Below are positions 1 to 64,000 of a DNA stretch of 64,000 bases, piece after piece (the stretch's first letter is position 1; each line of letters starts with the position of its first letter). Origin of the DNA: Thermoanaerobaculia bacterium (GTDB lineage: Bacteria; Acidobacteriota; Thermoanaerobaculia; Multivoradales; Multivoraceae); assembly GCA_963666565.1 (NCBI GenBank), contig OY762911.1, positions 4,576,001 through 4,640,000 of the forward strand. Direction: 5' to 3'. Made by a program: the position numbers and the translations under genes. The notes below the pieces were generated by a model, which saw only the letters and a program-made list of their open reading frames with translations, ran no database searches and was not told where the DNA came from.

Positions 1-229
1 TCCGGCCGCCCGTGTAGTCCTCGGGGTCCCAGTTGTACGTCAGCTCGAGCAGCGGCGCCGTCCGGTCCCGCGCAAGCTCGACATCCGAAGGCGCGGCAAG
101 GAACACGAGCGTGAACCGCCCCTGCTCGCTGTCGAACCGGCGCATCTCGACCATGCCCAGCTTGCCGCAGTAGAACTCGAGCGCCTCCTCCAGGCTCGCG
201 ACGCGGACCATCGTGTGCAGGTACTTCAC
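1..229 (-). CDS. gloA: Lactoylglutathione lyase (glyoxalase I, VOC family); 3' end runs off the window
   Basis: Manual translation from GTG at 229: MKYLHTMVRVASLEEALEFYCGKLGMVEMRRFDSEQGRFTLVFLAAP..LELTYNWDPEDYTGGR; AGGAGG RBS upstream. Confidence 0.85.
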   Translation of the reverse strand, partial: MKYLHTMVRVASLEEALEFYCGKLGMVEMRRFDSEQGRFTLVFLAAPSDVELARDRTAPLLELTYNWDPEDYTGGR

Positions 230-276
230 CCTTTCCTCCTTCTCTGCCCGCCGGGCCGATCCGGTAGCTTAGCCCC

Positions 277-1440
277 GTGCGGATCAGGCAGGCAGTGAAC
301 CGGGTGATCGACTCGCCGATCACCCAGGTCGGACGGTGGAAGGAAGAGGCCGCGCCGGACCTCCCCCTGATCGACGTCTCCCAGGCCGCGCCGACCTATC
401 CGCCCGCCCAGGAACTGCGCGACCACATCGCCGCCGTCGCCCAGAGCCCGGCCACGGCGACCTACACCGACCAGCAGGGGATCTTCCCGCTCCGCGAGGC
501 CCTCGCCCGCGCCCTGACCGCAGACTACGACGCCCCGGTCGCCGTCGAGCAGGTCGCCGTCACCGCCGGCTGCAACCAGGCGTTCTGCCTCGCGATGATG
601 GCGCTGACCGACCCCGGCGACGAGGTCATTCTGCCGCTCCCGTCCTACTTCAACCACGACATGTGGCTGCGCTCCCAGGACGTCGCTCCCGTCTACCTGC
701 AGCCGGACCTCGACATGCTCCCGGACCCCGCCGCCGCAGCGGCCGCCCTGACCGACAGAACCCGCGCCATCGTCCTGGTGACGCCGAACAACCCGACCGG
801 CGCCGTCTACCCGCCGGAACTCCTGGTTCGCTTCTTCGAACTCGCCCGCGACCGCGGCCTGGCGCTCGTCGTGGACGAGACCTACCGCGAGTTCCGCGAC
901 GACTCCAACCCGCCGCACCGCCTCTTCGCCCGCTCCGACTGGAGCGGCACCCTGATCCACCTGTACAGCTTCTCCAAGGCCTATTGCATGGCCGGCTACC
1001 GCATCGGCGTCATGGCCGCCGACCCCGCCCTGCTCCGCGAGACCCTCAAGATCGCCGACTGCGTCGCCCTCTGCCCGTCCCACATCGGCCAGTTGGCGGC
1101 CCGTTTCTGCCTGGAGCGCCTCGACGACTGGAAGCGCGAGTACCGCCGCACCGTCCGCGACCGCGTCGCCTACGCCGCCCGCCGCCTCCGCGAAGCCGAC
1201 ACCGGCTTCGAAGTCGTCTCCTCCGGCGGCTACTTCGTCTACCTCCGCCACCCCTTCGCCGACCGCTCCTCCGCCTCCGTCGGCCGCACCCTCGCCCACG
1301 ACCACGGCATCCTCTGCCTTGCCGGCTCCATGTTCGGCCCCGGCCAGGACCGCTACCTCCGCCTCGCCTTCGCCAACGTGGACCTGCCGGCCATCGACGA
1401 ACTCGTCGAGCGGCTCAAGAGCCTGGGCAGGACCAGCTAG
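277..1440 (+). CDS. Class I/II PLP-dependent aminotransferase
   Basis: VTPNNPTG, DETY and SFSKAYCMAGYRIG (PLP lysine) motifs. Confidence 0.92.
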   Translation: MRIRQAVNRVIDSPITQVGRWKEEAAPDLPLIDVSQAAPTYPPAQELRDHIAAVAQSPATATYTDQQGIFPLREALARALTADYDAPVAVEQVAVTAGCNQAFCLAMMALTDPGDEVILPLPSYFNHDMWLRSQDVAPVYLQPDLDMLPDPAAAAAALTDRTRAIVLVTPNNPTGAVYPPELLVRFFELARDRGLALVVDETYREFRDDSNPPHRLFARSDWSGTLIHLYSFSKAYCMAGYRIGVMAADPALLRETLKIADCVALCPSHIGQLAARFCLERLDDWKREYRRTVRDRVAYAARRLREADTGFEVVSSGGYFVYLRHPFADRSSASVGRTLAHDHGILCLAGSMFGPGQDRYLRLAFANVDLPAIDELVERLKSLGRTS

Positions 1441-1544
1441 TGGCTCCGCGGCGAAGCTGACAGCGAAGACTCGAGGCTGGCCCTCCCGACGACACCCACC
1501 TGTGTAGCCGCGCCTCCGGCAGCCCTGAATGTTTGGCCAGAGAG

Positions 1545-1560
1545 TGATTGCATGCAATCA
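1545..1560. promoter_or_regulatory. Perfect palindrome TGATTGCATGCAATCA, probable autoregulatory operator of the FitA/VapC operon
   Basis: 16-bp perfect inverted repeat about 40 nt upstream of the RHH antitoxin start. Confidence 0.6.
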
Positions 1561-1598
1561 TCTCTCGAACGTGGGCGCACTACGCAGGAGACAACCCC

Positions 1599-1838
1599 AT
1601 GGCCAGTATCACGATCCGCAATCTGTCCCAGGAATCCAAGGAACGGCTCCGGCAACGCGCGGCACGACGGGGATGCAGCCTTGAAGCCCTGGTGCGGTCG
1701 ATCCTGGACAGCGCGGCCGAAGAGACCGTCGTCTCGACCGGGTTTCCCCATGACCTCATCGCGGTCGTCGAACCGGGCGAGGACATCGAGCCGCTCCTTC
1801 GGGATCACGACCAACCGCAACCCCCGTTGAACCTGTAG
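1599..1838 (+). CDS. FitA/StbC-like ribbon-helix-helix antitoxin
   Basis: MASITIRNLSQESKERLRQRAARRGCSLEALVRSIL; AGGAG RBS; stop overlaps the toxin start. Confidence 0.85.
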   Translation: MASITIRNLSQESKERLRQRAARRGCSLEALVRSILDSAAEETVVSTGFPHDLIAVVEPGEDIEPLLRDHDQPQPPLNL

Positions 1839-2248
1839 TGATCCTCCTCGACACGAACGTCCTGTCGGAGTTGACCAAGCCGAGACCCTCGCCCCAGGTT
1901 GTCGCCTGGCTCGAAGCGAACGAGCCTCTGCTGGCGGTCCCGGCGATCACCCTTGCCGAGTTGCGCTACGGGATTGCGCGGTTGCCGAACGGCCAGAGGC
2001 GGTCGAGCCTGTTTCGGTTCTGGCGCACGACGTGCGACCGCTTTCGAGGCCGCATCTTCTCGTTCGACGAGCGTGCGGCCGAAGTCTACGGGGACGTGGC
2101 GGCCCAAGCCGAGCGGAACGGCAGGCGGCTGAACATCGCTGACGGACAGATCGCGGCCATTGCGCTTGTGCATGGCATGCAGGTTGCCACGCGCGACACA
2201 GGCGGCTTCGAGGCATCCGGCGCAGAACTCATCAACCCCTGGGACTGA
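1838..2248 (+). CDS. vapC: VapC/FitB PIN-domain toxin
   Basis: MILLDTNVLSE..ADGQIAAIA..VATRD PIN motifs. Confidence 0.92.
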   Translation: MILLDTNVLSELTKPRPSPQVVAWLEANEPLLAVPAITLAELRYGIARLPNGQRRSSLFRFWRTTCDRFRGRIFSFDERAAEVYGDVAAQAERNGRRLNIADGQIAAIALVHGMQVATRDTGGFEASGAELINPWD

Positions 2249-2271
2249 AGGCAGGCGGCATGGCGGCAGAG

Positions 2272-2373
2272 CTACTGCCAGAAGTTGTGGATCCGGTGAT
2301 GTAGGTCAGGCGGCGTATCCACGGCCGCCGCGAAGGCGGCGATCAGGGCGAAGGACGGTAGGCGTACTTTCAT
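2272..2373 (-). pseudogene. 33-codon ORF with RBS and signal-peptide-like start; gene remnant or small peptide
   Basis: AAGGAG-N6-ATG; MKVRLPSFALIAAFAAAVDTPPDLHHRIHNFWQ*. Confidence 0.35.
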
Positions 2374-2460
2374 TCCGAACTCCTTGAGAGTCGAGTGTCG
2401 CCGACGGAGTATAGGAACAGCGCCGCGAGGCGGCTCCCGTTAGAGAACGCGACTTCGCCA

Positions 2461-2636
2461 GCCCGCTGAGGGTCGGAGGAGAGGGTCCCAGCGAGGCTGT
2501 CGGCAAGCGACGCCCGGCGCCTTCGCGCAGACCGACGCCGAACCGGAGCGCAGCCGACCGCAGCGAGCGCCAACCTCCCCTTTACTCAGAGAGCGCGAGC
2601 GGCCGCTGTGACCCTCTCCTCCGGCCCTCGGCGGGC
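2461..2636 (+). repeat. Long-stem non-coding element (27-bp inverted arms), repeat family B
   Basis: Arms 2461-2487 and 2610-2636 pair 25/27; internal core shared with 62051-62102 and 33618-33631. Confidence 0.7.
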
Positions 2637-2733
2637 GAGTACGTCCTCCGCCTTTCCTCGCTCCGTCGGCTCAGGCGAAGACGCGCGCAGCGGCACCCGT
2701 GTCGGCCAGCCTGCCGGCAGGCGGCCTGAACCG

Positions 2734-3402
2734 CTAATCCGATGCGCGGATCTCGAAGTCGACGGCGCCAGTCTCCGGATCCGCCTCGATGACGACGGAG
2801 CGGCCCTGGAACCACGGGCCGGGGTTGACGATCCGGGTCTTGCCGATCGTGTCCTCGCCGATGGACTCGTGGATGTGGCCGGAGAAGACGAGGTCCGGCT
2901 GGTGCCGCTCGATGGCCGTTCTCAGCGACTTCGAGCCGACGTGGCGTCCGTGGGCCAGGTCGCAGGCGGTGCCGAACGGCGGCTGGTGGGAGACCAGGAT
3001 GGTGGGCTGTCCCTCGACCGCGGCGGCCCGCTCGAAGGCCTCGGCCGCGACCCGCTCGTAGTCTTCCTCCGTCCGCTCGTAGGGAAGATCGTTGAAGGGA
3101 AGGCCGCCCGACAGGCCGACGAAGCGGACGCCGCCGAACGCGCGGGCGCGCCGGTCGAGGTCGATGCCGGCCTCCACGAGGTAGTCCTCCATCTCGGGCA
3201 GGTCGCAGTTGCCGCAGACCGCCAGCACCGGCACGCCGGAGTCCTGGAGCGGTTCGACGATCCGGCGGGCATCGTCCGGTCCGAGGAAGGTCGTCAGGTC
3301 CCCGGCCAGCAGCACGAGGTCGAAGCCGGACGGGTCCGGCAAGCGCGGCGGCCTCTTGCCGGACCAGTGCAGATCGACGACGCCAAGGATGCTGAGCGTC
3401 AA
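2734..3402 (-). CDS. Metallophosphoesterase (Icc-like)
   Basis: DLH, GDL, GNCD, SHQPP, GHIHE and NPG motifs. Confidence 0.9.
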   Translation of the reverse strand: MTLSILGVVDLHWSGKRPPRLPDPSGFDLVLLAGDLTTFLGPDDARRIVEPLQDSGVPVLAVCGNCDLPEMEDYLVEAGIDLDRRARAFGGVRFVGLSGGLPFNDLPYERTEEDYERVAAEAFERAAAVEGQPTILVSHQPPFGTACDLAHGRHVGSKSLRTAIERHQPDLVFSGHIHESIGEDTIGKTRIVNPGPWFQGRSVVIEADPETGAVDFEIRASD

Positions 3403-3453
3403 CGCCGGACCCCCGGCCGTCCGCGACCGCTCACCGCCGCGCCCGCGCGACCG

Positions 3454-3855
3454 TCAGTGAACCAGCGACGGAGTCGCATGCGCCGACTCCTGCGGTTCGT
3501 CGTCCAGGCCGTGGGACATGACGAAGACCCACGCCGCACTGCGTTCCCGTTCCGTCTCCGTGATCAGCTCGAAGACGTGCTCGTCGTCCCGCTCGCCCTG
3601 AAGCGACTGGACGTACGCGACCCGCTCGCGGTCGATCAGGATCTCTCCCACCAGGCGCTTGCCGTAGACGAGCTGTGCGATGAGGAGGGAGTTCTCCTCC
3701 GCCACGAACTGCCAGTGGAAGTCCTCGTCGTCGCAGAGAAGGGCGTCGACCGAGCCGGCCCGGACGACGCAGTTCGGATGGAGGACGAGCCAGTTCCAGA
3801 AGGCGTCGAGATCGAGCGTGGCCCGGGAACGCTCGACCGCGGTAGGGGCAGTCAT
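3454..3855 (-). CDS. Hypothetical protein (133 aa)
   Basis: C-terminal part of ORF 3454..4692 from ATG 3855 (MTAPTAVERSRATLDLDAFWNWLVLHPNC..); protein-like composition. Confidence 0.7.
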   Translation of the reverse strand: MTAPTAVERSRATLDLDAFWNWLVLHPNCVVRAGSVDALLCDDEDFHWQFVAEENSLLIAQLVYGKRLVGEILIDRERVAYVQSLQGERDDEHVFELITETERERSAAWVFVMSHGLDDEPQESAHATPSLVH

Positions 3856-3972
3856 CGGGCAATCGTACACGCGCCACGAGCTCGCGCGGCAGAGACCGGG
3901 TGCGTCGGCGTCCCCGCCGCCGCAGGACTCACGGCGTTGCGTTCCTGCGGTGCAAGCTCCTAGACTGCGCCC

Positions 3973-4968
<996 letters not shown>

Positions 4969-4974
4969 CGCCGG

Positions 4975-6174
4975 TCACCGGGCGCCGGGCCGAAACCCCC
5001 TGCCCGCCGCCCACAGCACCACGCAACCGCACCAGGACATCACGGCCGCCAGCGCGTAGGCGTTCCGGTAGCCGCCCGCCAGATCGTGCGCCCACCCCAG
5101 CAGGAACGGCCCCAGCGCGACGCCGATGGAAGCGAACAGCGTGCTCACCGAGTAGATCCGCGCGTAGCTCCTGGCGCCGAACGCCTCGGCGAGCAGCAGC
5201 GGCTGCATCATCAGGAAGCTGCCGATCGTGAGCCCGAACGCGCTCGACGTGAACAGAAGACCCGCCGCGCCCGTGCTCGACCCCATGGCGAGCAGCGTGA
5301 ACCCCTGGAGGGTCAGCATGATCAACGCGAAGCCGCGGTACGGAATCCGCGACAGCAGGGCGCCCGAAGCGAGCCGTCCCACCACGCTCGAAGCGGCCAG
5401 CACCGACACGGCGAGGCCCGCCACGCCGGGTTCGTGGACGCTCACCAGGCGGAACTGGTGGGCGATGGCGCCGACCTGCGCCATCAGGCCGAAGAAGAAG
5501 GTGCCCGCGACGCCCGCGAAGTAGCGCGACCGGAACGCTTCCCGGGCGTCCACGCCCGGTTCCTCGCCGCCCTCGAACTCCCCCGCGCGGTCCATCTCGC
5601 CGCGCGGGTACGGAATCAGCCGCCACAGCGACACGGGCAGGATGCCGAGGACGTACGCGGCCGCCACCACCTCGGTGCCGCGCCGCAGGCCGTACTCCCC
5701 CACCACCCAGGCCGCGAACGGCGCGACCGCGATGCCGCCGACCGAGAGGCCCGTGAACACCACCGACAGTGCCAGCGCCCGCCGCCGCGCGAACCACCGC
5801 GTGACGACCGTGCTCGCGGTCAGCATGTTCGTGGCGGAGAATCCGAAGCCGAAGACGGCGAAAGCCGAGTAGACCTGAACGGTCGTCTCCACCCGGCCGA
5901 TCGCGACCAGCGCCGCGGCGCAGATCGCGACGCCGCCGGCGACCGACCAGCGGGCATCGATCCGTTCGATCAGGTTGGCGACGCCGAGACCGGCGAAACC
6001 GCTGACGGCGAAGAAGATGGTCGGGGCAAGCGAGGCCGCGAAGACGGTGAGCCCGCGCTCGCGCGTCAGCGCCTCGAGGAGCACGGACTGGTTGTAGAAG
6101 CCGAGGCCGGACGAGAACATCATCATCGCGAACAACGCCCCGACGATCTGCCAGCGAAACGAGACGGGGAGCAT
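4975..6174 (-). CDS. MFS transporter
   Basis: About 12 hydrophobic segments; WFARRRALALS and AEAFGARSYARIYS MFS loops. Confidence 0.9.
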   Translation of the reverse strand: MLPVSFRWQIVGALFAMMMFSSGLGFYNQSVLLEALTRERGLTVFAASLAPTIFFAVSGFAGLGVANLIERIDARWSVAGGVAICAAALVAIGRVETTVQVYSAFAVFGFGFSATNMLTASTVVTRWFARRRALALSVVFTGLSVGGIAVAPFAAWVVGEYGLRRGTEVVAAAYVLGILPVSLWRLIPYPRGEMDRAGEFEGGEEPGVDAREAFRSRYFAGVAGTFFFGLMAQVGAIAHQFRLVSVHEPGVAGLAVSVLAASSVVGRLASGALLSRIPYRGFALIMLTLQGFTLLAMGSSTGAAGLLFTSSAFGLTIGSFLMMQPLLLAEAFGARSYARIYSVSTLFASIGVALGPFLLGWAHDLAGGYRNAYALAAVMSWCGCVVLWAAGRGFRPGAR

Positions 6175-6261
6175 TCAACGCGCCTCGCGCAGCAACCGCA
6201 GGGGCCCGCCCGGCGCCCCGCGCCACCACTGCATCTGCCAGCGGAACGAGACGCGGAGCAT
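6175..6261 (-). repeat. 87-bp-period duplication of the permease-stop/MFS-start junction, forming a 28-aa mini-ORF
   Basis: TCTGCCAGCGRAACGAGACGSGGAGCATTCAACGCGCCTCGCG occurs at about 6147 and 6234. Confidence 0.8.
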
Positions 6262-8829
6262 TCAACGCGCCTCGCGAAGGGAGTCGATCGGCGGCCTCCG
6301 CAGCGCGCCGGCACTGGCCAGGAGCCCCGTTCCGAGCGACAGCAGGCTGCCGGCCGAGAGCGCCCCGAGCACGGCCCACGGCCGGAACGACCAGGCGAGC
6401 TCCAGTTCCCGCGTCACCAGCCACCACGCCGCCGCCGAACCGAGCGCCGCCGCCACGACCGCCGACGACAGGCCGATCAGGGCGTACTCGGCCGCGAAAG
6501 CGCGCAGCACGTCGAAGCGGGTCGAGCCGATCGTCTTCAGCAGGGCGGCCTCCCGGCCGCGCCGGGCCGAGCTCGCGGCGACCGCGCCGGCCAGCGTCAG
6601 CAGGGCGGCGGCCACCGTGAAGCTGCCGAGCACGCGCACGCCGACCTGGAGGTTGCTCACCAGGACGACGACCTTCTGCAATACCTCCCGGATGCGCACC
6701 ACCGCGACGCCGGGATGGGCCCGGTAGATCGCGTCCTGGATCCGCTGCTCCCTGTCCTCCGGCAACCAGGCGGCGGCGAGCCGCGTGTGCGGCGCCCAGT
6801 CCAGCGCCGCCGGCTCGACGACGAGGAAGAAGTTGATGCCGAACCCCTCCCAGTCGACGCGCCGCAGGCTGGTCACGGTGAGCGTCGTCTCGCGGCCGCC
6901 CACGTCCAGGTCGATCGTCGAGCCCACCTTCACCCCGATCGTCTCCGCGAAGTCCTGCTCGACGCTGACCTCGCCGGCGTCCGGATCGACCCAGGGCGCG
7001 GTCACCGTCGCCGGTCCGGCCGCCTCCAGCATCGCGTTGTCCGCCGGCAGTTCGTCGAGAAAGGTCAACCGCAACTGGCGGTTCAGCGCCCAGCGGTTCC
7101 GCTCGTTGGCGCGCCGCGCCACCGGCACGCCGTCGATCGTCCTGAGCCGGGCCATCACCACCGGCGCCGACTGCACCCTGCGGGCCCCCTGGCGCTCCAG
7201 GAGATCGACGAGGTCGCCCCAGCCCGTCGCGGGCACGTTCAGCAGGAAGGCGCTCGGCGCCTCGTCGGGAAGCCCGGCGGCCAGTTCGTCGTGCAGGTGC
7301 CCCTGGACCGTGAGCATCGCGAGCAGCACCATCAGCCCCATCCCCAGGGCCACCGAGGCCGCCAGCGTGCCCGACTCGGGCCGCGCCAGCGCCGCGACGC
7401 CGTAGCGGAACCAGGAAGAGCGGCACCTGGGCGCCAGCAGGCGCGCCGCTCCCCGCAGCGCCAGCGCCGCCAGGATCAGGACGACGACCGCCGCCCCAAC
7501 CGCGCCCACGAAGCGGACGGCCAGCCACAGCGACCCCGCCTGAAGCGCGGTCGCGCCCGCCACGCCGGCGGCCACCGCGACGACGGAGAGCGCCGCGGCG
7601 AACCGGGAACCCGGCAAGGGTTCGGCGCCCCGCCGAAAAACCCGCACCGGCGGCGCCCGCAGCACGACCAGCAGCGCCGGCGCGGAGAACGCGGTCGACA
7701 CGCCGATGCCGAGCGCCACCCCCCGCAGGAACGCCCCCGGCTGCCAGATCGAGACCGCCTCGACCGGCAGCGCGCCGCCCAGGATCGCCGGTACGAGCAG
7801 CATCGAGAGCAGGCCGACCCCGCCGCCGACCGCCCCGGCCATCAGGCCGAGCAACACCGCCTGGACCACGTACGTCCGCAGCAGATCGCGCGGCCGGGCG
7901 CCCAGGCACTTGAACACGGCGAGCGCGTCTAGACGCTGCGTCAGCCAGGCGCGAATCCCCTGGGCCACGCCGACGCCGCCGACGAGGAGCGACAGCAGCG
8001 CCACCAGCCCCAGGTAACGCGAAAGGCGCTCCAGGTCCTCGCGGATGCCGGGCTGGGCGTCCGCATACGTCTCGATCCGGATCGCGGCATCGTCGCCGAT
8101 CTCGCCACGCAGCCTCTCGGCCAGCGACTCCAGTTCCTCGAGCGAACTCTCCCCCGGCAGCCGCACGAGTGTCCGGTAGCCGCCGAAACCGCCGAACGGG
8201 AAGACGCCAGCCGCCTCCTGTCCCGCCACGCTGAGGAGCACCCGCGGGCCGAAGGCGAAGCCGGTCGGCAGCCGGTCCGGCTCCGCTTCCAGCGTACCGG
8301 CAATCCGGAACGTCCGCCGGCCGAGGCGCAGTTCGTCGCCGACGTCCAGGCCGAGCCGAGCCAGCGCCTCCGGCGACACGAGCGCCGAACGATCGCCGAG
8401 CGCTTCCGCCACACTCGCGCCCGCCGGCAGCGGCGGCGCCGCCGCGACCTCGCCGTAGAACGGATAGCCGCCCGCCACCGCCTTCAGTTCGACCAGCAGG
8501 CTGGAAGCTCCCGCACCGGCCGCTTCCCGCGACGAGGCGCGGCCCGCCATCGCCGCCATTTCGCGCACCTCGGCGCGGGCGGCCCCGGGGATGGCGTCGA
8601 TCGCCTCGATCGCACCGTCCGGAATCGGCCCCCGCGAGCGCAACGCAAGGTCCGCCGCCAGCAGCTTCCTGGCCTCGCCCCGGATCGCACCGTCCACGCT
8701 CGAAGCGAGCCCCGCGACCGAGACCACCGCGCCCACGCCCACCGAGAGGCAAGCCGCCCAGACCCAGACCCGCCCCAGGGAACCGCGAAGCTCCCGTAGC
8801 GAGTAGCGCAAAGCGATCCGCGGGCTCAC
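6262..8829 (-). CDS. ABC transporter permease, FtsX/YbbP-like
   Basis: Two FtsX-type halves; LVELKAVAGGYPFYG and RRVDWEGFGINFF YbbP-like motifs. Confidence 0.9.
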   Translation of the reverse strand: MSPRIALRYSLRELRGSLGRVWVWAACLSVGVGAVVSVAGLASSVDGAIRGEARKLLAADLALRSRGPIPDGAIEAIDAIPGAARAEVREMAAMAGRASSREAAGAGASSLLVELKAVAGGYPFYGEVAAAPPLPAGASVAEALGDRSALVSPEALARLGLDVGDELRLGRRTFRIAGTLEAEPDRLPTGFAFGPRVLLSVAGQEAAGVFPFGGFGGYRTLVRLPGESSLEELESLAERLRGEIGDDAAIRIETYADAQPGIREDLERLSRYLGLVALLSLLVGGVGVAQGIRAWLTQRLDALAVFKCLGARPRDLLRTYVVQAVLLGLMAGAVGGGVGLLSMLLVPAILGGALPVEAVSIWQPGAFLRGVALGIGVSTAFSAPALLVVLRAPPVRVFRRGAEPLPGSRFAAALSVVAVAAGVAGATALQAGSLWLAVRFVGAVGAAVVVLILAALALRGAARLLAPRCRSSWFRYGVAALARPESGTLAASVALGMGLMVLLAMLTVQGHLHDELAAGLPDEAPSAFLLNVPATGWGDLVDLLERQGARRVQSAPVVMARLRTIDGVPVARRANERNRWALNRQLRLTFLDELPADNAMLEAAGPATVTAPWVDPDAGEVSVEQDFAETIGVKVGSTIDLDVGGRETTLTVTSLRRVDWEGFGINFFLVVEPAALDWAPHTRLAAAWLPEDREQRIQDAIYRAHPGVAVVRIREVLQKVVVLVSNLQVGVRVLGSFTVAAALLTLAGAVAASSARRGREAALLKTIGSTRFDVLRAFAAEYALIGLSSAVVAAALGSAAAWWLVTRELELAWSFRPWAVLGALSAGSLLSLGTGLLASAGALRRPPIDSLREAR

Positions 8830-9515
8830 GGTGCGGGTGCTCCCAGACGGCCATCGACCATGACCAGTTCGCGGTCCGCGCGGGCCGCCACCGCGGGATC
8901 GTGGGTCACGAGCACCAGGGTCGAGCCGACCCGGTCGCGCAGGGCCATCATCACGTCGAGAACCGCCGCGCCGGTCACGGAGTCCAGATTGCCGGTCGGC
9001 TCGTCGCCGAGGAGGATCGGCGGTTCGGCCGCGAACGCCCTGGCCAGAGCCACGCGCTGCTGCTCCCCGCCCGAGAGTTGCGACGGGTAGTGGTGGACGC
9101 GTTCACGCAGGCCGACCTCGGCCAGCAGTTCCTCGGCCCGGCGGCGCGAACGCCGTCGCCCCAGGAGGTCGAGCGGGAACTGGACGTTCTCGCGCGCGGT
9201 CAGGTTCGGCAGCAACTGGAAGGCCTGGAACACGAAGCCGATCTTCTCGCGCCGCAGCAGGGCCAGCTCGTCCTCGCCGAGCGCCTCGATGGGCTGGCCG
9301 TCGATCAGCACGCTCCCCGCGGTCGGCCGGTCGAGCCCGGCCAGCAGCGCGAGCAGCGTCGACTTGCCGGCGCCCGAGGGGCCCCGGATGGAGACGCACT
9401 CTCCGGCCGCCACGTCGAGATCGACGTCGTCGACCACGACCAGCGTGCGTTCCCCGGAGCGCAGTTCGCGCCGCAGTCCGCGCGTCTCGAGCCGGGGCCG
9501 GGCCTCGTCCGGCAC
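8826..9515 (-). CDS. ABC transporter ATP-binding protein (YbbA/LolD-like)
   Basis: GPSGAGKS, LSGGEQQRV, DEPTGNLD; start codon (GTG 9515) uncertain. Confidence 0.9.
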   Translation of the reverse strand: MPDEARPRLETRGLRRELRSGERTLVVVDDVDLDVAAGECVSIRGPSGAGKSTLLALLAGLDRPTAGSVLIDGQPIEALGEDELALLRREKIGFVFQAFQLLPNLTARENVQFPLDLLGRRRSRRRAEELLAEVGLRERVHHYPSQLSGGEQQRVALARAFAAEPPILLGDEPTGNLDSVTGAAVLDVMMALRDRVGSTLVLVTHDPAVAARADRELVMVDGRLGAPAP

Positions 9516-9547
9516 GGACGCCGCCGGGCCGGCCGCTTCCCCGGGAC

Positions 9548-10282
9548 TCAGACGTACCCCAGCATCGCCCGCCATTGCTCGAGGCTGTCCGGTCGGAAGT
9601 AGGCGTTCCACATGAGTTCGCGGCCGATCGTCGAGCTGGACTCGGGGCCGTAGTCGTGGCCCGGGTAGATCGCGAGTTCCGGTGGCAGCGCCTTCAGCCG
9701 CTGCAGCGAGCGGAACATGTCGTCGACGTCGCTGTGCGGCAGGTCGATCCGGCCGATCCCCTGGACGAACAGAGTGTCCGCGGTCAGGACGTGGCCGCCC
9801 GCGCGGAAGCAGCAACTGCCGGGCGAGTGCCCCGGCGTGTGCAGCACCTCGACCGGCAGGTCGCCCAGTTCGAGAACGTCGCCGTCCCGAAACGTCTCCA
9901 CGCGGTCGGCCGGGCAACCCGCGATCTCGGCGCCGCGCTCGGCCTCGGCCTCGTGGATCAGCATCGGCAGGTCGAACTCGGCGCGCAGCTCGCGCACGCC
10001 GGGAATGTGCTGGCCCATGATCTCCCCGCCGATGTGGTCCTGGTGGAAGTGGGTTGCCAGCACGCCGACCGGTTCGTAGCCCTGCTCCCGGGCGATCCTG
10101 ACGACGCCGACCGGCTCCCAGGCCGGATCGACGACCCAGGCGTGACGGGTCGACGGATCGGCCAGAACGTAGACGAAGTTCGCCATCGGTCCGGCCTGGA
10201 TCTGGATCAGCCGCGGTTCGGGCGCGGTCGCCGGTTCGGCGCCGGCGGCGGCAGGCTGGGGAGACTGCGGGGAATCGCTCAT
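9548..10282 (-). CDS. MBL-fold hydrolase (glyoxalase II-like)
   Basis: THFHQDH, HTPGHSPG and YPGHDYG motifs. Confidence 0.9.
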   Translation of the reverse strand: MSDSPQSPQPAAAGAEPATAPEPRLIQIQAGPMANFVYVLADPSTRHAWVVDPAWEPVGVVRIAREQGYEPVGVLATHFHQDHIGGEIMGQHIPGVRELRAEFDLPMLIHEAEAERGAEIAGCPADRVETFRDGDVLELGDLPVEVLHTPGHSPGSCCFRAGGHVLTADTLFVQGIGRIDLPHSDVDDMFRSLQRLKALPPELAIYPGHDYGPESSSTIGRELMWNAYFRPDSLEQWRAMLGYV

Positions 10283-10411
10283 CGTCCGCGGAATCTACCC
10301 CGCACCCGCCGGGCAAGCCGAATCCGCACGGACACGGGCGCAAGCGAGGCGACGGCCGGCCCAGGGCGGCGGCCGCGACGCCGCGTCCGCGCAGTTGCTA
10401 GCCTCCGCGTC

Positions 10412-11179
10412 ATGACTTCCCGCGACGCCCAACGACTCTTCGATCTCTCAGGACGCACCGCCCTCGTCACCGGCGGCAGCCGCGGCCTCGGCCGCGAGAT
10501 GTCGCTCGCCTTCGCTGCCGCCGGGGCGAACGTCGTCGTCGCGAGCAGGAAGATCGACTCCTGCCGCGCCGTCGTCGCGGAGATCGAGTCGATGGGCCGG
10601 CAGGGCCTTGCTCATGCCTGCCACGTCGGCCGCTGGGACGAGGTGGACGCGCTGATCGACGCCGCGTACGAGCGCTTCGGCCAGGTCGACGTGCTCGTCA
10701 ACAACGCCGGCATGTCGCCGCTCTATCCGAGCCTCGCCGAGGTCAGCGAGGAGCTGTTCGACAAGGTCGTCGGCGTCAACCTGAAGGGCCCCTTTCGACT
10801 GGCCGCTGTGATCGGCGCGCGGATGGCGGAGGGCGACGGCGGCAGCATCGTCAACGTGACCAGCACCGCGGCCATCCACCCCAGCGCCAACGCGGAGCCC
10901 TACGGCGCGGCGAAGGCCGGGCTGAACGCGCTGACCGAGTCGCTGGCGCACGCCTACGGCCCGAAGGTCCGGGTCAACGCGATCATGCCCGGGCCGTTCC
11001 TCACCGACATCTCGAAGGCCTGGGACCTGGAGGCGTTCAACGAGCGGGCCAAGACCTCGATCGCGCTGGGCCGCGGCGGCGAGCCGGACGAGATCGTGGG
11101 CGCGGCCCTCTACCTCGCCTCCGATGCGTCGAGCTACACGACCGGCGCGATCCTGCGGATCGACGGCGGCAGCCGGTGA
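10412..11179 (+). CDS. Short-chain dehydrogenase/reductase
   Basis: TGGSRGLG, NNAG and YGAAK motifs. Confidence 0.92.
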   Translation: MTSRDAQRLFDLSGRTALVTGGSRGLGREMSLAFAAAGANVVVASRKIDSCRAVVAEIESMGRQGLAHACHVGRWDEVDALIDAAYERFGQVDVLVNNAGMSPLYPSLAEVSEELFDKVVGVNLKGPFRLAAVIGARMAEGDGGSIVNVTSTAAIHPSANAEPYGAAKAGLNALTESLAHAYGPKVRVNAIMPGPFLTDISKAWDLEAFNERAKTSIALGRGGEPDEIVGAALYLASDASSYTTGAILRIDGGSR

Positions 11180-11270
11180 CGATGGCGGGACCGAAGCGCC
11201 GGAGCGCCCCGGGCGCGCTCGCCCTGGCGTCCGGAAGTACGCGCCGGCCGCCAGGCTGACCCCCCGCGCG

Positions 11271-12050
11271 TCAGGCGCGGCGAACCGTCAGCCCGCCGTC
11301 GACCGGCAGCGCGACGCCGGTGATGAAGGACGACGCCGGCAGGCACAGGTGCAGCGTGCCGTGGGCCACCTCCTCCGGGTCGCCATAGCGGCGGAGCGCG
11401 GTGCGGCGTCGGGCGTAGATCTGCTTGTGCTCTTCGGGGATCCGCTCGGTCATCGCGGTGCGGATCGGGCCGGGGCAGATGCAGTTCACCGTGATGCCCT
11501 CCTTGCCCAGCTCCACCGCCAGCCCCCGGGTCAGGCCGATGACCCCGGTCTTCGCCGCGGAGTAGGCGCTGTTCATGGCCGTCGCGCCCAGCCCCTCGGT
11601 GGAGGCGACGTTGACGATCCGCGGCGAGTGGGACGTGCGGAGCCAGGGCAGCGCGGCCCGGATCGTCCGCTGGTGGGCGGTCAGCAGCACGTTCACGGTC
11701 TCCTGCCAGCGGGCCTCGTACTCGTCCGCGTCGATCGGGCCACCGCGCGAGATGCCGGCGTTGTTCACGAGGATGTCGATGCCGCCGTAGCGCTCCGCGA
11801 CCTCGGCGACGACGCGGCGGATCGCCTCCGGGTCGCCCACGTCCAGGGTCCAGGCTGTCGCTTCGCGGCCGGCGGCCTCGATCTCCGCCACGGTCGCCCG
11901 GACGCCTGCCGCGTCGATGTCCGTCGCGGCGACGTTGGCGCCCTCGGCCGCGAACAGCTTCGCCGTCGCCCGGCCCATGCCGGAGGCGCAACCCGTGATG
12001 AGAGCCGTCAGGCCCTCGACCGATCGGCTCAGCGTGCTCAGTTCCGTCAT
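11271..12050 (-). CDS. Short-chain dehydrogenase/reductase
   Basis: TGCASGMG, NNAG and YSAAK motifs. Confidence 0.92.
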   Translation of the reverse strand: MTELSTLSRSVEGLTALITGCASGMGRATAKLFAAEGANVAATDIDAAGVRATVAEIEAAGREATAWTLDVGDPEAIRRVVAEVAERYGGIDILVNNAGISRGGPIDADEYEARWQETVNVLLTAHQRTIRAALPWLRTSHSPRIVNVASTEGLGATAMNSAYSAAKTGVIGLTRGLAVELGKEGITVNCICPGPIRTAMTERIPEEHKQIYARRRTALRRYGDPEEVAHGTLHLCLPASSFITGVALPVDGGLTVRRA

Positions 12051-12161
12051 TCTCGGTGTCTCCTCGTATCTCCTCTCGTCGGCCGCGCAGCCGTCGCCGC
12101 TCGCGCGACGCCGTCCGTCAAGGCCGGCTCGGCCGTTTCATCCGTGCGGCCTCCGTGGGTC

Positions 12162-13568
12162 TCAAGAAGCTCCGCCGCCCGTCTCGACCCACGCAAGCGT
12201 GTCGTCCAGGGCGCGCCCGAAGCGCTCCAGGATCTCGTCGACGTCCGACGCCGTGACGACGAGCGGCGGGCAGAAGGCCACCGTGTCGCCGAGCGCCCGC
12301 AGGATGACGCCGTGCTCCAGGCAGCGGCGTTCCATGAAGGCGCCGACGCCTCGCTCCGGCGCGAAGGCCGCCCGCGTCGCCTTGTCCGCCACCAGTTCGC
12401 AGGCGCCGATCAGGCCCATGCCTCGGGCCTCGCCCACCAGGGGGTGATCGGCGAAGCGTGCCAGCCGCTCCTGGAAGTAGCCGCCGACGCGGGCCGCGTT
12501 GCCGTACACGTCCCGCTCCTCCATCAGTTCGAGGGCGCGCAGCGCCACCGCCGAGCAGACCGGATGGCCGGCATAGGTGTAGCCGTGCCCGAACACGCCC
12601 CAGCGTTCGCCCGCCTCGACGAGCACGTCGACCATCGAATCCGGCGCCAGCACCGCGCTGATCGGCAGGTAGGCGGAGGACAGGGCCTTGGCCAGGCTCA
12701 CCGTCGCCGGCTTCATGCCCATCGCCTCGGCCCCGAAGCGCGTGCCCAGCCGCCCGAAGCCGCAGATCACCTCGTCGTCGATCAGCGCCACGTCGTGCTC
12801 GTCCAGGACCGCCTGGATCCGCTCGTAGTAGCCCGCGGGCGGCACGACGACGCCCCCCGCGCCCATGACCGGCTCGGCGATGAAGGCGGCCACGGTCTCG
12901 GGACCCTCGGCGCGGATCAGGTCGTCCAGCTCGCGAGCCAGCCGTTCCGTGAACTCGTCCTCGGTCTCGCCGGGTTCCGCCTCGCGGTAGTGGTGCGGGC
13001 AGGTAACGTGGAGAATCCCCGGCAGCGGCAGATCGAAGCTCTTGTGGAAGGTCGGCAGACCGGTGAGGCTGCCGGCGCCGAGCGTCGAACCGTGGTAGGC
13101 CCGCCGGCGGCTGACGATCTTCTTCTTCTCGGTGCGGCCGAGGGCGTTGTTGTAGTACCAGGCGAGCTTGATCTGCGTCTCGTTCGCGTCCGAGCCCGAA
13201 ACGCCGAAGAACGCCTTGGCGTAGGGGATCGGGGCCATCTCCCGCAGCTTCTCCGCCAGCGCCACCGCCGGTTCGTGGCTCTTGCCGGCAAAGAGGTGCG
13301 TGTAGGAGAGGTCCCGCATCTGCTCCGCCGCCACATCGGCCAGTTCTTCCACGCCGTAACCCAGGGCGGTACACCAGAGGCCGGCCAGGCCCTCGATGTA
13401 CTCCCTGCCCTCCTCGTCCCAGACGCGGATGCCCTTCGCCCGGGCAACGACGAACGGGCCGTTGCGGCGATGATCCGCCAAGTGGGTCGTCGGGTGGAGG
13501 ACCGACTCGATGTCCCGTGCGGCGGTGCCGGCGGCGGTTGGCGATGCGACGGTCGCGGTCAGGCTCAT
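12162..13568 (-). CDS. Class III aminotransferase (omega-amino acid transaminase)
   Basis: SGSDANET, YHGST, DEVICGFGRLG and LAKALS motifs. Confidence 0.93.
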   Translation of the reverse strand: MSLTATVASPTAAGTAARDIESVLHPTTHLADHRRNGPFVVARAKGIRVWDEEGREYIEGLAGLWCTALGYGVEELADVAAEQMRDLSYTHLFAGKSHEPAVALAEKLREMAPIPYAKAFFGVSGSDANETQIKLAWYYNNALGRTEKKKIVSRRRAYHGSTLGAGSLTGLPTFHKSFDLPLPGILHVTCPHHYREAEPGETEDEFTERLARELDDLIRAEGPETVAAFIAEPVMGAGGVVVPPAGYYERIQAVLDEHDVALIDDEVICGFGRLGTRFGAEAMGMKPATVSLAKALSSAYLPISAVLAPDSMVDVLVEAGERWGVFGHGYTYAGHPVCSAVALRALELMEERDVYGNAARVGGYFQERLARFADHPLVGEARGMGLIGACELVADKATRAAFAPERGVGAFMERRCLEHGVILRALGDTVAFCPPLVVTASDVDEILERFGRALDDTLAWVETGGGAS

Positions 13569-13660
13569 GTCAACTCCCGTTTCGTGTGTCGTCGGCGCGC
13601 TCGACGGCGAGCGCTCCGGCCGGTTCGCGAGCGGGAGTCTACAGACGACGACCGCTGCCG

Positions 13661-14875
13661 TCAGAGGTCGGTGTCGCCCCGGAGCAGTTGGCGGGCGATC
13701 GTCCGGTTCATGATCTCGTTCGAGCCGTCGGCGACGTTGACCACCCGCAGCGCCTTCCAGGCCTCGGTGAGGCCGAGGTCGTTCGTGAAGCCCAGGGCGC
13801 CGTGGGTCTGCATCGCCCGGTCAACGGCTCGCAGCCCCGCCTGAACGGAGTACGCCTTGGCCATGCTGAGCTCCTTGATCGCGCGTTCGCCGCTGTCCAG
13901 CAACCGCGAAGCGTTCCGGCCCATCAGATGGGCGGCGTGCAGCTCGGTGGCCGACTCGGCCAGAGGGAACGTGACGCCCTGGTACTCGGCGATCGGGGCG
14001 CCGAAGGCTTCACGCTTCCGGGCGTAGTCGAGCGCCGTCTCGATCGCCCAGCGGCCGGCGCCGACGGCACGCGCCGAGTTGTAGACGCGGCCCAGCGAGA
14101 CGCCGTAGAGCGCGGCCGCCAGACCGCGATCGACTTCGCCGATGACCTGCCACGGCTCGACGCGGAGGTCCTCCAGCGCGATCTCCGCCTCGTCGCCGCC
14201 GATGTCGCCGAAGAGCGACACGACCCGCACCCGCCTGAAGCCTTCCGCGTCCGTGGGCACCAGGAAGGCGGTGATCCCTCGCTCGCCGGTGCGCGCGAAG
14301 AGCACGCAGCAGTCGGCGATCGGCCCGTGCGTGGTCCAGATCTTGCGGCCCTCGATCCGCCAGCCGTCGCCGTCCCGCTCGGCGCGGGTCGCAAGCGCCG
14401 ACAGGTCGGAACCGGCGCCGGGCTCCGAGAGCCCGAAGCACATGATCTTCGAGCCGTCCATCAGCCCCGGCAGGAAGCGCGCCCGCGCCCGGTCGGTGAG
14501 TTGCGACAGGAGCCGGCTGGGGCCGAACGCCCAGTGCGACATGACGTGCTGGAGGAGCCAGGGCCGAGGTCCCAGGCGGTGGAAAAGCGCCTGCCAGCCG
14601 GCGTAGTAGGCGAGATGACCGTGGCCGCCGCCGCCGAGTTCCCGGGGTACGCAGGCGGTGAAGATCCCTTCACGGGCCGAGGCGGTCCGGACCTCCCGGA
14701 TCAGGTCGACCGCCTCCGGGCGGAGACGGCCGCCCGCGTCGTAGCGGCGGCGCGGATCGTCGAGGAGATCGCCGTGCCGCTCGTGCCGCGGCAGCACCTC
14801 GCGCTCGGCGAAGTCGAGCGCCCGGTCGCGGAAATCCTCGATGTCCGAGGGCAGCGGCTCGGCGATCGCGGTCAT
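13661..14875 (-). CDS. Acyl-CoA dehydrogenase
   Basis: FGLSEPGAGSD, GRKIWTT, REAFGAPI and QTHGALG motifs. Confidence 0.93.
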   Translation of the reverse strand: MTAIAEPLPSDIEDFRDRALDFAEREVLPRHERHGDLLDDPRRRYDAGGRLRPEAVDLIREVRTASAREGIFTACVPRELGGGGHGHLAYYAGWQALFHRLGPRPWLLQHVMSHWAFGPSRLLSQLTDRARARFLPGLMDGSKIMCFGLSEPGAGSDLSALATRAERDGDGWRIEGRKIWTTHGPIADCCVLFARTGERGITAFLVPTDAEGFRRVRVVSLFGDIGGDEAEIALEDLRVEPWQVIGEVDRGLAAALYGVSLGRVYNSARAVGAGRWAIETALDYARKREAFGAPIAEYQGVTFPLAESATELHAAHLMGRNASRLLDSGERAIKELSMAKAYSVQAGLRAVDRAMQTHGALGFTNDLGLTEAWKALRVVNVADGSNEIMNRTIARQLLRGDTDL

Positions 14876-14904
14876 CGCGCGAAGCTAGCAGCCTCGCGAG
14901 TTGC

Positions 14905-14946
14905 TGGCCGCCTCCGGCGGCAGCGGGTCGGAAGACCCGCGCACCC
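14905..14946 (-). repeat. REP-like palindrome, family A
   Basis: Reverse copy of GGGTGCGCGGGTCTTCCGACCCGCTGCCGCCGGAGGCGGCCA. Confidence 0.85.
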
Positions 14947-14957
14947 GGTGGGCGCCG

Positions 14958-16676
14958 CTAGCCGCCGCCGAGAGCCCCGTCCAGGGCGTCGAGCTTCTCT
15001 TTCAGCACGCCCGACTCGGCCGCGACCGTGTCGCCAACGACGAGCGCCCGGTCGCTCTCGGCCTCGTACCGCGGCCACTCGGGCAGCCCTTCGCCGTTCG
15101 GGTCGCCGGTCTTCGCGAAGTTCGTCCAGTAGCTCGACAGCAGGTCGGCGATCTCATGGTCCCAAGCCTCCCAGTGGATCCCGACCAGGTCGGTGTTGCC
15201 GAAGACGTAGGCCAGATCGCCGGAGTGGTAGGCGCCCATCCGGCGCGGACCGCCTTCGCCGTCCAGGTCCGGCCGGTCCGGCAGGTACAGCCGGAACACC
15301 GGCGGCGCGTGCGGGATGTAGTAGAGGTAAGCGTCGCCGCCGGCCGCCGCGGCGTGCCGGACCCAGGTGCGGCTGCCCCAGGCGAAGATGGTGTCGGAGA
15401 AGATCAGGCCCGGCACCGCCCCGGGCGCCTGCTCCGCCTCGGAGGCGTAGGCGGCCAGGAGCCCCGCGGCGCCCTCGCCGTACTGCTCCTGCAACTGCCG
15501 TTCGAGCGCCGCGCGTTCGAGCGCCGGGCCGGGCGCGAACAGCGCCCGCGACTCGTCGCCCATGAAGCCGACCATCATCGGCACGCGGTTGTGTTCGCCG
15601 CGGGCGTAGATCGCAGCCGGCCGATCCGGCAGGTACCAGCCGTCGACGACCGTCTTCGCCCCGTCCGACCACCCGGAACTACCGGCGCCGGCCAGCACGT
15701 CCTCGGCCGAAGCGGCCCGCATGGCCGCGGCTGTCTCCTCGGCGGCGGCATCCTCCGCGGCGCCCGGTTCCGCGGCGCTATCTCCCGCGGCGCCCGGTTC
15801 CGAGGCAGTGTTCTCCGCAACGCCCAGTTCCGCGGCGAGCAGAACGCCCCGGCTCTCCGCCTGCTCCAGACCCTCGAGCGGAGTGAAGCAACCGGCCGAC
15901 TGGCCGATCGCGCGGTGGAACAGGCCTGTCGCCAGCGGCGACGCGACCAGGCTGCACACGCTCATCGAGCCCGCCGACTGGCCGAAGATCGTCACTCGCT
16001 CCGGGTCGCCGCCGAACGCCGCCGCGTTGTCGCGCACCCAGCGGAGCGCCGCGATCTTGTCGAGCAGGCCGTAGTTGCCGGACGACCCGTGCTCCGACTC
16101 GGCCGTCAGCGCCTCGTGGGCGAGGAAGCCGAACGGGCCGAGCCGGTAGTTGATCGAAACCAGCACGACGCCCTTGCGAGCCAGCGCGGCGCCGTCGAAG
16201 ATGAGGGACGACCCGTGCCCCACCTCGTGGCTGCCGCCGTGGAACCAGACCATGACCGGCCGCGGACCGGCGCCAGCGCCGGCGGCCGTCCACAGATCGA
16301 GGTAGAGGCAGTCCTCGCTGCGGTCGAGTTCGCCGCGGCTCCAGATGGACGTGTCGGGACCGATCGCCTGCCAGCACGGCGCGCCCGACGCCAAGGCAGG
16401 CCGCACGCCCTCCCACGATGCCGGCGGCTCGGGCGGCCGCCAGCGCAGGTCGCCCACCGGCGGCGCGGCGTAGGGAATGCCGCGGAAGACCAGCACGTCG
16501 CCGGCGGGACCGCGGCCGTCGTCGACCTCCGCGCCCTCGACCGCACCGTAGGAGGTCTCGACAACTACACCCAGATCAGGCTTGGCCGGCGCTCCGTCGC
16601 CGCCGCACGCGGCGACGGCAAGCGCCAGGGCGCACCAGGGGGACAGGGAAGCGCGGGGCGGCAAGAGCCGGCTCAT
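14958..16676 (-). CDS. Type-B carboxylesterase, probable lipoprotein
   Basis: SEDCLYL, FGQSAG and YHSGDL motifs; lipobox-like AVAAC; ATG overlaps the upstream stop. Confidence 0.92.
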   Translation of the reverse strand: MSRLLPPRASLSPWCALALAVAACGGDGAPAKPDLGVVVETSYGAVEGAEVDDGRGPAGDVLVFRGIPYAAPPVGDLRWRPPEPPASWEGVRPALASGAPCWQAIGPDTSIWSRGELDRSEDCLYLDLWTAAGAGAGPRPVMVWFHGGSHEVGHGSSLIFDGAALARKGVVLVSINYRLGPFGFLAHEALTAESEHGSSGNYGLLDKIAALRWVRDNAAAFGGDPERVTIFGQSAGSMSVCSLVASPLATGLFHRAIGQSAGCFTPLEGLEQAESRGVLLAAELGVAENTASEPGAAGDSAAEPGAAEDAAAEETAAAMRAASAEDVLAGAGSSGWSDGAKTVVDGWYLPDRPAAIYARGEHNRVPMMVGFMGDESRALFAPGPALERAALERQLQEQYGEGAAGLLAAYASEAEQAPGAVPGLIFSDTIFAWGSRTWVRHAAAAGGDAYLYYIPHAPPVFRLYLPDRPDLDGEGGPRRMGAYHSGDLAYVFGNTDLVGIHWEAWDHEIADLLSSYWTNFAKTGDPNGEGLPEWPRYEAESDRALVVGDTVAAESGVLKEKLDALDGALGGG

Positions 16677-18301
16677 GCCGCGCCGGCCAAGTACTCGGAC
16701 GCCTCCGTCAGTTCCTCCGGCTCGGTGGCGCCCGCCCACGCATCGAGCAGCTTCCGGTACGACTCCGACGCCGCCGCGGCGTCGCCCGCGGCCGACTGCG
16801 CGCGGGCCAGCCCCAGCAGCGTACGAGGCCGGTTGGGGGTGTACAGCAACTGGTCTTCGAACTGCGCGATCGCGTCCTCCGGACGTTCGAGCTGCAGCAG
16901 CACCTCGCCGTAGAGCTCGCGGATCGGCTTGATCGGCGACGCCGCGCCCCGCGGCGGCGCCATCGTCGAAGCGACTTCGAGACCCGCCTCGAACAGTTCG
17001 ACCGCTCCGTCGGCGTCGCCCTCGGCCAGCCGGATCAGGCCGGCGACTTCGTGGTGCATCACCTGCGCGGGCTTGGGGCCGCGCTGGAACGTCGAGCTGT
17101 CGCCGCTCTGCCGCTCACCCGCCTTCTTGAGCCTCGCGGCGGCTTCACGGGCAAGGTCGAGTTCGCCAGTGTGGACTGCCGAGATCCCGGTCGCCAGCAG
17201 TTCCGAACTGGCCGTGTCGTCGGTGATCTCGCGCGTTTCCCACTCCTCCGTCTCCACGATGTAGCGGGCCCGCACCAGCGGCACGGTGTTCTCGGCCCAA
17301 TCGCTGTCGGTACGCTCGACCAGATCGTCGAGCTCGGCGATCCACTCCCTCGCCTTGGCGTAGTCGCCGCGCTGCAGGTCCCCGTACTGCCCCCAGTCGA
17401 GCGAGTGGACCATGTCGCTGACGCGCTCGCCCGGATCCCAGAGGGCCACCGCGGCCTCGTAGGCGGAGTCGTTCGACTTCGACACCCGATCCCACATGCC
17501 GCGCTGGATGAAGATGTGCGACGGCATGTGCCGGGCGTGCGAGACGGCGGCCGCGATGTCGGCGAAGCGATACGCCGCCGGCAGCGCCAGCGGCGCATGC
17601 ACCGGATCGTCGAAGGCGTGGATGATGTAGTGGGCCGCGCCGGGATGGTTCGGGTTGCGCTCGAAGACGCCGAGACCGATCGACCCCGCCATGACGTTCA
17701 GCCGGAAGGTGTCGTCGTCGAGCGGCCCGACCGCCTGCAGCAGCGACAGCGCGTAGAACGCGGCGACTTCGTCGTCGTCCGGGTAGCTCTCGTACAGCCG
17801 CTCCATCGCCTCCATGTAGGCGATGCGCCGCTCGACCAGTTCGCCTTCGCCGAACAACTCCTCGACCGCGGTCAGGAAGCCCCGTTCGCGCTCGTCGCCG
17901 GCCTTGGCCGCCCGTTCCTCGCGGGTCTCGCCGAGCCGCGCCAGGGCTTCGCGCGGCGACTCGAGATCCCGTTCCGGCATCAACGGATGGTTGTAGGTCA
18001 GCGTCTCGCCCCAATACGCGAGCGCGAAGTCGGGCTCGATCTCCTGGGCGGCGTGGAACTGCTCGCGCGCCTGCTCGTAGCCGAAGCTGTGCAGGATGGC
18101 GACGCCGCGGATGAAGTGCTTCTGCGCGTCCTCGCCGGCCGAGGTCGGGAAGTCGATGGAGCCGACGTCGACCGAGGCGTCGAAGTCGGACACGTCGCTG
18201 GCGGCCTCCGCCTCCGAACTGGCGCCGGGAACGCAGCCCGCGGCCACCAGCAGGGTCGACACGACCGGCAAGACGGTGAAGAGGAACGCTGGACGAGTCA
18301 T
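16673..18301 (-). CDS. TPR-repeat lipoprotein
   Basis: Lipobox-like VAAGC; LHSFGYEQA, HPGAAHYIIHAFD and HARHMPSHIF conserved motifs; helical repeats. Confidence 0.8.
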   Translation of the reverse strand: MTRPAFLFTVLPVVSTLLVAAGCVPGASSEAEAASDVSDFDASVDVGSIDFPTSAGEDAQKHFIRGVAILHSFGYEQAREQFHAAQEIEPDFALAYWGETLTYNHPLMPERDLESPREALARLGETREERAAKAGDERERGFLTAVEELFGEGELVERRIAYMEAMERLYESYPDDDEVAAFYALSLLQAVGPLDDDTFRLNVMAGSIGLGVFERNPNHPGAAHYIIHAFDDPVHAPLALPAAYRFADIAAAVSHARHMPSHIFIQRGMWDRVSKSNDSAYEAAVALWDPGERVSDMVHSLDWGQYGDLQRGDYAKAREWIAELDDLVERTDSDWAENTVPLVRARYIVETEEWETREITDDTASSELLATGISAVHTGELDLAREAAARLKKAGERQSGDSSTFQRGPKPAQVMHHEVAGLIRLAEGDADGAVELFEAGLEVASTMAPPRGAASPIKPIRELYGEVLLQLERPEDAIAQFEDQLLYTPNRPRTLLGLARAQSAAGDAAAASESYRKLLDAWAGATEPEELTEASEYLAGAA

Positions 18302-18444
18302 CTGGATCTCCTTCCGGGCGCGGGCGGCGCCCGTGTTGCGTCGAATGGCGGAGAGGAAGCGCACCCTCTATCGTAGGACAAAGAGCGCCGGAATCCCTAG
18401 CTCCTCGGTATTCTGGCCTAGGAAGATCCTCGCCAGACCACGCC

Positions 18445-20925
18445 ATGTCCACGATGAAACACGGTACGGCAGTCCTGGCTGTCGCGTGGGCCGTCGCGGC
18501 CGTGCCCGGCACGGCCCAGCCGCCGCCGGACATCAGCGACGGCTGGCATCGCTCCGTGCCGGCGCACCAGGGGCTGGACGAGTCCGCGGTCCGGGAGATC
18601 TTCGACCGGGTGCGAACGCAGTCCGACTACGAGAACGTTCGCGGCGTCGTCATCGTGCGCCACGGCACGCTGGTGGCCGAGACCTACTTCGGCGGCTTCA
18701 CGAACGCCAGCCTGAAGAACGTCCACTCGGTGAGCAAGAGCGTGACCTCGCTCGCGGTCGGCGTCGCCCTCGACCGCGGCCTGCTGCCGGGGGTCGACGC
18801 GCGGCTGGCGGACCTGCTGCCGCACTACGCCCACCGGCTGGCCGAGCCGCCGAAGGATCGGCTCACCCTGCGCCACGCGCTGAACATGACCGCGGGACTC
18901 GCCTGGAACGACACGGACTCCGCGTTCTGGAACAACGCGGACAGCGTCGACTACGTGCTGACCCGCGACGTCGTGGCCCAACCCGGCGCCGCGTACGAGT
19001 ACTCGAGCGGCCTCAGCCACGTGATCGCCGAGGTGAACAACCGGGCGACCGGTCAGAGTCACCTCGCGTTCGTGCGGAAGCACCTGTTCGGGCCGCTCGG
19101 CATCGCGACCGCTACCTGGGACACGGACCTTTCCGGCCGTTACTGGGGCGGAACCGGGCTCCGGATCCGGCCGCGCGACATGGCCAAGATCGGCCAGCTC
19201 GCGCTGCAGGAGGGCCTGTGGGAAGGCCGGCGACTCGTGTCGCGCGAGTGGATCGCCCAATCGACGCGCGGCCAGACCGCCGACATCGCCGAGGCGCCGA
19301 ACTACGGCTACCAGTGGTGGATCCGGCCCCAGGGGCGCTACCTGGCGCACGGCTACAACGGGCAGTACATCGGCGTCGATCCCGAGGCCGACATCGTGAT
19401 GACGATGATCACGCTCTCCGAGCGGTCGCCGCGGCCGCGGGAGACCTACCGGTACTACTTCGAGCAGCTTCAGGATCTGGCCCGCGACGCGATTCGGCCC
19501 GAGCGGCGGGGCCGGTTCGAGGCGACGGCGGCGATCCCGGAAGCCGGTTCCGACCTGAACGGCATCACCATCGAGGTCAGGCGCGTGGGCGGCAGCGACG
19601 GCGCCGCGACCATCGCCTACGGAACCCGGAACGGCAGCGCCCGCGCCGGCCGGGAGTTCCGGCGCACCGAGGGCGAATTGCGCTGGGAGCACGGCGACGC
19701 CTCGGCGCGCACGGTCGAGATCCCGCTGCTTGCCGGTGCCGCGGGCGATGCCGCGCGCGACTTCCGCTTCGAGTTCGAGTCGATGAGCGGCGGCGTCGAC
19801 GCCCCCGGGCGGATGAGGTTGGAGCTGAGCCCCGGCGGGCGGCCGGCGAATCCGGCCGGATCGATCGAGTTCACGGGACCCGCGTTCCCCGGCCGCGAGG
19901 GCGGCGAGACCGTCATCGCGGTCGAACGCCGCGGCGGCACGCGGGGCGAGGTCGCCGTCCGCTACCGGACGCTGCCGCGCTCCGCCGCCGACTCGGACTT
20001 CAGCGCCGTGTCGGGCCGGCTCGCGTGGAAGGACGGCGAATCCGGCACGCGCCGGGTGGCCGTGCCGCTGATGGCCGACGACGAGATCGAACGCAGCGAG
20101 TTGTTCGATCTCGTCCTCAGCGACGTGGCCGGCGGCGCCGAACTGCCGGAACCGCGCGCCGTGGGCGTGATCCAGGACGCCACCGCCGGGCCCGGCTGCG
20201 AGAACGGCGACGGCGCTCTCTGCCTCTCCGGCGGCCGCTTCCGCGTCGAGGTCGAGTGGCAGTCGCAGCACGACGGCAGCCGGGGCACGGGCTCGCTGCG
20301 GCGGCTGAGCGACGAGAGCGGCGTCGCGACCTTCTTCTCGCCCGACAACGTGGAACTCGTCTTCAAGCTGCTCGACGGCCGCGGCGTCAACGACCACCAC
20401 TGGGTGTACTACGGCGCGCTCTCGGACGTCGAGTACTGGCTCACCGTGACGGACACGCTGCACGACCGGATCGTCGTGTACCGCAACCCGCCCGGCGAGA
20501 TCTGCGGGCGCGGCGACTCGAAGGCGTTCGCGGCGGTAGGCGGCGCCGCGGCTGCTGTCGGCGCCCACCGGGAACCCCACAGCGACGAGGGCTGCGCTCC
20601 CGGCACCCTGTGCCTGCTCGACGGCCGCTTCGAGGCGACCGCCGAGTGGAGCACCGCCGACGGCCGCATCGGCGCCGGCACGCCCATCGCGGACACCGAC
20701 GCCACCGGCTACATGTGGTTCTTCTCTCCCGGCAACATCGAACTCGCGGTCAAGGCGCTCGACGGCACGGCGATCAACAACGCTTTCTGGGTCTTCGCCG
20801 CCGGCCTCACCGACGTCGACTACCGGCTGACCGTCACCGACACGGCGACCGGGGCATCGAAGACGTACTCCAACCCGAGCCGCCCGTTCTGCGGCCTCGG
20901 CGACACGACCGCGTTCCCGCAGTAG
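18445..20925 (+). CDS. Secreted serine hydrolase (beta-lactamase fold) with Calx-beta domains and two C-terminal CL..GRF.V.W repeats
   Basis: Signal peptide; SVSK (SxxK), YSS and HGYNG motifs; VERRGG..G.VAVRY..DF..G.L.W.DGE Calx-beta pattern; duplicated C-terminal domain. Confidence 0.85.
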   Translation: MSTMKHGTAVLAVAWAVAAVPGTAQPPPDISDGWHRSVPAHQGLDESAVREIFDRVRTQSDYENVRGVVIVRHGTLVAETYFGGFTNASLKNVHSVSKSVTSLAVGVALDRGLLPGVDARLADLLPHYAHRLAEPPKDRLTLRHALNMTAGLAWNDTDSAFWNNADSVDYVLTRDVVAQPGAAYEYSSGLSHVIAEVNNRATGQSHLAFVRKHLFGPLGIATATWDTDLSGRYWGGTGLRIRPRDMAKIGQLALQEGLWEGRRLVSREWIAQSTRGQTADIAEAPNYGYQWWIRPQGRYLAHGYNGQYIGVDPEADIVMTMITLSERSPRPRETYRYYFEQLQDLARDAIRPERRGRFEATAAIPEAGSDLNGITIEVRRVGGSDGAATIAYGTRNGSARAGREFRRTEGELRWEHGDASARTVEIPLLAGAAGDAARDFRFEFESMSGGVDAPGRMRLELSPGGRPANPAGSIEFTGPAFPGREGGETVIAVERRGGTRGEVAVRYRTLPRSAADSDFSAVSGRLAWKDGESGTRRVAVPLMADDEIERSELFDLVLSDVAGGAELPEPRAVGVIQDATAGPGCENGDGALCLSGGRFRVEVEWQSQHDGSRGTGSLRRLSDESGVATFFSPDNVELVFKLLDGRGVNDHHWVYYGALSDVEYWLTVTDTLHDRIVVYRNPPGEICGRGDSKAFAAVGGAAAAVGAHREPHSDEGCAPGTLCLLDGRFEATAEWSTADGRIGAGTPIADTDATGYMWFFSPGNIELAVKALDGTAINNAFWVFAAGLTDVDYRLTVTDTATGASKTYSNPSRPFCGLGDTTAFPQ

Positions 20926-20935
20926 CGTCGCGCCG

Positions 20936-21751
20936 ATGAGACGCCCGTGCCGTCACGGCCTCGCCGTGCGCCTTCCAGCAGCCCTCGTGGCCGCGGCGCT
21001 GGCGGCACCCGTCGCTGCCCAGGTGAACACCGAGAAGATGCGCGTCGGCGCCGACGCGCCGGGCTGGAGCGGCGCACTCGACCTGAGCGCCGCCCTGCAA
21101 CGCGGCAACCGGGAACGCGAGGTCCTCGGCGCAGGCGTCCGGCTCCAGTACGCCTGGCCGCGCCTGGAAGACGCCACCGCTCCCGCCAACGTCGTCTTCC
21201 TGACCTCCAACTACTCCTTCACCCGGCTGAACGACAGCCGCTACATCAACAACGCGATCAGCCACCTGCGCTTCATCCGCCGCAGCGGCCGCCGCGTCTT
21301 CCTCGAGGTCTTCGGCCAGCACCAGTTCAACGAGTTCACCCGGCTGGAACGGCGCCTCCTGCTGGGCGGCGGCGGCCGCCTGGCCCTGCTGCGCGCCGAA
21401 CGAACCGAGATCTTCCTCGGCGCCGGCTACATGCTGGAACGCGAGACCCTCGATCTGGCGGCCGATCTCCCGGACGCGCGGCGCAGCGAGCACCACCGGT
21501 CCACCAACTACCTGACCGTCCGCTACAACAGCGAGGACGACCGCCTCCGCCTGGTCCACACCCTCTACGCCCAGCCACGCCTCGACCGGCTACAGGACTA
21601 CCGCCTGCTCTCCGAAACCTCGTTCGAGATCCAGCTCCTCCGCCGCCTCGCCCTCGCGGTCAACCTGAACGTCGCCCACGACAGCGAGCCGCCCACCGGC
21701 GTCAAGGAGACCGACGTCGTGCTGTCGAACTCGCTCCGCTACTCGTTCTAG
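20936..21751 (+). CDS. Outer-membrane beta-barrel (DUF481-like)
   Basis: Signal peptide, QVNTEK start, alternating beta-strands, C-terminal ..LRYSF. Confidence 0.75.
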   Translation: MRRPCRHGLAVRLPAALVAAALAAPVAAQVNTEKMRVGADAPGWSGALDLSAALQRGNREREVLGAGVRLQYAWPRLEDATAPANVVFLTSNYSFTRLNDSRYINNAISHLRFIRRSGRRVFLEVFGQHQFNEFTRLERRLLLGGGGRLALLRAERTEIFLGAGYMLERETLDLAADLPDARRSEHHRSTNYLTVRYNSEDDRLRLVHTLYAQPRLDRLQDYRLLSETSFEIQLLRRLALAVNLNVAHDSEPPTGVKETDVVLSNSLRYSF

Positions 21752-21753
21752 CC

Positions 21754-21848
21754 GGGTGCGCGGGTCTTCCGACCCGCTGCCGCCGAAGGCGGCCAGGAGA
21801 ACCCGCCGACTGGTGCGCGGGTCCTCGGGTCCGCTGCCGCCGACGGCG
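21754..21848 (+). repeat. Two REP-like palindromes, family A (second degenerate)
   Basis: GGGTGCGCGGGTCTTCCGACCCGCTGCCGCCGAAGGCGGCCA at 21754; variant at 21812. Confidence 0.85.
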
Positions 21849-21916
21849 TTCAGGCAAGGCGTCGGCCGAAGGCCGTTCCTGCTCTAGCCAGCAACGATGA
21901 TGGGGTCTTCGTAATC

Positions 21917-21929
21917 CACTAGACTAGTG
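21917..21929. promoter_or_regulatory. CACTAG-A-CTAGTG palindrome, probable operator of the HipB-like regulator
   Basis: Perfect 6-1-6 inverted repeat in an AT-richer stretch 25 nt before the HTH gene. Confidence 0.45.
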
Positions 21930-21954
21930 TTCCGAATCACCAAGAGACCACTCC

Positions 21955-22284
21955 ATGCCCACTCCCCACCACCCGCCCGCCGCCGTCAGGAGAGCGCTGC
22001 ACAAGCTCGGCGCCGATCTGCGCGACGCCCGCCGACGCCGCCGGCTGTCCATGCAGGTCGTGGCCGACCGCGCCTTCACGTCGCGTTCCACCCTGCGGCG
22101 GGTCGAAGCGGGCGACCATCGAGTGGGCATGGGGATCTACGCGGCCACGATGCACGCCCTCGGCCTGCTGGACGGGCTGAGAGACTTGGCGGACTGGCGG
22201 CGGGACGACTTCGGTCAGGCCCTCGCGGCGGCTGCGTTGCCGCGCCGGGTCCACACGCGTCGCCCGCGGAGGGACGACGAATGA
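21955..22284 (+). CDS. XRE-family HTH antitoxin (HipB-like)
   Basis: LGADLRDARRRRRLSMQVVADRAFTSRSTLRRVEAGD; ATGA-coupled to the HipA remnant. Confidence 0.85.
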   Translation: MPTPHHPPAAVRRALHKLGADLRDARRRRRLSMQVVADRAFTSRSTLRRVEAGDHRVGMGIYAATMHALGLLDGLRDLADWRRDDFGQALAAAALPRRVHTRRPRRDDE

Positions 22285-22550
22285 CCGCGGCGTCCGACGC
22301 GCGCAACGTCGAAGTCCATCTCGACCTCGATGGCAGTCCACAACGCGTGGGGCTGCTACGCCGCCACGCGAGCAGGCAGCAGGCGGACACCCTGACCTTC
22401 GAGTACGACCCGGCCTGGCTTGAGGGCGACCAGAGCTTTGAACTCGATCCGGGCCTGCCCCTCACGGCCGGTCTCTTCGAGGCGACGCGAAGCAATGGCA
22501 TGGCCAGCGCCTTCGAGCACGACGACCTGAAGCGGGCGCTCGTGATCTGA
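22281..22550 (+). pseudogene. hipA: HipA-family toxin with in-frame internal deletion of the kinase domain
   Basis: HipA N-terminus (VGLL..LTFEYDPAWL..FELDPGLPL) joined directly to a C-terminal-like MASAFEHDDLKRAL; only 89 aa. Confidence 0.75.
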
Positions 22551-22579
22551 GGTCGCCGCCTGAAACCGGCCAACGACCG

Positions 22580-23551
22580 TCAGTCGCCAGCGCCTCGACC
22601 GAACCTCAATCTCGGCAGCAGTTGCAACAGACCGAGAGCGCCGAACAGGAAGACCGCCAGAGGCGCCAGGCGGACCACGACGTGGGGAGAGTCTCGGACG
22701 TGTTCGTTCGACGCCCAGAAAGCGACGTACACGAAGTTCGCGAACAGGAGGATCGTCACGCCCAGCACCAAGTAGCCGAACAACGGCGGGCACGAATGAA
22801 GCGACGGCAGCAGGGCGCTGGGCCGGGCCTCGCCCCTATCCCGGTTCCACCGAGCCAGGAGTTGCGCGGCAACGAACAGGCCCGCCAGGGCCGCGAGCGC
22901 GACGGCCAGTGAGCCGCCGCGTCCCGCCGCGAGCGCCACGGCAACGAACCCACCCATCGGCAGAACGATCAAGGCGATGAGAAGCCACCGCCTGAAGGGT
23001 TGCAGCTCGCTTCGGCTCTCGCTCGGCGCTGCGTACTCAGTTTCCTTACCGGCTTCGCTGTCCTCCCTGCCGCGATTCGACAGGGACGAAATCAACTCGA
23101 AGAAACAGTAGGAACCGAGCATCAGCACGATCGCCGCCCGCCGCGGCAGGACATGAACCGCCGCGTCTCCGCCCACAGACCGGAAGGCGGCGTAGGCGTA
23201 GACGATCGCGCCGACAAGCCCCGTACCGACTGCCGCGTAGCCGAACCACACGGGACAGCCGCGGATCCCGAGCCACCCGGCATCCGCGCTCTCGTGTCCT
23301 CTTCCCTTGCCCCACCTGGACTGAACGCCCGCCAGGACGAGCAGCGCCCCCACGCCGGCCCCGACGAGGATCAGAGGACCTCTGTCCTCCAGGAAGCCGA
23401 CGCCCTCGGGGCGCTCGGGGAAGCCGGCCCAGACGAAGTCGACGCCGACCAGGATCCAGACGGCGATGCACCACCACCCGATCCAGCGCGGCGCCTGCTT
23501 CCGCGGCGCATGGCTGCGTTCCAAGGTCGCGGCCTGCTCAACGTTGCCCAC
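22580..23551 (-). CDS. Hypothetical membrane protein made of two tandem 4-TM units
   Basis: Two units with GCPVWFGY and SCPPLFGY motifs. Confidence 0.7.
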   Translation of the reverse strand: MGNVEQAATLERSHAPRKQAPRWIGWWCIAVWILVGVDFVWAGFPERPEGVGFLEDRGPLILVGAGVGALLVLAGVQSRWGKGRGHESADAGWLGIRGCPVWFGYAAVGTGLVGAIVYAYAAFRSVGGDAAVHVLPRRAAIVLMLGSYCFFELISSLSNRGREDSEAGKETEYAAPSESRSELQPFRRWLLIALIVLPMGGFVAVALAAGRGGSLAVALAALAGLFVAAQLLARWNRDRGEARPSALLPSLHSCPPLFGYLVLGVTILLFANFVYVAFWASNEHVRDSPHVVVRLAPLAVFLFGALGLLQLLPRLRFGRGAGD

Positions 23552-23611
23552 GCGAGGAGTCTACTCGTCGAGCGTTAAGCTGCCCGAGAACCTCGCCGCC
23601 AACTCGAAATC

Positions 23612-23832
23612 CTAACCCCAAGAACCGTCGGCCACACGACGCCGCAGGGCAGCCAGCGACCGCCGAAGACTCTCCGAAGCTATGGCAGCCCGCTCAGGAT
23701 TCCATGCGAAGCGAGCGTACGCCACGATGCGAGTCACGTACTCGGGCCCAGTACGACGAGACGATCCTGAACGGGAAAGTCGGCCTCCTTGAAGTTGCGC
23801 CAGTTGCGAAGCGTCAGGTGGGTCAAGCGCAT
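23612..23832 (-). pseudogene. Collapsed AAA-ATPase plus partner operon
   Basis: MRLTHLTLRNWRNFKEADFPVQDRLVVLGP (ATPase start, ends at Walker A) abuts GPEYVTRIVAYARFAWNPERAAIASESLRRSLAAL in another frame. Confidence 0.65.
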
Positions 23833-23905
23833 GGAGGAAAGCTATCAACTCAACGCAGCGTCAGAGTCGCTCCAGCGTCAACGCCCACCCGGACGCCGCC
23901 TCGGT

Positions 23906-24112
23906 TCATCGGCGACCTTCATCGCGGAGGTTCTTCCAATGCAGACCACCCAAGGTCAGCCCCACCCGCCGCCTGCGGAGTTCCGTGATCACGCTCTCCG
24001 GTTCGCTCTGTTCCGCCTGTCGTGTGGAAGTCAGGCGCGTCACAGACTGTCCCCTGCGCGTGATCAGTACCTCCTGGCCTTGCCGGGCCGCCGCTTCGTC
24101 CGAGCCCGTCAC
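23906..24112 (-). pseudogene. Phd/YefM antitoxin, N-terminally truncated
   Basis: GQEVLITRRGQSVTRL..LRDEGRR; lacks the usual N-terminal EAK helix; no toxin downstream. Confidence 0.7.
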
Positions 24113-24546
24113 CGCTCATCTCCCGGCGGACCTTGGCTCCGCATCTGGAGCAGAAACAAGAGGGCAAGACACCCGAACGTGAAAACCATGAGCGGTTCGA
24201 AGGCCCAACCGGACCGACCCAGGCGAGACCCTTCGTCAAGGCTGCCCCAGAACCGATAGAGGCCGGTTCCCAGAGCCAGACAGAACGAGGCGAAGACGAC
24301 GCCTCCAAACCAACCCGGGCAACCGTCGAGCCAAGCACCGAGCCCGCGAGATCGCCCCTGCCCGCCAAGACGATTCACTCGGGCCAGGACAGCGGCACCG
24401 ACGAAGAGAACGCCGACGCCGATCAGGGCAAGCAAAGACGGACGCCAGTCACGTAAGGACAGTGCCGTGTTCAGGGTCCACACCGCCATCAAGAACGACA
24501 TGAGGATGACGACGGCCCGCTGCATGCCAGGCGACATCTCCCCCAT
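24109..24546 (-). CDS. Hypothetical 4-TM membrane protein, paralog of 22580..23551
   Basis: WLDGCPGWFGG motif; four hydrophobic segments. Confidence 0.65.
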   Translation of the reverse strand: MGEMSPGMQRAVVILMSFLMAVWTLNTALSLRDWRPSLLALIGVGVLFVGAAVLARVNRLGGQGRSRGLGAWLDGCPGWFGGVVFASFCLALGTGLYRFWGSLDEGSRLGRSGWAFEPLMVFTFGCLALLFLLQMRSQGPPGDER

Positions 24547-24708
24547 CCGCTGACGGGCCCGCCGCCATGAGGCGAGCCTGGGCGTCACGCGCAGATTGAA
24601 GCGCGGCCCCGTCGGCTTCGAGACGATGCCGGCTGTCCTCCAAATCACGGTAAGCACGTTACCACCCGACATTTCCCGACAACGGACCACACCGAGGGTT
24701 CGTCGCGT

Positions 24709-25197
24709 CTACGAATCGGAACCGCCCGCAGGGTTTTCACGCTTCCTCGCACCGATCTTCCAAGTCCGCCGACCACCGATGAGCGGCCTGACTCCGCAGA
24801 CCGTCGCGAGTGCCGCGAGGCCCATTCCCCCGAAAATCGCTGCGTCGCCAATCTCCTCTCTGCCCATCCCCAGCCGAACGACGACTGCGGTGGTCGCCAG
24901 TGTCACACCAGCCAACAGAGCAGACCGGGGAATCCAGGCCGGCAGCTTCTCCAGCCTCGCCATCAGGCCGACGCCTTCCTTCCGGGCAAGCCGGGCAGCC
25001 CCGGCCAGCCCGCCGAAGATCACCGTCAGCAGAACGAACGGCGCCACAACGTGCCACCCTCGGTCGTCGGAGGCCGCGAACAGCTCCACGGCCGACAGTC
25101 CCCAGAAGGCGCCGAGGAGCCAGAGCATTGCCCAACGCATGTCCGTGGGCAGAACCTCCCGTACAGGCGCTTCTTCAGGTTGTCGCGAGACGTTCAT
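24709..25197 (-). CDS. Hypothetical 4-TM membrane protein, divergent paralog
   Basis: Four hydrophobic segments; LEKLPAWIP at the motif position. Confidence 0.6.
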   Translation of the reverse strand: MNVSRQPEEAPVREVLPTDMRWAMLWLLGAFWGLSAVELFAASDDRGWHVVAPFVLLTVIFGGLAGAARLARKEGVGLMARLEKLPAWIPRSALLAGVTLATTAVVVRLGMGREEIGDAAIFGGMGLAALATVCGVRPLIGGRRTWKIGARKRENPAGGSDS

Positions 25198-25240
25198 CGA
25201 GCCGCCTGAGCCAGTATCGCAGGTTGCTCGACAAACGCGA

Positions 25241-25306
25241 AACGGCCGGTCCCGAAGGACCGGCCGTTGAAGCTGCGACGGCCTGCCGAACTCGTCCGGC
25301 AGGCCG
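25241..25306. terminator. Tandem GC hairpins downstream of the Vgb-like gene
   Basis: AACGGCCGGTCC-CGAA-GGACCGGCCGTT and CGGCCTGCCG..CGGCAGGCCG. Confidence 0.55.
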
Positions 25307-25321
25307 CTGACTGCGCAGCGC

Positions 25322-27061
25322 CTACTCGCCGCCGCCGGCCGAGATCATCAGCACCGAGCCCTGACGGTGCTCGGCGTGACGGGACGGAGCGTTCGAGTTC
25401 GTGGTCCAGGCGTTGCCCTGTTCGTCGAACTCGATCTCGCGGGTGTAGGTGACCATCATCGGCATCCGGTACTCGACGAACTTCTCCGTCTTCGGATCGA
25501 AGCGGAGCATCGAGTCGGTGCCGGTGCCGGTGATCCAGACGTCGCCGTTCGTCGGGTTGATGTTCAGCGCGTAGGGCAGCGAGTTCGGGCCGTGCGGCAG
25601 GTCGTAGACCGTCCACTCTTCCAGGTACTCGTCGAACGACGCGACGTCGCCCGAGGCCCAGCCCGGCACCCAGACGATGCCGTCGGGCGCCACGTGCAGG
25701 CGCCGCGGCCCGTGGACCGGCGGCTTCCACTCGACGATCCGCTCGGGATCGTCGGCATCGAGCTGCGGGCGGATGCGGCCGACGCGCTGGCCGTTCAGCT
25801 TGCTGTAGAAGACGTGGCCGTTCGGCGCCACGTCGATGCCGTACGGAGTCACGCCGCGGGACTCGCCGCGGGCGCCGCCGCCGCGGACCTGATCCTTGGT
25901 CGGCAGCTTGTACTCGGTGACTTCCCACCGCTCGCCGTCCCAGGTCTCGGGATCGAGCGACATGACGCCGACGCCGTTCGGGCTGCCCGCGTCGGTCCAC
26001 CAGAGAATCCCGTCCGGCGCGAAGCGCAGGGTGTGCGGATAGCCGCCGCGCGGGCGCGGAGCGGTGCGGCCGGAGCCGATCCGCCATTCCTTCGTCTCGA
26101 CGTCGAACTCGCCCATCTGGCCCGAGTAGGCCAGGGTGACCCACATGTTGCCGTCCTCGGCCTTCTCGATCGAGTGGATGCCCGACGTCGGAGTGGACGG
26201 CGCCAGATAGTCCTTGCCGCCGGGCACGGTGTAGAAGGCCCGCTCGCCGGTGACCGGGTCGAGGGTCTCGATGACGTCCTGGGCCATATCGACGGTGTAG
26301 ACGAGGCCGTCGTCGCCCAGCTCGAGATCGTGGATCACGGCGCCGGCCTGATCGCCCATCAGCCACTCGCGGACTTCGCCCTTGAGCGACTCGCCGGACG
26401 GCGGCTCGGGCGGCTCGAAGTCGGTCCATGCCTCTTCCGCGTCGCGGCCGTAGACGTCGACGATCTTGTCGACGAGGATGTCCTGGGTGTGCTTGTACAG
26501 GCCCTGGAAGCCGTCCATGCGGGTCAGCATGACCTCCCAGTCGACCGGCTCCTCGGGCGAACGGAAGCCGACGGTGCCGACCTGGTGGCAGTAGGCGCAC
26601 ATCATCTTGAAGTTGAGCGCGTCCGCCTCGTCCTCCCACTCCATCATGTTCATCAGGTCGTGCGCCGGGCGCTGCGACTGCAGGGCCCAACCCTCGGCCT
26701 GGCGCAGGCGGACCTGAATCGGTGTCGGCTCGGTCGTTTCCTTGAGGTCCTTCCACTCGTCGAGCCAGCCCATCAGGCGGACGCGGAGCTTGTACTTGCC
26801 GGCGGGGACGGCGGGCAGCTTGTAGGCGCCGTCCGGCTGGCTGTAGACCGAGATGCTGCGCTGCTCGTCGGTCGAGAACAGCGACACGGTGGCGCCCTGG
26901 ATCGGCTCGCCGCCGCTGCCGACGACCGAGCCCGTGTAGACGGTGAGCGGAGCGTCGAGGTTGTTCGCGTTCGGAGCGGCCGCGAGACTCGCGGACGCGA
27001 CGAGCGCCAGGATCGCGAAGCCGGTGAGGGCGACCGGGGTGGACGGAGCGGGTCGGGACAT
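25322..27061 (-). CDS. Secreted protein: carboxypeptidase-regulatory-like domain, c-type heme motif and Vgb-like beta-propeller
   Basis: Signal peptide; G.V..G.PI.GATV..DGAY; CAYCH; repeated P.GI.VAPDG.VW blades. Confidence 0.8.
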   Translation of the reverse strand: MSRPAPSTPVALTGFAILALVASASLAAAPNANNLDAPLTVYTGSVVGSGGEPIQGATVSLFSTDEQRSISVYSQPDGAYKLPAVPAGKYKLRVRLMGWLDEWKDLKETTEPTPIQVRLRQAEGWALQSQRPAHDLMNMMEWEDEADALNFKMMCAYCHQVGTVGFRSPEEPVDWEVMLTRMDGFQGLYKHTQDILVDKIVDVYGRDAEEAWTDFEPPEPPSGESLKGEVREWLMGDQAGAVIHDLELGDDGLVYTVDMAQDVIETLDPVTGERAFYTVPGGKDYLAPSTPTSGIHSIEKAEDGNMWVTLAYSGQMGEFDVETKEWRIGSGRTAPRPRGGYPHTLRFAPDGILWWTDAGSPNGVGVMSLDPETWDGERWEVTEYKLPTKDQVRGGGARGESRGVTPYGIDVAPNGHVFYSKLNGQRVGRIRPQLDADDPERIVEWKPPVHGPRRLHVAPDGIVWVPGWASGDVASFDEYLEEWTVYDLPHGPNSLPYALNINPTNGDVWITGTGTDSMLRFDPKTEKFVEYRMPMMVTYTREIEFDEQGNAWTTNSNAPSRHAEHRQGSVLMISAGGGE

Positions 27062-27180
27062 GGAACCTCCTGTGCCTGCCTTGAGGGTAGCTTGGGGTGC
27101 AGTTGTTCCGGGACTATACAGGAAGGCCCCCCGCGGAACCGCGCGGCGCCACGCTCGAAGGCCCAAGGTAGTCTCCGCCG

Positions 27181-28629
27181 ATGCAGGAGCGACCGGGCGC
27201 CGACCGTCTCGACCGCTTCGCCGAGAATCCGCGGCGGGCGCTGTGGCTGCTGGCGATGCCGATCCTGATCGGCATGTCGATCCAGACGCTCTACATGATC
27301 GTCGACATGTTCTTCGTCGGCCGCGTGAGCCCCGAGGCGCTGACGGCTCTGGCGTTCAACATGCCGCTGGTGTTCCTGGCGATGGGCGTGACCTTCGGCC
27401 TGGGCACCGGCATCACCGCGGCGATCGCCCAGGCGATCGGCGCGCGCGACCGGGTGCGGGCCGACCGCGCCGCGGAACATGCCGTGGCGATCGGCGCCCT
27501 GGTCGCGGCGCTGACGACGGGCTCGGCGCTCGCCTTCGGCATTCCCCTGCTCCACGCGCTCGGCGTGCCGGCCGAACTCGTGCCCCAGGCCTGGAGCTAC
27601 TTCCGCGTGCTCGCATGCGGCTACCCCTTCATGGTGCTGGCCGTCTTCTTCCGCTCGATCCTCTCGGGCGAGGGCAACGTGAAGACGCCGGTCATGGTCC
27701 AGGGCGCGGCCACCGTGCTGAACATCGCGCTCGATCCGCTGTTCATCTTCACCTTCGGCATGGGCGTGGCCGGCGCCGCCCTGGCGACGATCGTCAGCCA
27801 GGCGGTGGCCGCGCTGGTCTTCGTCTACCTGCTGTTCGTGGCCAAGCTCTCCTACGTCCGCTTCGATCTCCGGAACTTCCGCTACGACGGCGCCATCGCG
27901 CGCAGCATCTGCGTGATCGGCCTGCCGGCTTCGCTGTCGTTCCTGGTCATGTCGATGGGCGGCGGCGTGCTCAACCGCATCCTGGTCGAGCACACGCCGG
28001 ACGCGGTGGCCGCGCTCCAGATCGGCAGCCGCCTCGACCATGTGGTCATCCTGCCGCAAGTCGCGGTCGCCTCCGGGTTGGTGACCCTGGTCGGCATGTT
28101 CTACGGCGCCCGCCGCGGCGATCTGCTGCGGGAGATCGTGCGCTACGCCATGGTGAGGACCGTCCTGCTCAGCGTCGCGATCGCCGCCGCGTTCTACGTC
28201 CTCGCGCCGGCTCTCGTCGCGCTCTTCACGGACAGTCCGGGCATCGTGTCCCTCGGGGTCGACTACCTGCGGGTGGTCGTCTTCGCCTATCCGTTCATCG
28301 GGATCTCCATCCTGACCGGCCGCAGCCTGCAGGGACTGGGCCGCGGCTCGCCGGAGCTCTGGCTGTCCCTGCTGCGGGTCATCCTGATCACCGCTCCGCT
28401 GGCCTGGGCGGCGACGTTCTGGCTGCGCGGACCGGTGGAGTGGGTGTGGTACTCGTCGTTGATCGGCACGGTGGTCTCGGCGTCCATCGCGCTCGTCTGG
28501 CTGGCGGCCGGCGTACGCCAGGCGATCGCGAGGTTCGGCAGCGGCGAGTCGCCGCTCGACGCGGCGGCCGGCGCCGGCGCCGCCGAACTGCCGGTCGACG
28601 CCGCGACCGAAGCCCCCGAACCCGCATGA
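27181..28629 (+). CDS. MATE-family efflux transporter
   Basis: LYMIVDMFFVGR and NIALDPLFIFTFGMGVAGAALAT motifs. Confidence 0.93.
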   Translation: MQERPGADRLDRFAENPRRALWLLAMPILIGMSIQTLYMIVDMFFVGRVSPEALTALAFNMPLVFLAMGVTFGLGTGITAAIAQAIGARDRVRADRAAEHAVAIGALVAALTTGSALAFGIPLLHALGVPAELVPQAWSYFRVLACGYPFMVLAVFFRSILSGEGNVKTPVMVQGAATVLNIALDPLFIFTFGMGVAGAALATIVSQAVAALVFVYLLFVAKLSYVRFDLRNFRYDGAIARSICVIGLPASLSFLVMSMGGGVLNRILVEHTPDAVAALQIGSRLDHVVILPQVAVASGLVTLVGMFYGARRGDLLREIVRYAMVRTVLLSVAIAAAFYVLAPALVALFTDSPGIVSLGVDYLRVVVFAYPFIGISILTGRSLQGLGRGSPELWLSLLRVILITAPLAWAATFWLRGPVEWVWYSSLIGTVVSASIALVWLAAGVRQAIARFGSGESPLDAAAGAGAAELPVDAATEAPEPA

Positions 28630-29255
28630 AGCGAGCCGCGCTCGGCGCCGCCTCGCTGTGCGCGGTCCTGGCCGTCGGCGCCGCGACCGCCCAGGACTGC
28701 CCCGGCCCCGAGCTGCACGGCCTCTTCCCGCAGGACATCTACGTCTTCCGAGCCTTCGTCACCGAGGCGGCGGCGCTGCCGCTGGAAGACGGCGGCGCCT
28801 TCCAGCTCGAGGTGCAGGTCGAAGGCGCCGTCCACATGCCGCGGCCCAGGTCGCGCTACGCCGTGACGGTCGAGATCGCGGACGAGGACTGCAACGCGCG
28901 GCCGATGACCGCCCGGGAACTGCGGGACCGCTTCGCCGTCGGCGACGAGGTGAAGATCGTCGCACACGAGATCCCGGGATCGGCGCGGTCGCTCGTGGCC
29001 CCGTTGCGCCGCGTCGCCCTGGTCATGGCGGAAGCCGGCGAGAGCGGCCTGATCAAGAACGACTTCGACTACTACGACGCCCTGCTCGAACTGGACGCCC
29101 GCTTCGCGGACACCGAGAAGTTCTCGCTCGTCTCGCAGATGGGCCGCTACCTGCCCACCAGGGACGACTTCAGGCGGCTGCTCGAGGAGCAGATCCAGGA
29201 ACGGCGCTTCCGGCGCCAGTTGCTCGATCTCTACGACGCGCTCAGGGAACCGTAG
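28626..29255 (+). CDS. Hypothetical secreted protein
   Basis: ATGA-coupled; MKRAALGAASLCAVLAVGAATAQ signal peptide. Confidence 0.7.
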   Translation: MKRAALGAASLCAVLAVGAATAQDCPGPELHGLFPQDIYVFRAFVTEAAALPLEDGGAFQLEVQVEGAVHMPRPRSRYAVTVEIADEDCNARPMTARELRDRFAVGDEVKIVAHEIPGSARSLVAPLRRVALVMAEAGESGLIKNDFDYYDALLELDARFADTEKFSLVSQMGRYLPTRDDFRRLLEEQIQERRFRRQLLDLYDALREP

Positions 29256-29784
29256 CGAGATCGCGCTCCATCACCTGGAAGTGAATCGGGCGGAGCGGCC
29301 TTCTCGTCGGCGGCGGATTGACGGCCTCGAACGGTTCCCTCCGGACGACCCGGTAGCCCCGCCGTCCGTACCAGGCCGACAGCTCCGGCCGGGTGCTGAG
29401 CACCCAGAGCTGGCAGACGCCGCAGCCCGCTTCCCGCAGCCAGTCCTCGCCCGCCGCCATCAGGTCGCGGCCCAGCCCAAGGCTCTGCCGCGCCGTTGCC
29501 ACCGAGACCAGGCCCAGATAGCCGGTTTCGCCGCGCAACTCGAGGTAGACGCAGCCCGCCAGCGCCCCGAGACTCGCTTCGCTGCGTTCCTCGGCGCGTG
29601 CTCCTGGAGCGGGATCGTCCCCGTCGCACACGAGGAACGCGCCGCGCTCCAGGCGGTCCATCACCTCCGGGAGCGCGATCCGCTCGCCGGTCAGCATGTC
29701 CGCCTCGACCTCGAAAGCGTCGTTGACGAGGGCGACGAGCGCCGCGGCGTCGGCGACCGTGGCGCTCCGGCAGGCGAAGGGCAT
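29242..29784 (-). CDS. GNAT N-acetyltransferase
   Basis: LGLVSVATARQSLGLGRDLM and WYGRRGY motifs. Confidence 0.9.
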   Translation of the reverse strand: MPFACRSATVADAAALVALVNDAFEVEADMLTGERIALPEVMDRLERGAFLVCDGDDPAPGARAEERSEASLGALAGCVYLELRGETGYLGLVSVATARQSLGLGRDLMAAGEDWLREAGCGVCQLWVLSTRPELSAWYGRRGYRVVRREPFEAVNPPPTRRPLRPIHFQVMERDLATVP

Positions 29785-29957
29785 GGCGCGGATGGTAGCG
29801 CCCAAGACCCGTCGCTGGCGCCGTGTTTCGGCCCGTCCCGTCCTCGCCCGGGAGCTTTCGCCGCAACTCGCCGCGCCGTCTTCCAGGGCGCAAACCCCTC
29901 GGGCCAGCCGCCTGTATCCTCCGATCCCTCTTCACCACCTACAGGAACAAACGCAGC

Positions 29958-32900
29958 ATGCCGAACCTCGAACGGGTCCTGATCAGCAACCGCGGCGAGA
30001 TCGCCATCCGCATCGCCAAGGCCGCGCAGGCCCTGGGCATGGAATCGGTCGGGGTCTACTCCGCCGCCGACTCCCTGTCGCTCCACACGCGGCTGACGAC
30101 GGAGGCGATCGAGATCGGCAACGGCGCCCCGGACGATCCCGTCGCCGCCTATCTCGACGCCGCCGGCCTGGTTGCCGCGGCCCGTGCCGGCGGCTGCGAC
30201 TGCGTCCACCCCGGCTACGGCTTCCTGGCCGAGAACGCGGACTTCGCCGAGCGGTGCGCGGCGGCCGGCCTGGTCTTCGTGGGACCGCCGCCGGCCGCCC
30301 TGTCGCTCTTCGGCGACAAGGTGCGAGCCCGCCGACTCGCGGCCTCGCTCGACATCCCGGTCGTTCCCGGCAGCGACGGACCGGTCGCGTCGGCGGACGA
30401 CGCCGTCGAACTCGGCCGCCGGCTCGGCTATCCCGTCATGCTGAAGGCGGCCGCGGGAGGAGGAGGCCGGGGAATCCGCGCCGTGCGGTCGGCCGAAGAG
30501 ATGGCCGAGGCGTTCGAGCGGTGCCGGAGCGAGGCCGAGGCGGCGTTCGGCGACGGCGCGGTGTTCGCGGAGAAGCTGATCGAACGTCCGCGGCACATCG
30601 AGGTCCAGGTCCTGGCCGACGCGGGCGGCAACGTCCTCCACCTGCACGAACGGGACTGCTCCGTCCAGTTGCGCAATCAGAAGGTGATCGAGACGGCGCC
30701 CGCGCCGGGCCTGGACGGCGACCTGCGGCGGCGCCTCCTCGCCGACGCCGTCCGGCTGATGGAGGCGGCTGGCTACGTCAACGCCGGCACGGTGGAGTTC
30801 CTCGTCGTCCCGGAGACCGGCGAACACCTCTTCATCGAGTGCAACGCCCGCATCCAGGTCGAGCACACGGTGACCGAGCAGGTCACCGGGTTCGATCTCG
30901 TGGAGGCGCAGTTCCGGATCGCCGCCGGCGCCGGGCTGGGCGACCTCGGGCTGGGCGACCAGGCGGCGGTGGGCGAGCCGCGGGGCTTCGCGGTGCAGGC
31001 GCGGGTCGTTGCTCGCGGCGCGGGAACGCTGAGCGCCTACAAGGAGCCGAGCGGTCCGGGCGTGCGGGTCGACGGCTGCGGCTACGTGGGCTACTCGCCA
31101 CCGCCGCAGTTCGATCCGCTGCTGGCCAAGGTGACGGCCTCGAGTTCGTCCTCGTTCGGGCCCGACGCCGCGGCCTTCGCGGCCGCGGTGGATCGCACGC
31201 GGAGAGCGGTCTCCGAGTTCCACGTCGGCGGTCTCGCCACGAACCTCGACCAGCTCCAGGCAATTCTCGGCCATCCGGCGGTCCGCGCCGGCGACGCGCG
31301 GACCACGCTGCTGGAAGAGAACCCCGATCTGCTCGCCGCCGGGGCCGGGGCGGGCGGCGGCGCGGGCGGCGCGGCCGCGAACGGCGCGATGACGCTGCTG
31401 CGGCAGCAAGCCACGGTGATGGGGCTGTCGGTCGCGAGCGGCGCGGGCACGCAGCCGGCGGCGCGAACGGCCGCCGCCGAACTCGACGTCGAGCCCGGCC
31501 AGCACGCCGTCGCCTGCCCGATGGCCGGTTCCGTGCTCGAGGTGCGCGTCACGGGCGGAGAACGGGTCGCCGCCGGCGACACGCTGCTCGTCGTCAGCGC
31601 GATGAAGATGGAGTCGGCCGTGGCGTCGCCCTGCGACGGGCGGATCGCGGCCATGCAGCCGCTGCAGCCGGGCGACACGGTGGAGGCCGGCCAGGTGGTC
31701 GCGGCCATCGTGCCGGCCGAGGGCGTGGCGGACGAAACGGCCGCCGAGCCCCGGGAAGACACCTGGGCGCCGATGCTCGACGACGTCGCCACGATGCAGG
31801 CCCTGGCGCACGAGCGCCTCGCGCCGGGCTCCGACGATCCCGGCGTCGTCCGCCAGCGCAGCCGCGGCAAGCTGACCTGCCGCGAGCGGATCGACCTCCT
31901 GCTCGACGACGGCTCCTTCCACGAGATCGGCAGCATCGCCGGCTTCGCCTCCTACGACGAGGACGGCGCGATCACGGCGTTCACGCCGGCCAACCACGTC
32001 GGCGGCTGGGGCCGGATCGAGGGCCGCACCGCGGTCGTCTGCGCCGACGACTTCACGTCGCGCGGCGGTCACGCGGACGGCGCCATCGGCGCGAAGAGCA
32101 GCCACCTCGACCGCCTGGCCGTCGAGATGCGGGCGCCGTCGGTCCGCCTGCTCGACGGCTCGTCCGGCGGCGGCAGCGTCGCCGCGATGGTGCCGCAGCA
32201 GCAGAAGGAGGGCGAGAGCAAGGCGAAGGAGAGCCGCGGCGCGATCAAGGCCGGGCGACCCCGGGTCGCGGGCGGCGGCGGCTCCTTCCTGCCCGGCCAC
32301 CTCGGCAGCACGATGTACGCGGAGCAACTGAGCACGGTTCCGGTCGTCAACGTGCTGCTCGGCAGTGTCGTCGGCATCGGCGCGGCCAAGGCGGTGCTCG
32401 GCCACTTCTCGGTCATGGTGCGCGACATCGCGCAACTGTTCGTCGCCGGGCCGCCCGTGGTGCGCCCCGCGATGGGCTACGACATCACGAAGGAGGACCT
32501 CGGCGGCTGGCACATCCACTGCCGCAACGGCTCGGTGGACAACCTGGCCGAGACCGAGGAGGAGGCGATGGCGCTCGCCCGGCGTTTCCTCTCCTACCTG
32601 CCCTCTTCCGTGTTCGAGCCGCCTCCGGTGGCGGCGCCGGATCCGAGCGACCCGGCCGACCGGCGCGACGAGGAACTGTTCGGGTTGATCCCGCGCAAGC
32701 GCACCGCCACCTTCGACGTTCGCCGCGCGATCCGCCTGATGGCGGACCGGGATTCGTTCTTCGAGATCGGTCCGCTGTGGGGGACCGATCAGGTCACCGG
32801 CTTCGTGCGGTTCGGCGGCCGGCCGATGGGCGTCATCGCCTCCGACAGCCGGCACGCGAACGGCGGCGCGCTCACCGCCGACGGCTGCCGCAAGCTGATC

Positions 32901-33422
32901 CGCCACCTCGACGTGTGCGACCTCTTCCACCTGCCGGTCCTGAACCTGGTCGACAACCCCGGCTTCGCCGTGGGCCTGGAGCACGAGATCACCGGCACGA
33001 TCCGCTGGGGCGGCCAGTGGATGATCGCCTTCGCCCAGGCCACCGTCCCGATCTTCACCGTCATCATGCGCCGCAGCTTCGGCGTCGCCGGCAACAACTA
33101 CGCGACTCCGCGCGCCCAACCCTCCATGCGCGTCGTCTGGCCCGCAGCCGACACCGGCGGCATCCCGCCCGAAGGCGGCATCGAGGCCGCCTACAAGCGC
33201 CAGCTCGCCCAGGCCGCGGACCCGCAGGCCTTCCGCGCCGAACTGATGGCGAGGATCGAAAGCGCCCGCGGCCCCGTCGGCCCCCTCTCCCGGTTCCAGG
33301 TCGAAGAGATGATCGACCCGCGAGACACCCGCGCCCTCATCTGCGAGTGGCTCGACACGGCGTGGAACATCGTCTCGCAGCCAGCGAGATTGAAACCGCG
33401 GCCGGTCCAGTTCCGGCCCTGA
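29958..33422 (+). CDS. Single-chain biotin-dependent acyl-CoA carboxylase (BC-BCCP-CT)
   Basis: NRGEIA, GGGGRG, ERDCSVQ, AMKM (biotin lysine) and a carboxyltransferase domain. Confidence 0.93.
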   Translation: MPNLERVLISNRGEIAIRIAKAAQALGMESVGVYSAADSLSLHTRLTTEAIEIGNGAPDDPVAAYLDAAGLVAAARAGGCDCVHPGYGFLAENADFAERCAAAGLVFVGPPPAALSLFGDKVRARRLAASLDIPVVPGSDGPVASADDAVELGRRLGYPVMLKAAAGGGGRGIRAVRSAEEMAEAFERCRSEAEAAFGDGAVFAEKLIERPRHIEVQVLADAGGNVLHLHERDCSVQLRNQKVIETAPAPGLDGDLRRRLLADAVRLMEAAGYVNAGTVEFLVVPETGEHLFIECNARIQVEHTVTEQVTGFDLVEAQFRIAAGAGLGDLGLGDQAAVGEPRGFAVQARVVARGAGTLSAYKEPSGPGVRVDGCGYVGYSPPPQFDPLLAKVTASSSSSFGPDAAAFAAAVDRTRRAVSEFHVGGLATNLDQLQAILGHPAVRAGDARTTLLEENPDLLAAGAGAGGGAGGAAANGAMTLLRQQATVMGLSVASGAGTQPAARTAAAELDVEPGQHAVACPMAGSVLEVRVTGGERVAAGDTLLVVSAMKMESAVASPCDGRIAAMQPLQPGDTVEAGQVVAAIVPAEGVADETAAEPREDTWAPMLDDVATMQALAHERLAPGSDDPGVVRQRSRGKLTCRERIDLLLDDGSFHEIGSIAGFASYDEDGAITAFTPANHVGGWGRIEGRTAVVCADDFTSRGGHADGAIGAKSSHLDRLAVEMRAPSVRLLDGSSGGGSVAAMVPQQQKEGESKAKESRGAIKAGRPRVAGGGGSFLPGHLGSTMYAEQLSTVPVVNVLLGSVVGIGAAKAVLGHFSVMVRDIAQLFVAGPPVVRPAMGYDITKEDLGGWHIHCRNGSVDNLAETEEEAMALARRFLSYLPSSVFEPPPVAAPDPSDPADRRDEELFGLIPRKRTATFDVRRAIRLMADRDSFFEIGPLWGTDQVTGFVRFGGRPMGVIASDSRHANGGALTADGCRKLIRHLDVCDLFHLPVLNLVDNPGFAVGLEHEITGTIRWGGQWMIAFAQATVPIFTVIMRRSFGVAGNNYATPRAQPSMRVVWPAADTGGIPPEGGIEAAYKRQLAQAADPQAFRAELMARIESARGPVGPLSRFQVEEMIDPRDTRALICEWLDTAWNIVSQPARLKPRPVQFRP

Positions 33423-33428
33423 CGCGCT

Positions 33429-33471
33429 GGGTGCGCGGGTCTTCCGACCCGCTTGCCGCCGGAGGCGGCCA
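33429..33471 (+). repeat. REP-like palindrome, family A
   Basis: GGGTGCGCGGGTCTTCCGACCCGCTTGCCGCCGGAGGCGGCCA. Confidence 0.85.
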
Positions 33472-33540
33472 GGAAACGCGCCGGCCGTCAGGCCGGCACC
33501 GCCCGCTGCGGCGCGAATGGGACGGCAGCGGTCAAACCCG

Positions 33541-33713
33541 CCTGGACCGGACCGAGGGGGAGGGTCCCAGGGGCCGCTCGCCCTCCAGAAGAAGACGAAA
33601 GGTCCGGGCTCGCCGTTGTCGGCTGCGTTCCGCTACGCCATCGTTTCATGGCAGGACATCGGCAGTCACTTGCCTCCGACCCCCTGGAACCCTCCCCCTC
33701 GGCCCGGTGCAGG
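33541..33713 (-). repeat. Long-stem non-coding element (33-bp inverted arms), family B
   Basis: Arms 33541-33573 and 33681-33713 pair 30/33; core GGAACGCAGCCGAC on the minus strand. Confidence 0.7.
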
Positions 33714-33753
33714 CTGGACGACGTCAGCTCCGCAGTGCAAAACGGCAACCACC

Positions 33754-33821
33754 GGGTGCGCGGGTCTTCCGACCCGCCGGGTGCGCGGGTCTTTCTGACC
33801 CGCTGCCGCCGAAGGCGGCCA
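33754..33821 (+). repeat. Two tandem REP-like palindromes, family A
   Basis: GGGTGCGCGGGTCTT(C/TC)YGACCCGC twice. Confidence 0.85.
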
Positions 33822-33975
33822 CGACATCCCCGCTGGCAAACCGGAAGGTCAGTCGCCATCGCGCGTTGATCGTCATGGAGCTTGTCCCCTTCCGCGTTCC
33901 GCTGAGGGCGTGGAGTCCATGCTCAGACGCGGCCGGGTGCAGGTCAACGCCGAACCCTCCAAGTAGACTCCGCCG

Positions 33976-34635
33976 GTGCGCTTTCCCCCACTGCCGGAAC
34001 GCCGCTACAGCATCGTGTACGCGGATCCGCCGTGGGACTACAAGGGCCAACTGCAGCACGCCGGCCCGGGCAGCGGCGACTCCGGCGGCGCGGTGCGGCA
34101 CTACCCCACCGTCACGCTGCGGGAGCTCGAGACCCTCCCGGTGCGGACCATCGCCGCCGACGACAGTCTCCTCTTCCTGTGGGCCACCAATCCGCATTTG
34201 GACCAAGCGATCGACCTCGGCAAGGCATGGGGTTTCGCCTGGGCGACGGTCGCCTTCGTCTGGGACAAGGTGCGAGTCAATCCCGGCTTCTACACGATGA
34301 GCCAGTGCGAACTCTGCCTCGTGTTCAAGCGGGGCCGCATCCCCAGGCCCCGAGGCGCCAGGAATGTTCGGCAACTCGTCACCGAACGGCGCCGCGCACA
34401 CTCACGCAAGCCGGAGGAAGTGCGCCGGCGGATCGACGCCATGTTCCCGGATCTGCCCAAGGTGGAACTGTTCGCCCGGCCAGAGGTCGACCTGTTTGGC
34501 GATGGGACGCAGAACGGCTGGGATGCCTGGGGGTTGGAAGCACGACGGCCAGCGCAACCACCGACGCACGCCAGCGCTAGCCGGCCAAGCCGCTTGCGGA
34601 AGGCCCCGGCGAGACAGGCATCACTTCGCGACTGA
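33976..34635 (+). CDS. MT-A70-family N6-adenine methyltransferase
   Basis: YADPPW, LFLWAT, FVWDK, HSRKPEE and ELFAR motifs. Confidence 0.92.
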   Translation: MRFPPLPERRYSIVYADPPWDYKGQLQHAGPGSGDSGGAVRHYPTVTLRELETLPVRTIAADDSLLFLWATNPHLDQAIDLGKAWGFAWATVAFVWDKVRVNPGFYTMSQCELCLVFKRGRIPRPRGARNVRQLVTERRRAHSRKPEEVRRRIDAMFPDLPKVELFARPEVDLFGDGTQNGWDAWGLEARRPAQPPTHASASRPSRLRKAPARQASLRD

Positions 34636-35629
34636 CCGCGACATCCGAGACGATCTCGACGCTGCTGAACATATGGGCCGCCTGACGGGACATGCGTGCC
34701 ACGGACGCCTCGAAGTACTCCGGCTCCACTTCGACACCGACGCTGTTCCGGCCCCACTTCGCCGCTGCCGACTGCGTCGTCGCGGTGCCCATGAACGGGT
34801 CGAACACGGTGTCGCCCGCGAAACTGAACATGCGGATCAACCGCTCGGCGATCTCCAGGGGGTACGGCGCGGGATGGTGCCGCGTGGATGCGCCTCCGAC
34901 TCCCTCCCAGACCTGGCGAAACCACTTGTGGTGCAGGTCGGCCGGGATCAGACTGAGCACCTTGGCCGAGGGCGTGGGCCGCCGATAGCCGCCCGGCTTC
35001 CGCTGCATGAGGATGAACTCGATGTCGTTCTTGATCACGGCGTTCGGTTCGTAGGGCTTGCCCAGGAAGGCGCCCTTGCCGCCCGTTACCTCGTAGGCCG
35101 CGTTGGCGATCTTGTGCCAGATGATCGGCGCCAGGTTGTCGAAGCCGATGCGCCGGCAGCGTTCCTGGATCGAAGCGTGCAACGGGACGACGGCATGGCG
35201 TCCGTGCCGCCGGCGCGAGAGGCAGACGTCGCCCACCACGCAGACCAGCCTGCCGCCAGGAACCAGCGCGTCGTAGCAGCGCCGCCAGACCAGGTCGAGC
35301 TGGTCCAGAAAGTCCTCGTAGTCCGCGACCGAGCCCAACTGCCCGTCGGAAGCCGGATACTCCTTCAGCGTCCAGTAGGGAGGCGAGGTGACCACAAGAT
35401 GGACCGACTCCGGCGCGAGCGGCGGCACGGCGCGGGAGTCGCCCAGGAACAGCTCGTGGCGCGTCGGCACTTCCGCGACCAGCGATTCGATCCGCGCCGT
35501 GGCGCTCGGATCCCTCGCCAGTTTCGGCAGATCCCGGCGAGGATTCGCGAAGGACCGCCAGCGCTGTGGCACCAGGTCGAGCAGCGGGTCGCCAAGGTCC
35601 CGAGCCGCCTCTGCCGGTGCCGAACTCAT
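34577..35629 (-). CDS. Site-specific DNA methyltransferase (beta class, N4-C/N6-A)
   Basis: VTSPPYW (motif IV) precedes HPAPYP..DPFMGTATT (motif I). Confidence 0.92.
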   Translation of the reverse strand: MSSAPAEAARDLGDPLLDLVPQRWRSFANPRRDLPKLARDPSATARIESLVAEVPTRHELFLGDSRAVPPLAPESVHLVVTSPPYWTLKEYPASDGQLGSVADYEDFLDQLDLVWRRCYDALVPGGRLVCVVGDVCLSRRRHGRHAVVPLHASIQERCRRIGFDNLAPIIWHKIANAAYEVTGGKGAFLGKPYEPNAVIKNDIEFILMQRKPGGYRRPTPSAKVLSLIPADLHHKWFRQVWEGVGGASTRHHPAPYPLEIAERLIRMFSFAGDTVFDPFMGTATTQSAAAKWGRNSVGVEVEPEYFEASVARMSRQAAHMFSSVEIVSDVAVSREVMPVSPGPSASGLAG

Positions 35630-35870
35630 GCCGGCGAGGGTACCACCGCCGCAGTGCCGCGATCGGACCGCCAGACGACTCCGTCCGCAGCCCATTCCGT
35701 TCCGACTCGAACACGGCACGAGCAACCGGCTCGGCCTGACTCCAGTGCCGGTGCGCCGGCCTTCCGGCCGGCATCCGTGTGGCGCACCGCTAGAGCACGC
35801 GCACGAACTCAGTTGTCGTAGACTCCTCGACTTCGCTCACCCAAGATGCGGACAGCCGAGGAGCAGCCCC

Positions 35871-36908
35871 ATGAGTTCCGAAGCAGAGAGTTACCTGGAA
35901 CGCGTAGGGAAGGAAGCCCGGGAAGCCATCGAGCGCGGCGCGGCGCCGACCCCGGAGAAGCTGTCGGTTCGCCGCCTTGTGGCCATGTTCGGCTACAAGA
36001 TGAGAGGAAAGCTGGTGGTAGCCGCGATCCGCAACGCTCTTGAGGAAAACGGACTGCGAACAAGCCCGGACTTCGAGAGCGTCTGGATCGACCGCGAGAT
36101 CTCCATTGAACTCGACCGCGAGAGCGCCAACGGGTCGGCCGGGACCGCAACGATCGAAGACCCCACGGTCCGCATCGACGCGCTCGACGCCGCGCACCGC
36201 GAGCCGACCGTCATCGATCCCGACAGTCCTCTGCGCGCCGCCACCACGCTGATGCTGCTCAACGACTATTCCCAACTGCCCGTCACGAAGAACCGCCGGA
36301 AGATCCGGGGCATGATCACCTGGAAATCCATCGGCTCGCGGCTGTCATCCGGCGTCGAGTGCAGCCTCGTCAGCGACTGCTTGAACCCCGACGTCCAAGA
36401 AGTCCGCTTGGGAACTCCGCTTCTGGACGCGGTTTCAGCCATCGCCCGACACGGCTACACACTGGTCCGGAGCTCCACGGACGAGATCGTCGGCATCGTC
36501 ACGACGAGCGACCTGAGCAGGGAGTTCCATGAACTGGCCAGCCCCTTCCTCCTGATCGGCGAGATCGAAAAGCACTTGCACTCGCTCGTGCACGGACACT
36601 TCAGGGTCGAGGAGATTCAGGCGGCACTGCCGGAGGGACTGACCGCCACCGGCACCGCCGACCTGACGCTCGGCGGCTACTGCCGGCTTCTCCAGAAACC
36701 CGCGAACTGGAACAAGCTCGGCCTCAACTTCAGCCAGAAGCAGTTCGTCGCAAGGCTGGAGGCCGTCCGGGAGATACGGAATGAGGTCATGCACTTCCGC
36801 CCCGATGGCCTGGATCCCGAAAAGCAGCAAGTCCTGCAGGGTCTGGTCGCGTTCTTCCGCCATCTCGCGCGAATGGGCGTCGTGGACACGTCGTCGAACT
36901 CGAACTGA
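35871..36908 (+). CDS. CBS-pair protein with C-terminal HEPN (Swt1-like) domain
   Basis: ATG 35871 with GAGGAG RBS; CBS motifs DYSQLPV..GMITWKSI and IVGIVTTSDL; IGEIEKHL..LTLGGYCRLL..W..RNEVMH (RxxxxH). Confidence 0.8.
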   Translation: MSSEAESYLERVGKEAREAIERGAAPTPEKLSVRRLVAMFGYKMRGKLVVAAIRNALEENGLRTSPDFESVWIDREISIELDRESANGSAGTATIEDPTVRIDALDAAHREPTVIDPDSPLRAATTLMLLNDYSQLPVTKNRRKIRGMITWKSIGSRLSSGVECSLVSDCLNPDVQEVRLGTPLLDAVSAIARHGYTLVRSSTDEIVGIVTTSDLSREFHELASPFLLIGEIEKHLHSLVHGHFRVEEIQAALPEGLTATGTADLTLGGYCRLLQKPANWNKLGLNFSQKQFVARLEAVREIRNEVMHFRPDGLDPEKQQVLQGLVAFFRHLARMGVVDTSSNSN

Positions 36909-36941
36909 CCGCGCGCAGGACGAAAGACGGAGGTTCGGAAG

Positions 36942-39368
36942 ATGCAGGAGCAGTTGTTCCGCACTTGGTTGAGGGACGTCCGAGGACTCAGCAAAGCGGC
37001 CATCCGTGACGCGGTCGCCCGGTGCAAGCGGGTCGAGAAACACGAGGGCGATCTGGATTCCCACTGGAAGGCTGACGGACTCCACGGGCTCATCGATCAG
37101 CTCACCTACTCGCGGGACGACGAGCGAGACGGCAGGCCTCCCAGGATCCCGATCAACGGTGAACACGTCCACAACACGATGGCGTCGCTGAAGTCGGCCG
37201 TTACCAACTACCGGAAGCTCCTCCACGCTCAAGCCGAAGAGAGAGTCGAAGACGTCGCTTCCGACCGGGAGCGATGGAACCGCTATCTCGAAGACGCTCG
37301 CCGCTACGTCGGAAGCGGCCTTCTGGACAGCGAGGAGGTCGACTACAAACTCGTGATCGAACGACAGCTTCAGGAAGCTCGCCGCGCCGTTCTGGAGGGT
37401 AACGATGACTCCCTCGAAGTCGTCGCGAAGGCGATCGGCAACAACCTGACCTCCACCTACGACAAGACCGGCCTGCGCAACTGGTTCACGGAGCAGCCCG
37501 CGGAAGCTCGCGAAGCTCTGCGGGTCATCTGGACTGAGGACGCGAGGCTGTCAACCGCCGATCGGATCCGCGTGTTCACACCCCTGATTCCCGACACCTT
37601 GCCCAGCGGCCGGCAGGCGCCAACCCGCGGCACTGGCACCCGCCTGAGATGGATCGCCCTTCTCCTGATGGCGCTCGACGCACGCCGGTTTCCGCCCTAC
37701 AAGGTCACGGAGTTCTCCGGGACATACGAGCGCCTTGGACATCCGCCGCCTGCGCCCGATGGAGACGAGGCTTCGCACTACGAACACGCACTGGAACTCC
37801 TCGATGAACTGGTCCGACGCGCTCGTGAGTTCGGCCTCGAACGACCGAAGGACCGCCTCGAAGCGCAGTCGGTCCTGTTCGCGGTCGCCGGAGGCAGGGG
37901 AGCCGCGCCGAAGCCCCTGGGCGACCGACCTTGCTGGTTCGTGGGCGCATCCTGGGATTCAGGCGATCAGACGGATCGGTTCGTCCGGGAGGGGATCTGG
38001 GAGAACGGATACGACGACCGTTATCTGGACCGTGTCAAGTCCATAGAACCGGGGGATCGAATCGCAATCAAGTCCTCGTACGTCACGAAACGCGGCCTCC
38101 CGTTCGCCAACAGAGGCGAGAGCATCTCCACCATGGCGATCAAGGCGACCGGCGTCGTGACCGGGAACCTGGGCGACGGTCGCAATCTCCTCGTGACGTG
38201 GACGCCCATGGAACAACCCCGCGAGTGGTACTTCTACACGCACCGGAGAACGCTCTGGAAGGTCACCCGCGACTCGGGAACGATTCCGTGGGCGGCCAGC
38301 GCCTTGATCGACTTCGCGTTCGACGGAGCAGAGCAGGACTACGACCGGTTCCTGCGGCGCTGGTACCCCGCTTGGTACGACGACCCGGAAAGCGACGACG
38401 GGCCTGACGTGCCGGCGGAAGTGGACCGCCAGCCGCTAACGGACAGCGACTTCTCGAAACTCGCCGACCAGTTGCTCTTCGACAGGGCGGATCTCCGCAC
38501 GATCGCCCGCCTGCTCGACGACAAGCTCCAGGTCATCTTCCAGGGTCCGCCCGGCACCGGCAAGACCTACGCCGCCCGCAAACTGGCGGGCTTCCTTGCC
38601 GATTCCGACGAGCGCGTCACCCTGGTCCAGTTCCACCCGTCCTACGCCTACGAAGACTTCGTTCAGGGCTACCGGCCGACCCTCAAGGGGGGCCAGGCGG
38701 GCTTCGCGCTCCGCGACGGGCCGCTGCTGCGAGCGGCCAGGAATGCGCGGAAGGAGCCCGAAGATCCGCACTTCCTCATCATCGACGAGATCAACCGGGG
38801 CAACCTGGCCAAGGTCTTCGGCGAACTGTACTTCCTGCTGGAGTACCGGGACGAGGGCATGACGCTCCAGTACGCCTCGGACGACGAAGCGCAGTTCAGC
38901 CTGCCCGAGAACCTCTACATGATCGGCACCATGAACACCGCCGACCGTTCGATCGCCCTTGTCGATCTGGCGCTCCGCCGGCGCTTCCACTTCGTCGAGT
39001 TCCACCCCGGCAAGCCGCCCATCCAGGGACTGCTGCGCCGTTGGTTGGAACGGAACGCTCCCGAGATGGACTGGATCGCCGACATCGTCGACGAGGCGAA
39101 CCGGCGGCTTGACGACCGGACCGCCGCCATCGGCCCCAGCTACTTCATGCGGAAAGGCCTCGACGAAGCCAAGGCGCGGCTCATCTGGGACCACAACGTT
39201 CTGCCGTACGTTGAGGAGTGCCTGTACGGAGAGCCCGACCGGCTACGCGACTTCGAGCTTGACGTTGCGGGGCGGCGCCTGAAGCGGCGGACCGAGAAAC
39301 ACGAGGCTGACGACGAGGAGATGCAGCGGGGGTCCGGCGAAGACGACGAAGGCGATGCGGACGCCTGA
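36942..39368 (+). CDS. mcrB: McrB-family AAA+ GTPase with extended multidomain N-terminus
   Basis: GPPGTGKT, VQFHPSYAYEDF, IIDEINRGN, MNTADRS and ALRRRF motifs. Confidence 0.93.
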   Translation: MQEQLFRTWLRDVRGLSKAAIRDAVARCKRVEKHEGDLDSHWKADGLHGLIDQLTYSRDDERDGRPPRIPINGEHVHNTMASLKSAVTNYRKLLHAQAEERVEDVASDRERWNRYLEDARRYVGSGLLDSEEVDYKLVIERQLQEARRAVLEGNDDSLEVVAKAIGNNLTSTYDKTGLRNWFTEQPAEAREALRVIWTEDARLSTADRIRVFTPLIPDTLPSGRQAPTRGTGTRLRWIALLLMALDARRFPPYKVTEFSGTYERLGHPPPAPDGDEASHYEHALELLDELVRRAREFGLERPKDRLEAQSVLFAVAGGRGAAPKPLGDRPCWFVGASWDSGDQTDRFVREGIWENGYDDRYLDRVKSIEPGDRIAIKSSYVTKRGLPFANRGESISTMAIKATGVVTGNLGDGRNLLVTWTPMEQPREWYFYTHRRTLWKVTRDSGTIPWAASALIDFAFDGAEQDYDRFLRRWYPAWYDDPESDDGPDVPAEVDRQPLTDSDFSKLADQLLFDRADLRTIARLLDDKLQVIFQGPPGTGKTYAARKLAGFLADSDERVTLVQFHPSYAYEDFVQGYRPTLKGGQAGFALRDGPLLRAARNARKEPEDPHFLIIDEINRGNLAKVFGELYFLLEYRDEGMTLQYASDDEAQFSLPENLYMIGTMNTADRSIALVDLALRRRFHFVEFHPGKPPIQGLLRRWLERNAPEMDWIADIVDEANRRLDDRTAAIGPSYFMRKGLDEAKARLIWDHNVLPYVEECLYGEPDRLRDFELDVAGRRLKRRTEKHEADDEEMQRGSGEDDEGDADA

Positions 39369-39427
39369 ACCTGGAAGGCCCGATGAAGCCCGCGACGATG
39401 ATCCGCCAACGCTGACGCCCTGAACTG

Positions 39428-40666
39428 ATGCGGACTATCGATCTCACGGAGTGGGAACCGAGCGGGCCCCTCGCCCTGTCATCCGGCGAACTGGCGGAAC
39501 TCGTCGGGCGACGCCGCGAACTGGACCTGACGATCGAACCGGCCGGCGGTCCGGCCGGCGAGTACGTTCTCAGGCCGGGATCCAAGGTCGGCGCGCTCGA
39601 CCTTGAACGCCTGTCGGTCGTCATCCAACCCAAGCTCGACCTCCGTCGGGTGCTCTACCTCGCATCGTGGGCGATGGGCAGTCCGGGCACCGTCACCTTC
39701 CGGCCCGAGTCCTTCGACTTCAAGGGCGAGCCGACGCTGGTCGAGGCGCTGGTCCCGGCGCTTGCCCACGCGGCCCGGCGCGCCTTCGCCCGCGGGCTTC
39801 TTCACGGATACCGCACCGAGGAGGAAGCGCTCACTACCATCCGCGGACGCATCCGCGTCGACGACCAGATCAGACGGCGGTACGGCGTCCCCATCCCCGT
39901 CGAGGTCCGCTACGACGACTTCACGGACGACATCCTGCCGAACCGGCTGGTGAAAGCGGCGGTGCATCGACTCGGTCGTCTGCGGCTTCGGTCGCGGCAG
40001 TCACGTCGCGACCTTGGCGCCATCCGCGCCACCCTCGACAACGTGAGCCCGGTCGAGTTCCCGCCGAACACCGTCCCGGAAGTGAAGTTCGACCGCCTGA
40101 ACGAGCACTACCGGGAGGTGGTCACCCTGGCGCGGCTGATCCTCCGCCACACGTCCTTTGAAGCGGCGCGCGGCGCCGTGCGGGCGAACGGCTTCCTGAT
40201 GGACATGAACACGGTGTTCCAGGAGTTCGTGACGCGCGCTCTCAGGGAGAAACTGAAACTCACCGAGAGCGCCTTCCCCTCCGACAAGCGACTTTCCCCG
40301 CTGCACCTCGACGACAATCGACAAGTGCGACTCAAGCCGGATCTCTCCTGGTGGGACGGCCCAACGTGCATCTTCGTCGGCGACGCCAAGTACAAGAGCG
40401 TCGAGCACAAGACCGTACGCAACGCCGACCTCTACCAACTCCTCGCCTACACCACCGCCCTCGACCTGCCCGGAGGCCTTCTGATCTACGCCGAAGGCGA
40501 AGCCGACGACGTTGTGCATCGAGTTCGCCACGCCGGGAAGCGGCTCGAAGTCGCCACGCTGGACCTGTCAGGCAGCATAAGCAGCCTCCGAGCCGAGATC
40601 GGCAAACTGGCGGAACGAGTCCGCGACCTCCGTCGTAGCACCCTTGAACTCCGTCGAGCCGCCTGA
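39428..40666 (+). CDS. mcrC: McrC-family PD-(D/E)xK nuclease subunit
   Basis: MDMNTVFQEFV, LKPDL, DAKYK and DLYQLLAY motifs. Confidence 0.92.
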   Translation: MRTIDLTEWEPSGPLALSSGELAELVGRRRELDLTIEPAGGPAGEYVLRPGSKVGALDLERLSVVIQPKLDLRRVLYLASWAMGSPGTVTFRPESFDFKGEPTLVEALVPALAHAARRAFARGLLHGYRTEEEALTTIRGRIRVDDQIRRRYGVPIPVEVRYDDFTDDILPNRLVKAAVHRLGRLRLRSRQSRRDLGAIRATLDNVSPVEFPPNTVPEVKFDRLNEHYREVVTLARLILRHTSFEAARGAVRANGFLMDMNTVFQEFVTRALREKLKLTESAFPSDKRLSPLHLDDNRQVRLKPDLSWWDGPTCIFVGDAKYKSVEHKTVRNADLYQLLAYTTALDLPGGLLIYAEGEADDVVHRVRHAGKRLEVATLDLSGSISSLRAEIGKLAERVRDLRRSTLELRRAA

Positions 40667-40711
40667 AACCACTGGACCTCGACGGGCGGGCGGGCCGGTT
40701 AGCGATTGGCC

Positions 40712-41029
40712 TCAGGCCAATCTGCTCTCGGCGGAGGCCGCTGAAGCAGGCAGTACTTCGCGGTCGATCGCGGCCCCTTGCCTAGCCTCGACAACGGAGA
40801 CGTCGTACGCAGCCTGGAGGTTCATCCACAGGACCGCGCCCGTGCCCATGTAACGACCAAGGCGAACCGCCGTCTCCGCGGTGACAGCCCGCTTCCCGCG
40901 GAGAATCGCCGTGATCCGATTCGCTGGAACTCGGAGCGCGAGTGCCAGTTGGTTGGCAGTCAGTCCTCGAGCTTCGAGTTCTGCCTTGAGAATCTGGCCC
41001 GGGTGGCTTCTCAGTCTGGGCATCGTCAC
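40712..41029 (-). CDS. higA: HigA/VapI-family antitoxin (orphan)
   Basis: HPGQIL..LALALRVPANRITAILRGKRAVTAETAVRL..WMNLQAAYD. Confidence 0.92.
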   Translation of the reverse strand: MTMPRLRSHPGQILKAELEARGLTANQLALALRVPANRITAILRGKRAVTAETAVRLGRYMGTGAVLWMNLQAAYDVSVVEARQGAAIDREVLPASAASAESRLA

Positions 41030-41082
41030 CCCTTGTCGTAGTCCTCGATCACAACGTGCGGCGCATGGTAGTCGACTGTCTC
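41026..41082 (-). pseudogene. HigB toxin C-terminal remnant
   Basis: ..ETVDYHAPHVVIEDYDKG* immediately upstream of higA resembles the HigB end (V.IVDYH). Confidence 0.5.
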
Positions 41083-41171
41083 ACCCCGTGGACGTCAGCG
41101 AACTCGGCGGACATCCCGTTCCCGGCATGCAGGAGCAGCCGATACGCTGGCGCGCCCGAAGAGGCCCGACC

Positions 41172-41915
41172 GTGCGACGACTCACCGACTACCGCGTCCT
41201 GACATTCGACTGCTACGGCACCCTGATCGACTGGGAGACCGGCATCTGGGACGCGCTGCGGCCGCTGATCATGCGGAACCGCGACGCCGAGGTCACCCGC
41301 GAGGCCGCGCTGTTCGCGTTCGGGCAGTGCGAGAGCCTTCAGGAGCAGGAGACGCCCGATCTGCTCTACTCCGACCTGCTGGCCCGCGTGCATGGACGCA
41401 TCGCCGACCGCCTGGGCATGCGAACGAAGCCGGAACTCGACGAAGCGTTCGGCGCTTCGGTTCCCGACTGGCCGGCGTTCCCGGACACGGCGGACGCCCT
41501 GCGCGTGCTCAAGCGACACTTCCGGCTCGTCATTCTCTCCAACGTTCACAAGGACGGCATCGCGGGCTCGAACCGCAAGCTCGGTGTCGAGTTCGACGCG
41601 ATCTACACGGCTGAGGACATCGGTTCCTACAAGCCGGCCGACCGGAACTTCGAGTATCTGCTCGATCACCTCCAGTCCGACTTCGGACTCGACCGGTCCG
41701 ACATCCTGCACACGGCGCAGAGCCTCCACCACGACCATGTGCCCGCGAACCGATTCGGGCTCGCGAACGCCTGGATCGACCGCCAACGGCTCTCCGAGGG
41801 CGGAAGCTGGGGCGCTACCGAACGGGTCGAGACGATGCCAACGACCGACTTCGTGTTCTTCTCGATGGGCGAGATGGCAGCGGCCGTGACGGCGTGCGCG
41901 AGCGCCAAGGCGTAG
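41172..41915 (+). CDS. HAD-superfamily hydrolase (haloacid dehalogenase-like)
   Basis: FDCYGTLIDWE, ILSN, SYKP and AQSLHHDH motifs. Confidence 0.92.
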   Translation: MRRLTDYRVLTFDCYGTLIDWETGIWDALRPLIMRNRDAEVTREAALFAFGQCESLQEQETPDLLYSDLLARVHGRIADRLGMRTKPELDEAFGASVPDWPAFPDTADALRVLKRHFRLVILSNVHKDGIAGSNRKLGVEFDAIYTAEDIGSYKPADRNFEYLLDHLQSDFGLDRSDILHTAQSLHHDHVPANRFGLANAWIDRQRLSEGGSWGATERVETMPTTDFVFFSMGEMAAAVTACASAKA

Positions 41916-41940
41916 CGGGCCGAACCGCGGTCGCCGCTCT

Positions 41941-43527
41941 TCAGCCGTCCTCCTCCACCGTCAACCGGTACTTCGCAGCGGTCAGGTACCTGGCCTCCTG
42001 GCGCAGGTCGGCCCTGGTCAAGGGCGACTTCTCCAGCCAGGCCGCGGGCAGCACGAGCCTCAGATCGCGCCCGTCGACTTCGAGCTTGACCGCCAGTGGT
42101 TCGTCCCGCCGGCTGCGGTGGAGTACCGCCGCGAGCCGCAGCAGGACGGCGCCGCGCCGAGCCGGCCGCCGCCATCCCGAGGGCAGGCGGTCGAAGATCT
42201 GGCGCGGGAACTTGCGGCGGTGGCTGCGCACGAGGGAAGCCAGCAGCAGGTGCTCCTGCAGGGAGAACCCGTGCATCTCCGCGTTCTCGACGATGTAGGC
42301 GCCGTGCTTGTGAAAGCCCGCGTGGTTGATGTCCAGGCCGACTTCGTGCAACTGGGCGGCCCAGGAGAGCATGAGCCACGGGAGTTGTCCCGTGAGATTC
42401 CAGGCTTCAGCGCACTGGTCGAGCAACTGAAGTGCCGTCTCACGCACTCGTTCCGCCTGTTCCGGCTGCACGTGGTAGCGCCGGGCCATCGACTCGACGG
42501 CCGCGTGCCGGGTGTCTTCGTGGTGCAGCCGGCCGAGCAGGTCGTACAGGGCCCCTTCCCGCAGAGCGCCGCCGGCAACCCGCATGCTCTCGATGCCGAG
42601 CGCCTTGAAGACGGCGAGCAGCACGGCGACGCCGCCGGCGAACACCGGCGCCCGGCCCTCGCTCAGGCCCTTGATGCCGCCGCGTACCGTGCTGCCGCGC
42701 TCGATCAGCGCTTCGCGCAGCCTGAGCAGCGCCTCGAGCGTGATGCCCTGCTCGCACCAGCCGGCCGCCTGCACCACTTCGGCGACCGAGCGAACGGTGC
42801 CCGAGGAACCGACCGCCGCGCTCCAGCCGGCGCCGGCGCGAAACCGGCTTTCCACGGGTTCCAGCTCCTGGAGCGCCGCGATCTCGGCCCGCCGCCAGCG
42901 CTTCTCCTTCACGCGGCCGTTGCGGAAGTGGCGCAGGCTGAAGCTGACGCAGCCCATGTACAGGCTCTCCAGGTCGAGCGGCTTCGAGCCTTCGCCGACG
43001 ATCAGTTCCGTCGAGCCGCCGCCGATGTCGACCACGAGGCGCCGCTCGTCGCCGGCAAGGCTCCGCGACACGCCGAGGTAGATCAGCCGCGCCTCCTCCA
43101 GGCCCGACACGATCTCGACCGGGTGGCCCAGCGCGCGCTGCGCCGCCTCCAGCAGATCGCGAGCGTTGCGGGCGCGGCGCAGCGTGTTCGTGCCCACGAC
43201 GCGGACGGTTCCCTGCGGAAACGAGCGGACGCGCTCGCCGAAGCGGCCGAGGCAGTCGAGAGCGCGGGCCGACGCTTCCGGCGTGAGCCGCTTGCGCTCG
43301 TCGAGCCCCGCGGCCAGCCGCACGAACTCCTTGCGCCGGTCGACGAACACGAGCTGCCCGCCCCGCACTTCGGCCACGACCAGGTGAAAGCTGTTGGAGC
43401 CCAGATCGGCGGCGGCGACCACCTCCGGCTCCGCCGGCGGGAGAGCGGGTGATCGCTGCGAGTCGGCCGCGGCGACGACCTCCGGGTCCGGCGGCGGCCG
43501 GCGCTGCGGTTGCGGCGAGTCCTCCAT
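41941..43527 (-). CDS. ppx: Exopolyphosphatase Ppx/GppA
   Basis: DLGSNSFHL, GLEEARLIY, DIGGGSTE, ALREGAL motifs and a C-terminal HD-like region. Confidence 0.93.
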   Translation of the reverse strand: MEDSPQPQRRPPPDPEVVAAADSQRSPALPPAEPEVVAAADLGSNSFHLVVAEVRGGQLVFVDRRKEFVRLAAGLDERKRLTPEASARALDCLGRFGERVRSFPQGTVRVVGTNTLRRARNARDLLEAAQRALGHPVEIVSGLEEARLIYLGVSRSLAGDERRLVVDIGGGSTELIVGEGSKPLDLESLYMGCVSFSLRHFRNGRVKEKRWRRAEIAALQELEPVESRFRAGAGWSAAVGSSGTVRSVAEVVQAAGWCEQGITLEALLRLREALIERGSTVRGGIKGLSEGRAPVFAGGVAVLLAVFKALGIESMRVAGGALREGALYDLLGRLHHEDTRHAAVESMARRYHVQPEQAERVRETALQLLDQCAEAWNLTGQLPWLMLSWAAQLHEVGLDINHAGFHKHGAYIVENAEMHGFSLQEHLLLASLVRSHRRKFPRQIFDRLPSGWRRPARRGAVLLRLAAVLHRSRRDEPLAVKLEVDGRDLRLVLPAAWLEKSPLTRADLRQEARYLTAAKYRLTVEEDG

Positions 43528-43552
43528 CGACGCGCAAGTATGATCGCTCGCC

Positions 43553-44623
43553 ATGCCGGTCGAACTCCGCTCCGACACGATGACCCGGCCGTCCCCGGCC
43601 ATGCGCGAGGCGATGGCCGCGGCCGAGGTCGGCGACGACGTCTTCCACGAGGATCCGACGGTCAACCGCCTCCAGGAGCGGGTCGCCGACATGCTGGGCC
43701 GCGAGGCGGCGCTGTTCGTCCCTTCCGGCACGCAGGGCAACCTGTCGTCCCTGCTCGGGCACGAACTGCCCCGCGGCAGCGAGGTGCTGCTCGAATCGAA
43801 CGCCCACATCATCAACCACGAGAACAACGGGATCACGGGCATCGGCGGACTCCTGCCGCGCGCGGTGACGGCGGAGGCCGACGGCATCCTGGCGCCGGAA
43901 CAGGTCGAGGCGGCCATCCAGCCCGACCACCCGACGCTGGCCCCGACCCGGCTGCTCTGCCTGGAGAACAGTTGCAACCAGGCCGGCGGAACGGTCTACG
44001 AACCCGAGCGCACGCGGGCGCTCTGCGATCTGGCGCACCGCCGCGGCCTGCGCGTCCACCTCGACGGCGCGCGCCTCTTCAACGCCGCCACCGCGCTCGG
44101 CTGCACGCCGGCCGAAGCCGCGGGTCCCGTCGACTCGCTCTCGTTCTGCTTTTCGAAGGGCCTGGGGGCGCCGGCCGGCTCGATCGTCGCCGGCTCGCGC
44201 GACTTCATCCGCAACGTCCGGCGCTACCGCCAGATGTGCGGCGGCCAGATGCGCCAGGTCGGCGTGCTCGCCGCGGCCGCCGAAGTTGCCCTCGACGAAA
44301 GCCCGCCGCTGCTCGCGCAGGACCACCAGAACGCCCGGCTGCTGGCGGACACGCTGAACGACCTGCCAGGCGTCGCGCTGGTCGCCAAGCAGCGGACGAA
44401 CATCCTCATCTTCTCCGTCGAGGGCACGGGCCGCACCGCCGCGGAGTGCGTCGAGGCGTTGCGGCGCGAAGGCGTGCTGTGCCTGGACGTGAGCCCGGTC
44501 CGCATCCGGCTCGTCACCCACCGCGACGTGAGTCCCGAAGAGACGGCGCAGGCAGCCGAGGCGCTCACCCGGGTGTTCGGCGCCCAGGACTTCGCACGAC
44601 GGCAACGGACCGAAGAGCCCTGA
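43553..44623 (+). CDS. ltaE: Low-specificity L-threonine aldolase
   Basis: LRSDTMT, VGDDV..EDPTV, HLDGARLFNA and FSKGLGAPAGS motifs. Confidence 0.93.
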   Translation: MPVELRSDTMTRPSPAMREAMAAAEVGDDVFHEDPTVNRLQERVADMLGREAALFVPSGTQGNLSSLLGHELPRGSEVLLESNAHIINHENNGITGIGGLLPRAVTAEADGILAPEQVEAAIQPDHPTLAPTRLLCLENSCNQAGGTVYEPERTRALCDLAHRRGLRVHLDGARLFNAATALGCTPAEAAGPVDSLSFCFSKGLGAPAGSIVAGSRDFIRNVRRYRQMCGGQMRQVGVLAAAAEVALDESPPLLAQDHQNARLLADTLNDLPGVALVAKQRTNILIFSVEGTGRTAAECVEALRREGVLCLDVSPVRIRLVTHRDVSPEETAQAAEALTRVFGAQDFARRQRTEEP

Positions 44624-44645
44624 CGGCGGGCGGAGTGCCGGGAAG

Positions 44646-45146
44646 GTGGGAGACGAGGCCAGGGTCCGAGCCACGGACGAGCCGGTCGGCGGCGCCGAAG
44701 AACGCGGACTGGTTCCGGTCCGGCCGTTCGAGGAGCTGCGCGTCGGCGAGACCTTCCCGCTGCCGAGCCGCACGGTGACCGAGGCCCACTTCGCCGCGTT
44801 CCAGGCGATCTCGGGCGACAATCATCCGATCCACTACGACGTGGAGTACTGCCGGTCGCAGGGCCACGACGGGCTGCTCGCCCACGGGCTGCAGGTGCTC
44901 TGCTACACGGCCGCCGGCGCCGGCACGTTCGCCGACGCGGTCGGGCGCGCCATGATCGGCTACCTTGAGCAGTCGTGCCGCTTCCTGAAGCCGGTGTATC
45001 CGGGGGACACGCTGTATCCGACGCTCCGCATCGCGGAACTGAAGCGCCAGCGGACGACCGGCGTGATCGTGCTGGAGAGCGAGATCGACAACCAGCGCGG
45101 CGAACGGGTGCTGGAGGGCCGTCAGAGCTACCTGGTGCGGCTGTAG
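44646..45146 (+). CDS. MaoC-family dehydratase
   Basis: SGDNHPIHYD, LAHG and FLKPVYPGDTL motifs. Confidence 0.9.
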   Translation: MGDEARVRATDEPVGGAEERGLVPVRPFEELRVGETFPLPSRTVTEAHFAAFQAISGDNHPIHYDVEYCRSQGHDGLLAHGLQVLCYTAAGAGTFADAVGRAMIGYLEQSCRFLKPVYPGDTLYPTLRIAELKRQRTTGVIVLESEIDNQRGERVLEGRQSYLVRL

Positions 45147-45178
45147 CGGCGGCAGCGGGTCGGAAGACCCGCGCACCC
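45147..45178 (-). repeat. REP-like palindrome, family A, between convergent genes
   Basis: CGGCGGCAGCGGGTCGGAAGACCCGCGCACCC. Confidence 0.85.
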
Positions 45179-45180
45179 AG

Positions 45181-46038
45181 TCAGCGCAGCGGCTCGAAGT
45201 CGAACACGGGGGACGCGGCGCCAACAAGCGGCACGGCGCGCACGTGGAACACGCGCAGCAGAAGCTCCGGCGTCAGCACGTCGGTCGGCGGCCCTTCGGC
45301 AACCAGGGCGCCCGCGTCGAGCACGGCCACCCGGTCGGCGAAACGCGCGGCGCCGTTCAGGTCGTGCAGAACCAGAACGACCGAGCGCCCCTCGTCGACC
45401 AGCCGGCGCGCGAGGCCCAGAAGGTCGAGGCCGTGGGCGAGATCGAGGTTCGACGTCGGCTCGTCGAGCAGCAGGATCTCCGCCTCGGTGGCGAGGCAGC
45501 GGGCCATCAGCACTCGCTGCAGTTCGCCGCCGGAGAGCGTCGTCACCCGCCGGTCGGCGAGGGAACGGACATCCGAGTCGTCCAGGCAGTGGTCGATCCA
45601 GCCGCGGTCGGCGGAACGAGTGCCGAAGAGCCGGCTTTCGTGGGGGTAGCGGCCCAGCGTCACGAACTCGCGCACCGTGAACTCGAAGGTCGGGCGCACC
45701 GACTGCGGCACGTAGGCGACCTGCCGAGCCGCCTGCCTTCGCGGCATCCTCGCCAGGTCGACGCCGCCGAGCAGCGCTCGCCCTTCGGTGAGCCGCCAGG
45801 CGCCGCTCAAGAGCTTCAGCAACGTCGACTTGCCGGCGCCGTTCGGCCCCACGACCGAGGTCAGCGTGGCGGGCTCGACGACCAGGTCGACGCCCCGCAG
45901 CAGCCAGCGGCCGCTGCGCTCGACGCCGCCGTTCACGAGTTCCAGCCGGGGCGCCTCGCCGGCCCCGGATGCCGGCGGAGACGCCGGCGCACCACGCGGT
46001 CGCCGCGATGCCGGCCCCTCGCCGGCGCGCACGGTCAC
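45181..46038 (-). CDS. Fe-siderophore/heme/cobalamin ABC transporter ATPase
   Basis: GPNGAGKS, LSGGELQRV, LLLDEPT and LHDLN motifs. Confidence 0.92.
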   Translation of the reverse strand: MTVRAGEGPASRRPRGAPASPPASGAGEAPRLELVNGGVERSGRWLLRGVDLVVEPATLTSVVGPNGAGKSTLLKLLSGAWRLTEGRALLGGVDLARMPRRQAARQVAYVPQSVRPTFEFTVREFVTLGRYPHESRLFGTRSADRGWIDHCLDDSDVRSLADRRVTTLSGGELQRVLMARCLATEAEILLLDEPTSNLDLAHGLDLLGLARRLVDEGRSVVLVLHDLNGAARFADRVAVLDAGALVAEGPPTDVLTPELLLRVFHVRAVPLVGAASPVFDFEPLR

Positions 46039-47093
46039 CGCGACACCGCCACTTCCTTCTCGTGGCGCACCAGGAGATACAGGAAGAAGGGCGCCCCGAC
46101 GAACGCCGTCACGACCCCCAGGAAGAGCTCCCTCGGCGCCGCCAGCGTGCGCGCAAGCAAGTCGGCGCCGACGACGAACCAGGCGCCGGTCAGGAACGCG
46201 GCCGGCAGCAGCCGGCGGTGGGCGGGGCCCAGGAGGAGGCGCACGAGGTGCGGCACGACGAGCCCCACGAAACCGACCACGCCGCTGACCGCGACCGCGC
46301 TGCCGGTCAGGATCGCCGCGCTCCACAGTACCGCCCGCTTCGCCCGCGCCACGTCGACCCCGAGCGACGCCGCCACCTCTTCGCCTTCCAGCAGCAGGTC
46401 CAGGTCGCGCGCGAACCAGGCCGCCACGAGGCAGCCCGCGACCATCCCCGGCGCCAGCATGCCGACGTGCAGCCACCCCCGGTCCGCGACGCCGCCCATC
46501 ATCCAGAAGGCGATCTGGCGCGCCGCCTCGTACTGTTCCCAGGAGCGGGCGATCAGCCACGAGTTCACCGCCGCCAGCAGCGCGTTGAGCGCGACTCCGG
46601 CGAGCAGCAGCGTGGTCACGGGCGTGTAGCCGTCGCGCGTGGCGATCCGCGTCACGATCAGCAGCGACAGAAGCGCGCCTCCGACCGCGAACAGGGGCGC
46701 GACGAGGGCGAAGGCGCCGGCCAGACCGAACGTCAGCGCGAAGACGGCGCCGACCGCGGCGCCGGTGCTGGTGCCGACGATTCCCGGCGAGGCGAGCGGG
46801 TTGCGAAACAACCCCTGCATCTGCGCGCCCGCGAGCGCCAGGCAGCCGCCGACCATCGCGGCCACGACCACCCGCGGCGCCCGCAGGGACCACACGATCG
46901 TCTCCACCCGCGGGTCGGCGGCGCCGTAATCGCCGGGCAGCAGGCGCGTCGCCAGCACCGCCGCCACGTCGGCCGGTTCGAGCGCGACCGAGCCGCGGTA
47001 CAGGCCCACCGCCGCGAACCCGGCGAGCAGCACGGCCCCGCCGGCCATGTACCACCAGAACCGGACCCGGCGCATCCTCAGAGCGACCTTCAT
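46035..47093 (-). CDS. FecCD/BtuC-family permease
   Basis: LRAPR, QGLFRNPLASP and GFVGLVVPH motifs. Confidence 0.93.
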   Translation of the reverse strand: MKVALRMRRVRFWWYMAGGAVLLAGFAAVGLYRGSVALEPADVAAVLATRLLPGDYGAADPRVETIVWSLRAPRVVVAAMVGGCLALAGAQMQGLFRNPLASPGIVGTSTGAAVGAVFALTFGLAGAFALVAPLFAVGGALLSLLIVTRIATRDGYTPVTTLLLAGVALNALLAAVNSWLIARSWEQYEAARQIAFWMMGGVADRGWLHVGMLAPGMVAGCLVAAWFARDLDLLLEGEEVAASLGVDVARAKRAVLWSAAILTGSAVAVSGVVGFVGLVVPHLVRLLLGPAHRRLLPAAFLTGAWFVVGADLLARTLAAPRELFLGVVTAFVGAPFFLYLLVRHEKEVAVSR

Positions 47094-48226
47094 TCCGCGT
47101 CGACCGCGGCCAGGGTCGGACCGCCCGCGGCGTCCATCCGGACCGCTGCGTTCGCCCGGACCGCGGCGTTCATCCGGCCCGCGGCGTCCGTCGGGCCCGC
47201 GGCCTCCATCCTGCCCGCGGCCTCGACGAGAGCGTCCGCCAGCCGCTCGACCAGTCCGGCGACGTGGTGGGAGACGGTGGCCATGTCGCGGCCGTCGAGC
47301 GCGACGACGTTGCCCAGCGCTGCGGCCCGCGTGCCGTCGGGCAGCCCGACCGCCGCGTCGTCCCCCACGTAGGACTCGGTGAAGATCACGTCCGGGTTCC
47401 ACAGGAGCACCTGCTCGGTGCTGATCCGCGGCCAGCCGAGGAGCCCCTGCTCGGCGGCCAGGTTCACCGCCCCGAGGTAGCTGATGGCATCGTCGAAGAG
47501 CGTCCGGCCGCCCAGCGCCACGCCGCCGCTGTAGTGGACGACGCGCAGGCCGGCGACCTTCGCGCCCGCCCGCGCGCGCGCCTCCTCAAGCCGGCCCCGC
47601 AGTTCCGCCGCCAGCCGCTCCGCCTCCGCATCGCGGCCGATGGCGAAGCCGACGACCCGGATGTTGCGCTCGACCGCGGCCAGGCTCTCGTGGTTTCGCA
47701 GGACGACGACCGGCATGCCGGATGCCTCCAACTGCGCCAGCGTCTCCTGGGTGTTGAAGCCCGCCGCGAACACGAGGTCGGGCGCAGCCGCCAGGATCTC
47801 CTCGGTGCTGAAGCCGCCGACGCGCCCCAGCCTCCGCGCGGCGTCCGCGCTGCGGCTGTACTCCGGGTCGGCAGCGAACGGCGACAGCAGCACGATCCGC
47901 TCCGGCTCGGCGATCTCCAGCAGGATCTCGTCGGTCCCCAGGGTGCGCGACACGATGCGCTCGGGCGGCGCCGCGAGCCGAGCCACCCGGCCGCCGCCGC
48001 GCACTTCGCGCCAGGCGCCGGCGCCGCCCGGCTCGACGAGTTCGAGCTCGGCGCCAGCCACGTTCTCCAGGTACTCGGCGTGCCCCGCCTGCAGTCCCGC
48101 GCCGTCGGCGGCATCCGCCGACGCGGCGCCGCCATCCGCAGCGCCGCCGCAGCCGACGACCGCGACCGCCGCGAGAACCGCCGCGGCGATGTCAGGCGCC
48201 ACGCCGAGCGTTGTCCGAGCGCCCAT
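47090..48226 (-). CDS. Periplasmic binding lipoprotein (BtuF/HmuT-like)
   Basis: Lipobox VVGC; [17 protein letters not shown] and WNPDVI motifs; start uncertain. Confidence 0.88.
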
Positions 48227-48295
48227 CGTTGCGGTCGGCCAGAGCATCGGATCGAAGCTATACTGCCGCCCCCTCAGGACAAAGGGAGCAACTCG

Positions 48296-48781
48296 ATGAG
48301 CATCAAGACCGGGGAGACGATCCCGGAAGCCAGTTTCAAGCGGATGACTTCGGACGGCATCGTCGACATCTCGACGCGGGAGCTGTTCGAAGGCAAGAAG
48401 GTCGTCCTCTTCGCCGTGCCGGGCGCCCTGACGCCGACGTGTTCCGAGGTCCACATGCCCGGTTTCGTCGAGCATCTGGAGACGATCAAGGCCAGCGACA
48501 TCGACACGGTGGCCTGCCTGGCCGTCAACGACGTCTTCGTCATCAACGAGTGGCGCAAGACGCGGGACATCCCCGACGACATCGTGCTGCTGTCGGACGG
48601 CAACTGCGAGTTCACCGCCAAGGTCGGGCTGGAACTCGACGCCTCCCGCTTCGGCATGGGCACCAGGTCGCGGCGCTACGCGGCGATCGTCGACGACGGC
48701 GTGGTGACCTACCTCGGCGTCGAGCCGGCCGGCGAAGTCGGCGTCAGCGGCGCCGAAGCGGTCCTCGAACAGCTCGGCTGA
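48296..48781 (+). CDS. Peroxiredoxin (Prx5 type)
   Basis: [22 protein letters not shown] and RSRRYA motifs. Confidence 0.93.
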
Positions 48782-48813
48782 TTCGCCCGCCGGTCCACAG
48801 CCTTGGGGGTCTC

Positions 48814-49773
48814 TTGACCAGCCACCGGGTCGACAGCCTCACGGATTCGATCTACGTCCCCTTCGACGAAGAGGCGTGGGGCCGGCTGCGGGCCGAAACG
48901 CCGTTGCCGCTTTCCGAGGAGGAGCTGGAGCGGCTGCGCGGCATCAACGAGCAGGTCTCGCTCGACGAGGTCGCGCAGATCTACCTGCCGATGTCTCGGC
49001 TGCTCAACCTCTACGTGGGCGCCACCCAGGACCTCTACCGGGCCAGCAGCACCTTCCTGGGCGGGCTGACCGCCAAGGTGCCGTACATCATCGGGATCGG
49101 CGGCAGCGTCGCGGTGGGCAAGAGCACGACCGGCCGCATTCTGCGGGAGCTGCTCGCGCGCTGGCCGAACCACCCCCAGGTCGACCTGGTGACGACCGAC
49201 GGCTTCCTCCATTCCAACGCGGTGCTGGAGGAACGCGACCTGATGGAGCGCAAGGGCTTCCCGGAGAGCTTCGACCTGCGGACGCTGGTGAACTTCGTGC
49301 TCCAGGTGAAGTCGGGCGAGAGGAAGGTCGAGCACCCGGTCTACTCGCACCATTCGTACGACATCCTGCCCGGCGTCACCGAGGTCGTCGACCAGCCCGA
49401 CATCGTCATCCTCGAGGGCCTGAACGTGCTCCAGGCGCGCTCTCAGTCACCGTCGCGAAACAGCCGGCTGATGCTCTCCGACCTGTTCGACTTCTCGATC
49501 TACGTGGACGCCGAGACGGAGGTCATCGAGCGCTGGTACGTCGAGCGGTTCCTGACCTTCCGCGACACGGCGTTCCGGGATCCGGACGCCTACTTTCACC
49601 GCTACGCCAGCCTGAGCGAGCAGGACGCGACCGACACCGCCCGCGACATCTGGAAGCGGATCAACGAGCCCAACCTGGTCCAGAACATCCTGCCGACCCG
49701 CGAGCGCGCCGACCTGATCCTGGAAAAGGCGCCCGACCACGCCGTCCGGCGCATCCGCCTGCGCAAGCTGTAG
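48814..49773 (+). CDS. coaA: Type I pantothenate kinase
   Basis: [22 protein letters not shown] and ILEGLNVLQ motifs. Confidence 0.95.
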
Positions 49774-49786
49774 CGGCCGCAAACCT

Positions 49787-49925
49787 GGGTGCGCCGGCGC
49801 CCCCGCTGGGTGCGCGAGTCCTCTGACCCGCTGTCGTCCCCGCTGGGTGCGCGGGTCCTCTGACCCGCTGTCGTCCCCGCTGGGTGCGCGGGTCCTCTGA
49901 CCCGCTGCCGGCGTAGCCGGCCAAG
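49787..49925 (+). repeat. Tandem array of three 37-bp REP units plus a partial unit
   Basis: CCCCGCTGGGTGCGCGRGTCCTCTGACCCGCTG at 49801, 49838 and 49875. Confidence 0.9.
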
Positions 49926-50000
49926 GAAGACTCGCCGCGCCGACGCCAAGGCAGCCAGCTCGACGTCATCCGCGCGCTCGAAACTCGCGCACGCGCCCGA

Positions 50001-51575
50001 TCACGGCTGGCGCGGAACGCGCCAGCCGGGCTCCCTCGAAGCCCCCGTCTCGTCCAGGAGTTCGTCGAGCCGCGCCGACAGCCGGTCGAAGAGCGCCTTC
50101 AGCTCCAGCACCTCGCGGGCCCAGTCGTCGCGGGGGTTCCGGGACGCCTCCGCAGCCGCCACTCGCAGCCGCGTCTCGACGTTGCCGGCCCCGTGCCGGG
50201 TGATGAAGCCGCCCAGGAGGTTGCGCCGCTCGTCCGGGTCGTTCCGGACGTCGTAGAGCTCGTAGCGGTCCCACACGCCGTGGAAGCGCATGAACTTGTA
50301 GCGGTCGGTCCGCACGCCCAGCACGGTCGGCGTCTGCGGGAAGGCCCGCTCCCAGAAGTACTCGTAGAGGAAAGCGTCACGCCACGGCGGCGGCTCGGCG
50401 TCGGGGCTGGCCTTCAGCAGGCCGAAGAAGGACCGGCCCTGGACGGTGCCCGGAACGTCCACCCCGGCGGCTTCGAGGAAGGTGGGCGCGAAGTCGAGGT
50501 TGACGATCATCTCGGGACGCCTGAGCCCTCCGAAGCCGCCGTCGAGCCACGGCGCCATCGCCACCAGCGGCACCCGGATCGACGTCTCGTACATCGTCCG
50601 CTTGTCGATCAGGCCGTGCTCGCCGAACTGGAAGCCGTTGTCCGACGTGAACACGAGCAGCGTCTCTTCCAGCAGCCCGCGCTGCTCCAGGGCCTCCACG
50701 ATCCGGCCGACGCTGTCGTCGACGCCGCGCATCGTCTCCGCGTAGTCGACGGCGAACTGCTGAAAGTCGACCGAGTTGTCGTACAGCCCGTCGACGCCAT
50801 GCCAGCTCCGCCGCTGCGCCTCGACCCAGTTCGGCTTGCCCTCGTAGTTCTCGTGCCGGTTCGGCATCGTCGCCGGCGGCGGATAGCGCTGGCCGGCGTA
50901 GCTGCCGAGATGCCGCTCGGCGGGCCGGAACGACGCGTGGACCGCCTTGTGCGAGACGTAAAGCAGGAACGGCGTCTCCTCCCCTTCCGCCTCCCCTTCC
51001 ACGCTATCCAGGAACTCCAGCGCGTAGTCGGTAATCAGGTCCGTCGTGTAGCCCTGCCGCGGCACCCGCTCGCCGTCGACGTTGAACGTCTGGTTGTAGT
51101 AGAGGCCCTGGCCCGGGAACGACACCCAGCGGTCGAAGCCGGGGCGCGGCTCGTCCGACGTGCCGCCCATGTGCCACTTGCCGACGAAGGCCGTCTCGTA
51201 GCCGGCGCGCTGGAGTTCCCGCGGAAACGTCGGCGTCTCCGGGTCCAGCCGAGTGCGGTTGTCGAGCACGCCGTGCCGGTGCGCGTACTGCCCGGTGAGA
51301 ATCGAGGCGCGGCTCGGCGAGCAGAGCGAGGTGGTGACGAACGCGTTCTCGAACAGCACCCCGCGTTCGATCAGCCGGTCGAGGTGGGGCGTTTCGAGGA
51401 ACGGGTGGCCGAGCGCCGACGCCGCGTCGTGGCGCTGATCGTCGATCAGGATGAAGACGATGTTCGGCCGCTCATCGGCCAGCCCCGGCGCGGCCGCGGC
51501 CAGCATCCACGCACAAGCCGCCACGAGCCGCGCCGCGGTCCTTCCGATGCTCCGCCAACCGTTCGCGTTCCTCAT
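50001..51575 (-). CDS. Sulfatase (N-acetylglucosamine-6-sulfatase-like)
   Basis: PNIVFILIDD, CSPSRASILTG (CxPxR), GKWH and SDNG motifs; signal peptide. Confidence 0.93.
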   Translation of the reverse strand: MRNANGWRSIGRTAARLVAACAWMLAAAAPGLADERPNIVFILIDDQRHDAASALGHPFLETPHLDRLIERGVLFENAFVTTSLCSPSRASILTGQYAHRHGVLDNRTRLDPETPTFPRELQRAGYETAFVGKWHMGGTSDEPRPGFDRWVSFPGQGLYYNQTFNVDGERVPRQGYTTDLITDYALEFLDSVEGEAEGEETPFLLYVSHKAVHASFRPAERHLGSYAGQRYPPPATMPNRHENYEGKPNWVEAQRRSWHGVDGLYDNSVDFQQFAVDYAETMRGVDDSVGRIVEALEQRGLLEETLLVFTSDNGFQFGEHGLIDKRTMYETSIRVPLVAMAPWLDGGFGGLRRPEMIVNLDFAPTFLEAAGVDVPGTVQGRSFFGLLKASPDAEPPPWRDAFLYEYFWERAFPQTPTVLGVRTDRYKFMRFHGVWDRYELYDVRNDPDERRNLLGGFITRHGAGNVETRLRVAAAEASRNPRDDWAREVLELKALFDRLSARLDELLDETGASREPGWRVPRQP

Positions 51576-51655
51576 CGCCGTCTCCGCTCCTCCAGCCTCC
51601 GGCGCCACCGCGCGCGGGCAGGGTCCAGCCAGCCCCCGGACGCCGACGCCGTCGT

Positions 51656-52603
51656 TCACTTGCCGCCGTTGCGGCCGAGCATACGCTCGCGGGCCGCGCC
51701 GGCCAGACGGTGGGCGGCCAGTTCCTCGGGATCGTAGTTCCAGCGCCGGTAGTTCCACATCCACTGCTCCGGCCGGGCCCGCACCCTCCGTTCGATCGCC
51801 GACGCGATCCGCTGCGACAGTTCCACCGGGTCCCGCGAACCGCCCGGCCGGCGCAGCGTCTCGCTCTCCAGCCGGTAGGCGAACGGCCCTTCGCGGATGC
51901 AGAAGGCGGCGACCAGCGGGCAGTCGCGCTTGGCCGCCAGCGCCGCGGGACCGCCGACGAACTCGGTGCGGCGGCCCAGGAAGTCGACCTCCGGGCCGCG
52001 CCGCTGGTCAGGGCGCTGATCGACGACCATGATGAGCGTCTCGCGGCGGTTGAGACAGCTCAGCATGTCGCGCAGCAGGGAGGTCCGGCCGCTCCAGATC
52101 ACCCGCACGCCAGCGCGGGCGCGCATCCGCTCGACGAAGACGGACGCCGCCCTGGCGCGCGACGGCTTGGCCACCGCGCAGACCGGCGCGGACGAGGCGC
52201 GGACCGTGCTCTGGGCCAGCAGTTCCCAGGCGCCCAGGTGGCCGGTGACCAGCACCTGACCGCGGCCGTGCGTCTCGACCTCGGCCATCAGTTGCCGCAA
52301 CTCGTCGAAGCCCGGCATCGACGCGACGTCGAGCCGCTTCCGGTCGAAGCTGATCCGCACCGTCTCGAGTGCGGCCACGATCTGGTGCCGCACGCAGCGC
52401 CGTTCCAGGTCGCGCGCCTCCGGCGACCCCGGCGGCAAGCCGAGCACGACCGCGAGGTTCCGCCGCATCAGCCGCACGTCGCGCGGCGTCACGCCTCGCA
52501 AGTGCGAGAGCAGGCCGGCAACGGAGCCGAACGCGGCCGCCGGCAGCAGACGGATCAGCCAGGACACGGCGTAGAGGAAGGCGCCCATGGCTCGGTCGGA
52601 CAT
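51656..52603 (-). CDS. Lysophospholipid/lipid A acyltransferase (LpxL-like)
   Basis: TGHLGAWE, VDQ, FLGR and PEQWMWNYRRW motifs. Confidence 0.88.
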   Translation of the reverse strand: MSDRAMGAFLYAVSWLIRLLPAAAFGSVAGLLSHLRGVTPRDVRLMRRNLAVVLGLPPGSPEARDLERRCVRHQIVAALETVRISFDRKRLDVASMPGFDELRQLMAEVETHGRGQVLVTGHLGAWELLAQSTVRASSAPVCAVAKPSRARAASVFVERMRARAGVRVIWSGRTSLLRDMLSCLNRRETLIMVVDQRPDQRRGPEVDFLGRRTEFVGGPAALAAKRDCPLVAAFCIREGPFAYRLESETLRRPGGSRDPVELSQRIASAIERRVRARPEQWMWNYRRWNYDPEELAAHRLAGAARERMLGRNGGK

Positions 52604-52631
52604 AGGTGTTGAGTCTAAGGACTCGCCTGTC

Positions 52632-52750
52632 GGTGCGCGGGTCTTCTGACCCGCTGCCGCCGGAAGCGGCCAGGAGAACGCACCGGCCTCTGGTAGCCGG
52701 CCCTGTCGTCGCGGTTCTGCCCGCGGGCGGGTCAGAAGACCCGCGCACCC
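52632..52750. repeat. Inverted pair of family A REPs (BIME-like)
   Basis: Forward copy 52632-52672 and reverse copy 52727-52750. Confidence 0.85.
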
Positions 52751-52789
52751 AGCGGACTGCGCCACGGACTCGGTGTACTATCCCGCCTC

Positions 52790-53044
52790 TTGACCGGACA
52801 ACCCGACCCTTCGGCCTACTGGCGCGCCAACCTGCGCCTGATGGCGATTCTCCTCGCCGTCTGGTTCCTCTGTTCCTACGTCCTCGGCATCTTCCTCGTC
52901 GAGCCGCTGAACGAGGCCCGCATCGGCGGCTTCCCGCTCGGCTTCTGGTTCGCCCACCAGGGTTCGATCTACGTCTTCGTCGTGCTGATCCTCGTCTACG
53001 CGGCCGTCATGGACCGCCTCGACCGCCGCTACGGGGTCGACTGA
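52790..53044 (+). CDS. DUF4212 small membrane partner of the SSS transporter
   Basis: YWRANL..GGFPLGFWFAHQGSIYVF. Confidence 0.9.
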   Translation: MTGQPDPSAYWRANLRLMAILLAVWFLCSYVLGIFLVEPLNEARIGGFPLGFWFAHQGSIYVFVVLILVYAAVMDRLDRRYGVD

Positions 53045-53120
53045 GCCGCTCCACGCGCCCGTTCGACGAACCGACCGCAACCGATAGCGCGCCACCGCCC
53101 GGGGAAGGACTCGACAGCCG

Positions 53121-54818
53121 ATGAACGTCCAGGCCTGGACCTACCTGATCGTCACCGCGACCTTCGCGCTCTACGTCGGCATCGCCTGGTGGAGCCGCGT
53201 CCGGACGACCTCCGGCTTCTACGTCGCCGGCCGCGGCGTGCCGGCGGTCGCCAACGGCATGGCCACCGGCGCAGACTGGATGAGCGCCGCCTCCTTCATC
53301 TCGATGGCGGGCCTCATCTCCTTCATGGGCTACACCGGCACCATCTACCTGATGGGCTGGACCGGCGGCTACGTCCTGCTGGCGCTGCTGCTCGCGCCGT
53401 ACCTGCGCAAGTACGGCAAGTTCACGACCTCCGAGTTCGTCGGCGACCGCTACTACTCCGACGCCGCCCGGCTGGTGGCGGCCGGTTGCACGATCTTCGT
53501 CTCCTTCACCTACATCGCCGGCCAGATGCGCGGCGTCGGGGTCGTCTTCTCGCGCTTCCTGGAGGTCGAGGTCCACTGGGGCGTGATCATCGGCGTGGTC
53601 ATCGTCTTCTTCTACGCCGTGCTCGGCGGCATGAGGGGGATCACCTACACCCAGGTCGCCCAGTACTGCGTGCTGATCGTCGCCTTCCTGATTCCGGCGG
53701 CCGCGATCTCCTGGAAGATCACCGGCAACCCGATCCCGCAGCTGGGTTTCGGCGGTTCGGTCCAGGAAGGCCAGCAGGCCGGCGTCTTTCTGCTCGAGGC
53801 GCTGGACGCCCTGCACCGTGAACTGCGGCTGCCCGAGTACACCGCCGCCTTCGTGCCGGGCAAGAAGAGCATGATCGACGTCACGGCGATCACGCTGGCG
53901 CTGATGGTCGGCACGGCGGGGCTGCCGCACGTGCTGGTCCGCTTCTACACCGTGCGCAGCGCCCGCGCGGCGCGCTGGAGCGCGCTGTGGGCGCTGGTCT
54001 TCATCGGCCTGCTCTACACGACGGCGCCCGCGGTCGCCGCCTTCGCCCGCGTCAACCTGATCTCGACGCTGCACAACACGAGCTACAGCGAAGTGCCGGA
54101 GTGGTTCAGGAGCTGGGAGACGACCGGCCTGATCTCCTTCGACGACCAGGACGGCGACGGCGTCATCGACATGTCCGACGGCGCCAACGAACTGACCGTC
54201 GACCAGGACATCATGGTCCTCGCCAACCCGGAGATCGCCGAGCTGCCGGCGTGGGTGGTCGCCCTGGTCGCCGCCGGCGGGCTCGCGGCGGCGCTTTCGA
54301 CCGCCGCCGGCCTCCTGCTCGTCATCGCCTCGGCCATCTCCCACGACATCGGCAAGTCCATCCTGTGGAAGGACATGAGCTCGCGCCGGGAACTCCTGCT
54401 GGCGCGCGGCACGGCGTCCGTCGCCGTGATCGTCGCCGCCTACTTCGGCATCTCGCCGCCCGGCTTCGTCGCCCAGGTGGTCGCGTTCGCCTTCGGCCTC
54501 GCCGCCTCCAGCTTCTTCCCCGTCCTCGTGCTCGGCATCTTCACCCGCAGCACGACGAAGGAAGGCGCCATCGCCGGCATGAGCAGCGGCATCCTGTTCA
54601 CCGGCGCCTACATCGTCTACTTCCGCCTGATCCGGCCGGAAGCGACCGCCGAGGACTGGCTGTTCGGCATCAGTCCAGAGGGCATCGGCGCCGTCGGCAT
54701 GCTGATCAACTTCGCTCTCGCCCTGACCGTGAGCCGGTTCACGAAGCCGCCGCCGGAAGAGGTGCAGCAGTTGGTCAGCGAGATCCGGCTGCCGCGCGAA
54801 CGGACTGCCGACGACTAG
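53121..54818 (+). CDS. Sodium:solute symporter (ActP-like cation/acetate symporter)
   Basis: GMATGADWMSAASFISMAG and GTAGLPHVLVRFYTV motifs. Confidence 0.93.
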   Translation: MNVQAWTYLIVTATFALYVGIAWWSRVRTTSGFYVAGRGVPAVANGMATGADWMSAASFISMAGLISFMGYTGTIYLMGWTGGYVLLALLLAPYLRKYGKFTTSEFVGDRYYSDAARLVAAGCTIFVSFTYIAGQMRGVGVVFSRFLEVEVHWGVIIGVVIVFFYAVLGGMRGITYTQVAQYCVLIVAFLIPAAAISWKITGNPIPQLGFGGSVQEGQQAGVFLLEALDALHRELRLPEYTAAFVPGKKSMIDVTAITLALMVGTAGLPHVLVRFYTVRSARAARWSALWALVFIGLLYTTAPAVAAFARVNLISTLHNTSYSEVPEWFRSWETTGLISFDDQDGDGVIDMSDGANELTVDQDIMVLANPEIAELPAWVVALVAAGGLAAALSTAAGLLLVIASAISHDIGKSILWKDMSSRRELLLARGTASVAVIVAAYFGISPPGFVAQVVAFAFGLAASSFFPVLVLGIFTRSTTKEGAIAGMSSGILFTGAYIVYFRLIRPEATAEDWLFGISPEGIGAVGMLINFALALTVSRFTKPPPEEVQQLVSEIRLPRERTADD

Positions 54819-54895
54819 CGGGCCAGCGAGGCCGTCTCGCCCGCGCCGGCTTCGTGAACCGCCCGCCCCGGATAGACTCGCCCGAGGAGTCGTCG

Positions 54896-55285
54896 ATGGC
54901 GCAGCAGTGGAAGAACTGGTGGAACCAGGCTCGGCACGATCTGCAGCACGCCGAGGCCGCGAGACGCGAGGAACGGCACGACTGGGCCTGCTTCGCGGCG
55001 CACCAGTCGGCCGAAAAGGCCGTCAAGGCGCTTCATCTGGCGCACGGGCAGGAAGCCTGGGGCCACGCCATCGTCCGCCTTCTGGCCGACTTGCCCGTAC
55101 CCGTTCCCGAAGAACAGGTGGAAGCGGCCATCACGCTCGACGGCTTCTACATTCCCGCGCGGTATCCGAACGGCCACGAGGAGGGGGCGCCGTTCGAGCA
55201 CTATGGTCCGATACACAGTGAGCTGGGGACTCGCCTTGCCGGTCACATCCACGAGTTCGTCCGTCAAGCGCTGGCCGAGCTCTGA
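54896..55285 (+). CDS. HEPN-domain protein
   Basis: ARHDL..WACFAAHQSAEKAVKA..WGH..YIPARYP. Confidence 0.9.
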   Translation: MAQQWKNWWNQARHDLQHAEAARREERHDWACFAAHQSAEKAVKALHLAHGQEAWGHAIVRLLADLPVPVPEEQVEAAITLDGFYIPARYPNGHEEGAPFEHYGPIHSELGTRLAGHIHEFVRQALAEL

Positions 55286-55637
55286 GACGATCCTCGGCGC
55301 CCTCAACGCCTGGGGCGCCGCGGCCGCCAGCCGCCGGAGCGATCTGCTCGCGCTCGGCTACTTCGGCTCCTACGCTCGCGGCGACGCCGGATTCGGCAGC
55401 GACCTGGACCTGATCCTCATCGTCGAGGCCGATCGACGCCCGCGGATGGAGCGAGCGGCCGACTGGCGCACGGACTCGCTCCCGGTTCCAACGGACCTCA
55501 TCGTCTACACCCGGGAGGAGTGGCTACGCCTCCGCGCTGGAGGCGGCCGCTTCGCGCGCACCCTGGAGCGAGAGGCGCGGTGGCTCTGGAACAACGTCCC
55601 GCCGTCGACAGCGACAACGGACGCAAGACGCCCCTGA
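55236..55637 (+). CDS. Minimal nucleotidyltransferase (MNT)
   Basis: FGSYARGDAGFGSDLDL..DLIVYT; overlaps the HEPN gene. Confidence 0.9.
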   Translation: MPVTSTSSSVKRWPSSETILGALNAWGAAAASRRSDLLALGYFGSYARGDAGFGSDLDLILIVEADRRPRMERAADWRTDSLPVPTDLIVYTREEWLRLRAGGGRFARTLEREARWLWNNVPPSTATTDARRP

Positions 55638-55652
55638 GCCTGGCGCCGCCGC

Positions 55653-55762
55653 GCACGACGACGGCCGGGTACTCCGGTCCCTCCGACCTGTGGATCGTCA
55701 ACAAGCAGGCCAGCACGACCCGGTTCAGGTCGTCGAACGGGTAGACAATCGGGCGGCCGCCG
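55653..55762 (-). pseudogene. Degenerate fragment of a recD2 3' region
   Basis: GRPIVYPFDDLNRVVLACLLTIHRSEGPEYPAVVV vs RecD2 [35 protein letters not shown]; 22 identical nt (55653-55674 = 59975-59996). Confidence 0.8.
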
Positions 55763-55769
55763 GACTCGG

Positions 55770-55850
55770 GCAGCGGACCGCTCCAGCTTGGAACCGAAGC
55801 GCCCGACGTGCTCCCGTCGCAGGGTCGTCTTCACCTCGACCACCACGACC
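55770..55850 (-). pseudogene. PD-(D/E)xK nuclease-like fragment
   Basis: AVVVVEVKTTLRREHVGRF..KL. Confidence 0.45.
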
Positions 55851-55977
55851 GCCCCACGGTCGCGGCGGGCGGCTTGGCGGCGACGCTACGATAGGGCGGC
55901 GGAAGCGTGAGTACTCGATTCGCGGTTCCCGGTCGCGGCTCGAGCGCCGCGCCACCCGCGAGCGGGCGGAGCGAAGA

Positions 55978-56625
55978 ATGAGTGACGGACCGAATTGGCG
56001 CGGACGGCCGACCCGTCTGCCTGGCGGTGGATGGGGCGTCGCGATCGAGCACTTTCCCGCCACCCAACCGCCGCGACCCGGAGACACGGTCAAGGTCTAC
56101 GCGCGCCGGAGGAAGAACTGGACGGCGAGGATCACCGCGGTCGAGGACACGCGGCGTCAAACCCTGGTGCGCACGACCGGCCCCAACCAGGTCATCGAGC
56201 ATGACGACTCCCGCGACGCCGAGCGGGTCGAGCTTGCTGCACTGCCCGCAGACAGCCCCATCGGAACCCTGCGGGAAGTCGCCGCGACGCTGGACGCCGC
56301 GGCGGCTGCTCTGCGCGCGGAGGATACCCCATTTCGCCGCGCTAGCGCGGCATCCGAAGGCCGGGCATTCGCGGACGCTGGGTCCGGTGCCAGCACTGGA
56401 CGCGGCCGGTGCGGATCCCCGGCACCTGCCCGGAACGCGGCAGCACAGGCCGACTCGTCGAGGGCCGGTACCGGCGCGGCATTCGGCTTCTTGTCCAAGT
56501 ACGCCGAGACGAAGCGTCGACCAGAACCAAGGCTTCACCGGCACGCAGCTTGGCGCGGGCCGCGCGAATCCGCCTTGCCAAGACCCCGACCGCGATCAGA
56601 GCCGTCCCCGCCGCCATCACCGTGA
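55978..56625 (+). CDS. Hypothetical protein, possibly degenerate at the 3' end
   Basis: Globular-looking N-terminus (..PTRLPGGGWGVAI..PGDTVKV..); low-complexity tail overlapping the opposite ORF. Confidence 0.5.
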   Translation: MSDGPNWRGRPTRLPGGGWGVAIEHFPATQPPRPGDTVKVYARRRKNWTARITAVEDTRRQTLVRTTGPNQVIEHDDSRDAERVELAALPADSPIGTLREVAATLDAAAAALRAEDTPFRRASAASEGRAFADAGSGASTGRGRCGSPAPARNAAAQADSSRAGTGAAFGFLSKYAETKRRPEPRLHRHAAWRGPRESALPRPRPRSEPSPPPSP

Positions 56626-57049
56626 CGATGACGGTCTGGTTGGCGCGGGCGAACTTCAACAGTCCCTCCGAGCTGTTGTCCAGACGGGCGCGGAGAGCTT
56701 CCCATCGTTTCATGTTCCTGATTCCACGGCTGCGGTTCCACGATGACCTTTCGAACAAGAGGTTCTTCAGGTCGCCTGCCAGCTCAGGATGGAGGGTTCT
56801 CGACTTGATGTGACTGAGGTCGCGCTTGAGGAACGCCCCGAGATCCTCCGCGCACGTCTTCACTCCGGACGGAATGCGGCCGTACAACTCCTTGGCACCG
56901 AGGCCAATCGGGCGACCTCGCGAGGCCAACCTCTGCACCTCGTCCCTCGTCAAGCTCGAAAAGGAGCGCGGCCACCTGACGGCCCGTCGCCCCACGGTGG
57001 CGGCAGCCGTGAAAAGGCGGGTTGGCGTGCGGACCCAACGGACAGCCAT
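56342..57049 (-). CDS. Putative HNH-like nuclease with a hydrophobic segment
   Basis: DLSHIKSRTLHPELAGDLKNLLFERSSWNRSRG pattern followed by VIVTVMAAGTALIAVGVL. Confidence 0.5.
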   Translation of the reverse strand: MAVRWVRTPTRLFTAAATVGRRAVRWPRSFSSLTRDEVQRLASRGRPIGLGAKELYGRIPSGVKTCAEDLGAFLKRDLSHIKSRTLHPELAGDLKNLLFERSSWNRSRGIRNMKRWEALRARLDNSSEGLLKFARANQTVIVTVMAAGTALIAVGVLARRIRAARAKLRAGEALVLVDASSRRTWTRSRMPRRYRPSTSRPVLPRSGQVPGIRTGRVQCWHRTQRPRMPGLRMPR

Positions 57050-57098
57050 CCGCGCGAATCCTACAGATTCTCCGACGGCGGAGAGGGCCGTTGAGCCT

Positions 57099-57302
57099 TC
57101 ACTCACCGATCTCGATGACCCCGTCCGGGTCCGAGCCCCGAACTTCGGCGACATCCACTGAAAGGCAGCCCTCGACCGCTTCGTAGAGGTTGGTCAGCAG
57201 TTCCTCGAACGAGTCCCCCTGGGTGGCGCACCCAGGGATCGAGGGCACTTCCGCCCGGTACCCGCCCTCTTCGGCCTCGTGAATCACGACCTGCAGCTTC
57301 AT
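57099..57302 (-). CDS. hicB: HicB-family antitoxin (orphan)
   Basis: VVIHEAEEGGYRAEVPSIPGCATQGDSFEELL. Confidence 0.92.
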   Translation of the reverse strand: MKLQVVIHEAEEGGYRAEVPSIPGCATQGDSFEELLTNLYEAVEGCLSVDVAEVRGSDPDGVIEIGE

Positions 57303-57397
57303 CGTCTTACTGTTGTACCGTAGCACCGCTGTCCGTGCCGGACTCGCGAACTCACGGCTGCACGGATGGTCGGCAAGGGCACCTCGGGAGGTCGATC

Positions 57398-57628
57398 ATG
57401 AGCGTCGCCAAGTGGGGCAACAGTCTGGCCGTCCGCCTTCTCAAGGCGCCTGGCGCGGACCTCGGTCCCATCACTGGCGACGAGATCCAGACCGCGGCCA
57501 AGGTGCCGCAAGAGTCCATTGTCGTGAGAGTCCTGCGCCGGCAGCGGGCAGTCGAACGGATGCGACGGCGGGCCTGGGCGCTGCCGGACGGCTACGCCTT
57601 CGACCGGACTGCGGCGAACGAGAGGTGA
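57398..57628 (+). CDS. AbrB/MazE-family antitoxin (orphan, possibly degenerate)
   Basis: GGGAGG RBS; MSVAKWGNSLAVRL..LPDGYAFDRTAANER. Confidence 0.85.
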   Translation: MSVAKWGNSLAVRLLKAPGADLGPITGDEIQTAAKVPQESIVVRVLRRQRAVERMRRRAWALPDGYAFDRTAANER

Positions 57629-57663
57629 CGGATGCCCCGCTGTGGCTTTGAGCCACGCTGAGG

Positions 57664-58299
57664 TCAAGGCGCCACCAAGGGAAACCACTCGGTCAGCGCT
57701 TCACGGAGCTTCGCGAAAGCGGAATCCTGACAACCCTGAAAGCTCATCTCCCTGCCGAGCCGCCCGAACGTGGCGGCCGACTTCGGGCGGCGGCGGGCGC
57801 GCATCGCCTCGACCATGGCCGCCTTGGGGTCCGGAGGCTTCGCAGCGCCGGCTGGCCAAAGAGCGTTCTCCGCCAGCCAGTCACGCAGCTCACGGAAGTT
57901 CGCACCCCAACCCAGTTCCCGCGCCAGCCGCGCTGAAGGCGCCCATACCCAGGCCTCAAGTTCAGGGTCGATCACCACCGCTCTTGCCCGACGGTCCCAG
58001 CCGTTCCTTCGGAGCTCAACCTCGACCTGTTCTTCGATCTCCTCCCTGGGCGCTTCCGATCCGCATCCCTCACGGTCGAAGAGGACGAGTGCGTGCTCGA
58101 ACCGGCTCGCGAAGGGTCTCAGGAAGGCCGCGGCGTCAAGCCGGCAACCGGCATCCCGCAACTGATGCACCCTGATCTGATAGTCGATGTCGCGTACGCC
58201 GAGCGCTTGGGAGCGGCGAAGCAGGCCGCCAACCGCCTGGGACATGCTCTTGTCCGCGACCAGGACGACCAGGTCACCGGTCGCTGCGTTCCCCTTCAT
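57664..58299 (-). CDS. MAD4-like/DUF4276-like TOPRIM-type partner of the AAA ATPase
   Basis: DLVVLVADKSM..RD.GC..LVLFDREGCG..VIDPELEAWVW..KPPDPK; ATGA-coupled to the ATPase. Confidence 0.75.
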   Translation of the reverse strand: MKGNAATGDLVVLVADKSMSQAVGGLLRRSQALGVRDIDYQIRVHQLRDAGCRLDAAAFLRPFASRFEHALVLFDREGCGSEAPREEIEEQVEVELRRNGWDRRARAVVIDPELEAWVWAPSARLARELGWGANFRELRDWLAENALWPAGAAKPPDPKAAMVEAMRARRRPKSAATFGRLGREMSFQGCQDSAFAKLREALTEWFPLVAP

Positions 58300-59564
58300 C
58301 CAGCCAAGCCGGAGGAGAACAGAATCTCCAGGTCGCGGCGTCCGCGGACGCTGCAATCCAACTGGAAGTACGGATGCTCGGTTCCGCGAACGATGTCCGT
58401 GGCGCCCCTCTCGTTCCTGGCCAGACACAGCACCTGCTCGGCACTGGACCGGTTCAGGAAATCGGGCGAGTGAGTGGCAGCCAGCACCTGGGAGTCGTAG
58501 ACCGACGACAACGAGTCGTGAATCGCGTCGAGAGACAGAGGATGGACGCCGTTCTCGGGCTCCTCCAGCAGGTAGATGCTGCCCGACTCGGGAAGATACG
58601 CCAGCAGCGTCAGCGCGAGCAGCCGCAGGGTGCCGTCGGAGACCATCCAGGAAGGTATCTCGAGGCCCGTGGCGTATCTCAGCATCAAGTAGGCATGGCG
58701 GTCCTCTTCGCGGATCTGAACGCCGACGCTCTCCAGGTCCGGGAGTGCGGTCCGCACATGACTGAGCCACGCCTCGTAGAGATCCGGACGATCGCTCCTG
58801 AGCCGGTCGACCGTCCAGGGCAGACTCGAACCGTCGGGCGCGAAACCGTTCCCGCGACGGGAAGGAGGACTCGCTTCCCGCATCCGCATGCTCTCGAGGA
58901 ACAAGGGCTTGATCGACTCGCTGAACGTCCGCTTCACGAGGGTCGACACGGGAAACGTATCGGGGGCCTCGGGCAGATTGGCCAGGGCCGACCGGTGATG
59001 CCCAAGCGCAATCGAGGTCACCCACCCCCTACCGGGCCGCGGCGCTGTCTCGAAGTTGAAGCTGGCCGAGCCCTCGGCCGACTTGCTCAGGACCGTCCTC
59101 CGACCGGGTCGGCCGCCGCCTTCCAGGAGCGTGTCCGGCGCCGTCCGCGGGTCGGGAAACAGCGAGTGCTGCCTCGGCTCTGCCCGCCCTGCCGGCGTAA
59201 GGAGCCCTCGCTCCGACTGGATGCGGACGTCTCCCTCGACTTCCCCTACGGCGATCTCGTAGCGAAACCGGCGATAGTCGCCGGGGAGGCGATCCAGGAG
59301 GGTTTCGGGAATCTCGAACTCCACCGCGAGTTCGAAGCCCGGCTCGCGGTCGGGGCGATTCCAGACCATGTCCTGGAAGTTCCGGGTGCGACGCTCGACG
59401 GCGCTCTCCAGCCCGTCCCGCACGAGGTCGGCGACGAACGAGACCACATCGAACAGCGTGCTCTTGCCGCTGGCATTGGGGCCGATCAGGACGTGGAAGC
59501 GGTCCAGGTCCAGATCGACGTAACGAAGACAGCGATAGTGAAGCGCCTGGATTCGTCGAATCAC
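58296..59564 (-). CDS. AAA_21/ABC-type ATPase (MAD3-like)
   Basis: GPNASGKST, SDGTLRLLAL, LLEEPENGVHP and ATHSP motifs. Confidence 0.88.
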   Translation of the reverse strand: MIRRIQALHYRCLRYVDLDLDRFHVLIGPNASGKSTLFDVVSFVADLVRDGLESAVERRTRNFQDMVWNRPDREPGFELAVEFEIPETLLDRLPGDYRRFRYEIAVGEVEGDVRIQSERGLLTPAGRAEPRQHSLFPDPRTAPDTLLEGGGRPGRRTVLSKSAEGSASFNFETAPRPGRGWVTSIALGHHRSALANLPEAPDTFPVSTLVKRTFSESIKPLFLESMRMREASPPSRRGNGFAPDGSSLPWTVDRLRSDRPDLYEAWLSHVRTALPDLESVGVQIREEDRHAYLMLRYATGLEIPSWMVSDGTLRLLALTLLAYLPESGSIYLLEEPENGVHPLSLDAIHDSLSSVYDSQVLAATHSPDFLNRSSAEQVLCLARNERGATDIVRGTEHPYFQLDCSVRGRRDLEILFSSGLAG

Positions 59565-59697
59565 GGTGCCAGTGTAACGCTCGGCTCGGACCTGCTTTCT
59601 CGGCGAACCGACTCGCTCGCGCGGCCTTCGACCCGGCCTGCAGACGAGCCGGCCGCGAAGCCAGCGCGGCAGAGGCCCGGAGGCCGGCGCTTCTTTC

Positions 59698-59739
59698 TGG
59701 CCGCCTCCGGCGGCAGCGGGTCAGAAGACCCGCGCACCC
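59698..59739 (-). repeat. REP-like palindrome, family A
   Basis: TGGCCGCCTCCGGCGGCAGCGGGTCAGAAGACCCGCGCACCC. Confidence 0.85.
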
Positions 59740-59780
59740 GGCGGACAGCCCTGCGCGACAGTGCGTCCTGACGGCTGCGA

Positions 59781-61988
59781 CTACTCCTGGCGAGGCTTGG
59801 CCAGCGCCGCCAGACGCTCCCGCAGCGTCGAGTAGCGGCGCAGGTCGGACGCTTCCTCGACGGCCTTCCGGAGCGCCCACTTCTGGCCGACGATGACGAC
59901 CAGCTTCCGGCCGCGGGTGATCGCCGTGTAGAGGAGGTTGCGGCGGAGCATGACGTAGTGGTGGGTCGTGATCGGCACGACGACGGCCGGGTACTCGGAG
60001 CCTTGGGACTTGTGGACGGTGACGGCGTAGGCCAGCATCAGGCGGTCGAGGTCGCTGAACCGGTACTCGACACGGCGGCCGTCGAAGAGGATCGTCATCT
60101 TCTCCGCGCCCGGGTCGATCGACCGGATGCGGCCGAGGTCGCCGTTGAAGACGTCCTTGTCGTAGTCGTTCTCGGTCTGCATCACCTTGTCGCCCGGGCG
60201 GTACTTCCAGCCGAAGCGCTCGACCTCGACGGCGCCCGACTCCGGGGCCGGGTTCAGCACCGCCTGCAGCGTCACGTTCAGGGTCCGCACGCCGAGCGGA
60301 CCGCGGTTCATCGGCGACAGGACCTGGACGTCGCCGACCGGGTCGAGCCCGAAGCGGCGGCGGATCCGCGCCGCGACGATCTCCACCACCTTGCGCTGGC
60401 CGTCCTCCGCATCCTCGGCCGGCACGAAGTAGAAGTCGCTCAGTTCATCCCGCGCGGCCTCCAGTTCCGGCAGGTAGCCCTCGTTCACGCGGTGGGCGTT
60501 GCGGACGATCCGGCTGTCGCCGGCCTGGCGGAAGATCTCCACCAGGCGCGCCACCGGGATCGCGCCGGAGTCGATCAGGTCGCGCAGCACCTGACCGGGA
60601 CCGACCGAGGGAAGCTGGTCCGCGTCGCCGATCAGCAGCAGGGACCCTTCGGCGGGCAGAGCCTGGAGCAGTGCCGCCATCAGCTCCACGTCGACCATCG
60701 ACGACTCGTCGACCACCAGCAGGCCGCAGTCGAGCGGGCGGTAGCGGCCGCGGCGGAAGGCGCCGCTGGAGGGATCGATCTCCAGCAACCGGTGGATCGT
60801 CTTCGCCGGATGGCCGGTGCTCTCGGCGAGCCGCTTGGCGGCGCGGCCGGTCGGCGCGCAGAGTTCGCAGCGGACGTCGCGGGCGTTCAGGATGCGCAGC
60901 ACCGCGTTGACCAGGGTCGTCTTGCCGACGCCGGGGCCGCCGGTGATCACCGTCACCCGTGACCGCAGACAGGTCTCCACGGCAGCGCGCTGGGACGGCG
61001 CCAGGTTCACTTCGAGCCGCTTCTCCACCCAGGGCAGCGCGGCCGCCGCGTCGATGTCCGACCAGGGCGGCGGATCGGCGCGGCAAAGCTCGGCGAGCCG
61101 GCGGGCGATCGCCCGTTCGGCCTCGAGCAGCATCGGCAGGAAGATCGCTTCGGCGCCGGCCAGGCTCGCGATGACGAGCCGGCCCGCTCGTATCTCCTCG
61201 TCCAGGGCCTGGACCAGGATCTCCTGCCGGATCTTCAGGAGTTCGCCGGCCTGCTCGCACAGCTCCTCCTTCGGCAGGCCGCAGTGGCCGGCGGAGCGCG
61301 CCTGCTCCAGCGCGTAGGTGAGACCGGCGCGGGCCCGCGGCAGTCCCTCCCGGTCCTTGCCCAGACTGGCGCCGATGCCGTCGGCGATGCGGAAGCCGAT
61401 GCCCCGAATCTCCCGCGCCAGCCGGTACGGGTCGTCGGCCAGAAGCGCGGCCGCGTCGGCGCCGTACGCACGGTAGATCTGGGCGGCGCGGGCCGATCCG
61501 AGGCCGTGCTCCTGCAGGAAGACCATGATCTCCCGCACCGCCTTCTGGTCCTTGAAGCCCTCGCCGAGACTCTTCGCCCGCTTCGGCCCGATGCCCGGCA
61601 CCTCGGTCAGGCGCTCGGGTTCCTTCTCGATCACGTCGAAGACGTCCTTGCCGAAGGCCTTGACGAGACGCTTCGCCATCTTCGGCCCGACTCCCTCGAC
61701 CTTGCCGGAGCCGAGATAGCGCCGGATGCCGTCGAGGGAGTCCGGCGGCGAGACGGCGAGACGGTCGGTCTGGAACTGGAGCCCGTGCTTGGGGTCTCTC
61801 CTGAAGCGGCCGGCGCCCTGGATCGTGTCTCCCGACTCGACAACCGGCAGGCGGCCAACGACCGTCAGTGGCTGGTGTCCGCCACCGACCCGTACGCTCA
61901 GCACCGCGAATCCGTTCTCCGGATTGTGGAAGACGACCCGCTCGACGACCCCGGAAAGCGCCTTGCGTTCCTCCGCGGCTTCCGTCAA
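59781..61988 (-). CDS. recD2: ATP-dependent RecD2-like DNA helicase
   Basis: HhH motifs, GGPGVGKT, APTGRAAK, DESSM, GDADQLPSV and HKSQGSE. Confidence 0.95.
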   Translation of the reverse strand: MTEAAEERKALSGVVERVVFHNPENGFAVLSVRVGGGHQPLTVVGRLPVVESGDTIQGAGRFRRDPKHGLQFQTDRLAVSPPDSLDGIRRYLGSGKVEGVGPKMAKRLVKAFGKDVFDVIEKEPERLTEVPGIGPKRAKSLGEGFKDQKAVREIMVFLQEHGLGSARAAQIYRAYGADAAALLADDPYRLAREIRGIGFRIADGIGASLGKDREGLPRARAGLTYALEQARSAGHCGLPKEELCEQAGELLKIRQEILVQALDEEIRAGRLVIASLAGAEAIFLPMLLEAERAIARRLAELCRADPPPWSDIDAAAALPWVEKRLEVNLAPSQRAAVETCLRSRVTVITGGPGVGKTTLVNAVLRILNARDVRCELCAPTGRAAKRLAESTGHPAKTIHRLLEIDPSSGAFRRGRYRPLDCGLLVVDESSMVDVELMAALLQALPAEGSLLLIGDADQLPSVGPGQVLRDLIDSGAIPVARLVEIFRQAGDSRIVRNAHRVNEGYLPELEAARDELSDFYFVPAEDAEDGQRKVVEIVAARIRRRFGLDPVGDVQVLSPMNRGPLGVRTLNVTLQAVLNPAPESGAVEVERFGWKYRPGDKVMQTENDYDKDVFNGDLGRIRSIDPGAEKMTILFDGRRVEYRFSDLDRLMLAYAVTVHKSQGSEYPAVVVPITTHHYVMLRRNLLYTAITRGRKLVVIVGQKWALRKAVEEASDLRRYSTLRERLAALAKPRQE

Positions 61989-62050
61989 GGTTCCGAGACC
62001 TCCGCGACGCTCGCCAACCCTTTCACGCCGTACAGCTTACGACGGACAGA

Positions 62051-62220
62051 GGAACGCAGCCGACCGAAGCGAGCGCCGCATCCCCTTCACTGAGAGAGCG
62101 CGCACCCATGTGGCGCGTCCCTGCGCCACATGCGTCGCAGTCCGTGCGTCCGCTGGCGGACACGCGGATGCCGCGTCCGCTGGGCCTCCTTCCCTTCGGT
62201 CCGTCCAGCCGAGGCGGCAG
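62051..62220 (+). repeat. Non-coding element, family B core
   Basis: GGAACGCAGCCGACCGAAGCGAGCGCCGCATCCCCTTCACTGAGAGAGCGCG matches 2545-2597; followed by a hairpin. Confidence 0.65.
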
Positions 62221-62302
62221 CAACCACCGTCGCCGTCCGGCCGTTCGGTGACACAATCATCGGCCTTCCCTCTCCGCCGACACCGAAGCCCGGAGCCTCC
62301 CC

Positions 62303-62947
62303 ATGACCGATACCTGCCGATTCGACCGCCTCGCGCTGAACGCCTCCGATCCCGCCGCCGCCGCCGACTGGTATGCGCGGCACTTCGGCGGCGAACCGCT
62401 GGCCAACGCCGGCGGCGCCGCCGCCCGCTTCCAGGCAGGGAGCGGCACGGCGGACCTCCACTGGCGCGGCGCCGAGGCGCCCGGTCCCAGCATCGGCACC
62501 GGGCTCGACCACTCCGGCTGGTCGGTCGAGAACCTGGACGAACTGCACGCCGCGATGCTCGCCGACGGCGCCACGGAGTTCTGGGAACCAAGACACTTCG
62601 GGCCGGCGAAGCTCTACATCTCCTTCGTGACGGACCCCTGGGGCGCGAAGATCGAGCTCCTCGAGGACGCGGCTCACCCCGGCTTCCACCACGTCCACAT
62701 CCTGGGCCCCGACTGCGAAGAGGACCGCGTCTGGCTGCTGGAGCGCGCGCCAGGGCGGGCCGAGACCTTCAAGGAAATCCTGCTGGCCGTCAACTACGGC
62801 ACGATGCGGGTGCTGTTCCGGCAGACCGACGACGAACTGGAACCGACCGCGGGCCGGGCGATCGACCACCTCGCGTGGACTTCGGCGGCCGGCGGCGGAC
62901 GCCATACCAGCCCGACCGGCGTCGACATCCAGGTGCGGCGGACCTAG
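62303..62947 (+). CDS. VOC/glyoxalase-family protein
   Basis: AADWY..FGG, LDHSGWSVENLD, FVTDPWGAKIELLE, FHHVH and IDHLAW motifs. Confidence 0.85.
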   Translation: MTDTCRFDRLALNASDPAAAADWYARHFGGEPLANAGGAAARFQAGSGTADLHWRGAEAPGPSIGTGLDHSGWSVENLDELHAAMLADGATEFWEPRHFGPAKLYISFVTDPWGAKIELLEDAAHPGFHHVHILGPDCEEDRVWLLERAPGRAETFKEILLAVNYGTMRVLFRQTDDELEPTAGRAIDHLAWTSAAGGGRHTSPTGVDIQVRRT

Positions 62948-63040
62948 CAGCGTGCGCGGCGGAAACCGGGTGCGCCGAAGCCCCCGCCGGCATCCGGCGC
63001 GAAGCGCCGGCTTCCGAACCTCCTGCCGCGCCGGCAGCCC

Positions 63041-64000
63041 GTGAGTCTGTGGCCGCCGCCGCGGCGGGTCGAGCTCCTCGACGCCGCCGACCCCCTGGTC
63101 CTGCCGCCGGGCATGTCCGCGGTCCTCGCGCTGACGCTTCCCGAGTCCGCGAACCGGGCGGACCCCGGCCCGGCCGGCGGGAGCGACCTTCCCGAAACCC
63201 TCGTCTTTGCCCTCGACGGCTTGTGCCGGGCCCTGGAAGCGGCGGGAGTCGGCCTTGCCGGCGCCGTCGCAAGGCCGGCGCGGTCGGCTACCGACGCGGT
63301 CGAGACATCGGCCCCCTCGGCGACGGATGCGGTCGAGCCGCCGGCGCGGCCCGCGACCGGCGAAGGGTCGGCAGCCCGGTCGACGCCGGCCAGTCGGCCG
63401 GTCGTCCGCCTCGAAGTCGGCTCGGCCGGCGCCGGAAACGGCTCGCCGGTCGCGGTCCCGACCGACGAGAGCTACCGCCTGCGGGTCCACGCCGGGGGCA
63501 TCGACATCCGCGCCGCGACGCCGACCGGCGTGTTCCGGTCAGCCGCGACGCTGAAGCAGTGGTTCGCCGCCCACGGCAAGCTCGCCGACTCCCGCTTCGA
63601 GGCGCCGGCCGTCGAGATCGAGGACCGGCCGGACTTCCCCATCCGCGGCGCGATGCTCGACGTGAGCCGCAACCGGGTGCCGCGAATGGACTACCTGGAG
63701 CGGCTGATCGACCGGCTCGCCGACTGGAAGATCAACCACCTCCAGCTCTATGTCGAACACGCCTACGCCTACGAAGACCACGAGGACGTCTGGCGCGACG
63801 CGTCCCCGTTCACCGCCGGGGAGATCCGGTCGCTCGACGCGTACTGTCGGGAGCGCTTCATCGAACTGGCGCCGAACCAGAACAGCTTCGGCCACTTCCA
63901 CCGCTGGCTGGTCCACGACCGCTATCGCCCGCTCGCCGAGGTGCCGGAAGGCTTTCAGCACCCCTTCTCCATCGACCCGGAGCCGTTCAGCCTCTGCGCC
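63041..64000 (+). CDS. Glycoside hydrolase family 20 (beta-hexosaminidase-like); runs off the window
   Basis: ESYRLRV..IEDRPDFPIRGAMLDVSRNRVP..KINHLQLYVEH..PNQNSFGH. Confidence 0.9.
   Translation, partial: MSLWPPPRRVELLDAADPLVLPPGMSAVLALTLPESANRADPGPAGGSDLPETLVFALDGLCRALEAAGVGLAGAVARPARSATDAVETSAPSATDAVEPPARPATGEGSAARSTPASRPVVRLEVGSAGAGNGSPVAVPTDESYRLRVHAGGIDIRAATPTGVFRSAATLKQWFAAHGKLADSRFEAPAVEIEDRPDFPIRGAMLDVSRNRVPRMDYLERLIDRLADWKINHLQLYVEHAYAYEDHEDVWRDASPFTAGEIRSLDAYCRERFIELAPNQNSFGHFHRWLVHDRYRPLAEVPEGFQHPFSIDPEPFSLCA

Follow-up and report, generated by a model that had tools for sequence, protein, structure and literature searches.

A predicted DS-11 family CBS-HEPN anti-phage protein encoded upstream of mcrBC in a variable defence hotspot of an uncultured acidobacterium

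Gene content of the locus

The window, i.e. the whole 64,000-nt stretch of DNA that was analysed, derives from an uncultured member of the Acidobacteriota and contains three consecutive plus-strand genes, encoding a CBS domain protein, an McrB-like subunit and McrC (Table 1). The first ORF gives a 345-aa translation with zero internal stops (stop codon at 36906-36908), and it does not represent a chance reading frame because 386 homologues were found at E<=1e-5 and 532 loci of such homologues were confirmed in species-representative genomes. The layout given in the preliminary description, namely a CBS pair preceded by a small domain and followed by a helical C-terminus that bears the motifs, with co-directional mcrB 33 nt further on and then mcrC, was recovered in full by translation and by Pfam searches (CBS, AAA_5, PF10117).

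Table 1. Features of the locus with their positions in the window
Feature	Position	Strand	Evidence
Fused biotin carboxylase/BCCP/carboxyltransferase, left hotspot flank	29823..33422	+	Pfam
MT-A70-type DNA methyltransferase, island cargo	33976..34635	+	PF05063, E 6.4e-18; PADLOC MTase_II, 1.1e-56
N6_N4 DNA methyltransferase, island cargo	34577..35725	-	PF01555, E 1.6e-33
DS-11 family gene, predicted CBS-pair + HEPN anti-phage protein, 345 aa	35871..36908	+	NF053863.1 match
N-terminal alpha/beta domain, residues 1-86	35871..36128	+	family-wide conservation; AF2 model
CBS pair (Bateman module), residues ~97-211	36159..36503	+	Pfam CBS; structural matches
Y133 codon, inside CBS pair	36267-36269	+	aligned to Y157 of WP_000257686.1
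All-helical HEPN-like C-terminal domain, residues 212-335	36504..36875	+	fold model; structural matches
RNEVMH, the R-N-x3-H HEPN active-site motif (R303, N304, H308)	36777..36794	+	conservation
DS-11/mcrB junction, 33 nt, GGAGG-like ribosome-binding site	36909..36941	+	sequence
mcrB-like AAA+ subunit, 808 aa, ATG start	36942..39368	+	AAA_5 at 531-682, E 2.1e-22
mcrC, 412 aa	39428..40666	+	PF10117, E 2.1e-55, profile 2-318/318
HigA-family HTH protein without adjacent HigB	40712..41029	-	TIGR02607, 77.8 bits, cut-off 47.7
HAD hydrolase, right hotspot flank	41109..41915	+	Pfam
Ppx/GppA, after HAD hydrolase	41941-43977	-	Pfam

The locus is a variable defence hotspot between the carboxylase gene and the HAD/Ppx pair, and its common resident in the genus is McrBC together with the HigA-like gene. 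The left-flank carboxylase is 78-89% identical across all syntenic relatives, and the right flank is kept in all of them, while the cargo diverges faster than the flanks. Among the loci compared, the MT-A70 gene was found in the window only; it overlaps the convergent N6_N4 gene, which is also present at loci L008, L010 and L105. The HigA-family gene accompanies McrBC in most relatives, and no toxin-sized ORF was found beside it. A further candidate, 'orf138' (33453-33869), belongs to no family, contains REP-like repeats and was rejected as a gene.

An AAA_5 McrB followed by a PF10117 McrC, the two criteria for a McrBC type IV system, is encoded at 36942-40666. 'GPPGTGKT' (Walker A) in McrB and 'DAKYK' in McrC, which we take to be the catalytic motifs of these subunits, are both visible. 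The window proteins share with E. coli McrBC the AAA+ core of McrB and the PF10117 McrC but score far under the equivalog cut-offs, with 170.2 bits over residues 510-695 on NF008457 for McrB (cut-off 637) and 107.5 bits on NF007277 for McrC (cut-off 338). In addition, the DNA-binding domain of E. coli McrB is replaced by an N-terminus of about 500 aa, which represents an unnamed family whose homologues bear the precomputed assignment PF28529.1; a search of residues 1-510 revealed no Pfam, PHROGs or PDB sequence match.

The junction upstream of mcrB has a mean column identity of 88% among the window and loci L004, L005, L006 and L010, and mcrB and mcrC are separated by 59 nt. No terminator-like site was found on the plus strand in 33300-41300. 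A sigma-70 promoter scan of the same interval gave zero sites with a model that is uninformative for this phylum, and RNA folding of the 141 nt upstream of the first gene was unremarkable (z -1.62). Judging from this arrangement, the three genes are probably carried on one transcript.

Family assignment and domain architecture

The protein encoded by the first gene matches the NCBIfam equivalog NF053863.1 'DS11_antiphage' with 329.6 bits (E 1.6e-98, cut-off 260), residues 34-328 being aligned to profile positions 1-304 of 305. In a genome-wide run, where it scored 329.9 bits, it was the sole match above the cut-off in its own genome. DS-11 is a one-protein CBS plus HEPN system validated in E. 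coli, where the Y157A substitution and HEPN catalytic mutations are each reported to abolish defence (DefensePredictor; bioRxiv 10.1101/2025.01.08.631726; Science 2026, PMC13092281); the main text of that paper contains no mention of McrB or McrBC. The E. coli protein WP_000257686.1 scores 404.9 bits on NF053863 and has a tyrosine at position 157, within 'DYSQLPV', and on these two grounds it is probably the tested DS-11 protein. It is 35% identical to the window protein over residues 10-336 (E 2e-70). Both have the same order of N-terminal domain, CBS pair and C-terminal HEPN (365 vs 345 aa), and the essential tyrosine (Y157, aligned to Y133) and the HEPN arginine and histidine are conserved. 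They differ in the host, here an uncultured acidobacterium, and in the position of the gene, 33 nt upstream of mcrBC rather than stand-alone. The sequence comparison thus places the window protein in DS-11 at the orthologous level, and a system of this kind was already known. Relative to stand-alone homologues it has no extra domain.

The preliminary description, which knew of no experimental characterisation, needs correcting in this respect, because the family is the one validated in E. coli, and CBS-HEPN fusions were noted computationally as early as 2013 by Anantharaman et al., who proposed nucleotide sensing and regulation of RNA stability (PMC3710099). Their examples, some with HD domains, are other proteins that likewise combine HEPN and CBS, and the passages of that work on CBS-HEPN fusions make no defence claim and draw no link with McrBC (PMC3710099). 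As had been anticipated, domain-level annotation misses the HEPN: the source annotations and Pfam name only a 'CBS domain-containing protein'. A search with PADLOC (2023), one of the checks proposed at the outset, left the protein unmatched, and neither PADLOC nor PHROGs matched it or McrC; these libraries predate DS-11 or hold no type IV models. A tblastn search of a phage collection at 1e-10 gave no match.

The AF2 model of the whole protein has a mean pLDDT of 88.1. Its N-terminal domain consists of confidently predicted elements (helices 3-21, 33-39 and 47-59; strands 29-32, 62-65 and 76-81), and in the homologue alignment R45 and L62 are invariant while R34, R54, R63, P66, D67 and F68 are nearly so. 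A Pfam search of residues 1-86 gave no match. The CBS pair is recognised by Pfam as two stretches (E 2.8e-13) and superposes on experimentally determined CBS pairs, the highest Z being 16.1 (2rc3_A: Z 15.9, rmsd 2.0, 121 aligned). Around Y133, where the sampled rows have Y or F, residues D132, S134 and Q135 are nearly invariant, and L136 and P137 are invariant.

The C-terminal region carries GEIEKHL (E231/E233/L236), LTLGGYCRLLQKPANW (residues 265-280) and RNEVMH (residues 303-308). Not one of the 43 aligned homologues departs from R303, N304 or H308, and the motif is likewise invariant in all 33 C-terminal rows. This domain was folded alone because CBS pairs fill the structure searches made with the whole model; it formed six helices (pLDDT 88.5, pTM 0.81). 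HEPN proteins head its structural matches by VIA, with 2hsb_A at the top (Z 7.1, rmsd 3.2, 98 aligned), followed among others by AbiF, Csm6, the sacsin HEPN and HEPN toxins; no row reached Z>=8, so that all HEPN matches, at Z <= 7.1, fall under the caution line for helical domains. Foldseek returned no match at E<=0.001. In sequence searches, weak matches to HEPN_Swt1 (PF18731) were obtained for 16 of the 43 homologues (best E 1.9e-4; gathering threshold 27.5 bits) and matches to HEPN_RiboL-PSP for five of the 43. The Pfam HEPN models gave no match to the window protein itself, HEPN_Swt1 none at E<=5. Comparison by hhalign with ten verified Swt1 HEPN domains yielded a P of 0.0012 and a probability of only 18.8%, with W280...RN...H correctly aligned, and a PDB sequence search with the homologue-alignment profile returned CBS proteins only, the C-terminus finding no match. 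Taken with the invariant motif and the published mutants that lose defence, the fold evidence is supportive, not decisive, of the predicted domain being HEPN, as had been suggested from the motif.

A homodimer of the protein was predicted with an ipSAE of 0.65, against 0.00 for the best control; of 30 solved homodimers 20 attain this mark, of 23 single chains one. The homodimer runs have at least 68% of contacts in common, with a partner pLDDT of at least 80. The predicted interface comprises the CBS pair and residues 303 and 306-309 from both copies. The CBS pair would thus hold the homodimer together, and dimerisation would bring the two C-terminal HEPN domains side by side, R303 and H308 of both chains forming a composite RNase site. 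Binding of an adenine-containing ligand to the CBS pair, in the vicinity of Y133, may switch this RNase during infection, and the resulting cleavage of RNA would halt the growth of the phage, probably with loss of the cell. Ligand identity, RNA target, trigger and abortive infection are all putative elements of this proposal. A similar principle, in which paired nucleotide-sensor domains govern an RNase site composed of two HEPN domains, is found in Csm6/Csx1 (CARF-HEPN), and three Csm6 structures match the C-terminal model by VIA (Z 6.6, 5.6 and 5.2). However, the sensor encoded in the window is a CBS pair, not CARF, and there is no CRISPR association.

Distribution of DS-11 and its linkage to McrBC

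Both DS-11 and McrC were searched for in 27 genomes of the genus. DS-11 is present in 12, where it adjoins McrBC in five, coexists with McrC located elsewhere in four, and occurs in the absence of McrC in three; seven of the 15 genomes without DS-11 encode McrC. Each of the 11 McrC loci that do not adjoin DS-11 occupies the carboxylase-HAD hotspot as well, with DS-11 absent there and McrC 66-78% identical, and no DS-11 remnants were found in them by tblastn at E 10 or by blastn with a word size of 7. All that these McrBC-only loci had in common with the window in that search was a hairpin-like stretch of 28-36 nt upstream of DS-11. Conversely, DS-11 occurs without intact McrBC at L007 and L009 and without McrBC at L113, and a 78%-identical DS-11 lies at a different locus in a genome without McrC. 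At L011 McrBC is kept, while its own DS-11 has lost the RNxxxH core by an in-frame deletion. The N-terminus of McrB has been swapped or duplicated between relatives with DS-11 unchanged. The order DS-11, McrB, McrC is found in the window and in six of eight near relatives, and in a quick DS-11 tree, which does not include L010 and L011 (matches <270 aa), the association with McrBC has a single, late origin in a terminal subclade. DS-11 thus appears to have been added to the hotspot once, directly upstream of mcrB.

Beyond these relatives, the survey covered up to two genes on either side of DS-11 at 71 remote loci, and none of these 278 ORFs matched PF10117 (McrC); L039 was left out of this neighbour survey and L004 out of the gene-call list, the homologue at each having been missed by the ORF caller. 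Most of the remote loci have housekeeping neighbours, and the gene for E. coli WP_000257686.1 stands alone beside an integrase fragment. Defence or mobile-element domains were counted, by hand classification and among kin that are not independent, in ~57 of 278 proximal vs ~11 of 123 distal ORFs (Fisher OR 2.6, p 0.004). The expected defence neighbourhood of the homologues was therefore found, while the expected linkage to McrC was absent from the remote loci. With this enrichment, the conserved RNEVMH, the HEPN-topped structural matches and the NF053863 equivalog match, that half of the preliminary description which predicted a HEPN domain and a defence gene stands. Five relatives lie on predicted viral contigs, and none of the 174 genomes of the class sample outside the genus has DS-11, i.e. 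its distribution is patchy.

In the same genus, three sister genomes carry a different DS-11 subtype, whose gene precedes a type I hsd operon and is read in the same direction. The gaps to hsdM, of ~330-370 nt, are not operon-tight, and DS-11 adjoins hsdM in only three of the 12 genus genomes having that hsdM orthologue. Elsewhere DS-11 neighbours GmrSD (L057), BREX PglZ/BrxL (L078), an Eco57I-like enzyme (L115) and DndB (L023).

Interpretation and significance

In all probability the window gene encodes a DS-11 member that operates as an autonomous single-protein anti-phage system and is a cargo of the hotspot, neither module needing the other. Family membership, the conserved key residues, the dimer model and the separability from McrBC support this assignment, as does the fold, which is not decisive. 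Comparative genomics likewise points to one-gene action with no obligate partner. The window locus reveals no new mechanism or kind of system. A housekeeping function without any part in defence, with the protein as a CBS-domain regulator whose helical tail has degenerated, might be read from the annotation and from the metabolic neighbours of many remote homologues but is scarcely credible in view of the equivalog match, the invariant RNxxxH and the occurrence on predicted viral contigs, as well as a patchy presence in a variable hotspot with fast-diverging cargo, which is the opposite of a single-copy core gene.

The preliminary description had instead proposed a three-gene defence unit in which altered adenylate pools or inhibition of McrBC would activate the RNase. 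In such an integrated system DS-11 would be coupled to McrBC, physically or in function, in the manner of PrrC and EcoprrI, would be latent beside intact McrBC and would become a suicide RNase once a phage inhibits McrBC. The tight co-directional arrangement with its ribosome-binding site and no intervening terminator-like site, the junction conserved in five genomes and the recurrent gene order all agree with such a unit, and coupling of HEPN proteins to restriction-modification is a published concept (PMC3710099). It is nevertheless very unlikely, because within the genus each of the two modules, DS-11 and McrBC, is found without the other: in 11 genomes the hotspot holds orthologous McrBC and no DS-11, DS-11 persists without intact McrBC at three loci, and McrBC is retained beside a DS-11 deprived of its HEPN core. 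Further evidence against it is that the McrB N-terminus varies while DS-11, which has gained no domain, remains constant, that the association arose once and does not recur at the 71 remote loci, and that the validated family member is reported to act alone (PMC13092281). An intermediate possibility is that DS-11 genes settle preferentially at the 5' end of restriction operons as a co-expressed second line that is not obligately coupled to them, selection acting on co-regulation or synergy and not on a complex. Two independent DS-11 clades heading two restriction operons in one genus, McrBC and type I hsd, suggest that recruitment to such operons may not be random, and the other restriction and defence neighbours agree with this. 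However, among defence genes, which cluster in any case, restriction systems are the most frequent; together with the loose and infrequent hsdM adjacency and the housekeeping neighbours at most remote loci, this makes such an accessory role unlikely, if conceivable.

The autonomous DS-11 system preferred here can be compared with PrrC, an anticodon nuclease that is kept latent in a type Ic restriction-modification locus through binding of EcoprrI. Both are HEPN RNases, predicted in the case of DS-11, encoded in or next to a restriction locus, and the idea of a second-line suicide RNase could apply to either. PrrC has an ABC-ATPase-like N-domain, whereas the window protein consists of an alpha/beta domain, a CBS pair and the predicted HEPN, with no P-loop match. 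Genetic coupling was also not found, since within this one genus the hotspot can hold either DS-11 or McrBC singly. The presence of the predicted RNase thus does not depend on that of the restriction system, nor the reverse, and the dependence that defines PrrC is lacking.

The label 'CBS domain-containing protein' thus obscures membership of a defence family that has been validated, and its presence in this uncultured acidobacterial lineage extends the range of DS-11 to a new phylum. A single hotspot in one genus that holds McrBC alone, DS-11 alone, both, or both with one decayed represents a natural experiment in modularity, and it raises the question of whether DS-11 benefits from co-expression with restriction systems. 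A broader reading, in which restriction operons (McrBC in this lineage, hsdMSR in the sister genomes with another DS-11 clade) have repeatedly acquired CBS-HEPN RNases of the DS-11 type at their head, as a co-transcribed second line firing on restriction failure, is quite improbable. If true, it would mean that the PrrC principle extends to a free-standing module that senses nucleotides.

DS-11 membership and the predicted HEPN domain

The 345-aa protein encoded ahead of mcrB matches the NCBIfam equivalog model NF053863.1 ('DS11_antiphage', 'CBS domain-containing anti-phage protein') over 304 of 305 profile positions with 329.6 bits (cut-off 260), and its gene is the only one in the genome to do so. 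This one-protein phage-defence family was defined in the DefensePredictor study (bioRxiv 10.1101/2025.01.08.631726, January 2025; Science 2026, PMC13092281). According to the passages of that study that deal with DS-11, it was modelled by AlphaFold3 as a dimer with ATP, Y157A and mutations of the HEPN catalytic residues abolish defence, and the CBS domain is concluded to control the HEPN nuclease via an adenine derivative whose identity is still to be found. CBS-HEPN fusions were already listed, and ligand-dependent control of RNA stability proposed, in the corresponding part of Anantharaman et al. 2013 (PMC3710099). The preliminary description was right in its domain reading, while its statement that no experimental characterisation existed is out of date, because DS-11 has been validated in the former study and the fusion was listed in the latter.

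The protein tested as DS-11 is probably E. coli WP_000257686.1 (365 aa; 404.9 bits on NF053863), which is carried by 129 of 5426 complete E. coli genomes and whose gene stands alone, adjoining an integrase fragment. It shares 35% identity with the window protein over residues 10-336 (E 2e-70), and its residue 157, the Tyr of 'DYSQLPV' that aligns to Y133 of the window protein, fits the published Y157. The conservation of RNEVMH anticipated in the preliminary description was found, R303, N304 and H308 being invariant in 43/43 aligned homologues (42-86% identical), as are E231, E233, T266, G268 and W280. Judged by its sequence, the window protein is a DS-11 member showing every testable defining feature, namely the model score, the CBS pair (detected by Pfam), the HEPN motif and the Tyr.

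The AlphaFold2 model of the window protein (43-row alignment, mean pLDDT 88.1) comprises an alpha/beta N-terminal domain (1-86), the CBS pair and a six-helix C-terminal domain, with R303 and H308 at the end of a long helix (289-306). Structure searches with the whole model return CBS pairs only (e.g. 2rc3_A, Z 15.9, rmsd 2.0, 121 aligned). For the C-terminal domain folded alone (33-row alignment, pLDDT 88.5, pTM 0.81), the top match is the AF_0298 HEPN protein (2hsb_A, Z 7.1, rmsd 3.2, 98 aligned), accompanied by AbiF (Z 6.7), three Csm6 entries (6.6, 5.6 and 5.2), the sacsin HEPN (5.7), two HEPN toxins (5.5), LsoA, RnlA and ST0689. Since no structural match reached Z 8 and Foldseek returned none at E<=0.001, the predicted fold is consistent with a HEPN domain but not decisive. 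Pfam HEPN_Swt1 matches 16/43 homologues (best E 1.9e-4) and HEPN_RiboL-PSP 5/43, neither matching the window protein itself; hhalign against ten Pfam-verified Swt1 domains aligned the W...RN...H block correctly (P 0.0012, probability 18.8%), in weak agreement with the fold.

Homodimer prediction with two ATP gave an ipSAE of 0.65, whereas the highest of three controls scored 0.00; that mark is reached by 20/30 solved homodimers and 1/23 single chains, the ATP itself being unscored. The runs have at least 68% of contacts in common, with partner pLDDT of at least 80, and the predicted interface involves the CBS pair and residues 303 and 306-309 from both chains. A composite HEPN site across the predicted homodimer is therefore supported rather than shown, and the pass may partly reflect likeness to solved dimers, because solved structures are rich in CBS and HEPN dimers. 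The window protein would work like the ligand-gated HEPN RNases Csm6/Csx1, whose sensor is CARF, whereas here a CBS pair is found instead.

Organisation of the locus

The ORF contains the motifs GEIEKHL, LTLGGYCRLLQKPANW and RNEVMH, and the gene arrangement initially described is confirmed. The G+C content drops from 0.71-0.74 to 0.64-0.68 over 34-42 kb of the window.

Coordinates of the genes at the DS-11 locus and of the related hsd operons in sister genomes
Feature	Locus	Position	Strand	Remarks
MT-A70 DNA methyltransferase	Window	33976-34635	+	upstream of DS-11
N6_N4 DNA methyltransferase	Window	34577-35725	-	upstream of DS-11
DS-11 gene	Window	35871-36908	+	345 aa, stop-free
DS-11/mcrB junction	Window	after DS-11 stop	+	33 nt with GGAGG-like ribosome site, then mcrB ATG
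mcrB-like	Window	36942-39368	+	808 aa, AAA_5 (Pfam)
mcrC	Window	39428-40666	+	412 aa, PF10117 'McrBC' (Pfam); 59-nt gap from mcrB
HigA-family HTH gene	Window	40712-41029	-	downstream of mcrC
DS-11 subtype and hsd operon	L114	7800-15956		co-directional
DS-11 subtype and hsd operon	L116	6754-15800		co-directional
DS-11 subtype and hsd operon	L117	2613-8878		co-directional

The two methyltransferase genes are convergent, with a 59-nt overlap, and lie directly upstream of the modification-dependent McrBC; among the loci compared, L008, L010 and L105 also have the N6_N4 gene, and the MT-A70 gene is present in the window only. No HigB partner was found beside the HigA-family gene, a homolog of which is found alongside McrBC in the majority of relatives and, in L006, ahead of DS-11; it may therefore be an island regulator rather than an antitoxin. 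The N-terminal ~500 aa of McrB (36942-38441, residues 1-500) have no Pfam, PHROGs or PDB sequence match, although McrB homologues carry precomputed PF28529.1. The part corresponding to residues ~94-332 is doubled in tandem in several relatives (L102, L107, L109, L110; proteins of ~980-1016 aa), and the N-terminal stretch is wholly replaced in L008, which fits the swapping of a DNA-recognition module.

The REP-like palindromic repeat GGTGCGCGGGTCTTCCGACCCGC occurs in the window in 11 copies at <=3 mismatches (0.01 expected), located at 14923, 21755, 33421-33824, 45155, 49809-49905, 52632-52749 and 59716. Because three copies directly follow the stop of the carboxylase gene, the 138-aa ORF 33453-33869 at that place is probably not a gene and was set aside. 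Upstream of DS-11 (~35742-35777), a hairpin-like GC-rich stretch of 28-36 nt (stem GCCGGCC, loop TTCC) resembles this element; it is conserved in six McrBC-only loci (L104, L107-L111), where it lies between the carboxylase gene and mcrB.

Linkage of DS-11 to McrBC

The preliminary description proposed a three-gene defence unit, with the HEPN RNase as a backup to McrBC. Co-directionality and the 33-nt junction, which is 88% conserved over five genomes, favour such a unit, and no terminator-like site was found on the + strand between DS-11 and the mcrBC genes; DS-11 is probably co-transcribed with mcrBC. However, the modules occur apart within the genus and decay independently. When the best 80 of the 532 loci confirmed in species-representative genomes were searched by tblastn with McrB and McrC, the order DS-11, McrB, McrC was confined to the closest clade (L004, L005, L006, L008, L010 and L011; DS-11 67-88% identical), and only one of 72 remote loci (38-52% identical) has an McrBC pair nearby (L053, 6-8 kb away). 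All close relatives share a fused biotin carboxylase/carboxyltransferase gene as the left flank and, as the right flank, a HAD gene with Ppx/GppA, so these loci represent one syntenic hotspot, whose flanks are 78-95% identical and whose cargo is more divergent (DS-11 67-88%, McrB 59-79%, McrC 69-77%). Inside it, L009 holds DS-11 alone, L007 an McrB C-terminal pseudogene fragment with stops (9402-9866) upstream of an intact DS-11, L010 a DS-11 without its first 103 residues (10001-10726), and L011 McrBC behind a DS-11 (1492-2310) whose RNxxxH core is removed by an in-frame deletion.

DS-11 scores over the cut-off in 12/201 sampled genomes of the class, all in the window's genus (12/27 there, 0/174 elsewhere), while McrC orthologues (66-78% identical) occur in 25/41 genus genomes; these counts are not additive with the 532 loci, because the same genomes may appear under both kinds of identifier. 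In the 27 genus genomes searched for both, McrC is adjacent to DS-11 in five of the 12 with DS-11, elsewhere in four and absent from three, and the 15 without DS-11 comprise seven with McrC and eight without. All 11 McrC loci apart from DS-11 contain McrB-McrC, mostly with HigA, in the same hotspot, and neither DS-11 nor a remnant of it was found in them; in one genus genome a DS-11 of 78% identity lies at another locus, and McrC is absent. A quick ML tree was built from 91 DS-11 sequences (L010 and L011 left out); in it the five intact McrBC-adjacent proteins make up one terminal subclade (SH-aLRT 94), nested in an eight-row clade (99) in which the earlier branches have no McrBC. McrBC is the hotspot's common resident, DS-11 was joined to the 5' end of mcrBC once, and neither depends on the other. 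The window protein is not a restriction-coupled nuclease of the PrrC type: the dependence on the neighbouring restriction enzyme that defines PrrC is not seen genetically, and the N-terminal NTPase domain of PrrC is absent. No published description of the DS-11/McrBC linkage was found in literature on CBS domains, HEPN, McrBC and phage defence, so this context seems unreported, yet the evidence indicates hotspot co-residence.

Genomic settings of the wider family

In 71 remote loci (L039 left out), the two genes flanking DS-11 on either side were surveyed with a crude ORF caller; of the resulting 278 ORFs none was McrC and the majority were housekeeping. Defence or mobile-element domains occurred in ~57/278 ORFs, in 28 loci, including Uma2, DndB+HEPN_Swt1, HigB, ParE, PIN, DruA, GmrSD, Cas3/Cse1, PglZ/BrxL, TIR, RT with HepT/MNT, transposases, integrase and relaxase, compared with ~11/123 ORFs at distances above 6 kb in 68 of these loci (odds ratio 2.6, p 0.004). 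This enrichment is a rough indication, because the classification was by hand and the loci are non-independent.

Five DS-11 relatives lie on predicted viral contigs. Paired homologues within 10 kb are present in L023 (4433-5140 and 9986-10984), where two DndB-family genes lie between them, one carrying a fused HEPN_Swt1 domain that Pfam detects, and in L059 (1541-2503 and 10001-10978). Eight Dehalococcoidia loci (L012, L019, L021, L025, L026, L035, L038 and L042) share a recurring housekeeping neighbourhood with class-III aminotransferase and PIG-L deacetylase genes, pointing to another insertion hotspot that is specific to that lineage.

A second DS-11 subtype, with 38-41% identity to the window protein, was found in three sister genomes belonging to the window's genus, where its gene precedes a type I hsdM-hsdS-hsdR operon in the same direction at a distance of ~330-370 nt. 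In the tree this subtype is a separate clade (support 100) within the other main branch, close to the sequences from E. coli and from viral contigs. The hsdS ORF of these operons has a nucleotidyltransferase (MNT-like) N-terminal part. A further DS-11 copy has as neighbours an Eco57I-like enzyme and a TIR protein of the Pycsar type. The hsdM orthologue of the three operons is present in 20/41 genus genomes, including the window's genome at another place; it adjoins DS-11 in 3 of the 12 genomes searched for both and lacks such a neighbour in 9. On two occasions, then, restriction operons of this genus have acquired a DS-11 gene at their head, in both cases as an accessory that can be dispensed with.
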